Positions 1 to 64,000 of a stretch of 64,000 nt of DNA are shown here, in pieces (positions within the stretch are counted from its first letter, which is position 1; every line of letters begins with the position of its first letter). The stretch covers positions 62,001 to 126,000 of the forward strand of contig NW_026863230.1 of assembly GCF_026571515.1 (NCBI RefSeq), written 5' to 3'. This DNA comes from Ruditapes philippinarum (taxonomy: Eukaryota). The notes beneath the pieces were generated by a model. It was not told the DNA's origin. It was given only the letters and a program-made list of their open reading frames with translations, and did not search any database. The translations under genes and the position numbers were made by a program.

Positions 1-404
1 ATTTTCATGATAATTTTGAAAAGTATTTTTAAAAATTAAATATTGTGAAATGAACAAAACTGGTAATTGACACATTGCAATCGGCACTTATAATCCACGT
101 AAATTATCGGAAAGAGGTCAAAATATGCAAAAAAGCCCTACTGCGTTACGAACGCAGTAGAAATATGGTGAAAAATACTACAAAAAAGTCATTTATTATC
201 AATTGAATCTTTAATCTATTTACTTTTCTAGAAAATTAAGTACAGTTTAAAATTAATTTTCTTGAAATTTTTCGGCTCATCTGGAGGCATGCATCTTTAA
301 ACTTAAATACACACCATCAACACAGAAGTTAGTAATTGTAAATAATTATATTTGTTGATACCGCCCTGTATCTTTTGAACTTGATTAAGTTTTATAACTA
401 ATAG

Positions 405-3400
405 AATGTGAAGCATTGAAGTTTGGTATAGAATGCAAAGAAAGTTGTTCCTCAAATTGCAAGCATGGCCATTGCAATAACGTCAACGGCAATTGTACTT
501 TTGGATGCAAGCCAGGTTATCAAGGAAATAAGTGTGAAAAAGGTAAGTCATTCTATTATTCAATTTTTTATGCAGGAAGGTTGATTGAATTAACAATGCC
601 AATGATTCAACATTCTGATTGTTATAATTATACAGTATGGTTATTTCATTTCTATGACCTTTCTCCAATTTTGTAATTTGGTAACATGATTTCTTTACTT
701 ACAAAAACACAATAATGACTGAAAGAGTAGCATATAAAATGATCTTCACATAATGTTTTGATGGTGTCTTCCTCGACAACATTTGTAGGTTAATCAATAA
801 TGTACAATTATATGTAACCTAAATTTAAATACACATCATGAACACAGAAATAACTGAAAATATTTGTTGAAATCGCACAGTATCTTTTTAACCTGATTAA
901 GTTTTATAAATAATAAAATGTGAAGCATTGAAGTTTGGTATAGAATGCAAAGAAAATTGTTCCTCCAATTGCAAGCATGGCCATTGCAATAACGTCAACG
1001 GCATTTGTATTTTTGGATGCAAGACAGGTTATCAAGGATATAGGTGTGAAAATAGTAAGTCTTTTGTGTTATCTTGCGGGTATGATCTTAGCATAAATAT
1101 GTCTAAACGATTTCCCATCACTCGTATTGAACATGTACGATTCGATTTTAATATTTTATATGAAAATAAATCCTGTATATATTGTTCTTAAAAGTAAGCA
1201 CAGGTCTGTTTTTAATTAACTTAATGATTCGATATTTAACTTTGTACGATACAGTTTTATATGCAGTTGCTGGGTCATGTGGGGGTTGCGTTCATTAAAC
1301 GCCGCCTTTCCTTGTTGATCTGGTTTATCATATTCTATATAAGATAATTTTTTCTATGCCTGATTCAATTTAAAATGCAAAAAAGATCTAATTTGTAAGA
1401 TCAATTTCTTACAATTCGTAACATGAAAAATTCGTGTTCAATGTGCTAACAACGTTTTCCATATCATGCCACTTCATTGAATAAATGAAAATAAAATGAG
1501 AAAAAAGACACGGGTTCATTTTCAAGACAACTTTTTTATCACTTTTATTTTATGTTAAATTGTGCTTATTTATTTTATTTGATTTTATTTACAAATCTGG
1601 TAGAATGTTTTATTATCTTGACTTTCTGTATTAGTTTGGATGATCAAAATTTATTCATTTTATTTGATTTTATTTATAAATCTAGTAGAATGTTTTATTA
1701 TCTTGACTTTCTGTATTAGTTTGAATGATCAAAATTTGAAAGTGCGTTACCTTCTTCTTTGTAGTTTCCAACTAAAATCTGACAATCTAATAAAATTGCA
1801 AACGAATCATCCTTTTAACATATTTGTCTTCGACTGTATAAAAACGACGATCTGCCATGGGATTACATGTATATCTTATGTTAGAAATTAGTTTGTTATC
1901 ATGTCTGCTGAGGCAGTCAAAGATTGATACTTGTCATATGAAATATGAAACATATTTTAAAATCGATAGAATGGATACAATGGCCCTAAAGTCATTTTGT
2001 TTTCTATGCCTGAGTGTTAATATTGATATATTACTTTTTGTTGGCAATAAAAAAAATGTAACACATCTGTGATCCTTTATCAGAATGTCGTTCTGGATCG
2101 TTTGGGACGGAATGTAGTGATAAATGTTTTACCACTTGCAAAAATGGTGTCTGCAATCATACGAAAGGCTATTGTATTAGTGGAAGCGAGGCTGGTAATC
2201 AAGGATATATGTGTGAAAGAAGTAAATTTTCAAAAATTGCATGATTACGTAGATAGTATGACAGTATACAATAAGTATAAAGGAACTTTACACTTTTTTG
2301 TACATCTACGACTCCTTAAGATAGTTTGCCTAAAACTTTTAAATTTCTTCTGACCATGGTATTGATTTTTCGTAAGATATTTTATATTTAAAATTTGTTA
2401 TTACATACCTTAAATGATTACTCCAACTATCGACGTACATTTTCAATGCTTCTGCTGTCAGCTGTCTCAGCCAGTCAGGTAAATGTGAACATGAGTAAAC
2501 AATATCAATATTGCTTTACATTCATAATTAAAACTATCTTGCTGCATTTGCCAGTCATGAAATTGCTAACAACAAAATGAAAGTGCCTGTGCTAGGGCCA
2601 ACACAATTTACAGGAAGGTTGATCACCATGTTAAGTTGTGCAGCTGGGGTTTCGCGTGTGGATTAATTCACTTTTGTCAGAGTTATTGCCCTTGACTTTG
2701 TTTTGATATTCAAAAATTAAAAATAGCACTTTGGAATACGGCATTCGAGGTCAATACATATAAATCAAAATTCAAAACGGTGTTCATTAGCCGTTATTAT
2801 TTCCTATATAAATTATAATAATCATAATAATAAGAAATAAATATACTGTAACATTTAATATCGTACCGGCAAATTTCGATTCACAAAAAGAAATCTTGTT
2901 AGAAATAAAATGTGCATTATATATTAAATCTTTCCTAGAACTTTCTGTTTCCTAAAATGAATGTTTACTAAATTTTATGTTGATAATGTGGTGCAGTGAA
3001 TTATGTGTATTTGGTCAGTATTTATTTTTATACATAATTCAATTTTTGCACAGAAAAATGTAACGGTGCTGCTAATTTATGTAATCATTGTGTTAGGATT
3101 GATTTTGTAATAAAATCAAAGAAGGATTTTTGATACTCAATAGAAATAATTTCCGCCATACTTTTCCTTATTATTTCTCTAGGATGAAATAAATAAATGG
3201 ATACTGGAATTCTTTTTCATTCTTTATAATTATATCTGATTTCTTCTCAATATATAAGTCGGACTATTCTGTGATGGTTTGAAAAATATTTTGTTAATAC
3301 ACATGCATTTTTTTTTCAAAATAATATTAACAATGTACGGTCGGCACCTTTGGCGTACATTTTGGATTTAATTTGAAAGTTTGTGAAATTATGCCCATAA

Positions 3401-6400
3401 TACATGTATGTATAAACGTATACAGTTCCGTAAGTAATTTGAAACTAGGTGGTGCATTATGCCCATCCAAGTCTGAATGGTCAGTTAAAATCAATACAAC
3501 TTAGCAATTGTGCCATTATCGTGTTCAATTTTATATTTACAATGAAAATAATCAATAATCCACGTGGCCGACAGAAATGTTTATAAATATCGTTAAAAAT
3601 CTGCAACGGTCAAGTTTTAAAAGAAAGGGCATTTTTTATAACTTATGTCGTTTTATATTATATCATAAACATTTTTCACTATCAATTACTTGATAGTTGC
3701 CATTATATTAGACATTTTTTTAAATTTAAATATACTACTAATTAAGCTTAATTTGAAATAAAAATAATGAGCATAATATCTATTTACACAGCACAGCAAA
3801 ATCAGTCATTGATTGCACATAACATATAAACTATTTCTTAAATCTTGATACTGTTTTTTTTTTAAAGGCAGATATTGTGCATAAGGACTGTTTATATTTG
3901 TCGACCAAGATTTTTAGAATTGGAAATTATTTTATTTACTTTTTATTGTTTTTAATGTCTTAAAACTTATATTTAGAATGCAATTATGGCCACTATGGTG
4001 ATAAGTGCGCCCATCAATGTAATGTTCATTGTATAAAAGGAAACATAATATGTAGACATACAGATGGAGAATGTGTGAATGGTTGTCAGGCAGGGTGGAT
4101 TGGTCAAAGACGTGATTCAAGTAAGTAAATGAAGTTATAAGATATATTTTTGTTGTGACGATCAGGACTGTTTTATCATTATAATTATTTTATTGATCCA
4201 ATTAAAACGGAAGTTAAATGTCTTTCTTTTTTTTCTAACATCACTGCAGAAGCCTGCATATCTCACATAAAAATAATCGTATTTCTAGGTGCTTTTATTC
4301 AAACTTTATTATTCATCAACAAACGTCATTCTTACTGACTACTCTTGTATGTTGGTTTTGTTTTGCTTCCAGAGTTCTTTAAAGAAATCATTTAATAAAA
4401 GAATTATTTTAACACATTAATACAAATATATAGCTTTCGTCCATTCTTTAATTGCAAACAATCACTATCAAATTTTAAATCAAACTATTTCATATTTTTA
4501 TTGTGATCAGCGTATTTACATTATTTATTCATAAATATCAATATCTGAACAACGTGAACATTTTATCAAATAATTGAACTATAAATAAACTTGTGTTGTG
4601 CGTAGTTGATCGCCTCAGCGTATTCAAACAACATTATCCTATGAATTCTAAATGACAATCGCTTTATATTATTTTGTTATAAATAGAATGTATGCTCGGG
4701 AAGTTCGGTCAAGTGGTGAGAATTGTCAATCAAATTGTAAAGCCGATGTATGTGACTACATCAATGGCAATTGTGTTGAAGGTTGCAAGCCAGGCTTTCA
4801 AGGAAACAAGTGCAAAGAAAGTAAGTGTATCGCCGTAATATTTGTAGTCCACCAAGTGCATTGATTCTAACAGTTTTTGTGCCAGCACAATGGGGGTATT
4901 TTTGTTTGCTATTGTATGTCCGTCTGCTGTCCATCCGCTTTACTTGTCCGGGACATAACTGTAAGAGGTATCAACATGAAACTTTATAGGTAGATAGATC
5001 TCATTAGGTGATGCGCAAGAAGTGTAACTCTTCCTTGTCTAATTATGGAGTCATTGCCCTTAGTTCATATTTACATTTTGAACTTTGTCCGGGACATAAC
5101 TCTGACACTTTAAGAGATATGAACAAGAAACGTTGTAGATAGATAGGCCTCATTGGGTAGATTTGCAGTGCATAGAACAATAACTCAGTTTTGAATTATT
5201 GCACATTGAACTTTGTCCGGGATATAACTCTGAAACTACATTAGGTATATTTTTCTGTGTCCAAAACCTATTTGGGAAGCATCACCGGGGTTCAACCGGT
5301 TCTTGCTACGTCTATTGTAACCATGACCATTTATTAGCATTTACTTGGTGGGCTTCATTTTATTTACACTGTCTTGTCATATAGGAATATATTGGGGTTA
5401 AGAGAGGTATGGCGTGTCTAAAACCGGTTGAAACTCCCCAGTGGTGTAACTAACCGATCGAAGGCGCTACCCCTCTGTGTTCCTTCCCGTGTTCCACATG
5501 TGTGAATTGTGTTTTGAATGTTTGCATGTTTCGTGATGTCTACCTTGTTAAATTGTCGTTAACGGTAAGTATTTTCTTTCGACCCCCCCCCCCCCCATTC
5601 GCCAAGATTTCCGTATCATTTCCCCCTGTCTTTCCCCTTGCACCACTTATTCCTTTAATTCCCATTATTTCGGCGCCCTTTGTTTTTGTTTTTTTTTTAC
5701 TTATTGCGTTTCCCTCCCCTCATTATGCAGCCCTTGTGTCCTCTGCTAATTCTGGTTCAGTGCCTTTTGAGTGTCCTGCTGTTGTGACTGGGGTATGACA
5801 GGGACTGCGTCCTGTGAACGTTGCCTTTGCCTTGTTGATCTTAATTTTCATTTTAGCAAGATTACCGAATTAAAACGAATTCTTAAATACACAAGTAAGA
5901 AGTAGTTATGTCTTTATATGTTAATGCAACAACGTTTTACATGTCACAAATCACTGATTTACTAATTGCCTTAAATAAAAGCAAACAATCAGACAGATAA
6001 AAAGCTACAATTAATATTATATCATATATAGATATAAATGTGTTTTTCTATTTAACTGTTTTCAAAATATTGTGTGGTTTTTATTTTTTTATTACAGTAT
6101 TCAATATAAAAAGTCTTATCAATCTTAAAAAAATCAGTTATTAATTATACATATTAAAAATAGGAATAACTTGAAATGGCAGATTTACTATATATAGACA
6201 CAAACCAATGAGTTCTTGGGAGATTAGGTTATTTTTAACAATTTATCCGTGTGCAAAATTAAGTTTATTTGTAGGTCTGTTTTCATTTTTAAAAAAAGTA
6301 GCAACCTGAAGATGGTTATATTTCACAAACTATAATCTGTCATGTAATGTCTAACCTAAGGTTCAACAATAATTAATTTAATTAGAAATCAGTATAAACA

Positions 6401-7862
6401 TGTCACCTAATATACAACAACTCACATAAAGAACTATCATATTGGAACACTCAAGTGATGTGCTTAATCGATAGCTAGCAGCAAATATTATTATTGTAAA
6501 ATCAAATAAAATACAGCAATGATAGTTTTATATTCATACGTTAATGTAGCATCGTACTATTGTAAGTTAATTTCCGATAAAAGTATGACAAATTATGTTA
6601 AAGAATTATCAATTTTACACTATTAGATTGTAAAACACAATCATTGATAACATTGTTTGAAGTAGAGATAAGGTCATAGTACTTACACTAAAACACATAA
6701 TTATGACTATTGTTTGATTCAATAATTGAGATAATACGATTAACTTTTTTTACAGTTTCAGACAAGGTTTTAAGTGACACAAAACCGTGCACACGATATC
6801 ACGAAACACTTAAGCTGAAAATAGTTTTGATATGTGTCGGAATCCTTTGTGCCATTCTTGTTGTGTACGCTTCAGTTATAACGATCTTGTTTAAACGTAA
6901 GACGAAGCATAATTGTGAGATGTTTTTAAGAATTTATTTACTCATTTAAATAGCTTCGCTTCTAATCTTTGAGCTAATATAAAATATGACAGAAAACTTA
7001 GGAAAAACTCATGCATAATCAATGAACAAAAAACCTTACGGAATAAAATCCAAAGATTATTTTTAAAATGTTTTGGGGACCAATTCATCAATGAACATCC
7101 AGAAATCAACATTTTTTATCAATTTAAAGGCGGCAAATACATGAACAGATATGAACCTTTAGGTTATTCACAATATTCATTCCTCTGATTTATTGATTTC
7201 ATGTTAAAGAAAAAGATGGGACTGATGGCATTTGCAGTGGAAGGTAAAAGTATTGTACCTTATTTCATATATGTTAATATGTTATTTAAATATAAATATC
7301 TTTATACCGATATCCAGTATGATTTGCTCCTGGATTTAACATCTTACAAGATCTTAGGTAAATTATTGGTCTAATATAACATAAGTATTAAATAATATAT
7401 TGTCGAATGGGTAAAATGTAATGAATATGCAACTCTATCAATGTAATGAAAAGAAATTTGTTGTCGTTCCCAAACACCCATGTCGCGATTTCTTTTTATG
7501 TGACTTCATCTTGTTAACTCATGGATCTATCGTCAACAGACATAAGTTTGCTTAAATCCAGTATTAAATTAAAACCTTGATCTTGCATTAAAAATCTATT
7601 AAATCAATACTTAATCCAATAATTTCCTTTCATTTGAGTTTAATGGTCCTTGAGAAATGTTGTATTCTATTTTAGGAGCTATGGTGATGCTGATGCAAAT
7701 GAAACAAATAAAACAGAAACTGTAACAACTGGAGCAGCAACAGAAGCAGCAACTGAAATAGCAAAAGTTCAGATAGATGCCATTGAAAATGAATCTCATC
7801 AATATACAGATCTGAGTCCCGATACGAAAGATGAAGCAACATATGAAACTATACATGAATGA
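405..7862 (+). CDS. 3' part of a MEGF10/Draper/CED-1-like EGF-repeat single-pass receptor with ITAM-like tail; several lesions, possibly a pseudogene; 5' end lies upstream of the window
   Basis: Phase-1 EGF exons at 405-542, 917-1054 (acceptor dead), 2084-2221, 3977-4120 and 4687-4820, of the form ECxxGxFGxxCxxxCxxNCxxxxCxxxxGxCxxGCxxGyxGxxC. TM exon 6756-6896 (IVLICVGILCAILVVYASVITILF). Mini-exon 7210-7243 (phase 1 to 2). Last exon 7676-7862 ends ...HQYTDLSPDTKDEATYETIHE*. Splice phases chain consistently. Confidence 0.85.
917..1054 (+). pseudogene. Tandemly duplicated EGF exon with inactivated splice acceptor
   Basis: Near-identical to exon 405-542 including about 100 bp of upstream intron. 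The acceptor reads taataa|aatgtg instead of taatag|aatgtg; the donor gtaagt is intact. Confidence 0.8.
4873..5310 (+). mobile_element. Degenerate non-autonomous Helentron-type (HINE-like) tandem-repeat element in an intron
   Basis: T-run start, gtccgtc microsatellite, repeated ttgtccgg(g)acataact units, 3' hairpin accggggttcaaccggt followed by tcttg. Confidence 0.55.
5316..5855 (+). mobile_element. 3' UTR fragment of a Penelope-like retroelement family
   Basis: Homologous to 17490-18060 and 26700-27070, which lie directly downstream of PLE-like coding remnants. Ends ...ctgcgtcctgtgaacgttgcctttgccttgttgatc. Short copies of this end occur at about 1265-1335, 11965-12045 and 27585-27645. Confidence 0.55.
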
Positions 7863-8914
7863 CCATAACTATAATAGTCTTTTTTCAAGGTAGTTTAATG
7901 TGCTCCTTTACAACTCAATTAATTATTAAAACCTTTAAATTTGAAGACAATGATACGTCGTTTAATAGGACTTTGTTCATTAAACAATTATGTACGTTGC
8001 GTTGAAAATTATGTTAAACAAGCATTATGGCACACTTCACTACCATTTAAAAGTATGTTAAACATTAATGAATCATTTCACATGATTTTTGATTTAGGGT
8101 TAATTATGATTAATTGATTTAAAACTACGCACAATTTATTTATTTTTATTTTTAACAATTCCAATCGGATTATTTACAAACATTACATCTTTTTCCGATC
8201 GGATTTTCTTATTTTCTGAGATTGCGGGAAGTATGTGTTCAATATGTATTTTAAAGATAATTATGCTATGCTCAAATTTGATATCAGAAACATTGATAAT
8301 TGCTACACAGTCTCTTTGTAAATATAGAATAAATATGTTTTGACTTCACACAAAGTAGATATGTCATGTTTAATACTCCACACTCTATGGGTGGTCACAA
8401 TATGAATATATAGTGTCGTAGAAAACTGGCAGTCTTTTTTAAAGAAAAGACCATCTTTATATATCTGTCCTGTAATAGGAAACATAGTTTCCAATACATA
8501 GTTTATTCATGTTTTTTATTTAAATTACTCATATTCAAAAAGAATTTCATAGATTTTAATAAATTGCTTCGATAAAAATTATTTACTCAAGGATGAGCAT
8601 AGTATATCTTTAATGCTTTTTCTTGTTGAATCAATTTAAACATGGTTCGAAAAATTGATAGGAGCTTTTCTATATATTGTAACTGGCAAAATTATTGACT
8701 GGAATTAACCCCAAATGGATATTTTTCCTATTGGATTTTTTCAATAATTTTATGGGAAATATATCATATCGTAATTAATTATATTGAAAATTAATCCATT
8801 TCGAATTTTTTATAAAATATATTTTTTAAGGTAGGTGTATGTATCTTCAAGACTAGATAAAGATGAAACCATAAAAACGACTGTTTCACAGCATTTTTGC
8901 AGTCTTTATGCTGA

Positions 8915-9085
8915 GGGGGGGGGGTCCGTAGCCGAGTGGTTAACGTCGTTGAATTCAAACCACTTGCTTCTTACCGCGAATCCTGCCAGGGACTTTGGCC
9001 TCTTTCATTTGAGGAAGCTATCAGGCTAGCTTACGGAGCATCAGTTGTTCTACTCAGGTGCCCGTTCGTTCCTGAGTAATGCACG
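8915..9085 (+). mobile_element. tRNA-derived SINE, truncated; related copies at about 34960-35060 and 36225-36385
   Basis: A-box-like gtagccgagtggttaa head followed by the core gaggaagcta(t)c..gctagcttacgga..tc.gt.gttctactcaggtgccc, which the other two copies share. Confidence 0.7.
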
Positions 9086-10039
9086 AAAGAAAAACAACAT
9101 TATGCTGATTAAAATAATACTAATGAGAATTATCACATTATGGACTTTTACGTTATCCTGTAGTACAATCAAAAATATCATAAACTTCAGACTGAGATTT
9201 AACAAAACTTTTAAATTATACATAGATTAAAGTTGTGTTGTATAAACAACCAGTTTTGATATGTTCTTTGCTTAGGACATCAATCAATGATATCGGTCTA
9301 TAATCATTAGGGTTAAACAAACTACCTTTTTTATGGACAGGTATAATTACACATTGACACCATTTTTCTGGGAATGTTCCAGAATTAAATATCTTATTAA
9401 AGACGTTTTCGGTAGTTTTCTGTGCGCATCGTTATGCGCTTCCAAGAAAGATAATCACGGATAATTACTCTTCAAATGAAGGTCTAGTTGAATAGTATTC
9501 GGATAAGTGTTAAAATTTCGGCTATAACCAAATAATGAGTAAATAATACAGAATAGATATTTTTAAATGTTCAAAAGGAGATCGGTTCAAAAGAATAAGA
9601 GGTCGTTTAGACAACATCACATAAAGGATTTCTCCAAGCATTAGTACGACAGCATTGATGATAATTCTGCACGCGTTACCCCACCCACTTGTGGTATAGT
9701 GACGAAAGTGCGTCGCGACTTGATTACTGGCAGACAACTGGGCAAAGAAGTTTAAAATGATATATTTTAAAAGTGTTGAATAAAAAAACAAAATTCATAT
9801 CTAAGAAATGTTCCGAGTTTCATTATTTTCTTTGTAAATTTCTGAATACTTGCTTACTTTTCGGTATGTTAGTCGAGTTAAAAAAATAATATGGCCCTAG
9901 ATATGTTTTAAAAAGATATTCAGTATTATTTACTTAATATAACATCAAAAGAAAAAGAAATTTTTGATTACAACATGTTTTTGTTGTATATTTGACAATA
10001 CATTTTGTATAACACTGATATTTCTTAAGAAAGCGTGGT

Positions 10040-10920
10040 AATTTTGACATTTGGCATATGCGGTAACCATGGAAACTGCCCGTTTACAAAAAACTTACAC
10101 GTCAACATATATATTTTATTTCTATTTTTGAATCCACTATCAAATGTTACTTGATAAATCAATAATGTAGAAAATTCTATGAAAGAAATTTCTTGATGGC
10201 TTTAATTTTTTTACATAATTCATGTTTATTTTTCTCATTTTTTGTTTAGTTAAAAAGCATGAAAACTTATTTTTTAAAGAAATATGTTCCAATTATCGTT
10301 TATTTTATACAGAACCCTAAGATAAAGGAAGCTTTGTATAAAATTATGTTTATTGTGAGTGTAATAAGCTATTTTATACATTATTATAACACAGTTTGGC
10401 TATTTTGACAATTTTGAGATATACGGTTACCATGGAAACTGCCATTTTTCAAAAAATCCAACACGCCAACATATATTTTTCTTTTTCTTTTTGAATTTGT
10501 CATTAAATTTTACACAACATACAAAAAAATTAGAAAATCCTATGAGACACTTTTTTCAATTATTCTCAGAATTCATGTTTATTTTTCTCACTTTTTGTTC
10601 AGTTGAGGAACATGGAAAACTCATTTTTTAAAGAAATATGTTCAGATTATCATTTGTTTCATACAGAATCATTAGATAAGATTATCTTTGCATAAAACAA
10701 TGCTCGTTGTGTGTTTTAAGCTATCTTATACATTTTCTATTCGTTATAACACAGTTAGGCTATTTTGACAGTTTTTAGATATACGGTTACCATGGAAACT
10801 GCCATTTTACAAGAAATCCAACACGCCAACATATATTTTTCTTTTTATTTTTAAATTCTTCATAAAATTTTACTCATCATACAAAAAATTTAGAAAATTC
10901 TATGAAAGGATTATTTTTTC
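10040..10920. repeat. Tandem repeat, about 360-bp unit, roughly 2.5 copies
   Basis: ttttgaca...cggt(t/a)accatggaaactgcc...acacg(t/c)caacatatat recurs at about 10042, 10403 and 10763. Confidence 0.85.
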
Positions 10921-10949
10921 ATAAAACTGTAGAAAATGTCTTTTATTAA

Positions 10950-12235
10950 TTTGTACATATAAGCGACAACAAATGACTGGTGAAGGTACTGGTGTGTCAC
11001 CTGTTGCATTGTTAAACTTTAATTTCCTAACAGCTTCGTTTATTTTACCCTAGATATTAGACTATTAAAGAGAAAGTTCTCAATCTCATCTAAATAATCT
11101 ATTCATCTAAATTAAAATCTTTTCATACTGTTGCCTGTAAATGTTCACAAATTGCCCCATCAATATCAGCTCCAGAAAACAACTGGCTAAAGTGAGTAGA
11201 CCAGGTATCTTTACTTATCTACTGTTAAGTGAATGTCTGTTACATGTTTTTTATATATTATTTATTTTCTTCCGAAATTCTTTGGAGTTATCAATGCTTT
11301 AATCAATATCAGCTTTAAAGTTTGTTGGCAGATTTGTGCCATTCGTGTTTTTTCCCGCGACCCCGCCAATCGAAAAGTCGAGAGTTAAAAAGTTAAGGAC
11401 ACAGAGCAAAAACAAGCAGGTGCACTAACTGTTTTCGCTCCGCATCCCCGCAGTTTTATTTCTTAAATCTTGCTCCGCGCTCTCGCCATTTTAACATATC
11501 AATTTCCCGAATTTGCGCTTAGCGGGCTTGCATGACAAAAACACGAAAGGCACAAATCAGCAACAAAAATAAACTGATTTTCATATGCATATATTCTGTC
11601 TACATATATTTTACATGAATGCTTAGTGTCAATATAAATAATTAAATAATCCAAACTTTGACATTATCTGAATTTTTATAATGCAAACCTCAAAACTTTA
11701 CAGACAGTTTTACATTCAACACCAAACCATGCCCTATTTTGTGGTCTAGGTTTTTTGTGACCATACAACAGAGGTTTACTACAAAAACTGACACTCTTCT
11801 CAAATTATCAACAAGTATATTTACATCATTACAGTGTTCATACAGTAAGTTTTACCTTTCAGACAGATCTGGCATCTTCGCATTACAAAATGTAGATGAA
11901 TAGACAGATTTCCCATTATCATTAAAATAAGTACACTTTCAAACTTTCTAACCAAGTAAATACTAGGTCGTCCTGGCCTTCTTTCCGCTAGGTCGTGTTG
12001 TTCAATGAACGCCAGCCTTCCTTGTTGATCTTATTTACCATATTGTAGTTTGAATTATCAAATACAAAAGGAAATGAGTACTTTCAGTCACATCTAAAAC
12101 TTTAAATTCTGAAGTTAAATTATATTTATTAATATTTTGTGGATGCCAAACAATAGTCTACAACACTGCATCCATCCTGGTTAGCAAATATTAAGTTTCC
12201 TTAAGATCCATGAGTATTTTCAGGTAACCAACATA
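10950..12235 (-). mobile_element. Degenerate CR1/L2-like LINE ORF2 fragment (end of APE endonuclease plus linker), interrupted by a MITE and a PLE end
   Basis: Minus-strand translation gives NQDGCSVVDYCLAST...FKVLDVTESTHF (APE C-terminus), WFGVECKTVCK and ISKDTWSTHFSQLF...INEAVRKLKFNNATGD, with many stops and frameshifts. Confidence 0.65.
11321..11567. mobile_element. MITE with long terminal inverted repeats, inserted in the LINE fragment
   Basis: tttgttggcagatttgtgccattcgtgttttt at the left is the inverse of aaaaacacgaaaggcacaaatcagcaacaaa at the right; imperfect pairing continues inward. Confidence 0.75.
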
Positions 12236-13361
12236 ACGTTATAGATTGGCGTGTATGAATCTGCTGTTGGTATCTCTTTTTATTATTTATTAGTTATGAA
12301 TATGGTTAACAAAAACAGTAATAATAACAATAGTATGTAACAGTATATAATAAAGTTTCATGCTTCAGAAAATTACTATTCTTATTTATTCAGATGCTTT
12401 TGAATATGTTTTAATACTTGTAGAAACCATCTCAATACGTTGTCTGTTCATCAAAATAGTGTATATCTTATAGGATATTTGTGATGTAGTGGTTTGCGTT
12501 CAGACGTTGAATATAAGCTATGATCGCATTGGTATATAATGAATAGAATATTTTCTATTTCGAAAAATATGTTACATAGAAACTTTGCTTGTTTGTTTGT
12601 TTGTTTGTATAAGTATATGTATAAAAATTTCGGTCTCATATTATAAATTTTGTGCCGTGGTTTTGGTTTTCATATACAGATAGCATCAGATTATTGCAAT
12701 GAATATTTGAATCATTTTAGTTTTATTAACAGACGTTGTTTTAGGTGCCAGTTAATCTAGCCAGTCGCAACAACTGCCAGATGGAGTTAAACAATCTTTG
12801 AAAAAAGAATAATGTATGATTTTTGTTCAATGTTTTGTGTATCTTCTCTCAATTACCAGTTATTTGTCTTGGTTTGATTGCTCTCGAGGAGAGTTTCCCC
12901 ATTTTCAGGATTTTCATTTAAGAGTATTAAAGAGTAAGACCCATTTCAAACACCATCACTTAAATATGCTGACACATTTTTCATGTTTAATTTGTTATAT
13001 TCAACAACGTATCATTATGAAGAATAATTATAGTTATTCAATATACATTTTTGAATGTACAATACATATAAATGCAATCTCAAAACTGATTTCAAAGTGC
13101 TGCCACTTTCAATAGGTTGAGATGGAGTAAAAGGCTTTTCAACGTTCGATTTACGTTTAGCCTGTCACATGCCCAAAGTTTTCTTGGTGATGTGGTGATA
13201 CCACCCCCTTAGAATTACAAAAAGAGAAGAGGACACATTCCCCCTGATGTACCTTTTTCATAGGGGCGGCCTCGAAAATGTGATCACTTTTTTAACAACA
13301 TGTCTCAAACAAAAAATAGTGATGGGGGCCTAAATAGGCATTTTTTCCTTAACTGATGAAA

Positions 13362-13492
13362 AAAGATTCCTGATAGGTAATATGGTCCTATATAAGCGTT
13401 TATCATTTACTTACATAACCCGAGTCGCTATGCGAGGGTTATATTGAAAAACAACTGTTTATATACGGTCATATTACCCGTCAGGAATCTTT
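13362..13492. mobile_element. Crypton-type terminal hairpin (non-autonomous remnant)
   Basis: aaagattcctgataggtaatatggtcc...ataacccgagtcgctatgcgagggttat...cggtcatattacccgtcaggaatcttt. CGAG occurs twice around the centre, as in the Crypton hairpins. Confidence 0.6.
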
Positions 13493-13522
13493 GTAAAGCA
13501 TTTGTAAAACAGCAAACTTGCA

Positions 13523-14099
13523 TTTTAGCACAACTTTTCGATAAGAATAAGTAGAGCTATTCGAGTCGCCCGAGCGTCGGCGTTACCATTATGTTAAAGT
13601 TTTTGTAACACCTCAAATATTTGCAAAGCCCATTTACATATGGCTTTGAAACTTATCACATTTGTTCACTATCATGCCCCTAACCTGTAGACAGGAGGAG
13701 GTAACTCACTCTTTCAAGTATTTTGACATAATTATGCCCCATTTTTGACTTAAAATAAAGTTTGGGTACCACCTCAAATATTTTCAAAGTCCATTGACAT
13801 ATGGCTTTGAAACTTTGCACCCTTGTTCAACATCATAACCAAAACTTGAAGACAGTAGGTGGTACCTCTATCAAGCATTTTGACAGAATTATGCCCCTTT
13901 TCCGACTTAGAATTTACATTTAAGTTTGCGTACCACCTCAAATATTTACAAAGTCCCGTGATACATGGCTTTGACACTTTGCACACTTGTTAACAATTAT
14001 AACCCAAATCTGAAGTTAGCTCTATCAAGCATTTTGACAGAATTAAGCCTATTTGTCGACTAAGAATTTACGTTAAAGTTTGTATATCACCTCAAATAT
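13523..14099 (+). mobile_element. Non-autonomous Helentron-type element, same family as 42249-43082, 3'-truncated
   Basis: 5' ttttagcacaacttttcgataagaataagtagagctatt, gcgtcggcgt microsatellite, about 165-bp tandem units matching 42465-42960 in reverse. Confidence 0.8.
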
Positions 14100-14100
14100 A

Positions 14101-14498
14101 TCTTGTACCGTGGGTGTAATTGTAAGCTGAAAGCTTAAATAAAGTTATTATCATAACGTATTTTCGGCCAATATACACTTTGACTTTTTTCTACAAATTA
14201 AAGTCATATGTTTGTGTCAATTGTTTTATTTAGGTAAAATTGATAATATCTGTCATATGTTTGTGCCAATTGTTTTATTCATGTAAAAAGAATAAAATAT
14301 TATGGAATATGGTAGATTATGCAAGAACAAATGTTTAACATTTGTTTGCGGTTTAGATCGGAATATCCGTCCCTAGGGAACCCGCCAATGGGCGGATCCC
14401 CTCGGATCGTATATTCCGATCCGAACCGCAACATATGACAGATATTATCAATTTGTTTATTTAAGCTTTCAGCTTACAAATACACCCACGGTACAAGA
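14101..14498. repeat. Nested palindrome: inverted duplication flanking a Crypton-type hairpin (14344-14432)
   Basis: 14101-14143 is the inverse of 14456-14498, and 14241-14262 is the inverse of 14429-14450. The inner hairpin is gcggtttagatcggaatat...atattccgatccgaaccgc. Confidence 0.7.
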
Positions 14499-17164
14499 CA
14501 GCACTTTTCTGACGCAGAATAGATATGTAGAGCTGCAAAATTTGGCTGTTTGCGAAAAATTGAAAGATCTTGTAGAAGCAAAATAAATTGGAAAACAAGT
14601 AGAATTTAAATGATTGGTCGATTTAAAATAAATCTTAGACATAGACAGATGTAAAAAAAATAGTTCCATTGCGCCGAGAATATGTCCATATAAATATTGG
14701 TGGGAATCGCACTGTTTGAATGATTTTGAGGACGAACTGTTCTGTTATTTTACAAATAGCAAAAGTATGTCTGTAATATCAAATAATAGTTATGAATAAA
14801 TTGTTAAATATAATCAATTTCTAGTTAAAGAAAAAACTACCTAATTTAACAAAAGATTGCAAATTTGCATTGTAGGTCTTCTGTAACTTAATGGTTAAGC
14901 TAAGCGTACTTTTCTTTTACGATTGAGAGAGAACCGCCTCTCTGATAGAATGCGTGGTTAAGGCTTTGTAACTGGTAATTTAATGATTCGTTCTTATGTC
15001 GCAGGGAAGTGATATTGATCATAGTTGTCCTGGTTCCCTTTCCCCCGTCAACGAAGACTTAATGCTAGCATACAGAGTAAGCATCATATTACATTTGGTG
15101 TATTTAAACAGAAGCTGAGCAAATGAAGTAAGTGACCTCAATCGTTACCTCTCTCAACTGTTTAAGAACGATCTACTATAGACTAGCTCTTTGGCACGTT
15201 ATTTATTAGGTAAATACAATTAGATAATGATAAAAAGAATATGACATACAGACATGACACTATCACTTCTCTTAAACGTTATTTTTAATTCCTTAAAGCT
15301 CGGTGACATGTTGTACATCAGAAAAGCTTTTTATAAGAAAATTTGAAAACAGTGTTATTTTGTTAAAATAAAAAAAAAGATACACAAAATCAAGTCTAAA
15401 TTCTCCCCATTGCTAAATAGACAAATGCATATCAACAAGACTACCAGACGCCGCTTTAGTATTTAGACTCTCTAAAAGGATAACTACACGGGTCGTGACA
15501 GGCTGTAAAATTCGTTTGCTGCGAAACTTGTGGTTAATGGGTGATTAAAATCAGAAATATTTCCGGACTGACATACAAATTATTTTGAATATTGATCGAA
15601 CTGACAGGTTTAGTTGTCCCTGAATGTATCAAAAGCGTTAGTTCACAAATGTTGATAATTTCTTGTCGTCAAGAAAATTTCTCGTCGAACGGTACAAATA
15701 ATATGCAGTCGTCAAGTAGAAAATAATATTTATATTAAACAATTGATGAAAGTATAAAATTAATATGTCTGTCCCATGAATTCAACCTTAATTCTTTTAG
15801 GCCTTATATATGTCGTTGAATTTTATTAAAACTCCTAGTTTTGAGAACTTGATTTGCATTTCCACATCTAAAAAGCGTTCATTAAACTATAATAAACCCT
15901 CATCGGCTTGATAAAATTATCCTTGGAATTGTTAAAATATTCAAAATATTGCGCAAAATTACCAGCAAGTATACCTGTTTATCTTTATGAGTAACATATT
16001 TTCATACTTTCCAGTATATTTCAGCATAATGATTATGAAGACAAGCCTCGGACATTTCTTGAGAGTGTTTTCTCTTCTATATACTCGTATATATACTTTC
16101 TGTTTGAAGCAGATTTATTTTGTAAATTCCGCCGTAGTTTTACATAGTTCTTATCAATTACTATGGTTTCATTTCGGTTTACCATATACTCATTATTACC
16201 AGCATCAAATTGTTTTCCTTACGTGTTAAAATCGTTTGAAAATTATAAGACGCCGCGTTCGCGCGACAGCTAGTAGATATACATTTGTCTTTTCAGCAAT
16301 AAGGATTTTTTTTTATTTTATTTTATTTTCTTGTTTTAACAAAATGACACTGTTTGCAAATTCTCTAATAAAATACAACATGTTACCGAGCTTGAAGCAT
16401 TAAAATTAACGTTTAACTAAAGTGATAGGGTCATGTTTGAATATTATATTTTTTTATAATTATCTAATTTGTTTTACCTTATAAATAACGTGTCAATGAG
16501 CCAGTCTTTATTCTAATGACAGGAAAAAAATTCTGTCAGGAATCAAAAGGTTTGACTAAAATACGCCACGGAGATTTTTTTGGCGCTACGGGCGTAACGG
16601 TAATGTTTTTTTGCAAAACAAGCAAAACGTGTGCTTATTCGTGAAAATAATTAACATTAAAGTCATAAAACAGAAATTATTAAGTGAAAAAGTAAGTTTG
16701 GTTTTAAAATGTATCACAATTATTTGTGGATTTAAAAAACTATCGAACATATTTATAAGCGATTGACTACCAAACATATAATTAATTAAGCTACAGCCAT
16801 AACTACCAATATAAGTGTAATTGCAGGCGGCGGCATTCTGTCCGATTCGACCATTCATATTATATAGGCCTCTATCTCTGCAAATTTCTATAAGATGTTT
16901 ACCGTTCTAATCAATAACTGTGTCTTAGAATGATCTAAAATTAACTTGCACATTATCTTCAGCAAGTTATTAATGTAAAATAAGCATGCATACGACTCAT
17001 TTTGCACATTGAACAATTTTTTAAAAATTCAAGCCATAATAGATCCGACACTGTCACTTTCCTTATGCCTCTTAACCTTCATCGGGAGGCATACAGATTT
17101 TGCGCCGTCCTTCTCTCCAAATTTGTGTCCGCACCGTAACTTTGTCATTTATAGGTGGATTTTA

Positions 17165-18062
17165 CCAGCAAGTACACCAGTATTAAAAGGGGTTATGACC
17201 CTACTATTTTAAGATATACCGCTTCCTTAGTGTTCACACCATTTACAGTTGGACAGCTTTCCTCTTTTGAATACATCTGACGGACCAAGTGAGAGACTCT
17301 ATGATGGACAGTTCTTAAAGCCCTTTGGGACCCTTAATGTTCGTCTTCTGTCTTGCTTTGTCGGGCCCTTATAGGTGATAGTCTTGTTGCTCTGTCTTCC
17401 TTTAAGACATTGAGTACTTTTGTTATGGTCATTGGATTTTCTTTTGTATGTTTCTACGTGAGCATTTCCATGTTTTACTTATTTCACCTTTTGTAACCAT
17501 GACAACTGTTAGAATTTCACTTAGCGGGGATTCATTTTATTTATACTGTCTCGTTTATAGGAACATGGTGGGGCTAAGAGTGAGGTTTTGTGCACCATTA
17601 ACCGTTGTAAACTCCCAAGCAGTATTTATGCTGCTGACCGATCCAAGGCGGCAACCCTCTGTGTTCCTCAGATGTTTGTCTATGCTGTTTTATACTGTTT
17701 TGGTGACACTTTTGTGTCTATTGCTGTTTTCTCGTCTGCGGTAAGTATCTTCCCCTTTGCCCCTAGATTTTATTTATACTATTCCCTCCTCCTTCCCTGT
17801 GTCTCGTCCCCTTCCCCTGTGTCTTTTGACTTTATGAGCCTAATATTCAATCATTTATTTGTTTTCTTTTAGTTCCTTATCAGTTACGTATTATTTATTC
17901 TTAGGTAGTGGTTGCTTGCCCGTGCTCTGCCATGTGCCCTTTCATGTTTTTGTTTGCAGTCCATCTGGGCTCCTTGCCGCTGGCTCTTGTTGCTGGGTCG
18001 GGTGGGGGCTGCGTTCATTGAACGCCGCCTTTCCTTGATGATATTGTTTTTCATATTTTAAA
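17165..18062 (+). mobile_element. Penelope-like retroelement 3' end (ORF C-terminus plus 3' UTR), inserted into a HINE-like element (about 17084-18690)
   Basis: Translates IKRGYDPTILRYTASLVFTPFTVG..., resembling the C-terminus of mollusc PLE RT proteins. It is followed by the shared UTR with ctgaccgatccaaggcgg and the ctgcgttcattgaacgccgcctttccttg end. Confidence 0.6.
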
Positions 18063-18897
18063 TGACTTTGTATCAATGTGTAGCGCAGGATTAAGCCCTG
18101 TTGTTCAATGATCAATGACCTCAAATGACATATTCCATAGATATACAATGATGTTTGCGTCCGGTCAACAATTCTGCCTGGATTGATTAAAAAAAACTAA
18201 ATATAAATGTTTTAAACATTATCATGAGGTGTCACGTGCAAGAATTAGTTCCCTAGCTAAAGGATTATGGTCACGGTTGAAGACCAAAAGTCATGATACG
18301 AATTTTATAATTCTTTCATTCCTGGATATATTGAAAGTTACAAAGCATAAATGTGTTAATTATTAAGACAGCGTGCTGTGCGCAATAATCAGATACCGAG
18401 CTCAAAATTAAAGGTCACACTTGTATTCATTACGTGTGTTTTTTTCTTAACGTTCACTGATAGCTATAATTTATGTCAAAATAGTACACCGATGGTTATG
18501 TCAGATCATATCTTTGTCATTCATTCATGGGTGCAGATTTTAAATAATTGGGCACACTGAAAATATTAGAAAGTATTTGATAATGTTTCTTTATTCCTGT
18601 TGCACTCGTTTTATAGAAACAAAGGTCATGGTTCATCTAATGGGCGCTGCTTGATGAAGGCATTTGTTTCTTTCGGACGACAGATTTTTATTTAATAATA
18701 TTTACGTTTTTGTAACAGTATATACCGCTAGAGTTGCGTAATTTAACTTTGCGGTGTAAATTTCAATTTATAGAACTAGGATAGTTTTTTTCGACACATC
18801 TCCCATCAAGTCTCCGTCAAAAATACAAAATCATGTTCTTTAAAATGTCTTAAAGTTGTTTTATTTGTTGACGATAATTTTACAAAAGAGAATATCA

Positions 18898-19200
18898 GAA
18901 TCCCTTAAGAAAGCCCAACACGGCAAAATTGAAAATGCAGACTCGGTTTGATTGAGCCTGTTTATGGAGGTACTGTTAAGCAGAATTTTGAATTTTGAAA
19001 CATCAGCAGATGTGTTCATATGGCTGTTATCATGCAACATTCAATGTGAGACACGTAAGTGCCATTCCATGAAAAGCGGCATATGGTCCCCAAATAAAAA
19101 ACATTCGTGTGTCTTAAACGAGAAAACAATGGGTGGAAATAAATAAAATGGGTGGAAATAAATAAAATGGAATTTTGAAAGGGGTTCAGAGATTATGAAG
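18898..19200 (+). repeat. Unclassified interspersed repeat 'Y'; other copies at 25690-26040 (+), 47679-47865 (-), 53375-53550 (-) and 54925-55110 (+)
   Basis: Shared agaatccct(t)aagaaagcccaacacggcaaaattgaaaatg...gca(g)(a/g)ctcggtttgattgagcctg...ttaagcagaatt sequence. Confidence 0.8.
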
Positions 19201-20769
19201 CCTGCATAACACAGATAAGTTGTTAAAAGACAAATTTAAAAAGGCAGGCCACATATCCTCAGGGTGATTCAAAAATATTCCAGTGAGGAATTCTGGAACC
19301 ACCCAACAAGAAAATAGCCGAAAAAAAGAACTAAATTACAACAAGTACAACAATAATGTCGTGCTGAACGACCATTTAGGATCGGAAATATAACATCTCT
19401 GACTCGGAGTTCAACAATTTAATCGCATGATATAAAATTTGTCGCTCCAAGATGTCCTTTCTAAACACTGCAGTGTCGGCTCTCCTATAACAAGCTAAGT
19501 GCGTAAGAAATAGGAAAACAAAGAGAGTTCGGTGAACGACTGCGTATAATTCATACCGTTGGGCGATGCATGGGACGGTGAATGTTATCTACATTTGTGT
19601 TAACTTAAAAAGACTTCTTCACATTCAAGGCAATTAAAGCTGTCACTTTAACGTTTATTCAAAATGTTATGCCAGTCCGAAAATTCGTCTGCTTTAACTG
19701 TGACATTCGCAAGAGACCCGACGCGTGCAGCTATCTTTTTGAAGATTCCAAAATATTATTTTCTAGGCTGAGATATTTTCCTGTCTTGATTGACCCCATA
19801 GCATGTACAATACAGATTGTACGCTTTTTAATGATCTTTTCTACGTTACCCTGATCACGGATATGTTTTCTTAGCAACTGTGTGTACGATCTTTTCATTG
19901 ATAATGACCCCAGTCGATGAACTTAGTGTACATAAAACTCATCAAATATCCAAACAAAAATCCTTTCAATAAAGTATTCTCTTTTCTATGATCTCACAAC
20001 CTATGAAAAAAATGTAGACCATCTAGATCTATGCTTTGAAATGCGAACTGTTTCATGAATTAATTGTGATCATTTAATGTCTGTTTTACCCAATCTACTA
20101 GATGATCTTTGTTATTTATTTTTGAAGTTATTCTTTACGTGAGCATTACCAACACATGGATCATGTTTGTCTTATTTATTGCATTTTTAGCTTGTCGACT
20201 GCAAATATAGTTGAAAAACTATAAAATTATTTTTCTGGTGATATGTTCGCGACGAAAATCCGATAATGCACCGTTTTGCGCTTTGTCGTGCTTTCGCTAG
20301 CAACAACACAACGCACAAAAGTGTTCAAAATCAGACACCATATCAAATAGTTTCAATTTACATTTCATTTGTTCACCAATACATTTTTATGCTAAACAAT
20401 CGCAAAGATTTACTTACCATCAAGCAATATCGATACTATGTTATCTGTGTAACAGAAACTATTTGATGACAATTTTATTATTTCCAAATTGTAACAAACT
20501 ACTCATACAATGTACATTTTATAATTTCTTTATTTAGTAAAAGTAGAATATCAAACACCAAAAATACCAAAGGTAATAAATTATTATATACAAATGTGTA
20601 AAGAAAAGCTTACTACATATTACATTATAAAGAACACAAAGCAAAGTACCCCCCCCCTATTTGTTTGTTAATGTTCAATAGAAGCTAAAATGATTTTATA
20701 ACCAAATCAACGGTTGTTGTGTTGTGTTAATATTCTGTTGATAAGAGATTCACGACTCAATGGAGCCGG

Positions 20770-20857
20770 AAAGTGATAATCGGCCCGCTATATAAATGAT
20801 GGCTCAAGGGGCATCAGCTCGAGAATCATAATTTATTCAGGTCCGATTATCACTTTT
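20770..20857. mobile_element. Degenerate Crypton-type hairpin
   Basis: aaagtgataatcggccc...ggtccgattatcacttt inverted arms. Confidence 0.5.
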
Positions 20858-22326
20858 TGATACGTATCTGACATATATTAAGTCTTTAATACATTTGTTA
20901 ATACATAAAAAAGATTTTGTAATTATTTTAATATTTCTGTCGTTTCAATCCATAACTTTCTGTAAAACAGAGTTGCAAATCAACTCGCATTTCTAACTAC
21001 AACTTTTGTGCCTTTTTGCCTTTTTTCGACTGTGTTTAAGTAACAATATCATAAAGTCAATGCATCCTTTCTTTAACACTGCCAAGTCTGTTTTGATAAC
21101 GTCAAATGTGACGTTTTTGCACATGTTTATATTCAGACTGTGTATTATTATGAAATTTCTGCCCCGTGCCACAAACTCATGATACATTTATAACTTGTTG
21201 AAATCATCAAAGCGTTCGTTAATTTTTATACATGTGAATAAATAAAGGATTAAAGGATATTGAATGAGAGAAGGATACCGAATTCATTTAACGAGTGAAT
21301 ATACTTTTATTATGTGTGACTCTGGTGAGAGCAAAATTTTACCCAAAGGGCTAAACAAAATAAGTAATAAAGCTATACGAATGTACTTTTATATTTATCA
21401 CATAGCCACAATATATAAAAGTTTACAATAAAATAAGAATAATTTATGATCATTGATACCATTATACTATTATGCTTATATTAAGCTTACGTTAACGCTA
21501 TGTTTGTATAACACAAATGACGTCACGTCAAAATTTCTTTACATATCTATACAGTCGGAAAAGCGATACGGGTATGTGGTTTAAACATATTTTTATTCAG
21601 ATAATATATACATGTTAATAATTTACAATTTAAGCAGAAAGGAATTGGACCGAGAGCTACAATAGCTCATAGTAGTCCTCTCCTTTAACAAAAGCAATTT
21701 GTTTACATAATATATGGCTTATTATAATTTTAATTAAACCCTTTAAAGAAAAAAAACGAAGAAAGAATAAAAAAATAATTACAAATACATGTATGCAATT
21801 GAAAGAAAATAATAAAGAGAAAGATGGAGAAAAGAGGAGTTTGCGGATGTTTCTATATCATTTGTCGTTTTGGTACGAACATCATTTATGGAAAAAAAAA
21901 CTTGTGTGAACACTATGTTCACACAATACGGGTATGTGATATAGTGTTTCAAAATTATACGTTCGGTTTGTTCCTTTTTTTATTCTAGTTGTATCAAACT
22001 TAACTTATTGTGCAGCTGTCAGAGAAAATGTCAGGTTTCTTGTTAGAACGTTATTCTGTTGGCTTAAAAGATATTACATTATGGTAATATTAGATATAGA
22101 ATTAACATGTAAAATTGATATTCTTGAGAATGTAATCATGATGAGCGTCTGCAGCTTTAAAGCAGCATAGTACAATTAGCTAAAGAAGAACAACAACTTT
22201 CAAGAACAAAAGCAGCAATAGCAGCCTTTTTTAAAAAAAGGCTTGTAAAAACAGTTTTTACCTTCATTATCCTTATTTTTTTATCAACATGATGTATTTC
22301 ACAAAAGAAATGTTACTCTTTCATTT

Positions 22327-24367
22327 CTAAGGTGTGTATACGTTTACCTCACATAAAGCCATAGTAGATGCTAGTCCGTGCTGGATTTTCAAAAACTTTC
22401 CAAAAATTGTACGTTCACAATTAATTGTTACACTGTATGGTGCTTTGCTAATGGCAGGACCAAGGTAGGGGCCGCAAACTTGCCCTGTGTCATTCGTGAT
22501 GTCATAACGGTTGTTAGCAACAGATACCGTGAAATTTGTCTGGGTATGATTTGAAAAGAAATTAAAATATTTGATATATATTGGAAAGCATGACATAATT
22601 AGTTTTACATAGCTTATCAATAAAAGCTTAACAGAGAAGACCAAGACTCAATATATAATACGATTCTCAACTTATAACATGTACAATTTCATTTAATGAA
22701 TATTTTAAGATTAATAACAAAACGTTAGATTTACGAGAAATTATTTATTTTAATAATTTAAATTTATAAATATAAAAACTTTTTATCATACAACAACAAT
22801 CTGAACGTGACTTTATTTTCACTGAATTAACAGGACCTGCAGTTCTCAACAGCCCAGTATGAAAAATAAGAATCAGTGTGAGCACAGTCGTTAACGATGT
22901 TGCTTGATCGTCCATCTAGAGCTTTGCCTGCACCTAAACGTTTTCCACTTCGAGAAACCATCGTGGACGATTGCCATGGTTTACCTCCTACTAAATGATT
23001 TATTCCTGTAGATGTAACACGTTGTAAAAAATGATCATAAAATGTCTGAATTTTCAAGAAAAAGAAAAGTAACATGCAAGGTAAGTATATTTTACACTTA
23101 ATCTCAATTATTGTTGTCAAAATAAAGTATTGGCATATTCAATTATGATTAATATCATGATATTGATTTTTGACATAATAACTGATTGCAACATCCGAAT
23201 TGATCAAATAAACATATTTTCAAGATACAGAGTCGCTCTATCACTTTAGTCTCAATTTTGATAAAAATGAATATCTTTATTTTTATATAATACTGAAACC
23301 TGTGTAATTTTATATATTGTTTTATTAATTGTTTTCAAAATTGCCGAGGTTGTAAACAAGGCGATTAACTTTCCCCGTATATATCTTCATTTTATGTGCA
23401 GAGGTTTTAGCAGTTAAAATAAGACACTATAAACATGTTAAAGACATAATTATAGATGGTGAGGAATATAGAATTAAAAGATTTGCTGATGATACCTCCC
23501 TTTCCCTAAATGGTTCGGAAAAGTCACTTACTACTGCTATAAAGTTATAAAATGTGTTTTCAGAGGTTTCAGGATAAAAAGTAGAATTTGATAGGGTAAA
23601 AGATCAACTAAGACAAAATTGAAACTAACATTGGGGTAAAACATATTTTAAATTTTAGGATTGATATTTGATTGAGGGAAAATAGATATTCTATATTTGC
23701 TTTGTTTTGTCCTGAACAATCATCTTGATTTTCATTATTTCCATTCACCAGTCTAACTGTACGCGTATTGTGCTACCCTTTGATCTACTTTGACTTCCTT
23801 CCGTTAAACTGATGGGCTATTAACTATCCGATTCCGGATAGATATTCCATGTGCTCTGTTATACATAAGTTATGATACATATTAAAGTATTTGACTTTTT
23901 ATTTTTGTGTGTGCGACAGAAATGATTAAATAACATTGTAATGAAAAATGTTTTTATATTTTAAATTATTTACATTAATGACTGCTTCAGAATCTCGTCG
24001 ATGTTTTGTCCGTTATATAAAACAGGTGTCACAAAAATGTTTTAGAACGTAAAAATCAAAACACTCACCAAATTTCTTCGAAAGAAAATAGTCCAGACGT
24101 TGCTTGGTATCCCTGACTTTATATTATCTAACGGATAATAGTAAGTAATGTTGCAGTGTTGAGTTTCGTTGTGAAAATAAACAGACAGACATCCATACAT
24201 GGTATCACAAAGGCTACACACTTTTGAACAGAACTTGCTTTAAAACTAGATATGACATTTCCATTTATTTCATTGATGGAGTACAGTTCATACATAAATG
24301 ATTTTGTTGCACCAGAAGATACTATGAAAACAAGTAGATTTAGATGTATGACAATAAGCAATTTCAT
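22327..24367 (-). pseudogene. Secreted PAN/Apple + F-type (fucolectin) lectin pseudogene
   Basis: Exon 24367-24069: signal peptide plus PAN pattern SVQKCVAx/CDTMYGCLSVYFHNETQHCN, with a 1-bp frameshift. Exon 23005-22792: QSST...AGKALDG...CAHTDSYFSYWAVE/...VKIKSRSDCC, with a frameshift. Exon 22550-22327: NFTVSV...CG...INCERTIFGKFLKIQ...MALCEVNVY*, with acceptor ttttcaa in place of ttttcag. Confidence 0.85.
23343..23680 (+). mobile_element. L1/Tx1-clade LINE reverse-transcriptase fragment in an intron of the lectin pseudogene
   Basis: RGCKQGD*LSPY/IFILCAEVLAVKIR...IKRFADDTSLSLNGSEKSL...FSEVSG*KV. These are the RT motifs QGDxLSP and (Y/F)ADD, with stops. Confidence 0.85.
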
Positions 24368-24859
24368 ATTTCATAAATTGCTCAATTGTGACACTTTTAA
24401 ATGAAATTTCTTTCATCAAAAGCAACATCAAGAATTTGTTATTTAAACATAGCATGTCAAGTATTTTATCTTAGCACTGTTGTCTTTCCGTGGTCGCTGG
24501 AAAAATGAATTAGTTATAAACTAGCACGTTCGCCAAAATTATCACTAGAAAATATGGTTTAGTAAACATTGACGAGTTACCAAGTCAATTAAAGATATTT
24601 AGTGTTTTACATGGGCTAAGTAGGAATACAGAATTTGACCTGACTTTAAGTTTTTTTAATTCTTTTTCTGTTTTGTTTTTTTTTCTGTTTGAAGAATTTT
24701 GATTTCAATGTTATTTTGATTAATTGATAAAAGATGTTTATTTTCTACATGCTAAATTCATTTTTAATAACTCTTGTGTTATTGTGTCCCCTTTAAATAA
24801 GTGGGCATATTGTTTTTGCTGCTTGATGTCGTTTAGTCTGTCTGGTGATCCCCAAATCA

Positions 24860-25535
24860 AACATTTTTCAATAACTTGAGAACGCATGGGACCTAAAACT
24901 AAATAGGTGCATTGGCCTGACCTAAAACCAAATAGGTGCATTGGCCTTGGGATGTAAAGAACGTTAAGAATGAAAATACCTCAAAGGTAATGATCACGTT
25001 GACATTGTATGCCAAAACGGGGGTTAGATATTCAAAATGCCTTTCCCCCTCTAATGTCAATTGACCAGTACATAACAAAAATCGATTTAGGAGTCAATGA
25101 CTCAAAGGTCAAGGTCACATTGAGCTCGTATGTCAAAACGGTTTCGGACCAATTACTTAACACTCAATGGGCCCTTTTCTTTTAATCTGCACAGTTGCAT
25201 TGTTTTGGTAATCAAGGGCTCAAAGTTCTAATCACAATTACCTTGTTTGCAAAAGCGGTTTCCGTAAAAGAACTTGTCAATCGGTGTACCCTTCGCTTAA
25301 AACATTATAAGAGTATTGGTCTAGGGCAGTAAATTAACCTTATGTTTTAAGTGAAGGGGGTTGCGGGCTAGGGGATCAAGGTTGCCTAGAATGCCGAAAC
25401 GGTTTTCAATGAATAACACAACAACCCATAGGCCCCGGCTCTCAATCTTAATAACCGCCTGTCCTTGGGATATAGATGATCCTATTGTTTTTGGATTGAG
25501 GGATCAAAGGTCAAGGTGACTATGACTTGTATAAA
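24860..25535 (+). mobile_element. Old degenerate HINE-like tandem units
   Basis: Repeated tcaaaggtcaaggtcac / ccaaaacggtttc units at about 150-bp spacing. Confidence 0.5.
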
Positions 25536-26344
25536 TAATTTACATTTATATTTCTTTGTTCAATTAATTCTTACTAATAAACCATTATTATCTCTATGTT
25601 TCTTCACCAGTTAACAATCTCCCATTGCGTTGCTTTATTATTCTTGTTTCTTCATCATAAACACATACAATTACAAAATAGATAAATACAGAATCCCTAA
25701 AGAAAGCCCAACACGGCAAAATTGAAAATGTTGCAGGCTCGGTTTGATTGAGCCTGTTCATGGACGGTACTGGAAAGTGCAAGTTACCGTCCACGCCCCC
25801 TAGCACCGGCTTAAGCAGAATTCAACATTTAAACATGAAATAGTAAAATTTTGAATTTAGAAACATCCGCAGATGTGTTCATACGGCGGTTATCATGGAA
25901 CCTTCAATGTGACACTTCCGTGCCATTCCATGAAAAGCGGCGTATGGTCCCCAAGTAATAAAAAGCGTGTGCCCTAAACGAGAAAACAATGGGCGGAACT
26001 AAATAAAATGGAATTTTGAAAGGGGATCAGAGGTTATGAAGATATATTTATGTGATTTACACATGTTTAATTCTAACCATTATATGTAAGGAGAGGTTAA
26101 TACGTATCATTTTTAACATTTCTTAATTAAATGTGTTATATTTAATCAAATCGCTTTACTTATTGTCTGCTCAACGTTTGAGCAAATTATTATTCTTTCT
26201 TCTTTGTAGGGGCTATATTGATTTAACATACAACATAAAAAGGCAAACCTAAGAAAAAAAGGTTAAAATGTCACAGGCAATGTAGGAATCTTCTCGCGGT
26301 ATAATGTTATCTGATTCTCTACCTTAATCAATATAAAGCCGGGA

Positions 26345-27070
26345 GTTGACTTTAATCTACGATAAAAGAGATATGTTAATTTAAATATTGTAAAGCAGTC
26401 ATGTTGATGATTTTAATTAACGCAATTTATTTATTACTTACACGCTTCTTAAACAATGCTACCGCTATCATAAATTGCGTAAATATTTTACTAAGTTTTA
26501 CCATCGTAATTCAGATTAAGTTTTAAAATTTCATTGCAATTTGAAAACTCTTTTACGACTAGGTATTGACAAACTTGATTACTATGAAGATGTGGTTTAC
26601 AAACTTCGTAGGATCATGGATCATGGGTCATAGTAATTTTTCTGCTGTCTTCCTTTTAGGGTAGTGGTCATTAGGTTTCATTTTTATACATATTTACAAA
26701 GTCAGTAATGTGATTCTGGCGGGGATTATTTTTATTTACACTTTTGTGTTATTTTTTGTGTGTGTTATTAAGGAACATATTGGGGCTAAGAGTGAGATAT
26801 GATGTGCTAAAACCTGTTTAAACTGCACAGTGGTTTAACTACCACTGATCGAATTTTATTTTATTGAATTGTCCTTGACGGTATTTTCTCTCCCTTCCCC
26901 TTTCTCATTTTTTACCTCCCCCTTTCACCTTTAAAGCCCTTGTCCCTTTAATGCCCATGTGGGCCCGTTATTTCACACATTATGTGTCCCTCTCCTTTCG
27001 CCGCCCTTGGTTCCACTCCCGGTTTTGGTTTGGTGCCTTCTGTTTGCTATTTGGGTGTGTCGGTGGCTTA
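26345..27070 (+). mobile_element. Penelope-like retroelement RT-thumb fragment plus 3' UTR
   Basis: IYDKRD..., SHVDDFN*RNLFITYTLLKQCYRYHKLRKYFTKFYHRNSD*VLKFHCNLKTLLRLGIDKLDYYEDVVYKLRRI, followed by the UTR shared with 5316-5855 and 17490-18060. Confidence 0.7.
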
Positions 27071-30000
27071 GTTTAATAATATTTTATTGCATATTTTGTA
27101 CATGATTAATTTACACAATCTAACATCAATATCTTAAGCATGAATATAATGTACATACAAAAGGGTTGGACCAAAAGTTATACCAACATAATCTAGGGTC
27201 CTCCCCTGAAGGTCTATCTTGTTGGCTTAATGGTAACATAGTAAGTAAATGTGGTTTTTAGAAATTCTGAGATATTTATTTATATGATAAGCGATATTAA
27301 TTTCATGTATTTTAACTGGTAGAAAAGAATCGCTTAACCTAAAAAACAAAGAAAATTACAAAATGACTTAATGAGGTAAAATGGAAAAAAAAATATATGC
27401 CATTAACAATTTGCCACTATAATAAACGCACCAAACCTTGATTTGCAGCATTATTTTAATAAACTTAATATGAAAGTAAATATAGTATATGTGTAAACAA
27501 AATTAGGTAAATCTTCTACTACTTTTGATGTAATTATGCACTTCTTGAAATAGTCTTATGTTTTCGGCTTCTGCAAGTCAGATGTCGATGTCGGTGGCTG
27601 CGTCCCATGAACGTTGTCTTTGCCGTGTTGATCTTTATTCTTGGTGAATTAAGTTTCATTCGTTTTCCATAGTCATAGAAACCGCACCTACGATAAACTA
27701 CTATAATGATGTGTATAATATCCATATTATTCCCTATCTACACAAGTACAATCAACCTAGTTTTTGTATTCTTTCAAACAAGCTCAAGATTTGTATGGAC
27801 AAATTGAATACCAGACACACATACGGATAGACAGATAGACGGATAGATGAACAATAAAATGGGGCATAATTTACATATTGTTCTTTATCAACATTTCTGT
27901 AGACCGACAGAATGACAGACAGACAAACAATCGAACGGATGTGAAAAATACATAAGTGCCTAATCTCCTTTATGCCCTTTTCACACTATGTTTCACCAAC
28001 CTAGCTTTCTTACTTTTGAGTTAAGGAAGAATCCAGATTTCTTCAGACAGAAAAATGGAATAACAGTTACACTAATGGATATAAAATATGATGTTCGTAT
28101 CAACAAATTACCTTTGTCCTTTTGAGTTTAAGCATCTAGCAGGATTCGCATTTCTTCTTGCGACTAATAAAAATGAAAATGAATATCATAATCTCATTAT
28201 TGTCCCACATCTAAATTTTATCAAAGGTTATCGGTTGAGCTTTTTGTTTGTACTTTCTGAAAGATGACTGGATCCAAATTTATTGAAAAGGGCATAATGA
28301 CGGACTGACGGTCGGATAGACCTAATGTCCCCTTAGGTGAAGCAGGTAGAAATAATATACGTGCAAAGTTTAAAAAGCATGGATATAATATTTCTATGTA
28401 TTTCTATGGTAACAAAGAGTAACAGAAACTTTCTTCTTTGTGTATTTTAAGGAAAATAATCACTGACATTATTTCATTCTTTTTAATCTTAATATATAAG
28501 ATATGATATACGAGTACAGTATAGAGTTTAAAGTTTCTACATTTGATACTGCAATTTATTTTTCTTTTACATTATATATAAATGTATTTTTTATATTAAA
28601 ATTTCAGTTTTTTAATTATTGTTGTTATAAATTTATAGTTTTAATATCCATGATATGGCAAAATGAACAAAGGCGCAATATCTTGTATAATAAGAGTACA
28701 CGGAGTTGGGTAAGATTAAACACAAATCAAAACCATTCGTATGGTAAGATATGTTTTAATAATTTAATGATTTTGTTTGGCCCACAATACTGTAAGACGC
28801 TACAGAAAATATACCTAATAAAATCTGATAATGAAAACATCAATGCACGTGAGAACATGACCTTATTTGACAGAAAAAGACATAATCGTTATTTAGTTTA
28901 AAAGAGTCTTTTGTTCAAAATTTTGCGTTGACTAAAGATACTCATAGATTATTTTGGTACATGTAGCTGCAAGACAATAACGCCATTAACAGTGCAAATG
29001 GAAACAAGTAGAAGCTACAAATCCAACCTTTGCCACTTGAAGACGGTGTTGCAATTTCTGCAGAGGTATTGGCAGCTAATGTAGACCCTTCACGTTTGCC
29101 TGAATTGGATGTATGGTCTTTCAACGTTGACTTCAAAAGACTAAGAGTAGATTGACAGCATGCTGTTGATGCTTCATTTTGTCCGGGAGAACCCGTGCTT
29201 AACTGAAATGTTGTTACAAAATGGTGAGTTGTCGTAGGATGAGGAGGACAACATTTATTTGTCTCGCATTCCAAATCATACAAAATACTTTTGAAAAGTT
29301 ACACCGATTCCCCACATGCTTTGCACAAGTAAACGAATGTGTCGTGTGGGCAGTGTGTGGAATTTTTGTTCTTTGACAAAGTTTGACATTTTGCATAATC
29401 TGCACGTATATGATAAAAAATAAAATCATAATACAAAATCATGGAAGATATGTAACAAAGGTAAGATATTATGTTACGTACTAACTGATGTACTACCGTA
29501 TATATTGTTTGCTCTCTATAAAAGTAACATTTTGCTTTATATCGTAAAATAAATCAAAATATTTTTCTTGTATCTTATCTATTTAACGAATTTCCTTATA
29601 TGGAAACGTATTCTTATTTAGGATTTTTCAGCACTTTGACATGAGTTTGTAAATTAAATCTGTCAGAGACCGGGATTTTTGTTGTTAATTTGATAAGATA
29701 TAATATGGGTGATAAGTATATAGAATGGAACAAACAATCATTAGTCTTCATAATCCTGACTATCATTGTTATTTTTTATCACGGTTTTGTCATTATGGCA
29801 AAAAATACTTCAAGGACAATTATTCTACACACTATCTGACAAAACAGAACCCATCAATATTATTTTGGCCTGAACAGAAAATGGATCTCGCTTAATTTAA
29901 ATTCGTTATTATAATAAACAACAAAATATTCTCCTACCAAGAGATCTCCCTTTATTAGTAACCATTAATTTTCAAATTAAGAGATACTGAACAAAAGATT

Positions 30001-30979
30001 AGTTTTATTAGTACATGTACAAATTACGATGTCATTATAATTTATTCAAAAATAAAAAAATCATAGAAATTAGCAAGGTAATTAAAGAAAGGACCTGCAA
30101 AAGGATAAGGGTATAGGAAAACGGGTCAAAGCTACGTGAAAGGGAGGTGACACTTTTAGCCCAAACATGTTCATTTTAAACGAGGAATCCCCGCCAAGCA
30201 AAATTCTTGCTATGATTGATATGGCTACAAGAGGTAATATTAGTGAAGCGCAGAAATGATCATGTAGATGCATTAAGAAAGTAAACTAAATGACAATAAC
30301 AAAAGTGCTTAATGTCTGAAAGGACATGTTATTGCAAAATTCTATTGCCCTCACCAGATTGATATAGTAAACGTTCTGAATGTTGCTGAATGAATGATTA
30401 GTTGTTCGAAAACAGGGCTGCGTTTCATAAAATGTCTTATGTGTATCCTAAGTCCTGGGACGTAAATCCAACTTAAGGACAAACTTAAAACCGTGGCTGT
30501 TAACAAATGATTTTATCTTCAGTTAAAAACTGTAGACTATAATTAAATTCATTTTCCTGATATATATTAAGTTAAGAAATACTACACCAGACCTTTTAAT
30601 GTGTTATCAGTATTGCTATTCAGAAATAAGAAGAGTCTTGATTTATATGAAATGGATGAAACTTACGCTGCAGATATCGCTTTCATTAAAACAACTGTCC
30701 CATCTTTTTTTCGGGTCTGTTGTATAACACCAAAGTTCATCTGAAAAGTTTGATTCACATGACTTACAAAAAATGGCTGTGCGACCTATATGAGTATCTG
30801 TAAACGAATAAATTTCCAATTTGAATGTAGTCAGTAACCGTTTTAACCATTAACCTGATGAGTTTGTATAATTGATTTGTCTTTTAGCTTATTTTCAGTT
30901 TACTTTCTGATTCTTTATCTAACTGGCTACAGAGGGAAATAATGTTCAAATATGAAACTGGGCTAACATTTTGATATAA

Positions 30980-31530
30980 AAAGTATATTCAAGTTTCTTC
31001 TATAAATACAGGATTTCTTTTCATCACGAGTAGCCACGGGTGAAATATGATAATTTTCATACCACAAGCTAAAAATAAACACTGTTTTAAAAGAAAAAAA
31101 ACGTTTTTTCGGTTTATTGTTTATAACCAAATGGATAGGAATAATTCCTTTTAAATTTTGTGTTTTGGATGAATTAAGAAGAAATTAGTCCGTCAAGACA
31201 CAAGTGAAAATACGGAAAATATATTTCACTGCAGTGAAAATATATTGCTAAAGTGAAAAAAAAATACTGCCTCCGTTGGTCGAGGGGTAAGAGTCGATGA
31301 CTTTTAATCAAGTAACCTCTCTGGTGTGGGTTCGATCCCCGGGAGATGCTTTGGTAGTTTAGCACGGAGGAAAGTAGTCTAGTACTGGTGCAACTCTTCA
31401 GGAACAATGGTTAGGAAACTACCCGCCTATATGACTGAAATGCTGTTGGTAAAAGGCGATGGAAATTAAGAATTTGCATTTTATTTCTTTAATATTGTTC
31501 AATATTTTATTTATAAGTATAAAATAGATA
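30980..31530 (-). mobile_element. Non-autonomous derivative of Crypton B, between the two kringle exons
   Basis: The left part matches the B hairpin (tattcaagtttctt...cacgagtagccacgggtgaaatatg...tttcataccac). The right part matches the B 5' end (gaagaaattagtccgtcaagacacaagtgaaaatacggaaaatatatttcactgcagtgaaaa...ataagtata). No ORF. Confidence 0.8.
31268..31470 (+). mobile_element. tRNA-derived SINE (second family) nested in the non-autonomous Crypton
   Basis: gcctccgttggtcgaggggtaagagtc (A-box-like), gggttcgatcccc (B-box), tail ...cgcctatatgactgaaatgctgttg. Confidence 0.7.
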
Positions 31531-34500
31531 AAAAGATATGGAACGTAGAAAATCTAATTTATTAAACGTACTCTACATTTTATGTTTTAACATTCTGGTC
31601 GTAGTTTGAAAGAAAATAAATTTGTTTGTTTCAATCTCCATCATTTTTCATTTATTCTGTTAATTTCTTTCACCATCACCCGAATGAAGACGACATTTTA
31701 AAGTACTTGTTTAAATTAACACGGTACATCATTTGATGTGATCTTCAATTCTCATCAACATTCGTACTTTTAATAATGAAATTGATTTGAGTTTTATAAA
31801 TGAAATTAAAATCAAGACTCGGGAGCATGGTAAGGGAGGAAGTTGAATAATTTATAAATTGCCCTATCAAGTTGAAATAACTATAAACATAACGAATATT
31901 TCTTATACTATTATGTTTCTAAAACCTTCTTATTACTTATGCAACAATAACTATTTTCATTTATATTTTCAGTTTGTTACATTATTTTGTAATTGTGTTG
32001 GCCCCAATTACCCCTTTAAAGCACACACAGCCCCTTTCCCGCCGTTCAAAATGAACATGTAGATACATTTACTTTCATAAAATACTTGTTGCCGCCAACC
32101 AATTTCTATGGTCGTATCATAATTAGTTATAGTTAGAATTCTTTTATAAACAAATATTTAATAAGAATATCCAGACAATACATTGATATTTTGTATGTAT
32201 TACTATTCGAAAAAGTTATAAAAATGTGCCCATTATAGACAAAACCACTTAACCAGTATACAATGCAGTAAACATTATTATGTTTGTGCGCTTTCTATAT
32301 TTTTTCTTACAATAATTTCTGAACAAACACTGACGACTCAATTTTGTCAAAATATAAATATTCTAAATTTTTAAAAATCTATAAATGAATACAAAGTAAG
32401 TAATGATTGTAAGTGTGGACTTACAAGTTCCATCAGCGTCTCTACAATAGTTATGAGCATCTTTTACGGAAGCGTCATTCGGGAAGTCACCGGGAATGTT
32501 TCGTGCATGTTCGTGAGGCTGTTGACTGTCCCAGCGCTGACATGTATATCCGCCCAGTGTCACGTTCAGAGTACCACTGTATGATGGGGCGTCAATGCAT
32601 TCTTCTGTACACATTTAATCAATAATAGTAACAAAGTTTATGAAATTTTCAAATAGATCTTCACTGGAAAAAATGTGATGCTTTCATTTTTCCTTAGATT
32701 TTGTTAATTATCATGATTATAATTATGTGTTTTACTGATTTTTATCCTTTTACTCTTTATATTATAATCTGGATTTAGCCGAATAAACTTATCTATATAA
32801 AATACATATAGATGATGTTTTATTGGGGGAGGTGTAAGAATGAAACCGTTTAAATAATCTAAAAACACATGATCTAAATAGACATAAGCAGGATTTTAAT
32901 CGAAAATTATTATTTTTGTATTGTCGGGTAGACGAATGTTTATCCGGTTCGCTACAAAAGTGAATCTTGGCTCGCTAATGTTTGCCGAGAAACACTTTCC
33001 CTGTCACCGAATAAACCTTCTCATTTCCGATACCAACTATGTTTTATCTACAATAAACATAATTATCTTGAATAACGTAATGTCAACAGTATATTGAGAA
33101 ATAAATATTTCAGTTTGTCTATCTTTTGATTTGTTCGATGGGGCGTAGCCCCCAAGCATTAATCAGATTGCTAAGTGTTTTGATATTCTTTCTATTTTGT
33201 ATCATAGTCAAACATACAAACACGTTCCCTGTTGTCACAAAATGAAACCCCCATAACAAGTAACCAATAAACTAGCATCTGAATATGATATTTCTGTCGC
33301 TTTCCTTTATTTGTCGTCACAATAAGTAAACCCCAGCAAAAATGATCCAATCAAAGGGCATGCTCTGGAGTGAGGGTAACTAATACCTGCACTCCAGTTT
33401 ACGTACTGTGCATGTATATAACTGTTGAATAAATTTAATGCTATGTTATGTTATTTATACGATTTATACGATTTTCAACGAAAATGTCCCCAACCTATGA
33501 TACAACTCATTAATAGTTCCTAGCTGTATTGAAAAGTAAGCAATAAATAATTCAGTTACCTACAGAAAAGCATAAAAATATATATATATATTTTTATACG
33601 ATCTATTTAATATTTATCTATTGAACCGCCTGCAGCCCTACACTAAAATAGTTCAATGATCCGCGGAATTTGTAATATTAATAATATGTAATGTGTTATA
33701 TTGTAATTAATATTTTTGAGCTCTGTTTAAAAGAAATGATGCAAGAAATAGTTTAGCTCTATTGAAAAGTGAACAATAAATATTACTGTACACTTATCTT
33801 GAGAATCATGTACATTCTTAGTAATCTACAGAAGAGCGAAAAAATATGTCTGTTACTTTTAATAAGGTACTATTAAAGTAAGTGTTTATATACGATTAAA
33901 AATCCCTTACCTCCATTTATACTAGTTATAACATAGGCAGCAATCATGGTATAAATCTGTTTCATTCTGAGAGTCATCCCTGCTGGCTTTGAAGAAAGAG
34001 AATTAGACAATAGAACTTGCCGCAGAAACTCTGTAATATATTCGCAATGGAGGTATCGTTTCTGTATGGACAATTCCAATTGGTTAGTCTATAATAGGTA
34101 TTTACTTGAATGTATATGATTTACTAGATATTGGATTTGGAAAACATTAAACTGACAATATTGTATTAAACTTCCATACAGAAATCCATAATTATTAATT
34201 ACCTTTAGAAATATCAAACATGTGTTTGATAATGTTTGATAATTGATTCAGAGCAAGTTAGATGTTAAAAAGCTAATGTGTAGTAAAGGTAGCAAAATGT
34301 TAACTTCTATACAAAATACTAACTCACTATAAATAATCGCCAACAAAGAAAAAATAAGGAGGAAAATTCCTCTATATGGAAAATGAGTATATTATGAAAC
34401 TGTTACAAGGTACCAAAAGTAAAAAAAGGTTTTGAGAAATACAAATTATATTTTTCTTGGGCATTTTGAGCCTTGGAAAGGTTTATATAAAACAATTTGG

Positions 34501-37086
34501 GTTTGCTAGCTTGTCACTTCAATGATTATCTGCATATAAAGATTAATTTCAGTTTTCTACGTTTTCCGTTTGTGTTTTTTTTATTTATAATGAGATTTGT
34601 TATTAAGCCCACAAGGCATTGTCAAAACCGGCATTTATATAAATGTTACAGTGTTAAACAAAGGGATAGTATGGTAACATTCAAAATTTTTTGTTATTGT
34701 TGTACACCAGCAGACTGGTCAGTTCTGCAAAATGTCAGAATGATTAAAGGCACATAAAATGAATCCATATCAGTACTGAAATATAAAAACAAATATTAAG
34801 TGGGGTTTTTTTTTTCTTTGTTTTTTGTTTGTTTTTTTTTTTGTTTTTTTTTTTTGTTAAAATGTCTACGTTCAGCGACAGAAATATTAATAAATTTGCT
34901 GAAATTTTCTGTCGTAGGGTATTTGACGTTGAAATCCGCGCTGGCGTCTTCGAATATTTTTATGCGAGAAAGCTATCCAGCTAGCTTACAGAACGTCGAT
35001 CGTTCTATTCAGGTGCGGTATTTGTGCCTGAAATAAAGCTGGCTGGAAAGTCGAAATATAGTGTTCGTGATTTTGAATTCTGTAGCTTTTATTACGGATT
35101 GTTGTTTGTTATCAAAAGAAAACCTCTTACATATTGTCTAATAGTTGACCATAAGCAATATGTAGATGTTTCTGTGATGACATCAATAAATTACGTAAAT
35201 CATGATAACCTTACACGTTTTGTAAATTTAATTAAAGGTAAAACTGTCCACATGTCTAAAAGTCGATTAATGCACATTAACTTAATCCATCTATTTTATC
35301 CAATTTTGAAACATATTCTTCAGTGATATTTCTTAGCCCCTTCCAACATTTCTCTTACCTACACATTTATAGATATGTCACAGTCCCATAATTTCACGAC
35401 AGAGTCTTTCATGCCTTCAAAATGTTGATCAAGTATTTAATGATCATAATGTACAAAAACAGTTATCAGTTAAATCACTTCGAATTTAAACTCTAGATTG
35501 ACATTATCATATGTAAGACATTGTTGATATTTTCAGTCACGTGTTCTTTTCTGAAATAAGATTTTTTCAGTCATATGTTCTTTGTTAAAATTAAATTATG
35601 AGTAATGTGTTCTTTGCTTAAGTGTTATTTTTCGTCATGTGTTCTTTTCGTCCATCATAGTTTCAGTTATGTAATTTTTGCTGTTATCATATTTTCAATT
35701 GGCTATAATTGTTTTCAATTATGTCTTTATTGTATTATAATATTTCAGTGATGTGATCCAGTTGAACCAACTGAAAGCTGAAGATAATTCTTTAAGTATT
35801 ATATTGAATATTTTACACAGTTAAAGGTATAATCATTCTAGATTTTAGGCTGAATGAAATTTGCTACAGTTTTCAAGTCCACATAAAGGCATAATGTAAA
35901 CTCATTTTTAGAATTATTTAAACTTTCCAGTATCTTAAAATGTGGTAGCTGAAACATTTGAAGTGAAGGAATAAGATATGATTAATCTTGTTTTTCCTGA
36001 GTTATCTACGTATCTGTAAATCAGGTTTTCTGTAACATTAATAATTATTACGTTCATTCTGTATTTCATGGTTCCTTATTTATTAATGGAGTGTGTCACA
36101 GTTGTCACTCATAGAAATATCTCTCAGTCTCACCCTTTGTTCAAACTTCTAGCATCTCATTTCCTCTGCATAATAGGCATCAATACGTAAGTATATTAAT
36201 GAATTTATATCTAACATATATGATGTGTGGCTTAAAGTGGTTATTGTTAAACAGGTTAGGATCACTCTTCACCAGGCTGTTGGTATAAGACTTTGGATCC
36301 TTTTATGTGAGTAAGCTGTCTCAGGTAGTTTACGTAAACGCTGGTTGATCTACTGGTTAATGCAACTTGAATAATGCATGATAGGATGATTTTACTAATA
36401 TAACTACGAAACTGTCATAATTATGATTGTTAATTGGTATAACTTTAAAAAAGAATCACAACCAACAAAGAAAATAACTATTGTGAAGCACCTGTTTCTT
36501 CTGTGTTTTCTGTGAGTGTGGGTATATACTTTGTTATCATGCCATTACTATGACAACTGCCTGATAAAGCCTGTCTGAGAACATCAACCTTTCTCAGTCA
36601 GTGACTTGAGAACACTTTTCCATGCTTAAACCTATGGAAAAGTCAGAGGATATCAGATTTTTCAAGCACCTCCCACTTTTTGCCGGACTACTTTCACAAT
36701 GTAAACAGCTTAAAGCATTGCAAAAAATAAAAAGATAAAACAGCCTAAATAAAACATATTTATTAAAAAAAATAATGTTACAAAAATAAATAATGATTTT
36801 TAAATGATTTAATTTTAATTAAAGGTATATTTACACAAATTCTTATTAAGATGCTTACATCTTTAAAAAACATCTTCTGCTCTTAGACATCTAAAACAAC
36901 AACAACAACAATAATATTAATAATATTAAATAATTAAAAAAAAAAGATGAATTCTTAGTAACAAAATCAGAGTAAGGACAGGAAAAAACATTAATTATAT
37001 TTACATCATTCTCAAGTTTCACAAAGATAATTATAAATAATACAAATAAGCACTTTTTAATCTTAATTTGACAATCCTTCAACTTT

Positions 37087-39387
37087 ATGGCAACGTTCAA
37101 TTTGCACTGGGATGATTTGTTGGAAGTTCAAATGATGAATATTGAAGAAATTTATGACAAGAACGAATTTAAAGTCAACACTGGTATTGATCCATCAATC
37201 TTTGATGAGGAATTTGATGAAGAAAAACAATACAATGTTACAAAGTTATTGACTGATTCTCAGCTGTCCGAGTATTCGAAGACTCCTGTTTCAACTGAAT
37301 GTCTTCAAATTCCTGAAACTGCTGCTCAATGTTCTCAAGCAGCATCTGATCAATATCCTCAAGTTGATGAAAATCACAGTGCTGTGCCTGTCCTTACTGA
37401 TGTTGCCTCTGAAAATATTAACAAAGGCTTTATAATGGTTGATATGGACTCTGTAAAGGCATTTAACGAGTCGGAAAAAAATCAGCATACAAAACGTAAA
37501 ACTAACCAACATATAAACAGGCTAAAAACTTTTCTCAAACTAAAAAACGAAACACGAGATTTCCATTCCATCCCAATGACGGAGCTGGATGAGCTTCTTG
37601 CCATGTTCCTTCTCTCCATTAAGAAAGAAGATGGAACAGACTACGAGCCGAGTAGTTTATGAGGGTACATATCTACATTTGACAGAGTTCTCCAGGAAAA
37701 TGGGTACCAATTTACCATAGCCAAAAGTTCAAGACAAGGATTTCCCCTAACAAATCAGACTAAATCGGTAATTACAATTTATTACATCTATTCAATAATC
37801 TTTTGGAAATTAAATAAATCCAGCAAAAAAGTGAATTTCAAGATACATGTATTTCATCATTATAAACTAATTCCCCCCCTGGACTTGTTTCACTTATAAT
37901 TAAAAAAAAATTGCCTGTAATGAATTTTTGCTTTTTAATTTTAAATGATCTTAATTTTCTACAAATAATCATGATATAAATCAGCTATTTTTCAAACAAC
38001 AAAATGATTAGCATGTAAATTTCAGGCAAAAACAAAAAATCTGAAAAAATCAGGTAAAGGCAACAAAGAAAATGCTGCCCAACCAATAACAGATGAAGAG
38101 ATTGACAGGCTTTATGATACCGGCCAACTAGGTCTTTCTTCACCACAGTCAATCATCAACACTTTGTGGTTAACATTTACCATACATTTCGGCATGAGAA
38201 GTGTAGAAGAACACTATCACTTATGGTAAATTTAAATGTCATCTCTATTAATTAAAAAACAGTTAATGAGTAAGATTATTAAACCTAAAAAATTAAAATG
38301 CATAAAAAACTTTTTTATTTCAAAATCACTTATCTCAAAATCTTCTAGTAACGTTTTTCTGGAACGTAAACTTTAAGGATGTTCAGAATGCCATTCAAAA
38401 TGAAATTTCATGTGGCCGAGCTTCACCGTTTCACAACCTGAAATTGGAATAAATTTATAATTTTAGTTGCATACTTAAAACTAAAAAAAAAAAAGGCATA
38501 AATTAACATGTATTTATATTAAAAATTGCACATATAAAAATATTGTTTTCAGTTGGGGCGACGTACAAGTAAAGATCGATGCGGAGGGCACTGAGTTTCT
38601 GGAACTTACAGAGCGCCAGACTAAAACACGCACTGGAGACAGCGGTGGTTCTAGGAAGGTTCCTCCACGTATGTGGTCTAGTGGAGATGAGCGGGATCCG
38701 GTATCTGCCTACAGATACTATGCGGCAAAGCGTCCACATAGATTCAGTCGGGATTCGGACCCATTTTATTTGGCACCAAGAACAACCCCACCTACAGAAT
38801 TTGACCAATGGTTTTTAAAACAGCGGGTTGGAATAAAAAAAATTGGCACACTTATGAAAACAATGACTGTAAAATCAGGCATAACACGGCACCTTACCAA
38901 CCATTCTGCCAGAAAACACACTATACAAAAGCTCATGGATTCGGACCAGGCACCTACTGATATTATGCAGATCACTGGGCATGAATGTGTACAAAGCATA
39001 ATCAATTACAGCAATATGTCTTTGAAAAAGCAAAAAACTTGCTCTAATATCTTAAGCAGATCTGCCACTTCATTGAGATCAATTAATACAAATAAATCTG
39101 CAACATGTACAAATGCTTTTTACCTTGACAATAGCACTTCTGTCCCAATGCAGTCTCCGCTGCCTGTTTTGCCATCTACACAAATCGAACCTCCTGTCTC
39201 TGCTCCAAACACTCAGTCTCAGGTAGTCAATGTTCCAACTGTTAATTACCCCACCCATTTCACTCAGGCTGGAAATGCTCCAGGTCATGTGCAGTCAATG
39301 TTTTTTGGTGCTACTGTCCATATACAGAATTTTAATATGTACAGCATGCCTCCAAGGAACGATCAAGACAGTAGCAGTCGTAATTGA
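37087..39387 (+). CDS. Crypton tyrosine recombinase (DUF3504/ZMYM-QRICH1-KCTD1-like), 3 exons, one in-frame TGA
   Basis: Exons 37087-37767, 38026-38225 and 38553-39387 (GT-AG, phases consistent). Motifs KKEDGTDYEPSSL*GYIST, GKGNKENAAQPIT, HFGMRS, WGDV, ERQTKTRTG, TNHSARK, ITGH, INYS give a complete R-K-H-R-H-Y catalytic set. Confidence 0.9.
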
Positions 39388-39913
39388 ACAGTTTTAAAAT
39401 ATTTCCGCTGAACAGCTGAGGTGAACAGGTGAACATGTGACCGAGACTCCTTCGTCCAAATCCGTTATGTTAACTGTTAAACTGTTAATTTCTGGCTAAC
39501 AGTTTGTAAAACATTGTTCTTTTTGTGTTAATCTCCTTAATAGCTTTAAAAATCACACTTGTTATCCTGTTAAAGCGCAATTAAATTCTCCAGTTTATGT
39601 CTGTTTCAGCCGGCGGCCATTTGCTAAATTTGTTGAAATGGTAATATGTTCCTACGCCAGATCAGCACTGATGATGTTTATTGTTGGTATTGTTTAATTG
39701 ACTTTGCTAAATATTTATGATAATACACAGTAAATAAATTGTTAAAGCAAATTGTACCAAAAATTGTGTTGTGTTATAAAATTATTGGTAAAAACCCTCG
39801 GACTACTTTTTTGGCGTATAACCCTCTTGTACAAAGTGGTTACCGTATTTTCAGAAATTAGCGCACCGAATTAAAAAAAAAAGATACAAAATCATAATAG
39901 TGGCATGATAAAA

Positions 39914-40063
39914 AGAATAACAGGTTACTGTCTTTTGAGAAAGGGATTTCTCAGACTCGGCTAGATATGGTCCGGAAGGGGCTCGGCAAGCCTCGCCCCT
40001 TCCAGGACCATATCTAACCTCGTCTGAGAAACCCTTTCTCAAAAGACAGTAACCTGTTATTCT
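39914..40063. repeat. 150-bp terminal hairpin of Crypton A
   Basis: agaataacaggttactgtcttttgagaaaggg...ggggctcggcaagcctcgcccc...ccctttctcaaaagacagtaacctgttattct; arms of about 69 bp, near-perfect. Confidence 0.95.
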
Positions 40064-42248
40064 CTATTTCTAACAGTCATAACCAATGTTATGGCAGAGA
40101 CAAGAATATGGCCAATGAAAGAAAATAAGCTAGCACACAATAAAAACTTATCATTGATAGGTAAGCTGATAAATTACTAGTCCAGGGGAGCCTATTTCTA
40201 CAAAAAGAAAATCAATATTTTATTTATAAATAATTATTTGGCTCAATAAATTAAATATGATAAACATGCTGTCAGATTATAAATTGACAAGATGCCAATT
40301 CTGTTATTTATGATATGAAATTCATGTTATTTGATGTGTACAGGTTGATGACTGAAAGTCTCTGTCTATAACCATTTAACTGCTTAAAAGTGTAATAATC
40401 TTGCAATAAATAAATTAAGGGTATAATGTTTATAAGTCAGTATTAATTTTCTCTGTCTGGTGCGACACAGTCACGTGACCATTTTAATGAATGTTCTTTT
40501 TACAAACATAAAGGTTGAAACCTGAGTGCGAGTATGAAAGGATAGTATTCAAATACATCAGTGCCCATTGAATAAACGTAATGTAGAAACAATTTTGAAA
40601 CAATTAACATACATGTACAATGAACAATTTGTTTTATACAGACGAGGTTTAGAGTTATGGCTGGGTAGATAAAACTATGAATATTGGGATCAAAGGAATG
40701 TTTGAGCTCATCAGGCGAGGGTATGTTAATAGCTTGCTAGAGATATTTTGTGGTAATTTTTAAAGACATTCTTTTTTGTAATTAAGTCAAAGTATGGTAA
40801 TTTATAGATTATCATTTCCTTTAATTGACTCATTTACTCATTTTTAATGTCAAATTAAGTTGAATTGTTATAATTATACTTCAAAGGATCGGAGTCCATA
40901 ATGATGACTGACCAATTATTGATATTGAAACATGTTACAATACAAATACAAAACAACAATAACTACAATTTAAAAAAACTGCCACTCTCTTTTTTAATAA
41001 TTCAACATTAGTAATACGTTCCGAGGGAAATGTATAAAAATTTTCGTTGTCCATTCAGATTATTGAATATTTATATAATATTCAGGTTTAAAATTGAACG
41101 CAAAAATGGCATATCGTCAAGTTATTTTGACTTTTTACTTGTTCACTTACCATAATTACCTTTATGAGCATTTTATCACTTTATTGCCTATGATTGTTAT
41201 TAAAATCATATTATGAGTTTAAAAAGTAATGTTTCAGTTTACACATATTTATTTTAACTTAATAATGAAATAAGTTTATGTAAATTATGTTGATAACGTT
41301 CAAGTCCTAACTTTCTGAAACAAGCCAGCCAACATCATTCAGTTTTGCCGGGTTACCATTTCCGTGGTGATGAACTCTTATTATACAATCCCATTAACAA
41401 TTAGTAGACTTATACTTTGGTTAGGGCAATTACTTTTATAAAATATAAAATGTCATAAAATGTTTCATGTGATATGAGATTTTATTAATTGTTTCAAAAA
41501 ATGCCAGAGTGCGACCATTGTGCATGCATGTTCTTTGGTAAAGTTTATATATATTTTATGTCAATTTGACAACAAATGAGATATTCTTTTTATCAGGGCA
41601 AGTAGGTCTTACACATGAAGTTTTCAACAAATTTAAAGATCCTGTATGTTGTATTTAAGGTTGTTACCACACTTAAGTGAAATTGTATATGTGTATAAAA
41701 TTATGCTTCTAAAACAAATTTCAAACATCGAAGAATATGTAAAATATGTACTGCAAATATGTGTCCACATTATATAATCATTGAAATATGTGTATTTATT
41801 ACTTATCGAAGAATTGACTTACACTTTATGGAAAATAAATTTCCAATAACCTCCCATTATTAATATGAAATACAAATTCGTAAATATCTTTACAAATATT
41901 GCTTTTTGGAACTTACAATATTGATAAATCTTCATAATAAGCATTATATTTATGATGTAAAACCATTAAAGAATTAGTTACAAGATTTTTAACAGTAAGG
42001 GTTCTATAGATGCCCAACCACAGTCGTTTTTCTGTGTCATTATGGTAGTTATGGATATTAACATATTGACTCTATACAGAGATACAAAATTCATTGCTAG
42101 CAATGCTGATTATTTTTCAAGGTCACAGGACATAATATAGCCCCTAAAATGCAGAGCATCATAGTGCATTTTGTATGATTATGTATAGATTATGTATGCA
42201 CAATATGTTTTCATTTTTTAATGTGAATGGTGTATGGTTGCATGATAA

Positions 42249-43082
42249 GCAAGAGCTGTCGGTAGGACAGCAATGCTCGACTATTCTTAGTGCTTGATAG
42301 TAAAAAAAGCCTTGATTAAAAGGTCAAATTTTCTAAGTAAAGAAAAAGGCAAAATTTTTCTTTAAATCCATATTACAGTTATAGGCCTTGGAGAGAGTCT
42401 TATTATGCTCTCAAAGAAAAGTATAAAATTTCAACATGTTTCAAAGCCTTATGTCAATGAATTTTGAGGTATTACAAAAACTTTAACGTAAATTCTAAGT
42501 CGAAAAAGGGGCATAATTTTGTCAAAATGCTTGATAGAGTTACCTCCTCCTGTCCACATGTTGGAGTCATGATGGTGAATAAGTGTGCAATGTTTCAAAG
42601 CCATATGTCAATGGACTTTGAAAATATTTGAGGTATTACAAAAACTTTAATGTAAATTCTAAGTTGTTAAAAGGGGCATAATTCTGTCAAAATGCTTTAT
42701 TGATTTACCTCCTCCTGTCTACAGGTTGAGGTCATGAAGGTGAACAAGTGTGCAAAATTTCAAAGCCATATGTCAATGGACTTTGAAAATATTTGAGGTA
42801 TTACAAAAACTTTAACGTAAATTCTAAGTCGGAAAAGGGGCATAATTCTGTCAAAATGCTTGATAGAGTTACCTCCTCCTGTCTACAGGTTGGGGTAATG
42901 ATGATGAACAAGTGTGCAAAGTTTCAAAGCCATGTGTCAATGGACTTTGAAAATATTAAAACTATTACAAAAACTTTAACATAAGTGGTTACGCCGACGC
43001 AGACGCCGACGCCGACACCGACGCCGACGCTCGGGTGACTACAATAGCTTTACTTATTCTTATCGAATAGTCGAGCTAAAAA
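42249..43082 (-). mobile_element. Complete non-autonomous Helentron-type element (HINE) with about 165-bp internal tandem repeats
   Basis: Subterminal IR gctcgactattc / gaatagtcgagc, (GACGCC)n microsatellite at about 42992-43030, three units starting about 42465, 42629 and 42794, a terminal hairpin gagctgtc-ggtag-gacagc, and an A-run at the end. Confidence 0.85.
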
Positions 43083-43090
43083 GTAAATAT

Positions 43091-46000
43091 ATAGAGGATA
43101 TTCAAGTTTTTTCTTTAAATACGTAATTTATTTTCATTGAGTGGTATGAAAATAAATAGTTCACGAGTGGCGGTAGCGACGAGTGTAATATGAAACTTTT
43201 CATACCACGAGATGAAAATGAATTACGTATCTAAAGAAAAAACTTTAAATTTCTGTTTATTATATACTTTTTCTCATTTTCAACCTTACGATTGACAAGA
43301 CTTCCCCTTTAATTTTGTGTATTGCCTGAACCGCACAACGACTTTAGCTCTTTTTTTATTTATAACGCTCTAAAAAAATTCTTCCGCTAGATTGGGATAA
43401 TTCACCTTTGAGAACGATTTATTAATTTTAGGTAACTTTTAGATTAACAGCAGATTTTTATTCTATTAATATTAATTTGAAAATTTAAAAATGGTTGTTT
43501 TCAAAAGCTTTAAATTCATCCGCTTCTGGATCATTGTTGACGCCATTTTGCGAAAGAAGGCATGTTGATTAGCAGACACGCATTAATTTGGACAAATTTA
43601 TGTCATTACGGAGGGAGGAATAGGGGAAACACATCTGAAATGTGAGAAAACGTTTATTACAGCATATGAACATCAAATTATAGACTGTCAATATGTGTAT
43701 TAAAATTATAACTTATTTATGTGTTTCAACTGTGCCAAGGGCGACAATCAGTGACATCAGATGATCAACAGATCAAAACATGTGTAACAGTAAAATGTTT
43801 CAAAACAGGAATTAACTTTAATCAACATAATTGGATCACTGATGCTAATCTTCCAAAGACAGTTTATTCTGAGTCAGAGTCTATTGGAAGTATCCTTCGG
43901 CGTTTCCTTACTGGTGGAGAGTTCATGATGGCCTAAACATTTGAATTTGATGTGTTAGACATGTTACTTGTGTGGAAATGGACATTGATATTTCCACTGA
44001 TCTGGTTTCCACTGAAAAAAAACACCTAAAAAGTCATACGGATTCCTGGGAGCCGGTTGTTGAACGTGGTCACTGATATGAGTCTCTGTGTGCTGACGAC
44101 TGGCGTAAACGTGGTGTGGAGCTGAGATATCTCTTGATTTAGTGCAGGTGTTTGGAGGTAATTTACTCAATGTCCTTTAAATATCTTTCTGTTGACTTTC
44201 ATTCAACGTGCTGTAATTGTTGACAATGTTTACATTTTTGTGGCCACTAATCTGAATGATGTGGTTGGGTGCAACGCCAGCATAATTTAATGTCTGTACC
44301 ATTCCTTTCCTTACACTGTAAATAAATGGTATTTTTTAATTTTTTTATACATTAAACTTTAAAGCAAAGTCAATCAAATTTTTAAGTCAATCACAATATT
44401 TTTAAATCTAATTATTAAACAAAAGAAGCTAGCAGCATTTAATGTAATTGAAAATTCATTAATTAAAAAAATAAAGAAATATTATAGATATTTGACGACA
44501 TATAGAACACTTTATTTTATGTAATCATTTTTTCATGTATAACATTTTTTTAAATTGCCGACAGAATTACTTATGAGGAATTTTGTTGTCGACTTGTTTT
44601 CAAATGAAATTCTAATAGTAAATCTACCGTAATAATGTTCGCACAAACTTTCAAATTAATAAAACAGTGAGGACGGTTAAATTGGTTTTTTTTTATTTTA
44701 TTGAAATATATTTTAAAGAAGATTTCTCTGATTTATGTTAAAGAAAGTTGTAAAAGTAATTTTTGCATGATTTTTCAAATATATAAAACAAGATTTATGG
44801 TTAAATAGTAATTTACATGCCACAGTTTGTTTTAATTAAGATTTGAAATAAAAATGTGTTTAATTTAATTCAAAAAATAATTTTATATAATTTTTCTAAT
44901 TTGTATACTGTTTATAGGTTTAACATTGTGAAAATATGAATTATTAAAACTTTTTTTCCTATTAATATGTTTAAATTCAATTTTTATTTATTACTTGCCT
45001 GTATGGTGTTAAATTTGGCTTATCTATGTTTGTTGCATGCTTCATATCCTTCATTATGCTGTATATTTTGTTAATCCCCATGGTACATTTCTTATACCAA
45101 GGTTTTTCATTTTCAGGTACGTTAGAAGCTACAGTTAGGAAGAATGGAGAGTTTGGCTCCAACATTGCTTCTTGACGGCTATTAGCAAATTGCTTATATA
45201 AAGCCACTGGACAACGTGCCGGATTTTCAATAACTTCATAAGCTCTTGGCTTTATTTTTCTTTGGTCACGAGGATAAGCCCCAGTCCTAGTTTTGGTTTG
45301 GCGCTCCTGACAATACACCAGATATTCGGAGCCATCATCATCAGACATCAACTTTACATCTCCCCAACAAAGAGAATGAACCTCTGTGCCAGTCCGCATA
45401 CCAATAAAATTGGTGCAAATAAACCACATAGAGTTTTGAAGTGCTCTAGGATTGTTTCCACCAAGCTGGTCAGCTGCATAGAATTTCTCTGCAACATTTT
45501 ACGTCGGATGTTATGGCAGCAGCAGCATTTGGGTTGTTGCCTTTGCCTTGTGATTTTAAGTGTTTTGTTTTTGCTTTCAACACCTGCTTACATTTCTGGA
45601 AAACCTGATCTTTGGATAGTGAAAAGCCATATTGGTTCACATTTAGAAACCTTTGAATGCTTTGGAACTTTGATATTAGAGAGTTTGGCTCATATTCCTG
45701 GCCATCTTTTTTCCTTACTGCATATATAAAACTACTCACATAGGCAGATAACTCTTCAGGAGGGATTTGAAGTATTGGCCTACTTTCAGCCACAGAGACC
45801 AAAATTTCTTGGAATAATTTAATGTCTTGGTCAGTTTTAAATTTAGTATTCTTATTAATGCCATCTTCAAGAAATTTGAAGTAACAAATCGTGGATTACC
45901 AATATTTATTATGTTGCTGACATCTTCATCTTGTTCAGAAGGAAGAACTACCGGTTCATTCTCATTGACATTATTTGGAACTGATTCATCATCCTGTTGC

Positions 46001-46476
46001 AAGATCATAGCTGCCTCAATCAAATGAAAATCAATGTTGGCCAAGAACTCATCTTCTTCATTGTCTATTTCAATGTCTAACTCAATGTTGCTTTCTTGTG
46101 ACATTTTGCAGAAGACAAAACTGATTTTCAAGCTTTTGACATAGTTACTATTAGTCTAATAAGCATCTATTGATACAGATTTTATGTAAGGAATAGAACT
46201 GAATAGAACAGAAATTTGTTAAAGGGACACTCTTTTTTGTACTGAATTGTTTTTGATTATAAAATTATTATAAATTATTTTTTTTCCCTTTTTAAAAAAA
46301 TTATTAAACTGCTGTGAATTTAGAAGAAAGTAGTCCGGCAAAACACCAGTGAAAATACGGAAAATATGTTTCACTGCAGTGAAAAATAAATTTTTACAGT
46401 GAAAATACGGAAAATGAAAATACGCGTTTTATTTCATCAATATTTCTCAATCTTTCATTTATAAGTATATAATAAA
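43091..46476 (-). mobile_element. Crypton tyrosine-recombinase DNA transposon, copy B (different family), full length but degenerate
   Basis: Terminal hairpin about 43091-43255; 14-bp IR tttattatatactt (43256-43269) / aagtatataataaa (46463-46476); recombinase gene inside. Confidence 0.85.
43864..46104 (-). pseudogene. Crypton tyrosine recombinase B, 2 exons, frameshifts and stops
   Basis: Exon 46104-44999: MSQESN...RKKDGQEYEPNSL...GKGNNPNAA.../FIGMRTG...WGDV...ERQTKTRTG...RCPVALYK...LTPY. GC-AG intron. Exon 44315-43864: SVRKGMVQTL...QISGHKNV...NNYS..., ending RKRRRILPIDSDSE*. Confidence 0.85.
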
Positions 46477-49400
46477 TGAACTAATTGTATGGGTATGTAA
46501 ATTTGCTTTCAGACAACTTTGTAATATTAGTTTCAGATGTATCAAATAATTATCCCAAAAAGCCATTGATATAGACTTTTGTTATCATCTTACATTTTGC
46601 TATGATTTATTTCAGATAATGCAGATAAGATCACTGGTGACTGGGAGTTGCAAGGTTGGAAGCTGAGCTAGTTAAGGAAAGACAAAAAAGTGGTTGCTGG
46701 TAGGTCAAGGGATATAACTCCTGCTGCTTTTCAGAACAAAAGGACAAATATTCTTGGCAGAAAAATCGTAAGGAATTCTTGAAAAAAAAATCGAATATGT
46801 CAGTGTGACCATTAATTGCATTTGAACTCCACAAGTTATCTGAGTCATTATTATAGGTCACTGACCAAGGCCCATAATTGTCCAAAATTGTTACAGAATC
46901 AAACCTCTTATGAATGACTTTTGCATGTTATTTTTATTTCTTGTAGTTGCAAATTCTAATAATTGCAGGTTATGACAAAATTATCTTAAAACAAATGTAA
47001 ATACAAAGGTCGTCTTTATGATAATTTTTGTATATTTACACGGTATACAGGCAATGGAAACTTCTCATCAAAAGGACCAAATTTACAGTCAGTTCTTACG
47101 TCAATCATATTTACATGCAGTTTGTCACACGCCTCATCTACGCCGAGTACGCATTCCATTCCCGCCAAACTACTCAGCTTTGTTGACAGGAACGCCCCAA
47201 AAAGGTAAGGTTAGCCTAATTTTATTATTTATTATAAATGGCAGTCATTGGAACTTTTTTTCCTTTTGCGATTTGGTTTTCTTTCAAACATAAATTGAGT
47301 CCTTGATTTTTGTAGAAAAACAAAACAAGAACAATATTTTGCTATAAAAAAGGCAAGGCTATTTGCCTGCTGCTTTGCATATCGGTTTTATTTTAGAAGG
47401 AAATAATCATTGATTTTAACACAATTTTCCTTATGATACAAAATTGATCAGGAATCCTATTTACTGTAAGAGAGTTAAGCTTTAGACCATTTTTACAAAT
47501 CTTTCTTCTGAAAGCCATTGTAATTTGTTAAACCACAGGTATGTTAGACTAATTTTACTTTTTGAGTTTTTCAGACTCCACTTGAGGAGAATCATATATT
47601 GAAAATGTTGCCAGACAAGCCGACAACCATGGATATGATGATTGTTACAAAAATCTTTAGCCAACGGGGAACCAGAAGTCTGTGGATGTTTCTATATTCA
47701 AATTTCACCATTTTAATGTTTAAATGGTGAATTCTGCTTAAGCCGGTGCTAGGGGGCGTAGACGGTAACTTACACTTTCCATTGCCGTCCATGAACAGGC
47801 TCAATCAAACCGAGCCTGCAACATTTTACAGTTATGCCGTGTTGGGCTTTCTTCAAAGATTCTGTTTTTCACTATTTCTATTTTATTTTATTTGGAGACT
47901 TTGAAGTTCAGTACATTTTGAACCAGAGGCGAGAAAAGTGGTAGACGAGTAAGTTTTACTGTGTTATTAGCTACATTGTACATGGAAGGGCAAGGCAATT
48001 CTTCACTACCTGATACTACTTTATTGATGCAAACTTTATATTTCATTATTGCCTGAAGGTATTCACTTTAAACTTTAAGAAGTGTGTTTGTAATGATACC
48101 TGATATATAGTTGCTAATTAATGACAAAGACCCATAATTCCAGCAATAAATATATTTCGACTGCCTGAAACGCATTTCTGAATTTGAAAGATCATGATTT
48201 TGCCTACAAGATCTTCCTTGTTTTAGTGTTTTGGCTTTTGCTGTTTGTTACTAAATTTTTGTTTTTGATATTGAAATCCCTAACCTTTGAATGGATTGTG
48301 CCAAATTCAAAGATGGGCAAATCAATTATTCAATTTCAGCAAGTTTAAAGGTTGATAAGTACAAATGGTCTAAATTGTCTAATTGTAATGAATGAAAGTT
48401 GCTTTTGTTAGGTATGTAAGTATATGAGGAAAAGTCTTCTGAAACAAATAACGTAAATTGACAGTAATGAAAATATATGTCATGTGAAAGTCCTGACAAT
48501 ACTCTGTGAAATCATGTAGCAATTTTGGTCAATTAACGATAATAAAATATCATTTTTATAGAATATATTATCCACCAAGAACAGTAGCGGTTTAACTGCT
48601 ATCAAATTTTATAAGGTGTAAACTCGTTACTGCATTAAGGTGATAATATCTGAAAATTGATTATCTTTGCTTTAATCTAGGCTAAGCTTTTTTTCATTAG
48701 ATTAAGAAAATCTTTGATATCTAACTGTTTTTTTTTCAAATTAAGGCATAACTCATTCTGGTTTTTTGGACAGTCCGATATAGATTTTATGGTTATATAA
48801 AAATGAAAATTTAGTGTGGATCGGGCAGCAGTAAGCCATTTCCAAATTGGTTAATACTTTAAGTAAAGGCTTGTTTGTTAAGCTTTTAGCATTGAAAGAG
48901 ATAAAAATAAAAATCTAAATTACCATTCTGAAAATTTGAAATATTATTGGCTCGTTATGTTGAATGTATTAAATATTTAAATATTTGTTGTTTTTTTCAT
49001 TTGAGGCAATAAACAAAAAACACACACTTTTCATCCCAGCATATAACCTGACTTGATTATACTAATATAATGTTATTTTAAGATTGTAATGTAAGCATTG
49101 ATGCAATTTCTATAGCTTTCTTTATATAAGAAGTTTATCATTAGAAAAGGGAATAATTATATATTAACAAATTAAAGATGCTGTATTTTGCTTATACAGA
49201 AATAAAGGGGAGTTTACTTTGTTTGCTTTAGACACTGACATTTTTGTGTTTTAAAGAAACATGAGAATTGATGTTTTTGTCATAAAATTAATCCTTCTCC
49301 CGTAAGATTTTTGCATTACAAAATCCTTATGTGGATTGAATATTTCATTGGATGTTTATTGGTTATTGAATGAGTAACTGTTGCAATGTATATGTGGATT

Positions 49401-51409
49401 CTGTATGAACATAAACTTCTCTGATTGAGATCAGAAAGACAAGAACAATCAATTTATCTATTTACTTGTACATTTGTCATCATTGTATATCTCCTACCCT
49501 TCGTCTGCCCGCGGCAACAAATTTTTTTACAAATATGTCCAGCCAGACAAGATCAGCTGGTACATCCCTGCCATCTGATCGTGGTCTGCACTCTTCGCTA
49601 TTTAGTTAGCACGTTTACCAAAATGGTCTCTAATAATTATGGTTTATTAAACATTGAAGAATGGCCAAGTCAGTTTAAGATACTAGTTGTGATACATGGG
49701 TTATGAAGGAATAATTATTTGAACTGACATTAAGTTATTTAAAATTCTATTTCTGTTACTGTAAGTGAATATTTTACGTGTGTGTTAATATTTCATGTAA
49801 GAAATTGTATAACTCTTTGAATAAGTTTGAATTTAATCTTTGAAAATTAAAATTTCAATTAGGTAATTGTTTTATAAGAGTAAATGAGGCTGTATAAAGT
49901 TTAATTGTTTTTGTTTTGTTTTTTTTTAAAAAGGTTTCTTTACTACATTTTTAATTCATTTCTAATAACCGTTGTATCTATATCAATTTCTTGTTATTGA
50001 TAAGATAATACAAAATGACCACATGATTGTCTTTTTTACATTTTCTCTTTATTTATATCTTTCATATGGTTTTATATCAGCATTTCTGCGGACATACAGA
50101 ATGACAGACAAACAGTCGAACAGATAAAAAAATGTAAAGCTGTACCAAATCTCCATAATGCCCTCTTCACACTATGTTTCTCCAACCTAACTTTTATTAA
50201 TTTTGAGTTATGGAAGAATCCAGTTTTCTTCTGAGGCAAAAAACAAAAAACACACACTTTCTTTCTGAGAGATGACTGATCCATATTTCTTGAAAAGGTC
50301 AGAATAAAGGATTGACGAGCGGATGGACCTGTGATCCCCACATGTGAACCCGGTGGAAATAATAAACGTGTAAAAATGGACAGAATAGTTTCCCCTGGTT
50401 ACAAAGAGCAACAGAAACATTTTTCATTCCGTATTTTTTAAGAATATAATCTTTGGTATCATTTAATTCTTGTTTAATCTTAATATATAAGCTATTCGAG
50501 TACAGTATTAAGTATAATGTATCCCGTACATTTGATACAGCGATCTTTTATATTCTCTATAAGATATCAGGAGTGTTTTGTTTTCAGTTTTGTAATTATT
50601 GTTCTTATAGATTTATAGTGTTAATATCCATGCTATGGCAAAATAAAAAGCTTTGTCATTAATGAGATAATAAAATATTAAAGTTGTTTTCTCCGATTAC
50701 AAAATGCCGTGTCTATAATGTTGAACAAAACATCATTGGAACATGTATTATACAGTTCTACATGTTTCTGATTCTGAAAAACGGAGAGACATATCCAGCA
50801 GTCAAAAATATTTTAAATAAAGTACGACTAATCATGCATGGAAAATATAAGTTAGTGATAATAACTATTTGTAAAGAAATTAAAAAGGGTTTTAAATACT
50901 TTTACTATCATAATTTTAAATAACCGATCAGTGTAATGTTTAAGACCTTTGCGCTGAACAATAACAAAATGAAAATAAAGAACGGTATTCTGCTTTTAGT
51001 TTGTTTGTTATATTGTCAAGCATGACTATTTAAGTTGTTACGCTAATATGTTCATGTCTAGTCACTTGCTCATTTCAGTACTTTCCGGCCAGTATGCTTT
51101 CTGCTAAAATCTATTGTACAAGCAATGTTCAATGGGCGCAATATCCTGCATAATAAGGGTACACGGAGCAAGGCTAAGATTAAACGTTAAAACTTTCTTA
51201 TTAAAAGATATATTCTAAATAATTTAATGATATTTTTTTGCTAACAATACTGTCATCAGCTACATAACAATAAACCTTATAACAACTGATAACGAAAACA
51301 CCAATACACTTAAAAACAGGACCATATGCCACAGAAAAAAAGACATCAATATTTAGTTTTTAAATCAAGAGTCAATTTTTCATACTTTTGCGTTTACGAA
51401 AGATACCAA

Positions 51410-52967
51410 TAAATTATTTTTGTTGCATGCAGCTGCGAGAAAATGACGCCATAAACAGAACACGTTGTAACAAGTACAAGTTACAAATCCAGCCATTGCA
51501 AATTGAAGATTTGTTGGGTATGGGCAGCTTCAGCTAGGCCTAAATTGGGTGTTTGGTGTTTTACCGTGGACTTCAAAAGACTAGTAAGTGCAGACTGACA
51601 GCATGTTGTTGATGGTCATTTTGTCCAAGAGAATCCATGCTTGACAGAAATATTGTTACAGAATGGTGAGTTGTCGAGGGATAAGTCGTACAGTATACAT
51701 ATGTCTCGCATTCCAAATCATACAAAATTCTTATGAAAAGATATATCGATTACCCATATGGTTTGCGTAAAAGGATGTGTCGTTTGGGCAGTGTGTGGAT
51801 TTTTGTTCTCTGCAAAAGTTTGACATTTTTGCATCTGCACGTACCTGATTGAAAATAAATCATAAAATGAAAGATATTTTACATAAGTAAGATATTGAAC
51901 TACGTGCTACTGTATAGAACATTTGATCCCTATAAAATAACATTTTGCATGATATCGTGATATTGAATAAAAATATTTAATTTCATTTTACTTGTATCTT
52001 ATTATTTCACAAATAGTATTATTAAAAAGAATTTTTTTATAATTGTTCAGCACTTTTCCCATGAGTTTGTCAATCAAACCAGTTAAAGTCCGTGATTAAA
52101 TTTATTGTTAATTTGACATGGCTAGTATATAGAATGGAACAGCCAATCAATTGTCTACATAATCCTGACCATTACAACTTTTTTATCATGGTTTTTGTCA
52201 TTATGGAAAATCATTTTATCTGACAAAAAGGAACCCATCAACATTTCCTTTGGCTTGAAAAGAAAATGGACATCCCTTAATGTAAATTCATTGTTATTAT
52301 AAGGATCAACAAACTAATCTCCTACCAAGTGATATTCTCTTATCAGTACAGAGACTGAACATGAATTAACAAATTGAGAGATACTGAGCAAAAAATTAGT
52401 TTTATACAAGCACATGGACAAATCACGATGTCAATATGTTATTCAAAATACGAAATCATACAAACTAGCAAGGTGATTAAAGAAGATAATTAAGTAAAGG
52501 ACCTTCAAAAAGATAAGGGTGCAGGGGGCAGAGCGACGTAAATGTGGGAGGGGTAAATGTTTTAAGAAAACTAGTGAAAAATTGATAAAAACTTAGGCAA
52601 CAAGGATTAAAAGGAACACAAAAATATCACCACAATTGTATGTAATATTTCACAAGACATACATAGGTGCGCCGCATTGGAACGGCAGTATAGGTACTGC
52701 TGGGGAGTTATGTGTGCACCAAACCTCACTTTTAGCCCCAACATACCAAACCAAATGTTCTTTTTAAACGAAGAATCCCAGCCAAGCGAATTCCTAACGG
52801 TTGTTATGGTTACATGTGGTAAAAATATTAAAATACAGAAATGATTATGTAGATGCATATAAAAAGTAAACTCAATGACAATAACAAAAGTACTCAATGT
52901 CTGAAAGGACATATTATTGCAAAGGTCTATTGGCCTACCAATAAATCTTTTCCATTCTGATAGTCAT
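51410..52967 (-). pseudogene. Deleted paralog of the kringle gene, lacking both kringle exons
   Basis: ATG ACT ATC AGA ATG GAA AAG ATT TAT (signal exon start) is fused at 52941/52940 directly to the homolog of about 30356. The last exon carries indels and stops. Confidence 0.8.
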
Positions 52968-53877
52968 CCCTACTGGTTTTGGATAAAGAAGAGCAAATGT
53001 TATTTTGCCACAAAAACTCTCTAATTTATTCACAATGGAAGTATTGTTCCTGTATTGACCATTCTAAATGTTTATTCTATAATTAGCTTTATTATCAGGT
53101 GCTTTTCATTGTTTTTTTTCCTCGAGACTAAATATGGTTAGCTTTACATATATACATTCATATTATTTTCTCCTTTTACTCCACGCGTTTTATGATATGC
53201 ATTTTGATAAGATGCGCAGCTGGTCTGATAACTTAACGAGAAAAACAAAAACTAATCAATTGCCATAATATTATGAGAATTGTTGTTGCAAGATGACAAT
53301 GATATGATTTTATTGTCATGTAATCAAAAACAAACTAAAAGTGAAATAGAAAACCTTTTTTTATATTTTTTTTCTGGTCCTTAGGGGTCATTGAGTTCAG
53401 CATTTTTACGTGTTGAGAATTGAGTACTGCTAAGGCCGGTGCTAGGGGCGTGAAGGATGTTGCACATTTTCAATACCCCTCATGTATAGTCTCAATCAAA
53501 CCGAGTCTGCAATTTTCATTTAATTTTGCTGTTTTAATGCTTCCGAGGGATCAATTTTACCAGATATTTGTATGATCATATATTTCTGTCGCAAGCAAAA
53601 CTTTAAATTTTCACAATGATCGTCTCACTTGTTACGTTTTAACTAGTTAACTGTTTTAATAATAGATATTTATATGATTAACTAGATATTGTATTTGGTA
53701 AACAATAAAATGACAAACTTATATCTAACTTCCAACAACACTCAAACACGCCTATAACCGCTAACATTTACCAGTTATATTAAAGACATATTAAGTCTCA
53801 GAAATCCATAATTACTAAATTCCTTAGAAATGTCAAACGGGTGTTTAATAATGTTTTTAAACTTGATTTAAAGCATG

Positions 53878-54290
53878 TACCAAGATATAAGACAAATGCA
53901 TATTAAAAAATATTTTTAGAAGAGACCTAATGTAATTAAATTTAGAGAACTATTTGAATCTGAAAATATTTGGATTGTTAAAAATTTAGCAATGTTTGTT
54001 TACAAAAGTCTTGATAAAAGAGACAGTGAACTGTATCAACGATATCCTTGTCCTCTCACTATTTCATATATATGAGGCTTATATCAAGTCATTGATGTTA
54101 TCATATACATTTTATATGTATCACAAATATAATAGACTAGATATGTTGTAATGAATATGTATTGACTTTTTAATAGAACTATTTTATGTATACCATGCTA
54201 AATCATGCCATTGATGTTAATATCCAACTGCTGATTGTATTATTACTATGTACTGATGGTCATATTGCCTTTGTATGAATAAAGTTTATC
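53878..54290 (+). mobile_element. 3' end of an L2/CR1-like LINE, present only in the duplicate copy
   Basis: DIRQMHIKKYF*KRPNVIKFRELFESENIWIVKNLAMFVYKSLDKR, then a UTR ending aataaagtttatct. Absent at the homologous site near 34255. Confidence 0.65.
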
Positions 54291-56029
54291 TAGATGTTTA
54301 ACAGCTGAGGAAAGTAGCACTAAATGTGCAATAATATGTATCAAAAATAAAAAAGTATACTTCCAGACTTCCATACAAAATACTTATTCACTATAATTAT
54401 ATAAATCGTCAACAAAGCAAAAGATGCAAAAAATGTTCATCTATATGAAAAACGGGTAATTTTATGAAACTGTAAAAAAGGTTTTGAAATATGTATATAT
54501 AATAATTTTAAGTGTTTATTATCTAAGGAAAACTGCGTTGAATACGACTTATGCATCATAAAAGAAGCAAAATCTTAATTACTTCCATTAAGCGTTAAAT
54601 TACTATAAAATTAATGTATTTATTGGATAAAACCAGAAGGAATAACAGATAGTTCATGTAAGTTGCCAATGAGTAACTTCTGGGAACTAAAGATGGACAC
54701 CAAAAATTAAAAAAACAACAATTGAGAAATTTAAATAAAATCATTTCCTGATGATTAATGGGCCTTTAAGTACATGTAAAGAAGTATGAAATCCCCAAAT
54801 TCTCTTTGATACATTAAAAGATACAAATGGTAATTTACCAAATACCCAGTAAAAATGTTAAAAATGTGTTGTTAGAATTAGATTTTTATATAATTATATG
54901 GAATAAAATTCTGGAAACAAAGTGATCCCTCGGAAGCATTAATCACAACAAAATAACATAAGAATTGCAGACTCGGTTTGATTGAGTCTGTACATGAGGG
55001 ATAATGAACAAGTGCAATATCCCTCACGCCCTCTAGCACCGGCTTGAGCGGTACTCAATTCTCAACAATTTATAGTGTTGGCATCAATGATCCTAAAGGA
55101 CCAGAAAATATAACAACACTGAAGTGAAGTACGGGGCAACTTTTTACGGCTGCCACACGGCACTTGAAGACAATATTACAACTGTTCATCTAAATACTAT
55201 TGAACAACATATAAACGGAAGGCAACTGCAATAGAGAAATACTGAACTCAGTACTTTTTGTAACTTAGAGAGATGTAATTTATGTATCAAGAAAGTTTAT
55301 ATGCTCATATTTTCATTGTCGAGGTTAGCTGAATTGACTTCATATTTCAAAAGATTGACTGTCAAAATGGTGTTTGACCAACAGTTGATATATATTAGAA
55401 AATGTAAAGAATAAAATTATAAATCTGCCTTAAATATAAAAAGACTGCCCCTTCTTTTTATATTATTTATATCATTTGTATAAGTACATGTATTTCCGTG
55501 TTAAAATTACTTGTGTAACACATGTTTATCTAGATATTATTGTTCATGGCATTATGGAATAAATACATATCATTAATGATTTGTAAAAATTTTGGTAGCT
55601 TTCTACAAATACATTTCTATATTCAGCGATTCAACTACTTAATTCATTTGTTCAAATGTGCATAATTGTAATGTATCATACCTTTTTGCAGTTTGTATTG
55701 TACCGCTAAAATATTACTTGACGATGGATATGTTTTAGCCAATAAACGTCAGTTTCTGTCATACTTCAAAAGGATTTTTTAATATCTATTGATTATAATG
55801 TATAAACTACCATATCAGTTAAATCATATAAGTAAGCCATTCTTGATCATATTTTCAGTCAAGAGTTCTCTGCTGTTATCATACTTTCAGTCATGTTTTC
55901 TTAGATTTTATCATTATTTTCAGTTGCAAATATGTCTTCATTGTTTTATTATTTCAGTCATGTGTTTATTGTTTTATTATACATCTTTTGAATTTCAATC
56001 AGGTTTTATTTTATTTTATTTATAAGTCA

Positions 56030-56630
56030 GGTGTCGCTATTGGTCTGTTCTTTATGAATAGTCACTATCATCTGATACATAAAGATACCCAGTTGTACTT
56101 ACAGAAATGGGAAGATAACCATTTAAGTACAAAAATGGTTTGTTATGACTAGCTTAACTGATTCGTAACAAATGATGTTAAACTAAGGCATGTACTGTAT
56201 TCTGAAAAGCCTCTGTTTCTGTTTATGTTTTATAATTGAAGAGTTTTCAAATTTAGTTTATTTATAATAATCGTATAGTGTTGAGAATGCAATTCGGATA
56301 GGGTAATAGCACTTGAAAGATTGATAAAAAGTATAGTTTCGGATTGACGTGAATATATAATATATAATATTTTGGTTCCAGAATGTGTTTCCAATAATCT
56401 TCCCTGATGTGATGAATAAACAGTAAAATAATAACTGTTTTATACTTTCTTAAAGATATATATTAAGTTTGCATCATTAGTTAATGATAATGCAACAATA
56501 AATAAGTTGTGCTTCCATTGTACCTGTATTTTATGTGTTTTTGCCTGACGATCCTCCTTATGTATGAATGACAGTAAAAATGTGGTTCAACAATGAGATG
56601 CCAATGTTAATCAATCACTCATTCATTTAG
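56030..56630 (+). pseudogene. Second lipoxygenase pseudogene fragment (two exons)
   Basis: About 56030-56122 VAIGLFFMNSHYHLIHKDTQLYLQKWEDNH; about 56545-56630 VFLPDDPPYV*MTVKMWFNN/DANVNQSLIHL|gtaagt, matching the LOX W..AK.W.NNAD...HQ...HL motif. Confidence 0.8.
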
Positions 56631-57500
56631 GTAAGTCATCATTTCTAGTTGGTAAGATCTGCTGTTGTAAAACCTGGACATGTTGAAGTTTCTTTATAGA
56701 TTTATTAATCTTCCATATTTGGGCTTTAAAGATCAAACTTTGAATAAAATGTTAGTCATTTAGCAGCATGACTGTTCAATGATGATCTATTTCTATTTTT
56801 ATTATTATTATGTATCGAACAACTAAAAGGAATATGGAAGATATACATGTGCCCTTGTCCATCCATCACACTGTCCATCCATAGATTGACAAAAAAGTTT
56901 AATTTGCGGGAATTTTTGTAATATGGACACTTTTCAAGTTTCATTGTATTATTTCAGAGGGTTTTTTTGCTATAAATAGACCAATGAGATGCTGGTTATC
57001 TTTAATGCTTTTGCATTCGTTCTTTAATTTAAACTCATGGAATCATGCGTTCCATTTTTGTATTGTTTAAAACCATAAATTTGCGAGCTATTTCCCATCA
57101 AGACCTCTTCGTGGTTTTTGTGATTCAAATCTCTGGTAGATTATGTTTAGTTAAACAAAACATTGGTCTCGAATTTTTAAACACTACTAGATCTATAATG
57201 ATATTATAAAGTTCCTTACAACTATAATAAAATTTCCAACAATGAGGTTATATTCTAAAATGCATAGCAATATGAGCGTAGATATTGATGCAGTATATAC
57301 TTAACCCGTTATTTATAATAAGAGTATTTACTAAGTTACATACAATGTTTATCTACAAATTTGTATACAATATACAGAACTTTACAGGAGCAAAATACAA
57401 GAGTGTATTTTCTTCTTTTTTCACACGCATAAATACCTTATACATGTATAAATGTAATTTAAAAATGCAACCCGTTTTTGTACATACAAAAATATATGTA

Positions 57501-58820
57501 TATTTATGTATTGTCCAGGCCAAGCAAATATAACTGGCAAGACGAACTTGTTTGGTGTGAGATAAAACACAACACTTAGGTTGAATGAAAAAGGGCATTT
57601 ATTAAATGCCATAAATGACAAATGTTACAAAATAACAAACATTGCATGTACATATTTGTATCGAAATAACCAAAATGGGAGGTAAAAACCGCCAACAAAC
57701 ATTGCATGTACATATTTGTATTGAAATAACCAAACCGGGAGGCATTTATTAAATGCCATAAATGACAAATGTTACATAATAACAAACATTGCATGTACAT
57801 ATTTGTATCGAAATAACCAAACTGGGAGGTAAAAACCGCCAGATTATGATATACATTGTAATGTAATGATTAACCACAAGATCAAAATAAACTATGAAAT
57901 AGATAACAATCTTTGCAAAAGTTGTAATAGATGACAAAGTTGAACTAAAAACCATCTACACAAATATAATAATATGGATTGTTGATCAAAAACCATTAAA
58001 TAAAAAAAATATTTTTCCAAAACGTGGTCGACTCGCCCAGGAAAAACCATAGTTTGGAAACCTGTGCCCTTTTATCTTGTGTCTAGTACCACTTGATGTA
58101 TGGCTACATCCTTGAAAAATATTTTAAACATTCTATACATGAATAAGTGTATTTCATATGACTAGATCATAAGTATTTATGACAACAAATAAAAAATTTT
58201 GAAAGAAATAATATAACATTGACTAGTTTTATAAATCTTTGCATGAACAATATACATACATATATAGTGTACATCATGAATAGTTGCACAAGTATTTTGA
58301 GATAAACAATAAGTGAAACTACTGATTCATGAACAATAAATGAAATGGTATTTATAGCAACATCAAAAATTGAAAGAGGAGGATGGAGTTGGAGGAGGTG
58401 GATTTTAGTAATAAACAAAGGCGAGAATCATTCCTCGCCAAAATTATTTCTTTGTGATAGATCTAATGTAATCATTGGTTAATTAGCATCACGTGATTTA
58501 GGTCTTTGTATTGATTGGCTAAGATGTACTTGGCTAAAACCCGACCCGTAACGGGTAATATTCAGTACAGTAATGAGAATAGGGACGGACCAATGACATA
58601 AATTATTTTATGTGGGCATAAAATCTTATTTATGTATTGTCCAGGTCAAGCAAATATAACTGGCAAGACGAACTTGTTTGGTATGAGATAAAACACAACA
58701 CTTAGGTTGAATGAAATAGGGCATTTATTAAATGCCATAAATGACAAATGTTACATAATAACAAACATTGCATGTACATATTTGTATCGAAATAACCAAA
58801 CTGGGAGGTAAAAACCGCCA
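57501..58820. repeat. 194-bp direct repeat pair (57501-57693, with partial re-duplications to 57841; and 58627-58820) flanking about 785 bp
   Basis: tatttatgtattgtccagg(c/t)caagcaaatataactggcaagacgaacttg...gggaggtaaaaaccgcca is near-identical in both copies. Confidence 0.9.
58465..58600 (-). promoter_or_regulatory. Putative promoter cluster: CCAAT boxes and a CACGTG E-box
   Basis: ATTGG at about 58474 and 58514, CCAAT at about 58590 and tcacgtga at about 58489, all within about 130 bp of otherwise AT-rich DNA. Confidence 0.35.
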
Positions 58821-60309
58821 CAAAGGGAACCTTCCGCCACCCAGAGAGACTTGACTAGGTATGAGCTTGACCTGTGATAAGGATTGAAACAGATGGACTA
58901 AATTTTTTGAAGTAACCATTAATTTAATCAAGTTATGTTAGGACAAAAATGTTGAGACAAATCATATATCTAATGACAATATTATAATATGTCTAGAATT
59001 AATGTCTAACATTTAAATGGATCCTGACTGGTTCTATCAATATATGTGGACTGCAGCCTAAAACTGTCAGGCACACTACAGGATATGCTATTGTAAATCA
59101 GCAACCGAGTTATTAGATCAAATAATTAGCTGTGAAAATTTTATTACAATTACATGTTAAATGTATTATTGAGACATCTGACAGTATGTTTTATCAGGGC
59201 TTTTTCAACGTCCAAACTGATAATAACAAAAAGAGGAAGCATGACTAAATTTAAAGAAGTATATAATTTTGTTTAAACAGAGAACAAAATATACTAGTCA
59301 TTAATGACAATAAAACTAGAAAAATTCTTTTTAAATTTGAAATTAGGAATGGACTATTACTGTATCAGTATCCAGATATCCTACAATGATGAAAAGCCAA
59401 AATTGCACGGCCATGGCTTCCAAGTTGCAGTCATTAAATTAAGCACAGGCCCCTAGCTTGTGAAACTTAGTTCATGAAGTGAAAAATATGCGAAAAATTT
59501 AGTTAAATATATAGTAGAATGAATTCAAAACTGGAATTCGGGCTAGTACATTGTAAATCAAAATTAATGCATAGACTGAAGTTGGAGTGCATGGCAGCGG
59601 TGACATTTAAACAGACACATCTCCTATGTAAGGTATGTGACACATTGAATTTCAGTTAGTGTTTTCAATTTGCGTTAGTCCTATCGGATATGCCAATTCT
59701 CTCAAATCATCTATTCCTTTAAATCATTAATTAAACCTTTAAAATGCATTAGACCGAAATAGATGTAGATGTCAATATGTTAGCTATCTTTTTCCAATTA
59801 TCAGTTAAGAACTAATGTAAAATTGGAATCAAAAATGTAAAATATTTAATTAAACCTTATAAATGCATTTGATCTAAATACATGTGACATCTAAATACAT
59901 GTGACATGTCTAACTATGTTAATTTGTTCGTTATGTTTGTTGCATGAAAAATATAAATTAAAGGATAAATTAAGGATAATTAGAAAAAAGGGGTGTATAC
60001 ATTTTAGTTTTTATATATAATTAGGACTACTTAGTTTTGTGAAGAGCAATGGTGATACCATATATGGTAAAAAATGTAGAAAACTGTGGTATAAAAATTA
60101 TGTACAAAATAATGACTAGACTCTTCCAAAAAACTACAACATAACAAAACCGTTGAACAAGATGTGAATGTAAAAATTTCTACAATAATACATAAAAACC
60201 TTCAGTACAAATGTACTTATAACATTAACATCAATCCTCAACTAGTGATATTAACATTCATGCAGTAGCATGAACTCAATCTGAAATTATCAGTAATGAT
60301 TATTAATGA

Positions 60310-61160
60310 AACCTGCAGCCTTGTACTGTCAGATTTATATAACCTAAATGAAGCCAAATTGTGCATATCTGCCACAAGGTTTACATTAATACTGTCATAC
60401 ACGATATTATGGCACTAAATAAATAAACTGCGGCCTTGCACTTTCAACAAGCAGAAAAACTGCAGCCTTGAACTGTCAGTAATTTGAAAGATTGTAATGA
60501 CATTCAGTTTGCTGTAATTCACTGTCTTCTTCTATATTATCTAAACATCTGCTGCCCGATACCAAGAATCATAAATTACGAAAATAAAAGTGGAAAACTG
60601 TAACCTACAGTATGTCCATTGTACTGCAGCCTTGAACTGTCAGTAATTTGAAAGATTGTAATTGCACTCAGTTTGCTGTAATTTACTGAGTGCTGTAATT
60701 TACTGTCATTTTCTATATCTAAAGATCTGCTGCCTTATACCGACAGATCTTAAATTACGAAAAATTAAAGTGGAAAACTGTAACCTACAGTATGTCCATT
60801 GTCCTGCAGCCTTGAACTGTCAGTAATTTGAAAGATTGTAATGGCACTCAGTTTGCTGTAATTTACTGAGTGCTGTAATTTACTGTCATTTTCTATATCT
60901 AAAGATCTGCTGCCTTATACCGACAGATCTTAAATTACGAAAAATTAAAGTGGAAAACTGTAACCTACAGTATGTCCATTGTCCTGCAGCCTTGAACTGT
61001 CAGTAATTTGAAAGATTGTAATGGCACTCAGTTTGCTGTAATTTACTGAGTGCTGTAATTTACTGTCGTTTTCTATATCTAAAGATCTGCTGCCTTATAC
61101 CGACAGATCTTAAATTACGAAAAATTAAAGTCGAAAACTGTAACCTACAGTATGTCCATC
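60310..61160. repeat. Tandem array, 180-bp unit
   Basis: ctgcagccttgaactgtcagtaatttgaaagattgta at about 60460, 60625, 60805 and 60985; the last three units are nearly identical. Confidence 0.95.
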
Positions 61161-61267
61161 AGATTAGTTAAAACTTCTGGTATGATGTGCCATTTAATGT
61201 ATGTACAATGTACAATTAAATCCAATTTCATATTGAAATTAAAGCATTAGCCGTGCAGAATGGATAA

Positions 61268-61792
61268 AATAAACTAAGCCAAGCTGACAGACAAGTACAT
61301 AATTGGAGACTTGTAAACAAATTGCAAAGCATTTCAACTAAGCGATGCACACTATTTAATAATTTATGAATAAAGGCAAAGCGCGTCAACTAAGCAATGC
61401 CTAATACAGCAATGGTATGTTGAAATAATAGCAAGGCGCGTAAACTAAGTTAAGCTGACAAGTACAGACAAACAAATGGCAAAGCGGTTAACTAAGCAAT
61501 GTTTAATAAAGCAAAGGTATGCTGAAATAATAGCAAGGCGTGTAAACTAAGCCAAGCTGACCAGTACAGACAAATAAATGGCAAAGCGTGTCAACTAAGC
61601 AATGCCTAATATAGCAATGGTATGCTGAAATAATAGCAAGGCGTGTAAACTAAGCCAAGCTGACAAGTACAGACAAACAAATGGGAAAGCGTGTCAACTA
61701 AGCAATGCCTAGTACAGCAATGGTATGCTGAAAAAAAAAATAAAAATAATAGCAAGGCGTGTAAACTAAACCAAGCTGACAAGACAAGTACA
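61268..61792. repeat. Tandem array, about 103-bp unit
   Basis: taaactaagccaagctgac(a/c)agtacagacaaa...aactaagcaatgccta...aataatagcaaggcgtg repeated about 5 times. Confidence 0.9.
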
Positions 61793-62379
61793 GAATCTAC
61801 TTGAAGGGTGTACTGGGTAGGTTGTAGGTTTTGAGCAGAAGGTATGAGGGTTGCCATGACTACAATTTTTTTTTTTAAATATCCTTGCATAAGGAATATT
61901 TAACTTGGTTTATAAAAGGTGTAATTATTAGTTTAGCAATCTGAATACCATTACTTGTTATGTTATTTCAACTGTGTTGGGCAACAAATATGAATTTCCT
62001 TGAAGCTGTGTAAAACATGTATGCCGGCATCAGTTAATTCTTTATCTGACTCAACCTTGAAACCTATGAAACATGCAATGAAAGGCTGCTAATGTACTGA
62101 TGAAAGCATTGTCTTAGGTCTCAGGTCCGCTTGCACTATTAATTCAATGATAATGATAGCTCCCTCGACTAGTCTTGGTCTTTTGCAGGATTTACTGAAC
62201 ATTCTTGGTGTTTGACTTTTCCTTGTTGTCTGTTGTGGACCTGAACAACAGGTGTAAGGAGAATTTGTGGCTGTTTTATCTGAAAAATATGAATTATTTT
62301 GTCATTAAGGTAGACTAAATGTATGAAATGTAATTGAGTATTAAATTAATCCTGACTACATTGTGCATGATTCATAAGC

Positions 62380-63240
62380 ATAATCACGCAAACATGGACT
62401 ATAGACTAAACCATGTATAATAGGATATGTGTTAACTTTAAACTAACTCACACGGAATGTAAACTAAACCATGTGTGAAAAAATAAGCGTGAACTGTAAA
62501 CTAAATCACGCAGACATGGGCTATAAACTAAGCCATGTATAATAGAATAAGTGTGAACTATAAACTAAATCACACTCACATGGACTGTAAACTAAACCAT
62601 GTGTACTAAATAGGCGTGAACTGTAAACTAAATCACGCAGACATGGGCTATAAACTAAGCCATGTATAATAGGATAAGTGTGAACTGTAAACTAAATCAC
62701 ACTCACATGGACTGAAAACTAAACCATGTGTAGAAAATAGGTGTGAACTGTAAACTAAATCACGCAGACATGGTCTATAAACTTAAGCAATGTATAACTG
62801 GATATGCGAGAAATCTAAACTCAATCACACTCACAAGGAGTGTAAACTAAACCATGTGTAGAAAATATGCGTGTAAACTAAACCATGCGTATCGGTAAAC
62901 TAAATCACACAGACATGGTCTATAGCCGGAGCCATGTATCATGGGATGTGTGTGAATTGTAAACAAAATCACACTTACATGTACATGTATTATAAAACTA
63001 TGTGTGAACTGTAAACTATATCAAGCAGACATGGATTATAAACCAAGTCATTTATCATACGATGTGTGTAATTATAAAAACAAAATTACACTCACATGGA
63101 TTGTCAACTATATTGTGTTGAAAATGTGTATTAAATGTTAACTAAGTCACGCAGACATAAACTATATTTTAAGCCATGCATACTAGACTATGTATAAATG
63201 CAACTAACATGGACTGTAAACTAACCTTGTGTTGTAATTG
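62380..63240. repeat. Tandem array, about 120-125-bp higher-order unit built from about 30-bp aaactaa-initiated subunits
   Basis: aaactaaaccatgtgt / aaactaaatcacgcagacatgg / aaactaagccatgtata / aaactaaatcacactcacatgg cycle repeatedly and decay toward both edges. Confidence 0.9.
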
Positions 63241-64000
63241 TGTTTGAACTGTTGTAAAACCAGTCATAGAATTTAACACTGGTCCAAGGCCAGTGAAAAT
63301 AAATTCAGGTCAGTGTAAATTTTAAGAAAATTTGATTTAGTGTATAGTAGAATAAATTCAAAATTAGAATTGAACTCAAAACAGTAATTTTGAATCTTAA
63401 ATTCAATGACTGAAAAACTAAAACAGTGAAACATGAATGTATGGAAATTATAAACTAAATCACAATTCACACTAACTGTACTTTAGTTGGAGTCACATGT
63501 ACTATTATCTACTCTAATGAGAAGTTTGTGTGAACTGTAAATGAATTGGACATAAGTAATAACTAACATGATTAATATAGAACTTCAATTATGTATCCAG
63601 GGAAAAATATGCCTGATTAATACTGCATTCTTGTACATTATGAGAATAATTTATGACCAAAAACAAACCCAGCAATGCATAACCTTATATTTTATAAATA
63701 TAAAGAAATTTACCAACTGATAAATTCATTAAGAACCACGAGTCATAACAAAAGCTTATTATATTAATTTGTTAATGCAAAGCAACAAACCTAGACTTCA
63801 TCTGTTCATAGTTTGTATACCAGGGCAGGCATTATTAAACTACTGACTTTAGTACAATATAACTTTAGTCTTTACGACAAAGTAAACAAAATACTTATGT
63901 ATACTAGGGCGGGCATTAAATCGTTGACAACGGTCAACTAATATAACTACAAGACATAGTAAACAAAATACATATCTTATGCCTGACAAATGAAATGCTT

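Follow-up and report, generated by a model that had tools for sequence, protein, structure and literature searches.

What does an 18-bp word do that occurs, in identical form, upstream of two otherwise divergent Crypton recombinase genes? The question is raised by a 64,000-nucleotide stretch of the genome of the clam Ruditapes philippinarum (contig NW_026863230.1; "the window" denotes this whole stretch), for which an initial annotation proposed a conserved cis-site, bound by the recombinase or by a host factor or else serving as a promoter element. The present analysis supports the existence of such a site, although the conserved unit is a 9-12-bp core rather than the 18-mer, and a copy is found at the hairpin end of the element as well; among the three proposed roles, the evidence leans toward a host factor, for which the left-end site would serve as a promoter element.

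Two broken CryptonA elements

Element A (36534..40067, forward strand) and element B (43091..46475, reverse strand) are full-length but broken copies of CryptonA, with predicted ends (TTAT at the left and CTCTAT at the right of A) that were placed using an internal copy of the end junction and a tandem junction in the metagenome locus L048; in runs X5 and X6, loose ends are found at 46476. The recombinase gene of A (37087..39387, forward) consists of three exons with introns at 37768-38025 and 38226-38552, and carries a premature stop (37660-37662), with the catalytic R-K-H-R-H-Y set complete; the gene of B (44141..46104, reverse) contains two frameshifts and a single intron (44998-44316) with a GC donor, so that the intron positions are indeed unlike. 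Both proteins score above the cut-off for PF12012 (32.1 bits for A and 74.8 bits for B), and the only Pfam matches are the QRICH1 core-binding part and DUF3504. The R-H-R-Y residues, in which domesticated DUF3504 genes differ, are all present in A, and B has a tyrosine in place of the histidine of HxxR. The two recombinases are identical in 104 of 263 residues (~40%).

No terminal inverted or long direct repeats were detected between the ends of A or of B, the inverted copy of the left end being internal and adjoining the hairpin. Both families are multi-copy and dispersed and include non-autonomous derivatives, as indicated by read depth (~15-33 inside A versus ~2-5 in the single-copy flank), by joints in four runs and by element C (30974..31532, reverse), a gene-less relative of B; none of the read joints listed is an empty-site joint, which, like a 4-6-bp direct repeat at the ends, would be expected of a Crypton. 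Element D (~14460-14312, reverse) has a Crypton-type hairpin and no coding remnant, and the window contains no recombinase-like coding stretch beyond those of A and B. Rfam gave no match in 30500-47500, and ARAGORN gave no tRNA gene. Viral contigs yielded no relatives of the recombinases, and seven loci in these contigs that match 16 bp of the motif were taken as chance because they lack a recombinase match; among prokaryote genomes, there was one coral-type element, in a bacterial bin, and the motif was absent from the stretches of it that were examined.

Each element has a family-specific palindrome. In A, this palindrome (36613..36643, forward) ends 40 bp before the motif core, and the terminal hairpin (39914..40063, forward; z = -15.8) overlaps, with its left arm, an internal mirror copy of the predicted end-to-end junction of the element (39892..39935, forward; 3 differences in 44 bp). 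In B, the palindrome (46365..46388, reverse; shuffle p 0.08) ends 27 bp before the core, and a mirror copy of the end junction is again found at the left arm of the hairpin (43089..43272, reverse). The palindromes and hairpins differ between the two elements but the motif word does not. The outer terminus ATAGAGRATA, at 40058-40067 (reverse) and 43091-43100 (forward), is common to A and B as originally described but is not special to them, since Crypton loci that end in a hairpin have it in both of the groups considered below.

The motif in the window

The 18-mer is present without mismatch at 36678-36695 (forward), where its core CGGACTACTTT occupies 36684-36694, and at 46326-46343 (reverse); the position first assigned in A was correct and that in B was off by one base. 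The two copies are located 144 bp (A) and 132 bp (B) inside the left ends, out of reach of the Dfam Crypton terminus profiles, which span the terminal 60 bp only (PMC7805219), and 391 bp and 221 bp before the respective ATG codons (37087 and 46104), within the reported range of 220-400 bp. The longest word common to the upstream regions of A and B (553 and 372 bp) is the 18-mer itself, and a common word of at least 17 bp appeared in 0 of 1000 shuffles; when the 18-mer is masked, the longest common word is 12, in accord with the described lack of other similarity. The only further match in the window is the degenerate copy in C (31181-31198, reverse; 3 mismatches), whereas shuffled sequences contained 0.05 matches on average, and 0 of 100 shuffles reached three. 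This copy is real but has to be rejected as independent support because it descends together with B sequence, within a 91-bp block that is 88% identical to B, and is less conserved than its flanks (15/18 versus 46/49), the core itself being changed.

What is conserved is less than the full 18 bp and can be written as RRACTAYTT, with CCGGACTACTTT as the best form. Elsewhere, the 18-mer does not keep its four outer letters (14 letters are in common in L066 and 12 in L034, both metagenome loci), and these may reflect chance in T-rich DNA. A second exact core, which the initial annotation did not include, is found in A at 39799..39809 (forward), downstream of the gene, ~65 bp after an AATAAA and 108 bp before the left anchor of the terminal hairpin. 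In B, a matrix scan indicates that the right copy is decayed or absent; a candidate decayed copy, CGGAAGAATTTT (43376..43387, reverse), lies at the expected distance from the hairpin and was chosen by eye, its matrix score being low. Element D has a copy, TGGAACTATTTT (14657..14668, reverse), ~205 bp before its hairpin. Outside Crypton elements, the window contains 5 matches versus a shuffle mean of 2.5 and a maximum of 5, which is no clear enrichment and gives no sign of the word at host promoters.

The motif in other Crypton loci

The outside loci are metagenome contigs, some of which we call mollusc-linked on the basis of their clade. In two of these loci, L034 and L066, the exact core occurs in the sense orientation upstream of the gene (2 observed versus 0.004 expected over 43 upstream regions), and in two others, L083 and L040, the variant GGAACTACTTT takes this place, adjoining a GC box in L040. 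Altogether, a left-end motif in the sense orientation precedes the gene in 4 of the 7 mollusc-linked loci with upstream DNA and is absent in the remaining three (L012, L018 and L048); in the other, mostly coral-type loci, it was found upstream in 0 of 37. The distribution of CCAAT boxes in the same regions is the opposite, with 30 of the 37 other loci against none of the seven mollusc-linked ones. Between the motif-carrying families and A or B, protein identity is 37-52%. The motif is found again in Crypton families other than those of A and B, with matching placement and a single orientation. In L036, a near-copy of L034, there is one change inside the core.

At the right end, an unseeded search recovered the motif in all 8 mollusc-linked regions, with a score of 82.7, whereas 30 shuffles searched with equal effort reached at most 75.8. 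In leave-one-out tests, 7 of the 8 regions gave p <= 0.035 and L028 failed (p 0.41); the distance from the motif to the hairpin anchor is 122-149 bp in 6 of 7 loci. The pattern G[AG]ACTA[CT]TT occurs 11 times in sense and once in antisense in the 15 mollusc-linked loci, compared with 7 and 7 in 65 others. A matrix built from the outside loci only ranks position 39798 at the top of the sense strand of A and 14668, before the hairpin of D, at the top of the window; for an enlarged matrix, the ranking of the left copies of A and B is circular, given that the matrix includes sites found with the core from the window itself. In the right-end-only matrix, the CCGGACTACTTT form scores only 6.9 and the left copies of L034 and L066 are not significant (p 0.48 and 0.30); these copies rest on the exact-match test. 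In a multiple alignment of the DNA of five left ends, the motif copies did not fall into register, and the alignment was set aside.

Short derivatives

Two abundant short derivatives each retain one copy of the motif, an observation that pertains to two families. The derivative of A (joint 36615 to 39645) has lost the left copy and kept the right one, and that of B (joint 43272 to 46316) has kept the left copy, with the break 10 bp past the motif; here the motif-hairpin spacing, at ~30 bp, is not conserved. Recombination between two direct motif copies as the source of these derivatives was rejected because the joints lie elsewhere.

Possible functions of the motif

We favor, with a probability of about 0.5 and by comparison of sequences, the possibility that the motif is recognised by a DNA-binding protein of the host, which would contribute to the promoter of the recombinase gene and would maintain the hairpin end in a state open to recombination. 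Under this scheme, a host protein would bind RRACTAYTT near both ends of CryptonA; the left copy would act in the promoter, as suggested by the promoter-type words around it and by the CCAAT boxes that are found there in coral-type elements; and the factor bound to the right copy would hold the hairpin end in a recombination-competent, open state. A host protein seems preferable to the recombinase because the proteins, palindromes and hairpins of A and B diverge while the word stays constant, because the N-terminal extensions of the recombinases are acidic or mutually unlike, with no common domain resembling an arm-binding one seen, and because most of the other loci have CCAAT boxes upstream of the gene and none has the motif there.

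The main competing explanation, which we consider doubtful, is that the Crypton recombinase itself binds the motif as an arm-type accessory site that sets the direction or the order of recombination, in the manner of the arm sites of bacterial integrases. The word is non-palindromic and is repeated in the same orientation near the two ends, at 100-150 bp from the crossover region, and each derivative family retains one copy; such sites are usual near the recombination sites of those tyrosine recombinases that possess an N-terminal arm-binding domain (PMC8138268). However, neither Pfam nor inspection by eye reveals an N-terminal domain in common among the Crypton proteins, the extensions of which are mostly acidic, and the word persists across proteins with ~40% identity and unlike end sequences. 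Furthermore, coral-type families with the same recombinase fold, termini and hairpin lack the full motif before the hairpin (0 of 10 clusters); a shorter form, ACTAYTTT, is present there in 2 of the 10 (p 0.037), which speaks for a recombinase site. So does the topology test (quick trees), in which monophyly of the clades with the motif was not rejected (p-AU 0.38), and for this reason a motif that follows the host is not separable from one that follows the recombinase lineage.

It appears unlikely that the motif is solely a transcription signal, namely, a promoter element on the left and a 3'-processing or termination signal on the right, with no part in recombination. The right copies are located 18-78 bp after AATAAA in 5 of 8 outside families, similar to the 65 bp in A, and the derivative of A multiplied even without the left copy; against this, AATAAA is absent from the 300 bp examined in 3 of the 8 families, the right copies keep a more constant distance to the hairpin than to AATAAA, and the motif is retained in gene-less derivatives and in element D. 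Still less plausible is a start site for nicking or unwinding that would provide a single strand for folding of the hairpin or for copying of the excised circle. The strand specificity of the word, its invariable position upstream of the hairpin, the mirror copies of the end junction in A and B, and the rise in copy number of a CryptonF despite excision (PMC9977147) are all compatible with this scenario, but the elements encode no nickase or helicase, most coral-type families lack the word, and single-stranded intermediates left no sign in these data. Finally, coincidence, or insertion of a small separate repeat into both A and B, is highly improbable and, for the core, refuted by the shuffling results, by the recurrence of the core in other loci and by its unrelated flanks, so that this explanation holds only for the non-conserved outer bases.

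Comparison with known systems and implications

Animal CryptonA elements have a single DUF3504 tyrosine recombinase gene and no terminal inverted repeats (Kojima and Jurka 2011, PMC3212892; Glomhopper CryptonA, PMC13465315), and A and B resemble them in both respects and in the abundance of non-autonomous derivatives. No terminal repeats are reported for animal Cryptons, the main text of PMC3212892 does not contain the words promoter, hairpin or palindrome, and a hairpin or palindrome is likewise not mentioned for Glomhopper (PMC13465315); the available parts of the two papers describe no subterminal motif, and literature searches on the motif or on Crypton end structure, to the extent that the sources were accessible, brought up nothing relevant. 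The ends of animal Cryptons have been described as featureless; the word found here, short and fixed in its placement near the two ends, offers a site to mutate, a bait for the binding protein and a marker for locating and delimiting non-autonomous Cryptons in molluscs, in whose genomes Crypton-A ranks among the larger sources of new insertions (bioRxiv 10.64898/2026.02.10.705023). Should a host factor be the binder, the site would contribute to an explanation of host range and would represent a large supply of regulatory sites spread by transposons.

As a lead on the binder, a THAP-domain factor would be the first candidate, judging from the word itself. The human M4 promoter motif contains the THAP11/HCF-1 half-site RRACTAYR (PMC5006282), and the Crypton word resembles it in the first seven letters (15 of 15 selected sites match RRACTAY), in C/T variation at the same position and in its promoter-proximal location. 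Unlike the THAP11 site, the Crypton word has T instead of R at the eighth place in all 15 sites, followed by a run of T, and, unlike M4, it lacks the CCCR module (0/15, as for the full M4) and occurs at the 3' side of the gene as well. Human THAP proteins have limited invertebrate orthologs (PMC13631171); oysters are rich in THAP genes, with 58 in Crassostrea (PMC10027918).

With the arm-type sites of the lambda/Tn916 class (PMC8138268), the Crypton word has in common that it is short, non-palindromic and placed at some distance from the point where a tyrosine recombinase makes the crossover. By contrast, the Crypton recombinases lack a recognised arm-binding domain, are eukaryotic and share the same word across very different proteins. 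In bacterial recombination, the IHF and ArgR boxes are host accessory sites. Conceivably, although we can offer this only tentatively, mollusc CryptonA rely on one host protein, possibly of the THAP-domain type, with sites beside both ends, that activates the recombinase gene and licenses recombination at the hairpin end. If so, the short derivative of B alone would have spread hundreds of such sites across the clam genome, and the protein would parallel, in a eukaryote, the host accessory factors of bacterial tyrosine recombination.

Results

The initial annotation proposed a conserved cis-site upstream of two recombinase genes, and the motif is indeed genuine, a cis-element conserved in transposons of the known CryptonA type, although the conserved unit is shorter, and its range wider, than first reported. 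A single DUF3504 recombinase gene is present in both of the broken full-length elements concerned, A (about 36534-40067, +), where it has one stop, and B (about 46475-43091, -), where it has two frameshifts, and the two recombinases are identical in 104 of 263 residues; the main exon of B has a 99% identical database protein named from Ruditapes philippinarum, which makes the Manila clam the likely source of the window. Comparison of both genes bears out the difference in intron positions, and the donor of B's intron is GC, not GT (window 44998). Exact copies of the 18-mer lie at 36678-36695 (+) in A and 46326-46343 (-) in B, upstream of both genes as had been noticed, ending 391 and 221 bp before the respective ATGs and lying 144 and 132 bp inside the left (gene-upstream) ends. 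These ends and distances could be placed because the left arm of the long hairpin that terminates both elements mirrors the joined-ends sequence (in A, with 3 differences in 44 bp). The 18-mer is the longest word common to the two upstream regions, a length of 17 being reached in 0 of 1000 shuffles, and its three matches in the window were reached by 0 of 100 shuffles. The third, with 3 mismatches, at 31181-31198 (-), is the degenerate form previously described in element C (30974-31532, -), a gene-less relative of B; the copy is present but adds nothing to the support because it is less conserved (15/18) than its flanks (46/49). A core scan also located a third exact copy of the 11-bp core of the 18-mer, absent from the initial annotation, downstream of A's gene (39799-39809, +). 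A loose look-alike with more than 3 differences (41344-41363), between A and B and in no recognised element, is probably due to chance. The insertion within C (31260-31460) contains, by eye, a + strand word that resembles a tRNA B box and is likely a SINE; ARAGORN detected no tRNA gene in it.

The left-end motif was sought in the best 80 of 164 confirmed Crypton loci on metagenome contigs. In the protein tree, some of these group with mollusc-named proteins in three supported clades, two of which hold A and B, and most others with cnidarian-named proteins; "mollusc-linked" denotes this grouping only and says nothing more of the contig hosts, the mollusc tie of B's clade running only via B's own family. 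The core, fixed beforehand, had 2 exact matches in the best 80 loci (L034 and L066), both sense and upstream of the gene, against expected numbers of 0.004 for the 43 upstream regions and 0.11 for all positions in the loci, and GGAACTACTTT occupies the same upstream place in L083 and L040. Thus, the left motif is present in 4 of the 7 mollusc-linked loci that have upstream DNA (it was not found in L012, L018 and L048) and in 0 of 37 other loci, many of which are near-copies and which include L065 and L070, unplaced in the tree and devoid of the motif; two ATG positions are approximate. Conversely, upstream CCAAT boxes, which are NF-Y sites, occur in 30 of these 37 loci versus 0 of the 7. Conservation in other loci does not extend to the four outer bases of the 18-mer. 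A family-specific palindrome precedes the core by 10-40 bp in A, B, L034, L066 and L083, although B's is not significant and motif-less families have palindromes as well. A second common word, AAGGGAGACAA, adjoins the motif on either strand upstream in L034 and L083 and is absent from A and B. TTTCAC-(2-4 bases)-GTGAAA palindromes, candidate recombinase or repressor sites, are seen near the left ends of coral-type families (e.g. L009, L013, L015) and of B (46365-46388).

At the right (hairpin-side) end, an unseeded search of eight mollusc-linked families, with contigs that reach the hairpin or nearly so, recovered the same word in 8 of 8 (score 82.7; 30 equal-effort shuffles reached at most 75.8), in a set that was not chosen blind, pattern matches being already known in several families. 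Leave-one-out analysis was passed by seven of the eight (p <= 0.035), the exception being L028, and the distance from the word to the hairpin anchor is 122-149 bp in 6 of 7 families, 188 bp in L028 and 108 bp in A. With a matrix built from these outside sites, the top-ranking position is 39798 in A's sense strand and 14668 (-) in the window as a whole, the latter about 205 bp before the hairpin of element D (14100-14670, -). In this element, which has no coding remnant, a Crypton-type hairpin is preceded by a motif copy and followed by a copy of the predicted left end (43-bp inverted match, 14101-14143/14456-14498), an arrangement that suggests a tandem or permuted copy. The right end of B holds, at best, a decayed copy at the expected place. 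Among ten other clusters (excluding L024, whose hairpin has no Crypton end), G[AG]ACTAYTT before the hairpin was found in none and the shorter ACTAYTTT in two (p 0.037). Both copies, left and right, are present in L034 and L040, as in A; over whole loci, the word occurs 11 times in sense and once in antisense in 15 mollusc-linked loci, and 7 times in each direction in the 65 others. Fifteen sites, selected for fit, read RRACTAYTT, with the sites of L028, L036 and C and B's right-hand site left out as mismatched. Two more imperfect hairpins (13362-13492, with Crypton-like ends, and 20770-20856) have no strong motif copy nearby. In L048 (2370-2560), a second left end immediately adjoins the right end; this true head-to-tail junction exceeds its internal mirror copy by two bases.

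Reads from 4 of 24 listed runs were placed on window 36000-47000. Raw-read depth is about 15-33-fold inside A, versus about 2-5 in the flanks, 4-11-fold inside B, and about 1,675-fold in the bin with B's left end, which, as a rough estimate, is present in at least hundreds of copies. A short derivative of A (joint 36615 to 39645, supported by 63 reads and by contigs from three runs) retains the right motif copy and has lost the left one with its palindrome; one of B (joint 43272 to 46316, variant 43280 to 46326; 320 reads, and contigs in two runs) retains the left motif, with the break 0-10 bp beyond. As each retains a different single copy, neither copy alone is required, on the evidence of two derivative families, that is, two cases rather than a statistic.

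Several other features were observed. A very high-copy element with internal tandem repeats of about 165 bp (about 42250-43082, adjoining B's right end, and 13518-14100) resembles a non-autonomous element of Helentron type; an element of about 1.7 kb with terminal inverted repeats of about 165 bp lies at 53370-55108; and translations, by eye, suggest host exons, namely repeated EGF-like exons and one kringle-like exon, at 398-4826 and 32363-32614. L088 is a coral-type Crypton that looks complete and has both CCAAT boxes and a hairpin; its contig was assigned to a bacterial bin but is likely animal DNA.

Discussion

A one-directional word is found near both ends in families with diverged recombinases, palindromes and hairpins. 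Probably, each recombinase reads its own family-specific palindromes and hairpin arms; the word that stayed constant while all these diverged would then be read by something common to the families, most simply a host protein. The left-end word is a candidate promoter element, as it stands where coral-type loci have CCAAT boxes and, in L040, beside a GC box. The right-end word might keep the hairpin-side DNA open or recruit a helper, which is the weakest step. The main rival explanation, that the word is an arm-type recombinase site (PMC8138268), would assign the common reader to the recombinases and is weakened in that Pfam and inspection by eye revealed no N-terminal domain common to them. 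Against a host factor counts the lack of clear enrichment of the motif outside Cryptons within the window, and so would a single origin of the motif-bearing clades, which may be one lineage (p-AU 0.38). The role of the motif is testable but unproven.

Literature searches yielded no description of the motif, as far as the accessible portions of the sources go; it could be contained in Additional file 1 of PMC3212892, in the alignment figure of PMC5753468 or in entries of Repbase/Dfam. Further sources for comparison are PMC3212892, PMC13465315, PMC4455052, PMC7805219, PMC9977147 and bioRxiv 10.64898/2026.02.10.705023. By sequence likeness, a THAP-domain protein is a candidate binder, as a lead only. 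Oysters have many THAP genes (PMC10027918) and orthologs of human THAP proteins are limited in invertebrates (PMC13631171). Compared with the human M4 motif (PMC5006282), the word differs in the second half and at the eighth letter of the THAP11/HCF-1 half-site (RRACTAYR), but agrees with this half-site at seven of the eight letters.

Follow-up and report, generated by a model that had tools for sequence, protein, structure and literature searches.

A CryptonA transposon family of a mollusc genome with an inner reverse complement of its joined ends, which may move as a folded single DNA strand

The window, a stretch of 64,000 nucleotides from Ruditapes philippinarum, contains a CryptonA (DUF3504 tyrosine-recombinase) transposon at positions 36534-40067 (Table 1), a placement that rests on the DUF3504 domain and on bivalve and cnidarian homologues. 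Full-length copies are 3.5 kb long and carry one gene. Its product, the DUF3504 recombinase, is the sole protein of the element: PF12012 scores above cut-off in exons 2 and 3, there is no other long frame, and the only profiles matched in the three exons are DUF3504, Phage_integrase, and QRICH1.

Table 1. Features of the CryptonA element in the window.
Feature	Position	Strand	Evidence or remarks
Whole CryptonA element, 3534 bp	36534..40067	+	left end TTATCATG, right end TCTCTAT; same boundaries in 51 distinct copies that have two ends and unrelated flanks
Left end L, pairs with inner repeat I	36534..36553	+	18/20 complementary; 94 exact genome copies
Left 82 bp retained in ~500-bp non-autonomous copies	36534..36615	+	matches to query 135-217; joint 36615-39645 in reads and contigs
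Partial copy of hairpin-arm motif (40022-40041)	36573..36596	+	sequence; within part retained by short copies
5' copy of GGACTACTTT motif	36684..36694	+	absent from short copies; similar motif upstream of gene in 9/20 divergent loci
Exon 1, acidic N-terminus and start of core-binding domain	37087..37767	+	weak QRICH1 PF25561 match, below cut-off; spliced RNA contig
Premature stop codon, private to window copy	37660..37662	+	14/14 siblings Arg; all reads and contigs examined differ at site
Intron 1, 258 nt, GT..AG	37768..38025	+	absent from the spliced X15 RNA contig
Exon 2, beginning of DUF3504; catalytic R285 (38197)	38026..38225	+	PF12012 E 1.7e-07
Intron 2, 327 nt, GT..AG	38226..38552	+	skipped in X15 contig and in one X2 contig
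Exon 3; K318 (38623), H411 (38902), R414 (38911), H437 (38980), Y446 (39007)	38553..39387	+	PF12012 E 1.4e-07; PF00589 E 0.0011, below cut-off
Right 423 bp retained in non-autonomous copies	39645..40067	+	sequence comparison of copies
3' copy of GGACTACTTT motif	39799..39809	+	~115 nt before hairpin
Inner repeat I, reverse complement of left end	39892..39911	+	pairs with 36534-36553
Junction mimic K	39898..39925	-	right end followed by left end, 2 nt short of the true joined ends; 95 copies within 1 mismatch
Terminal hairpin, 156 nt	39912..40067	.	minus strand: two tandem G·A pairs, one G·T pair, two unpaired T, CTTG loop

As for the gene, a sequence-only reading of the locus had proposed a three-exon recombinase with a complete catalytic set and had suggested looking for its two introns in RNA, and the data agree on all counts. 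The exons amount to 571 codons with one internal stop (37660-37662), an RNA contig from run X15 lacks both introns, with splicing precisely at the predicted sites, and the window copy has all six catalytic residues (R285, K318, H411, R414, H437, and Y446), in columns conserved in 94-100 of 100 homologues. Long copies in the genome retain both introns, while sense RNA is spliced. Runs X23 and X24 bear an RNA label, yet their loose ends stop at GATC and introns are covered; they look like proximity-ligation DNA and were excluded from the expression evidence. Run X10 yielded unspliced contigs and may be DNA.

The same reading considered this copy one stop codon from functional, the only lesion noticed being a TGA probably derived from an Arg codon, and valued it as resurrectable. 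The origin of the TGA is borne out by Arg in 14/14 siblings covering the site. However, the stop is not the sole lesion: six further residues are private to the window copy (L6, K29, R357, M422, L468, and F483, found in 0 of 12-14 siblings), two of these missense changes fall within the catalytic domain, and I111 recurs in just 2/14 siblings. The copy was therefore described too favorably; it is a damaged, dead member of a recently mobile family and itself of little use. The suggested search for open-frame siblings did succeed, since sister copy L002 in the same genome has a stop-free frame of 571 codons, which makes resurrection moot. The exons of this sister gene lie at 2054-2734, 3007-3206, and 3539-4373 of L002 (C14869). 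Moreover, variants common to at least three copies have an omega of ~0.15, compared with ~0.66 for singletons (Fisher p 6.5e-4), which shows that the recombinase frame was under purifying selection during spread. Repair of the window copy is thus unnecessary because there is a stop-free sister, a spliced RNA contig, and purifying selection. The enzyme of this intact sister is only putatively active, since in the whole family E-C directly follows the second catalytic His (H437), a departure from 97-98% of homologues (K/R in 98/100, then N in 97/100) that may make the enzyme weaker.

Structure was modelled for a homologue, P0002, with 54% identity across the catalytic part and a mean pLDDT of 80.1. 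The model predicts a tyrosine-recombinase fold whose best full-length structural match is Cre (Z 19.0, rmsd 3.6, 288 aligned), with integron integrase at Z 14.7 and an rmsd of 5.1 over 277 aligned residues. Its top Foldseek match is QRICH1 (9hjt), with an E value of 4.7e-10.

The genome contains ~95 copies of the element, mostly ~500-bp non-autonomous ones. Its 94 exact left ends belong to 63 short, 15 long, and one shorter copy, and 15 have no K partner. The ends had been called fully definable, and other copies indeed have exactly the same boundaries. This multiplicity, together with an allele lacking 36187-40656 in one other sample (run X2), identifies a transposon rather than a domesticated single-copy gene. 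The X2 allele has 29 other letters in between and is not a clean empty site, and run X3 contains the left junction of the window copy. A comparison with empty sites, also proposed by the sequence-only reading, was successful for the family: insertion occurred without gain or loss of bases at 8 of 11 empty paralogous sites, two others being off by 1 nt and one unusable. It failed for the window copy itself, of which no precise empty allele was found, the 26 left-flank matches in its own genome reaching the junction only at the copy itself. The target core is WT^WTMT-like, directional, and shared with the junction, with WT before the insertion in 49/51 copies and T at +2 in 45/51. The family is recently mobile and inserts precisely, without target-site duplication.

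The ends are asymmetric, as had been noted, and the 20-bp repeat at the left end does have a partner on the right: L and I pair at 18/20 positions, and 0/300 shuffles reach 17/20. The partner lies, however, just before the first arm of the hairpin and not inside it. What had been overlooked is that this inner repeat and the first hairpin arm together form the reverse complement of the element's joined ends, i.e., an inverted copy of them. The hairpin is strongly folded (z = -16.8). A partial copy of its arm does occur near the left end, as reported earlier, and the sequence makes 36573-36596 a candidate protein-binding repeat. The direct repeat CGGACTACTTT is likewise present at 36684 and 39799, but taken alone it is at chance level (73/300 shuffles). 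We retained it because of its cross-family position and not its repeat score: motifs of this type are found at both positions again in divergent families, for which the Poisson p is too small as it ignores the relatedness of the loci. The 5' GGACTACTTT motif is likely a promoter part of the recombinase gene, and the 3' motif, found with at most one mismatch at -106 to -138 in 12/17 hairpin loci and exact in 35/39 short copies, is a possible cis element.

Throughout the genome, divergent recombinase families have this end layout in common. A downstream hairpin was sought at 21 loci and was absent from four; two atypical ones (L113 and L127) and seven same-family duplicates were left out, leaving eight representatives, chosen by the author from 17 hairpin loci, which share ancestry. 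Their proteins are 38-61% identical to that of the window and their arms and ends differ in sequence, yet in 8/8 K falls short of the right end by 2 nt. The hairpin is thus an imperfect palindrome in which unpaired bases are conserved and differ from one strand to the other: besides the 2-nt bulge, there are 12 tandem G·A pairs on the minus strand and 0 on the plus. Tandem G·A pairs are expected to be stable in DNA. Of 65 mismatched pairs, 36 read G·A and 13 G·T on the minus strand, which computed folding energy favors slightly (6/8 hairpins, by 0.6-4.4 kcal/mol), while in one sub-lineage an arm change wobbles on the plus strand instead. Left-end pairing is significant in three representatives and visible but short in one, and in four no left end was found. 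When a natural 498-nt copy is folded as a circle, its junction pairs with K, leaving 2 nt bulged out on the minus strand. Among 70 hairpin centers, 64 have the same orientation by coordinates, the other six read alike, and none is flipped, which led us to reject a parvovirus-like flip/flop of the hairpin, or a 2-micron-like inversion between junction and K, as the normal route.

Could the Crypton gene merely be cargo of a Helentron/HINE-type element moved by a HUH rolling-circle enzyme? Asymmetric inverted repeats, an end hairpin, a 5' T, and insertion without target duplication are reminiscent of Helitrons of the second type (PMC8969392), and one sister family has head-to-tail copies. However, no HUH Rep-helicase gene is present in the element, the layout follows recombinases of divergent families genome-wide, and the recombinase frame was selected during spread. 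Moreover, T follows the right end in only 22 of 48 junction pairs, a set that includes one spurious pairing across a nested locus (left out of the 51-copy target count). We find this explanation scarcely credible.

Two loci suggest how K behaves. In the nested locus C4941, one copy lies in inverted orientation at precisely the K site of another, nearly identical one; the pair has 0 hairpin differences and one substitution in the stretch from L to I besides the junction base, and the next-closest copy differs at five. In C10092, a left end is joined to the arm, 2 nt off. Sequence comparison of these loci indicates that K is reactive or targeted, and C4941 may represent local hopping into a good target, since K also fits the ordinary target consensus. 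No permuted monomers were found among the 94 left ends, the only one adjoining a K match being the nested locus. The exact right-to-left junction occurs in four sister-family loci, and none of seven exact junction matches is a permuted copy of the window family. No right-to-left joint of the window family was detected in eight sequencing runs, a weak negative as such molecules would be rare and hairpins are poorly read.

We consider it likely that the inner site K, the reverse complement of the joined ends, allows the element to move as a folded single-stranded (minus-strand) DNA circle via one strand exchange. When the minus strand is unpaired, by replication or supercoiling, K would pair with both ends and keep them side by side. 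Strand exchange between the two ends by the recombinase would then set free a single-stranded circle whose junction is still paired with K, and this stem would recombine with a double-stranded target resembling the junction core, the product being resolved by replication or repair. Owing to the 2-nt shortfall, the K strand would be barred from exchange; hairpins would therefore stay unflipped and permuted copies would not arise. Copy number could rise because only one strand would leave. The model is supported by the constant shortfall of K, the one-strand G·A pairs, the 0/70 flipped hairpins, and the lack of permuted monomers, as well as by the 498-nt circle fold, the eight exact empty paralogues out of 11, the shared directional core, C4941 and C10092, the four sister-family junctions, and the omega of ~0.15. 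Against it count the lack of circles of either form in the eight runs, the slight bias in folding energy, the sub-lineage with plus-strand wobble, left-end pairing that is significant in just three of eight related representatives, the fit of K to the ordinary target consensus, the unusual E-C motif of the family, and a P0002 fold nearer to Cre, a double-strand enzyme, than to integron integrase. Precedents for tyrosine recombination on a folded strand are attC (PMC2727003) and CTXphi (PMC3089051), and active Chlamydomonas Cryptons combine clean excision with copy gain (PMC9977147).

In the standard Crypton model, which is the current proposal (PMC13565253), a double-stranded circle undergoes Cre-like two-step recombination at its joined ends, K and the hairpin being accessory, regulatory, or acting via cruciform extrusion. 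The structural match to Cre fits, the predicted precise insertion at a short junction-like core is what we found (PMC9977147), and the two inverted-dimer loci could arise by recombination between junction and K on double-stranded DNA. However, as inverted near-copies on a duplex circle, junction and K should flip the hairpin, which is never flipped, and neither the constant shortfall nor the one-strand G·A pairs have an evident meaning in duplex DNA. We therefore regard this model as rather unlikely, albeit a serious contender. A DIRS-like route, in which K would serve as internal complementary region on an RNA or cDNA, the product of a reverse transcriptase supplied in trans, and the element's own recombinase would integrate the circle, has in our opinion poor prospects. 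Antisense RNA would retain introns, and in RNA, CUUG loops and G·A pairs in tandem are stable as well. The layout, with complementarity to the first part of the left end and the last part of the right end, also fits the definition of such a region (PMC6681497, PMC8969392). Nevertheless, the element lacks frames for reverse transcriptase, RNase H, and gag, its long copies keep introns that sense RNA has lost, and K is an unlikely template for the true ends because it differs from them in a fixed way (2 nt short, 2/20 mismatches). We thus favor the folded-strand model.

The domesticated DUF3504 genes (ZMYM2-4, QRICH1, KCTD1, and KIAA1958) have the same domain. They are conserved host genes, mostly without catalytic residues, unlike the dispersed, multicopy window element with all six. 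CryptonA elements (Kojima and Jurka 2011, PMC3212892) resemble ours in their single DUF3504 gene, animal hosts, commoner non-autonomous derivatives, and lack of target duplication. The accessible text of that paper describes animal Cryptons as without terminal repeats, gives "n.d." for all CryptonA, and has 0 mentions of "hairpin" or "palindrom", whereas the window family is sharply bounded, with a terminal hairpin of 156 nt and an internal copy of its joined ends. Glomhopper, a CryptonA subfamily with introns, expression, and a DUF3504 domain with intact catalytic residues, differs in its fungal host and, in the accessible part of its description (PMC13465315), in having neither direct transposition evidence nor a comparable end structure. 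DIRS elements share a tyrosine recombinase and, close to the 3' end, an inner region that is the complement of both termini (PMC6681497, PMC8969392); by comparison, the window element has no reverse transcriptase, RNase H, gag, or long ITR pair and keeps its introns. Integron attC (PMC2727003) and CTXphi attP(+) (PMC3089051) are folded single strands with unpaired bases used by a tyrosine recombinase, and in CTXphi a ~150-bp hairpin forms the site of one strand exchange that is resolved by replication. They are bacterial, the folded-strand reaction is proven there and proposed here, and the fold here is nearer to Cre than to IntI. Finally, CryptonF-1_cRei of Chlamydomonas (PMC9977147) and bacterial SE elements (PMC9345347) also insert at a short end-like core with copy gain, although their recombinases are of different groups. 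SE elements circularize one strand and have four core genes, and the accessible text reports no folded end for SE-6945.

Our literature search found no published description of a CryptonA with a hairpin at its end or with a site complementary to the junction, although Repbase/Dfam entries, Goodwin 2003, or subscription reviews may describe one. A 2026 review presents Crypton transposition as a mechanism without experimental demonstration, for which a double-stranded circle is assumed (PMC13565253). We lean, if only somewhat, toward viewing animal CryptonA, the ancestors of ZMYM2-4, QRICH1, and KCTD1, as eukaryotic counterparts of integron cassettes and CTXphi, in which a Cre-fold enzyme would use an inner junction mimic as a splint for both ends and move one folded DNA strand. 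The family has exact ends, a target rule, and a minimal element of ~500 bp; its gene exists in a naturally intact form and the family is spliced, which makes the question of single versus double strands directly testable. If the folded-strand model is true, a tyrosine recombinase of a eukaryotic transposon would here recombine folded single-stranded DNA, and the element would also provide a system for scarless insertion. Enzyme, substrate, and target rule for a first test are all available from the stop-free, spliced family of this genome.

Mapping of both ends of the window's CryptonA element recovered the terminal inverted repeat, the hairpin, the arm-like copy, and both copies of CGGACTACTTT where the sequence-only reading had placed them. 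The inverted repeat (20 bp) is paired at 18 of 20 positions, a fit matched by 0 of 300 shuffles, and the 156-nt terminal hairpin has a folding z of -16.8. Read on the minus strand, the first hairpin arm and the inverted-repeat partner together form site K, an inner mimic of the junction of right end and left end that falls 2 nt short of the real one.

Features of the window (positions in the window)
Feature	Position	Strand	Remark
CryptonA element	36534-40067		3534 bp
Left end	36534-36553		
Arm-like copy	36573		
Segments retained in short copies	36534-36615, 39645-40067		
Exon 1	37087-37767	+	
Exon 2	38026-38225	+	
Exon 3	38553-39387	+	
Inner repeat	39892-39911		inverted-repeat partner of left end
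Site K	39898-39925	-	junction mimic
Hairpin	39912-40067		
Stretch lacking in X2 allele	36187-40656		element and flanks
Second DUF3504 gene	43066-45874	-	pieces 45874-45503, 45483-45001, 44320-44072
Hairpin of second gene	43078-43272		~200 nt
Tandem repeats	35529-35696		five, degenerate, ~32 bp, 1 kb left of element
Palindrome	14346-14431		imperfect, 86 nt

The element belongs to a multicopy dispersed family. Its host is a mollusc, as sequencing runs labelled mollusc contain the sequence and its closest named protein relatives come from bivalves. In the 1.41-Gb assembly, exact matches to the left end number 94 and inner junction sites 95; the left ends lie in ~500-bp copies (63), long copies (15), and one shorter copy, with 15 lacking a partner match. 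Identity to the window copy is 89-98% for long copies; among 39 short copies the median between pairs is 98%. The window element is therefore not a domesticated gene. The window also holds a second DUF3504 recombinase gene, frameshifted and interrupted, with its own hairpin and the same style of right end and junction mimic.

The recombinase gene has GT..AG introns and 571 codons, one of them an internal stop. In a profile search, DUF3504 scores above cut-off in exons 2 and 3, and Phage_integrase matches weakly in exon 3. The predicted three-exon gene with its full R-K-HxxR-H-Y set is borne out, as R285, K318, H411, R414, H437, and Y446 are all present; conservation across these six columns is 94-100 out of 100 homologues. 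For a bivalve homologue with 54% identity across the catalytic part, P0002, the predicted structure (pLDDT 80.1) resembles Cre (Z 19.0) and integron integrase (Z 14.7), and the best Foldseek match of the model is QRICH1. The residues after His437 call for caution on this family's enzyme: they read E-C (11/13 and 13/13 copies), and homologues have K/R (98/100) and N (97/100) at these columns.

The internal stop, at codon 192, probably derives from an Arg codon as proposed, with Arg in 14 of 14 siblings covering it. It is not established that a single stop separates the copy from function, because six further residues are absent from all 12-14 siblings compared, and R357 and M422 among these fall in the catalytic domain. 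A search for a sibling with an open frame was successful: L002 (G000:C14869), a full-length copy with 97.9% identity to that of the window, has exons without indel or internal stop, and two of its residues (I386 and S498) are rare in the family. The RNA check gave one contig in run X15 (depth 10.9), in which both introns are spliced at the predicted sites; none of the 13 listed coding differences checked makes a stop, and one further exon 1 difference lies outside that list. Runs X23 and X24, labelled RNA-Seq, cover the introns, with reads breaking at GATC as in proximity-ligation DNA. Among 17 copies, some of which may be alleles or local duplicates, variants common to at least three copies are synonymous in 16 cases and non-synonymous in 9 (omega ~0.15), versus 89 and 215 for singletons (omega ~0.66; Fisher p 6.5e-4). 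This is what a gene would show if selected during movement and left to decay once inserted.

We compared the window locus with 20 loci encoding more distant recombinases (38-61% identical). A downstream hairpin of 90-260 nt is found in 17 of the 21 loci, and K is 2 nt short in 8/8 family representatives, in which tandem G·A pairs occur 12 times on the minus strand and never on the plus strand. Covariation of left end and inner repeat is significant in three representatives and visible in one; in the other four of the eight, no left end was found. When a natural short copy is folded as a circle, its junction pairs with K and 2 nt of the minus strand bulge out; the computed energy is -109.8 kcal/mol for this strand and -103.4 for the plus strand. 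For hairpins alone the minus-strand advantage is small, and absent in 2/8. As a simple repeat on its own, CGGACTACTTT does not exceed chance (73/300 shuffles). Similar motifs occur upstream of the gene in 9/20 divergent loci and 106-138 nt before the hairpin in 12/17 loci and 7/8 families, and the 3' copy is the only one retained in short elements (35/39). The 5' copy may have a promoter role, and the 3' copy may act in cis. The motif may resemble known promoter and E2F motifs. In copies L006, L007, L005/L013, and L129 the hairpin centre is deleted symmetrically, which would be expected of a hairpin that extrudes in vivo, or of mis-assembly. At L120 (G000:C1372) and L123 (G000:C14763) extra hairpin elements are stacked behind the hairpin of the main element or close to it.

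The insertion target is directional. AT/TT immediately precedes 49 of 51 two-ended copies, which are followed by T at +2 (45/51) and +4 (41/51) and never at +3; the target, WT^WTMT, is similar to the element's own ends once joined (..CTAT|TTAT..). Empty paralogues were available for 11 of 48 sites among the loci compared: seven are gap-free within 12 nt (two in the same repeat), one has its sole gap 12 nt off, two show a one-base difference, and the last is unusable. The empty-site comparison suggested earlier reveals no gain or loss at most paralogous sites, but no precise empty allele of the window copy was found among genome matches to its flank or in the sequencing runs. In run X2 an allele lacks the element with its flanks, and most runs have few or no reads over the right flank, which suggests presence/absence variation of the region.

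The hairpin centre has a single orientation throughout its 70 exact matches, as judged from coordinates in 64 and from reading the sequence in the other 6, and no permuted monomers were found among left ends and junction-string matches across the assembly. We favor, with some confidence, a model in which the minus strand would fold, K splinting both element ends. A single-stranded circle would leave through one strand exchange, and its insertion would take one more exchange, with a duplex target, together with replication. We infer all of these steps. Such a route would explain why there is no target duplication, no flipping, and no permuted copies, and would allow copy gain, as seen for active Chlamydomonas Cryptons (PMC9977147). 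Published accounts of integron attC (PMC2727003) and of CTXphi (PMC3089051) provide precedents for such a route.

Points against the folded-strand model include the Cre-like fold predicted for the homologue and the fact that no circle junction was seen in the eight sequencing runs searched. A standard double-stranded circle is a possible though rather doubtful alternative. The seven exact matches to the junction string comprise four in a sister family, one at C4941, and two right ends followed by host DNA. At C4941 (L071/L072, G000:C4941:80606-81608), an inverted dimer, a short copy occupies precisely the K site of another; the two are nearly identical, which makes this a local event. At C10092 (L183, G000:C10092:10070-12195), a rearranged locus, two left ends join the hairpin arm in a register shifted by 2 nt, a type of joint also present in five reads from two other runs. 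Sister-family right ends are directly followed by what reads as their left end at L146, L149, L150, and L152, and in L149 and L150 the hairpins recur roughly every 960 bp; these joints could be either circle multimers or self-targeting. Movement through a DIRS-like RNA route appears improbable, and mobilisation by an HUH enzyme still more so.

CryptonA itself is already known. Kojima and Jurka (PMC3212892) found no terminal repeats in animal Cryptons, whereas the mollusc element has an inverted repeat, a 156-nt hairpin, and K; a 2026 review describes the Crypton mechanism as undemonstrated (PMC13565253). A search of published papers, as distinct from Repbase and Dfam entries, found no description of such CryptonA ends. 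The locus contributes a gene that is intact, spliced, and under selection, and with it counts of ends, targets, and orientation.

Follow-up and report, generated by a model that had tools for sequence, protein, structure and literature searches.

Do the long hairpins at the 3' ends of two Crypton transposons from the clam Ruditapes philippinarum act as folded-DNA recombination sites that are read on one strand only? The elements, A and B, lie in the window, a 64,000-nucleotide stretch of contig NW_026863230.1. An initial annotation proposed that tetramers repeated at mirror positions of their hairpins form tandem G.A pairs only on the strand antisense to the recombinase gene. Judged from the sequence signature, strand-specific DNA folding of the hairpin ends is well supported, and recognition of the folded strand by a tyrosine recombinase, in the manner of attC, is plausible by analogy. 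The fuller reading, in which the hairpins would be the 3' cis-acting signals of two Crypton-A-type (DUF3504 clade) transposons, with the folded CGAG strand read by the element's own recombinase, falls a little short of an even probability. The whole evidence base is one genome.

Crypton A is a full-length copy of 3534 bp on the + strand (36534-40067), its boundaries set by the alignment of genomic copies. Its recombinase gene (37087-39390, +) was defined by Pfam matches and a spliced RNA contig and has three exons, 37087-37766, 38025-38224 and 38552-39390; the contig, with its GT..AG introns, showed that the element is expressed and spliced. The protein has QRICH1-like and DUF3504/Phage_integrase domains (Pfam) and all the catalytic residues, R (in GMRSVEE), H-x-x-R (HSAR), H (GHE) and Y (INYS). 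In this copy the open reading frame is interrupted by a stop codon at 37660-37662. The 5' terminal inverted repeat (36534-36553, +), which starts with TTATCATGCC and is invariant in the 34 copies compared, is the complement of a subterminal repeat at 39892-39911 (+), 2 nt upstream of the hairpin. The hairpin itself spans 39914-40063 (+), and the element terminates in the motif CTCTAT (40062-40067, +), common to families A, B, E and H.

Crypton B is a full-length copy of about 3.39 kb on the - strand (43085-46476), bounded in the same way. Its recombinase gene (44160-46131, -) has QRICH1-like and DUF3504 open reading frames at 46131-44977 and a downstream exon near 44245 that holds GHKNVNIVNNY, catalytic Tyr included. 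GH...Y is thus present, and Y replaces the first H of HxxR. The reading frame of this copy is frameshifted; intact 389-aa frames are present in other B copies. The 5' terminal inverted repeat (TTTATTATATAC, 46465-46476, -) has its subterminal partner, TTTATTATATAC on the + strand, at 43256-43267. The hairpin core occupies 43104-43246 on the + strand, which is antisense to the B gene, with arms extending to 43089-43260. At the 3' end CTCTAT (43091-43096) is followed by a semi-conserved ATATTT reaching 43085. Pfam matches were to PF12012, PF00589 and PF25561, and no other long open reading frame lies within the A and B boundaries; the recombinase is the sole protein encoded, and neither an RT nor a DDE transposase is present. 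The two recombinases share only about 36% protein identity, and the elements are alike in architecture, CTCTAT end and gene polarity despite unrelated arms.

The basic geometry put forward in the initial annotation was borne out. Both elements end 3' in palindromes of about 145-150 nt, which are terminal, since genomic copies lose alignment 4 nt (A) or about 13-19 nt (B) past the stem, and the two sets of arms have no detectable similarity. Compared with shuffles, folding as single-stranded DNA is much stronger (A, z = -21.7; B, z = -10.3). Every tetramer given in the initial annotation was found as quoted. On the + strand of A, CTCG occurs at 39956-59, 39982-85, 39992-95 and 40019-22, pairing as 39956-59/40019-22 and 39982-85/39992-95, with CGAG on the - strand. 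On the + strand of B, TGAG at 43138-41 faces CGAG at 43208-11, and CGAG at 43164-67 faces CGAG at 43180-83 below a GGTA apex. Read on the gene-antisense strand, each of the four 2x2 loops thus sets C/T-GA-G against C-GA-G, giving CGAG/CGAG or TGAG/CGAG.

Complementary to the mRNA, the CGAG strand begins 5'-ATAGAG at the element end. The mRNA strand has T.C/C.T and A.C mismatches at the corresponding positions, and apical loops of C-GTA-G or GGTA are found solely on the CGAG strand. DNA energy tables barely separate GA/GA from TC/TC, so the predicted stability gap between the strands is just 2-7 kcal/mol.

Comparison of genomic copies showed that the mismatches are family features rather than randomly placed, being present in 30 of 30 A copies and, at the inner B site, in 31 of 31. 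The major B subfamily carries CAAG at the outer right site (25 of 31 copies), which makes that loop G.A plus A.A. A perfect tandem G.A is thus not obligatory at the outer site of B, where the most successful subfamily has G.A plus A.A. The expected correlation between the CGAG strand and element orientation held genome-wide, the family A hairpin being oriented 75:1 relative to an asymmetric flank, and hence there is no flip-flop. Covariation was also found; four B stem pairs are altered on both sides between subfamilies, with a score above 500/500 shuffles and every slid control. One-sided changes fixed at the subfamily or family level all give G.T on the CGAG strand, and private changes in B copies are balanced (about 9 G.T vs 8 A.C events). 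Non-autonomous derivatives keep the hairpin in both families, those of A with 5' 83 nt and 3' about 420 nt, those of B with 5' 161 nt and 3' about 236 nt.

Hairpin ends such as those of A and B are found on a far broader set of elements in the clam genome. At least six further unrelated hairpin families have the same code, with arm sequences unrelated across A, B and six other families and a GA/GA-loop architecture common to all. Across eight families the 2x2 loops are GA-type in 16 of 16 cases, G.T pairs number 16 on the CGAG strand vs 2 on the opposite strand, and in seven of the eight the CGAG strand has the greater stability. Just the 4-nt CGAG is common to the families, at spacings of 15 to 26 nt. 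The apex motif CGAG-stem-C GTA G-stem-CGAG has 6,479 genomic occurrences vs 28 for a control, and thousands of smaller mobile elements end in a hairpin with mismatches that pair well on one strand only. The strand asymmetry is genuine; it keeps a constant relation to both the orientation of the gene and the end of the element, and it appears to have been selected.

The two ends of each element are related. In both A and B the stretch immediately upstream of the 3' hairpin recurs at the 5' terminus as its inverted complement, and the terminal CTCTAT is shared. The A copy is a polymorphic insertion; in DNA contigs of another individual an empty allele joins 36533 to 40068, where TT (2 nt) fits either side and the empty site reads G^TT. 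Insertion is precise; the target is T-rich DNA that has 1-3 nt in common with the element ends and is not duplicated. Flank logos are T-rich beside both element ends, and a T precedes 32 of 34 A insertions; the flanks of B are less clear. The 5' end of A also has a short hairpin involving the terminal repeat. A joint of 40067 to 36534, the mark of a circular or joined intermediate, was looked for in three sets of contigs, which cannot show rare forms, and in one set of RNA reads, and none was seen; no conventional inverted pair of recombinase-binding arms flanking a crossover was identified.

Helitron2/Helentron elements are defined by an inverted repeat placed 0-2 nt from the 5' end, with its partner directly upstream of a 3' hairpin (PMC3627910, PMC4067079), and by insertion with a 5' T into T-rich or TT targets without target duplication (PMC3627910, PMC4067079, PMC7492417). 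By sequence, the terminal layout of A and B is this layout and is unlike that of any described Crypton. The asymmetric 5' repeat with its partner by the 3' palindrome, the 5' T, the T-rich targets and the lack of target duplication all recur in the clam, as do the abundant short non-autonomous derivatives and the compensatory changes that keep the pairings, also seen in HINE/DINE-1 elements. In contrast, the enzyme encoded by the clam autonomous copies is a tyrosine recombinase, with Rep/Hel/endonuclease missing, their palindrome measures about 150 nt where 10-40 nt is usual, the fixed tandem G.A/GNA-loop code is on the strand opposite to the Helitron 5'-to-3' layout, and A and B form no tandem arrays, with zero head-to-tail junctions of either in the assembly.

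The elements also resemble Cryptons (fungal CryptonF/S, animal CryptonA/I): their one gene encodes a tyrosine recombinase of the DUF3504/QRICH1-related clade, they insert without duplicating the target, a few bases are common to ends and target, and non-autonomous derivatives exist. Crypton-A has been reported to rank with the most active elements in bivalves (bioRxiv 10.64898/2026.02.10.705023). Animal Cryptons have been stated to have no terminal repeats (PMC3212892), and the literature as of 2026 describes only short direct repeats (PMC13465315), with no terminal hairpin or asymmetric inverted repeat, whereas A and B have both. New with respect to the initial annotation are the 5' terminus complementary to the pre-hairpin sequence, the CTCTAT ends and the precise insertion seen in the empty allele. 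The terminal repeats depart from the published description of Cryptons, not from their enzyme-based definition.

Strand-specific reading of hairpins is found in several known systems. Integron attC sites, recombined by IntI, are imperfect palindromes in which structure rather than sequence is conserved, one specific strand folds, fixed non-Watson-Crick features set the choice of strand, and the enzyme is a tyrosine recombinase; the clam hairpins are alike in these respects, the folding strand being judged from a sequence signature. However, attC sites are bacterial, 57-141 nt long, and use extrahelical bases rather than tandem G.A pairs. IntI is not closely related to Crypton recombinases, and folding and single-strand exchange, demonstrated for attC, are inferred for the clam. 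The single-stranded CTX genome folds into a forked hairpin, attP(+), whose stem is the XerCD site with an unpaired centre, and one strand is exchanged. CTX is a phage rather than a eukaryotic transposon, and its hairpin masks two inverted dif-like sites with Xer-binding arms, none of which was recognised in the clam hairpins. IS200/IS605 elements (HUH Y1) and the left end of minute virus of mice (MVM) also have imperfect hairpins at their ends, subterminal in IS200/IS605, which are read strand-specifically and in which a small fixed mismatch creates asymmetry. Their enzymes are HUH and NS1, their hairpins are shorter, and in MVM the ends undergo flip-flop or replicative resolution, in contrast to the fixed 75:1 orientation in the clam.

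The proposed mechanism is as follows. Each hairpin would be adapted to single-stranded folding of its mRNA-complementary strand, where 2x2 loops would become Y-GA-R tandem G.A pairs, single mismatches G.T, and the apex GNNA or C-GTA-G. The ends may be brought together either by circularisation or within a single folded strand; since the first 10-20 nt are complementary to the pre-hairpin sequence, the palindrome would run on across the 3'-5' joint, and the conserved CTCTAT, together with a short run of T, would stay unpaired where the exchange takes place. The folded junction would then be read by the element's own recombinase, and one strand would be exchanged with the target, in the manner of IntI on attC and of XerCD on CTX attP. 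That animal Crypton-A elements move in this way, via strand-specific single-stranded DNA, with ends joined by the terminal inverted repeat plus hairpin code and one strand exchanged at the CTCTAT/T-run, is a tentative and doubtful proposal. If true, attC/CTX recombination would have a counterpart in eukaryotes, one that reached the Helitron2 end layout by convergence; many thousands of hairpin-ended non-autonomous bivalve elements would be mobilised in this way, and the hairpin code (tandem sheared G.A plus GNA/GNNA loops) would be a protein-independent DNA structure code.

The main rival is Rep-driven rolling-circle mobilisation, in which a Rep/Hel HUH enzyme from elsewhere would nick and transfer the strand, the hairpin would be its single-strand termination or recognition signal, and the recombinase would be a long-standing cargo or helper. 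HUH enzymes work on one strand and read hairpins, the layout fits the published Helitron2/Helentron definition (PMC3627910, PMC4067079, PMC7492417), and Rep genes of Helitron type are present in the genome, where Helitron_like_N gave at least 71 matches and open frames reach 2,643 aa. The short 5' hairpin of A and one family E head-to-tail junction (L047) point the same way. Yet full-length A and B encode nothing but a catalytically complete tyrosine recombinase, and two families with 36% protein identity retain the same recombinase-end association, unexpected for decaying cargo. The strand able to fold lies opposite the one with the Helitron2 layout and is not the one that a Rep would displace; the palindrome arms measure 65-70 nt vs 5-20 nt in described Helentrons, and tandem junctions of A and B are missing from the assembly. 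Rolling-circle ends appear rather unlikely.

It is still less probable that the hairpin acts as duplex DNA or a cruciform, or has another cis role. The mirrored tetramers, four directly oriented CGAG copies within an otherwise symmetric duplex, could break its symmetry so that a protein complex assembles one way, as with the GA/GAA bubble of minute virus of mice. A shared 4-nt CGAG with spacing of 15 to 26 nt would, however, make a poor sequence-specific duplex site, and a duplex reading does not predict G.T over A.C, or GNA/GNNA loops, on one strand. The palindrome might instead prime or start complementary-strand synthesis. In favour of this group of readings, the inverted dimer at L030 and the B palindrome at L043 show that the ends take part in fold-back rearrangements. 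Perfect long palindromes are unstable, and asymmetry at the centre stabilises them; the mismatches might merely serve this stability, but then any mismatch would do, and 16 of 16 loops are GA-type. An antisense-strand RNA hairpin, as a small-RNA precursor or regulatory RNA, is very improbable. G.U-type asymmetry is a classic sign of RNA structure, tandem G.A is also an RNA feature, and in both hairpins it is the CGAG strand that resembles miRNA-precursor models, weakly and far below threshold (Rfam scores of 44-48 bits vs gathering scores of 100). RNA libraries cover the hairpin; the library was read unstranded and so shows no antisense bias. Such an RNA would have to start in flanking DNA at every insertion, the structure coincides in every case with the end used in transposition and is paired with the 5' terminus, and the C-GTA-G triloop is a signature of DNA mini-hairpins, not of RNA. 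Chance, or a mutational by-product of decaying palindromes, is effectively refuted by the family-fixed loops, the 75:1 polarity and the apex motif (6,479 vs 28). CpG decay accounts for some variants, such as TGAG and CAAG, but each GA/GA loop requires two adjacent transversions in one arm, and the loops recur in at least eight unrelated families, always on the same strand relative to the terminus.

A few rearranged copies were observed in the genome. At L030 and L046 new copies landed at the pseudo-junction formed by the hairpin base and inverted repeat of resident copies, which speaks for reading by the element's own recombinase, as does the lack of head-to-tail tandems of A and B; L030 is an inverted dimer with one hairpin in common. 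L043 is a 415-bp head-to-head palindrome of B, and the junction at L047 is a head-to-tail one of family E.

The terminal palindromes of the two full-length Cryptons, A (36534-40067, + strand) and B (46476-43085, - strand), lie where the initial annotation placed them, at 39914-40063 in A and at a core of 43104-43246 in B, with weaker pairing extending the latter out to 43089-43260. Folded as single-stranded DNA, the A hairpin has an energy of -70 kcal/mol, 22 SD below shuffles, and the B hairpin -39 kcal/mol, 10 SD below shuffles. The quoted mismatch tetramers are all present: CTCG on the + strand of A at 39956, 39982, 39992 and 40019, and on the + strand of B, TGAG at 43138 and CGAG at 43164, 43180 and 43208. 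The outer bases of each tetramer pair, leaving a 2x2 loop that consists of G.A/A.G on one strand and of T.C/C.T on the opposite one. As claimed, CGAG is on the strand antisense to the recombinase gene in both elements. The tandem pairs of 5'-Y-GA-R-3' are sheared and stable, and C-GNA-G folds into DNA mini-hairpins of very high stability. The ViennaRNA DNA parameters, in which sheared G.A pairs are not modelled, give GA/GA and TC/TC loops nearly equal energies and are therefore unfit to test the sheared-pair claim. An Rfam search returned sub-threshold miRNA-precursor matches and nothing above threshold. Two other palindromes in the window, a 150-nt imperfect hairpin at 13351-13503 and the central 86-nt hairpin (14346-14431) of a nested foldback at 14100-14500, were set aside as having a different architecture; the hairpin and the foldback lack the CGAG plan, and each has a 2-nt mismatch with TA opposite CG.

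In the A family, both CTCG/CTCG sites are kept in 30 of 30 copies, which are too similar for covariation to show. Genome-wide, 75 sites have the asymmetric flank followed by CTCG and a single one has the mirror form; the A hairpin therefore does not flip-flop, and a parvovirus-like mechanism of that kind is ruled out. The sole exact match to the mirror ("flop") form beside the A subterminal repeat, at G000:C11590:74794-74849, may be a nested insertion like that at locus L030. The B hairpin was compared in 31 copies with subfamilies, where 97.9% of cells pair. Four pairs have changed on both sides (A-T to T-A, A-T to G-C, T-A to G-C and G-C to A-T), and the covariation score exceeds 500 of 500 shuffles and every slid control. 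The expected constancy of YGAR was found in B at the inner site, GA/GA in all 31 copies, and not at the outer sites, which vary: the left has GA in 28 copies, and the right reads CGAG in 5 and CAAG in 25, so that in the largest subfamily the outer loop consists of G.A plus A.A. One-sided changes at the subfamily level (columns 49/140, 65/124 and 84/103) all give G.T on the CGAG strand, whereas private changes, which arose after insertion, are evenly divided (about 9 G.T versus 8 A.C events), a difference predicted by selection on the CGAG-strand fold in active lineages.

Scanning the flanking DNA of the collected loci revealed further hairpin families, unrelated in their arms and alike in layout: an outer stem, Y-GA-R, a 15-26-bp stem, CGAG, a 2-5-bp G+C stem, the loop, and the mirror image. 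Family E (8 copies of about 370 bp) has TTTATCACACAC as its 5' end and terminal inverted repeat, a 3' end ...AATATCCTCTAT as in B, and three GA sites in a hairpin of 141 nt (L047:1740-2190, L046:353-560). Family H has the same repeat and end as B, and in family G the hairpin is always found at the same end. The strand that begins at the element end is the CGAG strand in A, B, E, G and H. With one representative for each of eight families, 16 of 16 2x2 loops on the CGAG strand are of the GA type, G.T pairs number 16 on that strand versus 2 on the other, and it is the more stable strand in seven families. Four families share a C-GTA-G apex. The pattern CGAG-N1-4-CGTAG-N1-4-CGAG occurs 6,479 times in the genome, versus 28 for the reversed control; the stems are complementary in nearly all of the matches listed and fall into at least four types. 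Among matches listed with CGAG on one side the partner is mostly CGAG, with few CAAG and one paired CTCG, a qualitative result since register shifts inflate the counts. The observation of the initial annotation is borne out, with stronger evidence and a broader code than it reported.

The element boundaries were defined by comparison with 494 candidate copies of the A end (96-99% identity) and 2,081 of the B end (85-95% identity) in the window's own genome. A starts at 36534 (+) with TTATCATGCC... and its alignments stop at 40067 with ...TTATTCTCTAT. B starts at 46476 (-) with TTTATTATATAC... and its alignments stop within 43091 to 43085 (-) at ...AATATCCTCTAT, followed by a semi-conserved ATATTT. 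Both families include short derivatives made of the ends only, 498 bp in A and 399 bp in B. DNA contigs from another individual join 36533 to 40068, two bases (TT) fitting either side, and a second allele of this empty site differs by one base. It follows that the window's A copy inserted recently and precisely, without duplicating its target, and that the insertion is polymorphic.

The ends carry terminal repeats that the initial annotation did not mention. A opens with 20 nt whose inverted complement is found at 39892-39911, 2 nt before the hairpin starts; for the opening 12 nt of B, a perfect inverted complement is found at 43256-43267, 9 nt past the hairpin on the gene-proximal side. A terminal CTCTAT is common to A, B, E and H. 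If the ends were joined, or one strand folded, the palindrome would run on across the joint, and CTCTAT with a short T run would lie opposite 2-9 unpaired bases. Animal Cryptons are described as lacking terminal repeats (PMC3212892), and a 2026 paper on DUF3504 CryptonA describes only short direct repeats (PMC13465315). None of the papers found in the literature search describes a hairpin or an asymmetric inverted repeat at the end of a Crypton. Nor did the literature searched contain a tyrosine-recombinase transposon that combines Helitron2-like ends with a fixed G.A/GNA hairpin code.

The A gene, on the + strand, encodes QRICH1-like and DUF3504/Phage_integrase domains. An RNA contig of a public run shows it with two GT..AG introns, 37767-38024 and 38225-38551, spliced out, and its exons carry the complete catalytic set GMRSVEE, HSAR, GHE and INYS. 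Exon 1 in the window has a premature stop at 37660-37662, where other copies have Arg; the insertion is still polymorphic between individuals. The B gene, on the - strand, has the same domains, with GHKNVNIVNNY in a downstream exon, and copies elsewhere retain a 389-aa open frame. The two proteins are about 36% identical in the core. A homologue search returned 18 relatives, the best named one a Ruditapes philippinarum protein.

Nested copies were seen at several loci. At L030:1064-2061 (G000:C4941) a 499-bp non-autonomous A copy lies inside an oppositely oriented A copy, exactly between the resident hairpin base (+TT) and the subterminal repeat TTATCATGCC; the outcome resembles an inverted dimer with shared hairpins. 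At L046 the pseudo-junction of one E copy is interrupted by the inserted 5' end of another. L047 holds a B copy nested within an E copy, and an E head-to-tail junction, CCTCTA-TTT-ATCACAC. Two 399-bp B copies at L043:1120-1534 (G000:C6866) lie head to head, 11 bp apart (TGTAAAATACA), and make up a palindrome of 415 bp in which 202 of 206 positions pair. At L067:1270-1500 and in the 5' flank of L028, two A insertions lie 27-29 bp past the same family I hairpin element, at positions differing by 2 bp, which is suggestive of preferential insertion near related element ends.

The reading of the hairpins as folded, strand-specific DNA is well supported by the sequence evidence; the attC-like role proposed for the recombinase is unproven. 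Action of the recombinase on the folded DNA is tentatively taken as the best single explanation. The only protein of two old, diverged families is an expressed recombinase, catalytically complete by its residues, and its gene has kept the same polarity to the ends in both, which favors this explanation. Landing at pseudo-junctions and element ends is the behavior of site-specific recombinases, and the new copies between hairpin base and repeat of resident copies (L030, L046) and beside other hairpin elements (L067, L028) argue in the same direction. Against it, no joined-end (circle or tandem) junction of A was seen in the reads and contigs compared, which counts as no support rather than as absence, a conventional recombinase core site was not recognized, and family E has its one tandem junction. 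Much less probable are a role of the hairpin in the duplex or otherwise in cis, which is distinctly improbable, and an antisense RNA hairpin, which is very unlikely; chance is hardly credible.

The main rival, itself unlikely, is that an HUH Rep/Hel of the Helitron2/Helentron type mobilizes the elements. Helitron2/Helentron and HINE elements, those of oysters included, have a 5' terminal repeat and, immediately before a 3' hairpin, its partner; they have a 5' T and T-rich targets, which they do not duplicate (PMC3627910, PMC4067079, PMC7492417). It ranks as main rival because the A and B end layout matches this published definition and the genome contains at least 71 Helitron-type Rep matches with long open frames; an HUH Rep likewise acts on one strand. 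However, the arms of A and B are several times longer than Helentron palindromes, their fold-competent strand is the complement of the Helitron 5'-to-3' layout strand, and no A or B tandem junction was found in the genome assembly, all of which favor the recombinase.

To our knowledge, the mechanism of Crypton transposition has never been tested. It is now directly testable, because defined ends, an empty site, a strand-polar cis-acting structure and a natural variant family are available together. Should the fold be read by the recombinase, site-specific recombination of folded single strands by a tyrosine recombinase would have its first example in a eukaryote; should it be read by a Rep, elements bearing a recombinase would be passengers of a rolling-circle system, likewise a novelty. 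In both cases, the CGAG/C-GTA-G hairpin code marks thousands of Manila clam insertions and could serve to annotate a large, currently unclassified class of bivalve repeats. Crypton-A elements have been reported among the most polymorphic insertions in bivalve genomes.

The 5' regions contain smaller repeats. In A, 36571-36601 holds 11-nt inverted repeats, CTGTCTGAGAA and TTCTCAGTCAG, with a 9-nt spacer. Their motif TCTGAGAA recurs in both arms of the 3' hairpin, adjoining the outer CTCG sites. This candidate site for protein binding lies within the 83-nt 5' part retained by non-autonomous copies. In B, 46316-46420 (- strand) has TTTTCCGTATTTTCACTG twice in direct orientation and an 8+8-nt perfect palindrome, TTTCACTG/CAGTGAAA; the TTTCAC motif of this region is also found ahead of CGAG sites in the B hairpin. 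Another repeat, present in the window at 42250-43068 and 13541-14100, has in each copy a (GCGTCG)n microsatellite together with tandem repeats that are about 130-165 bp long and start TTCGATAAGAATAAG. It is similar to the bivalve HINE/pearl-type elements that carry satellites, and one copy adjoins the 3' end of Crypton B.
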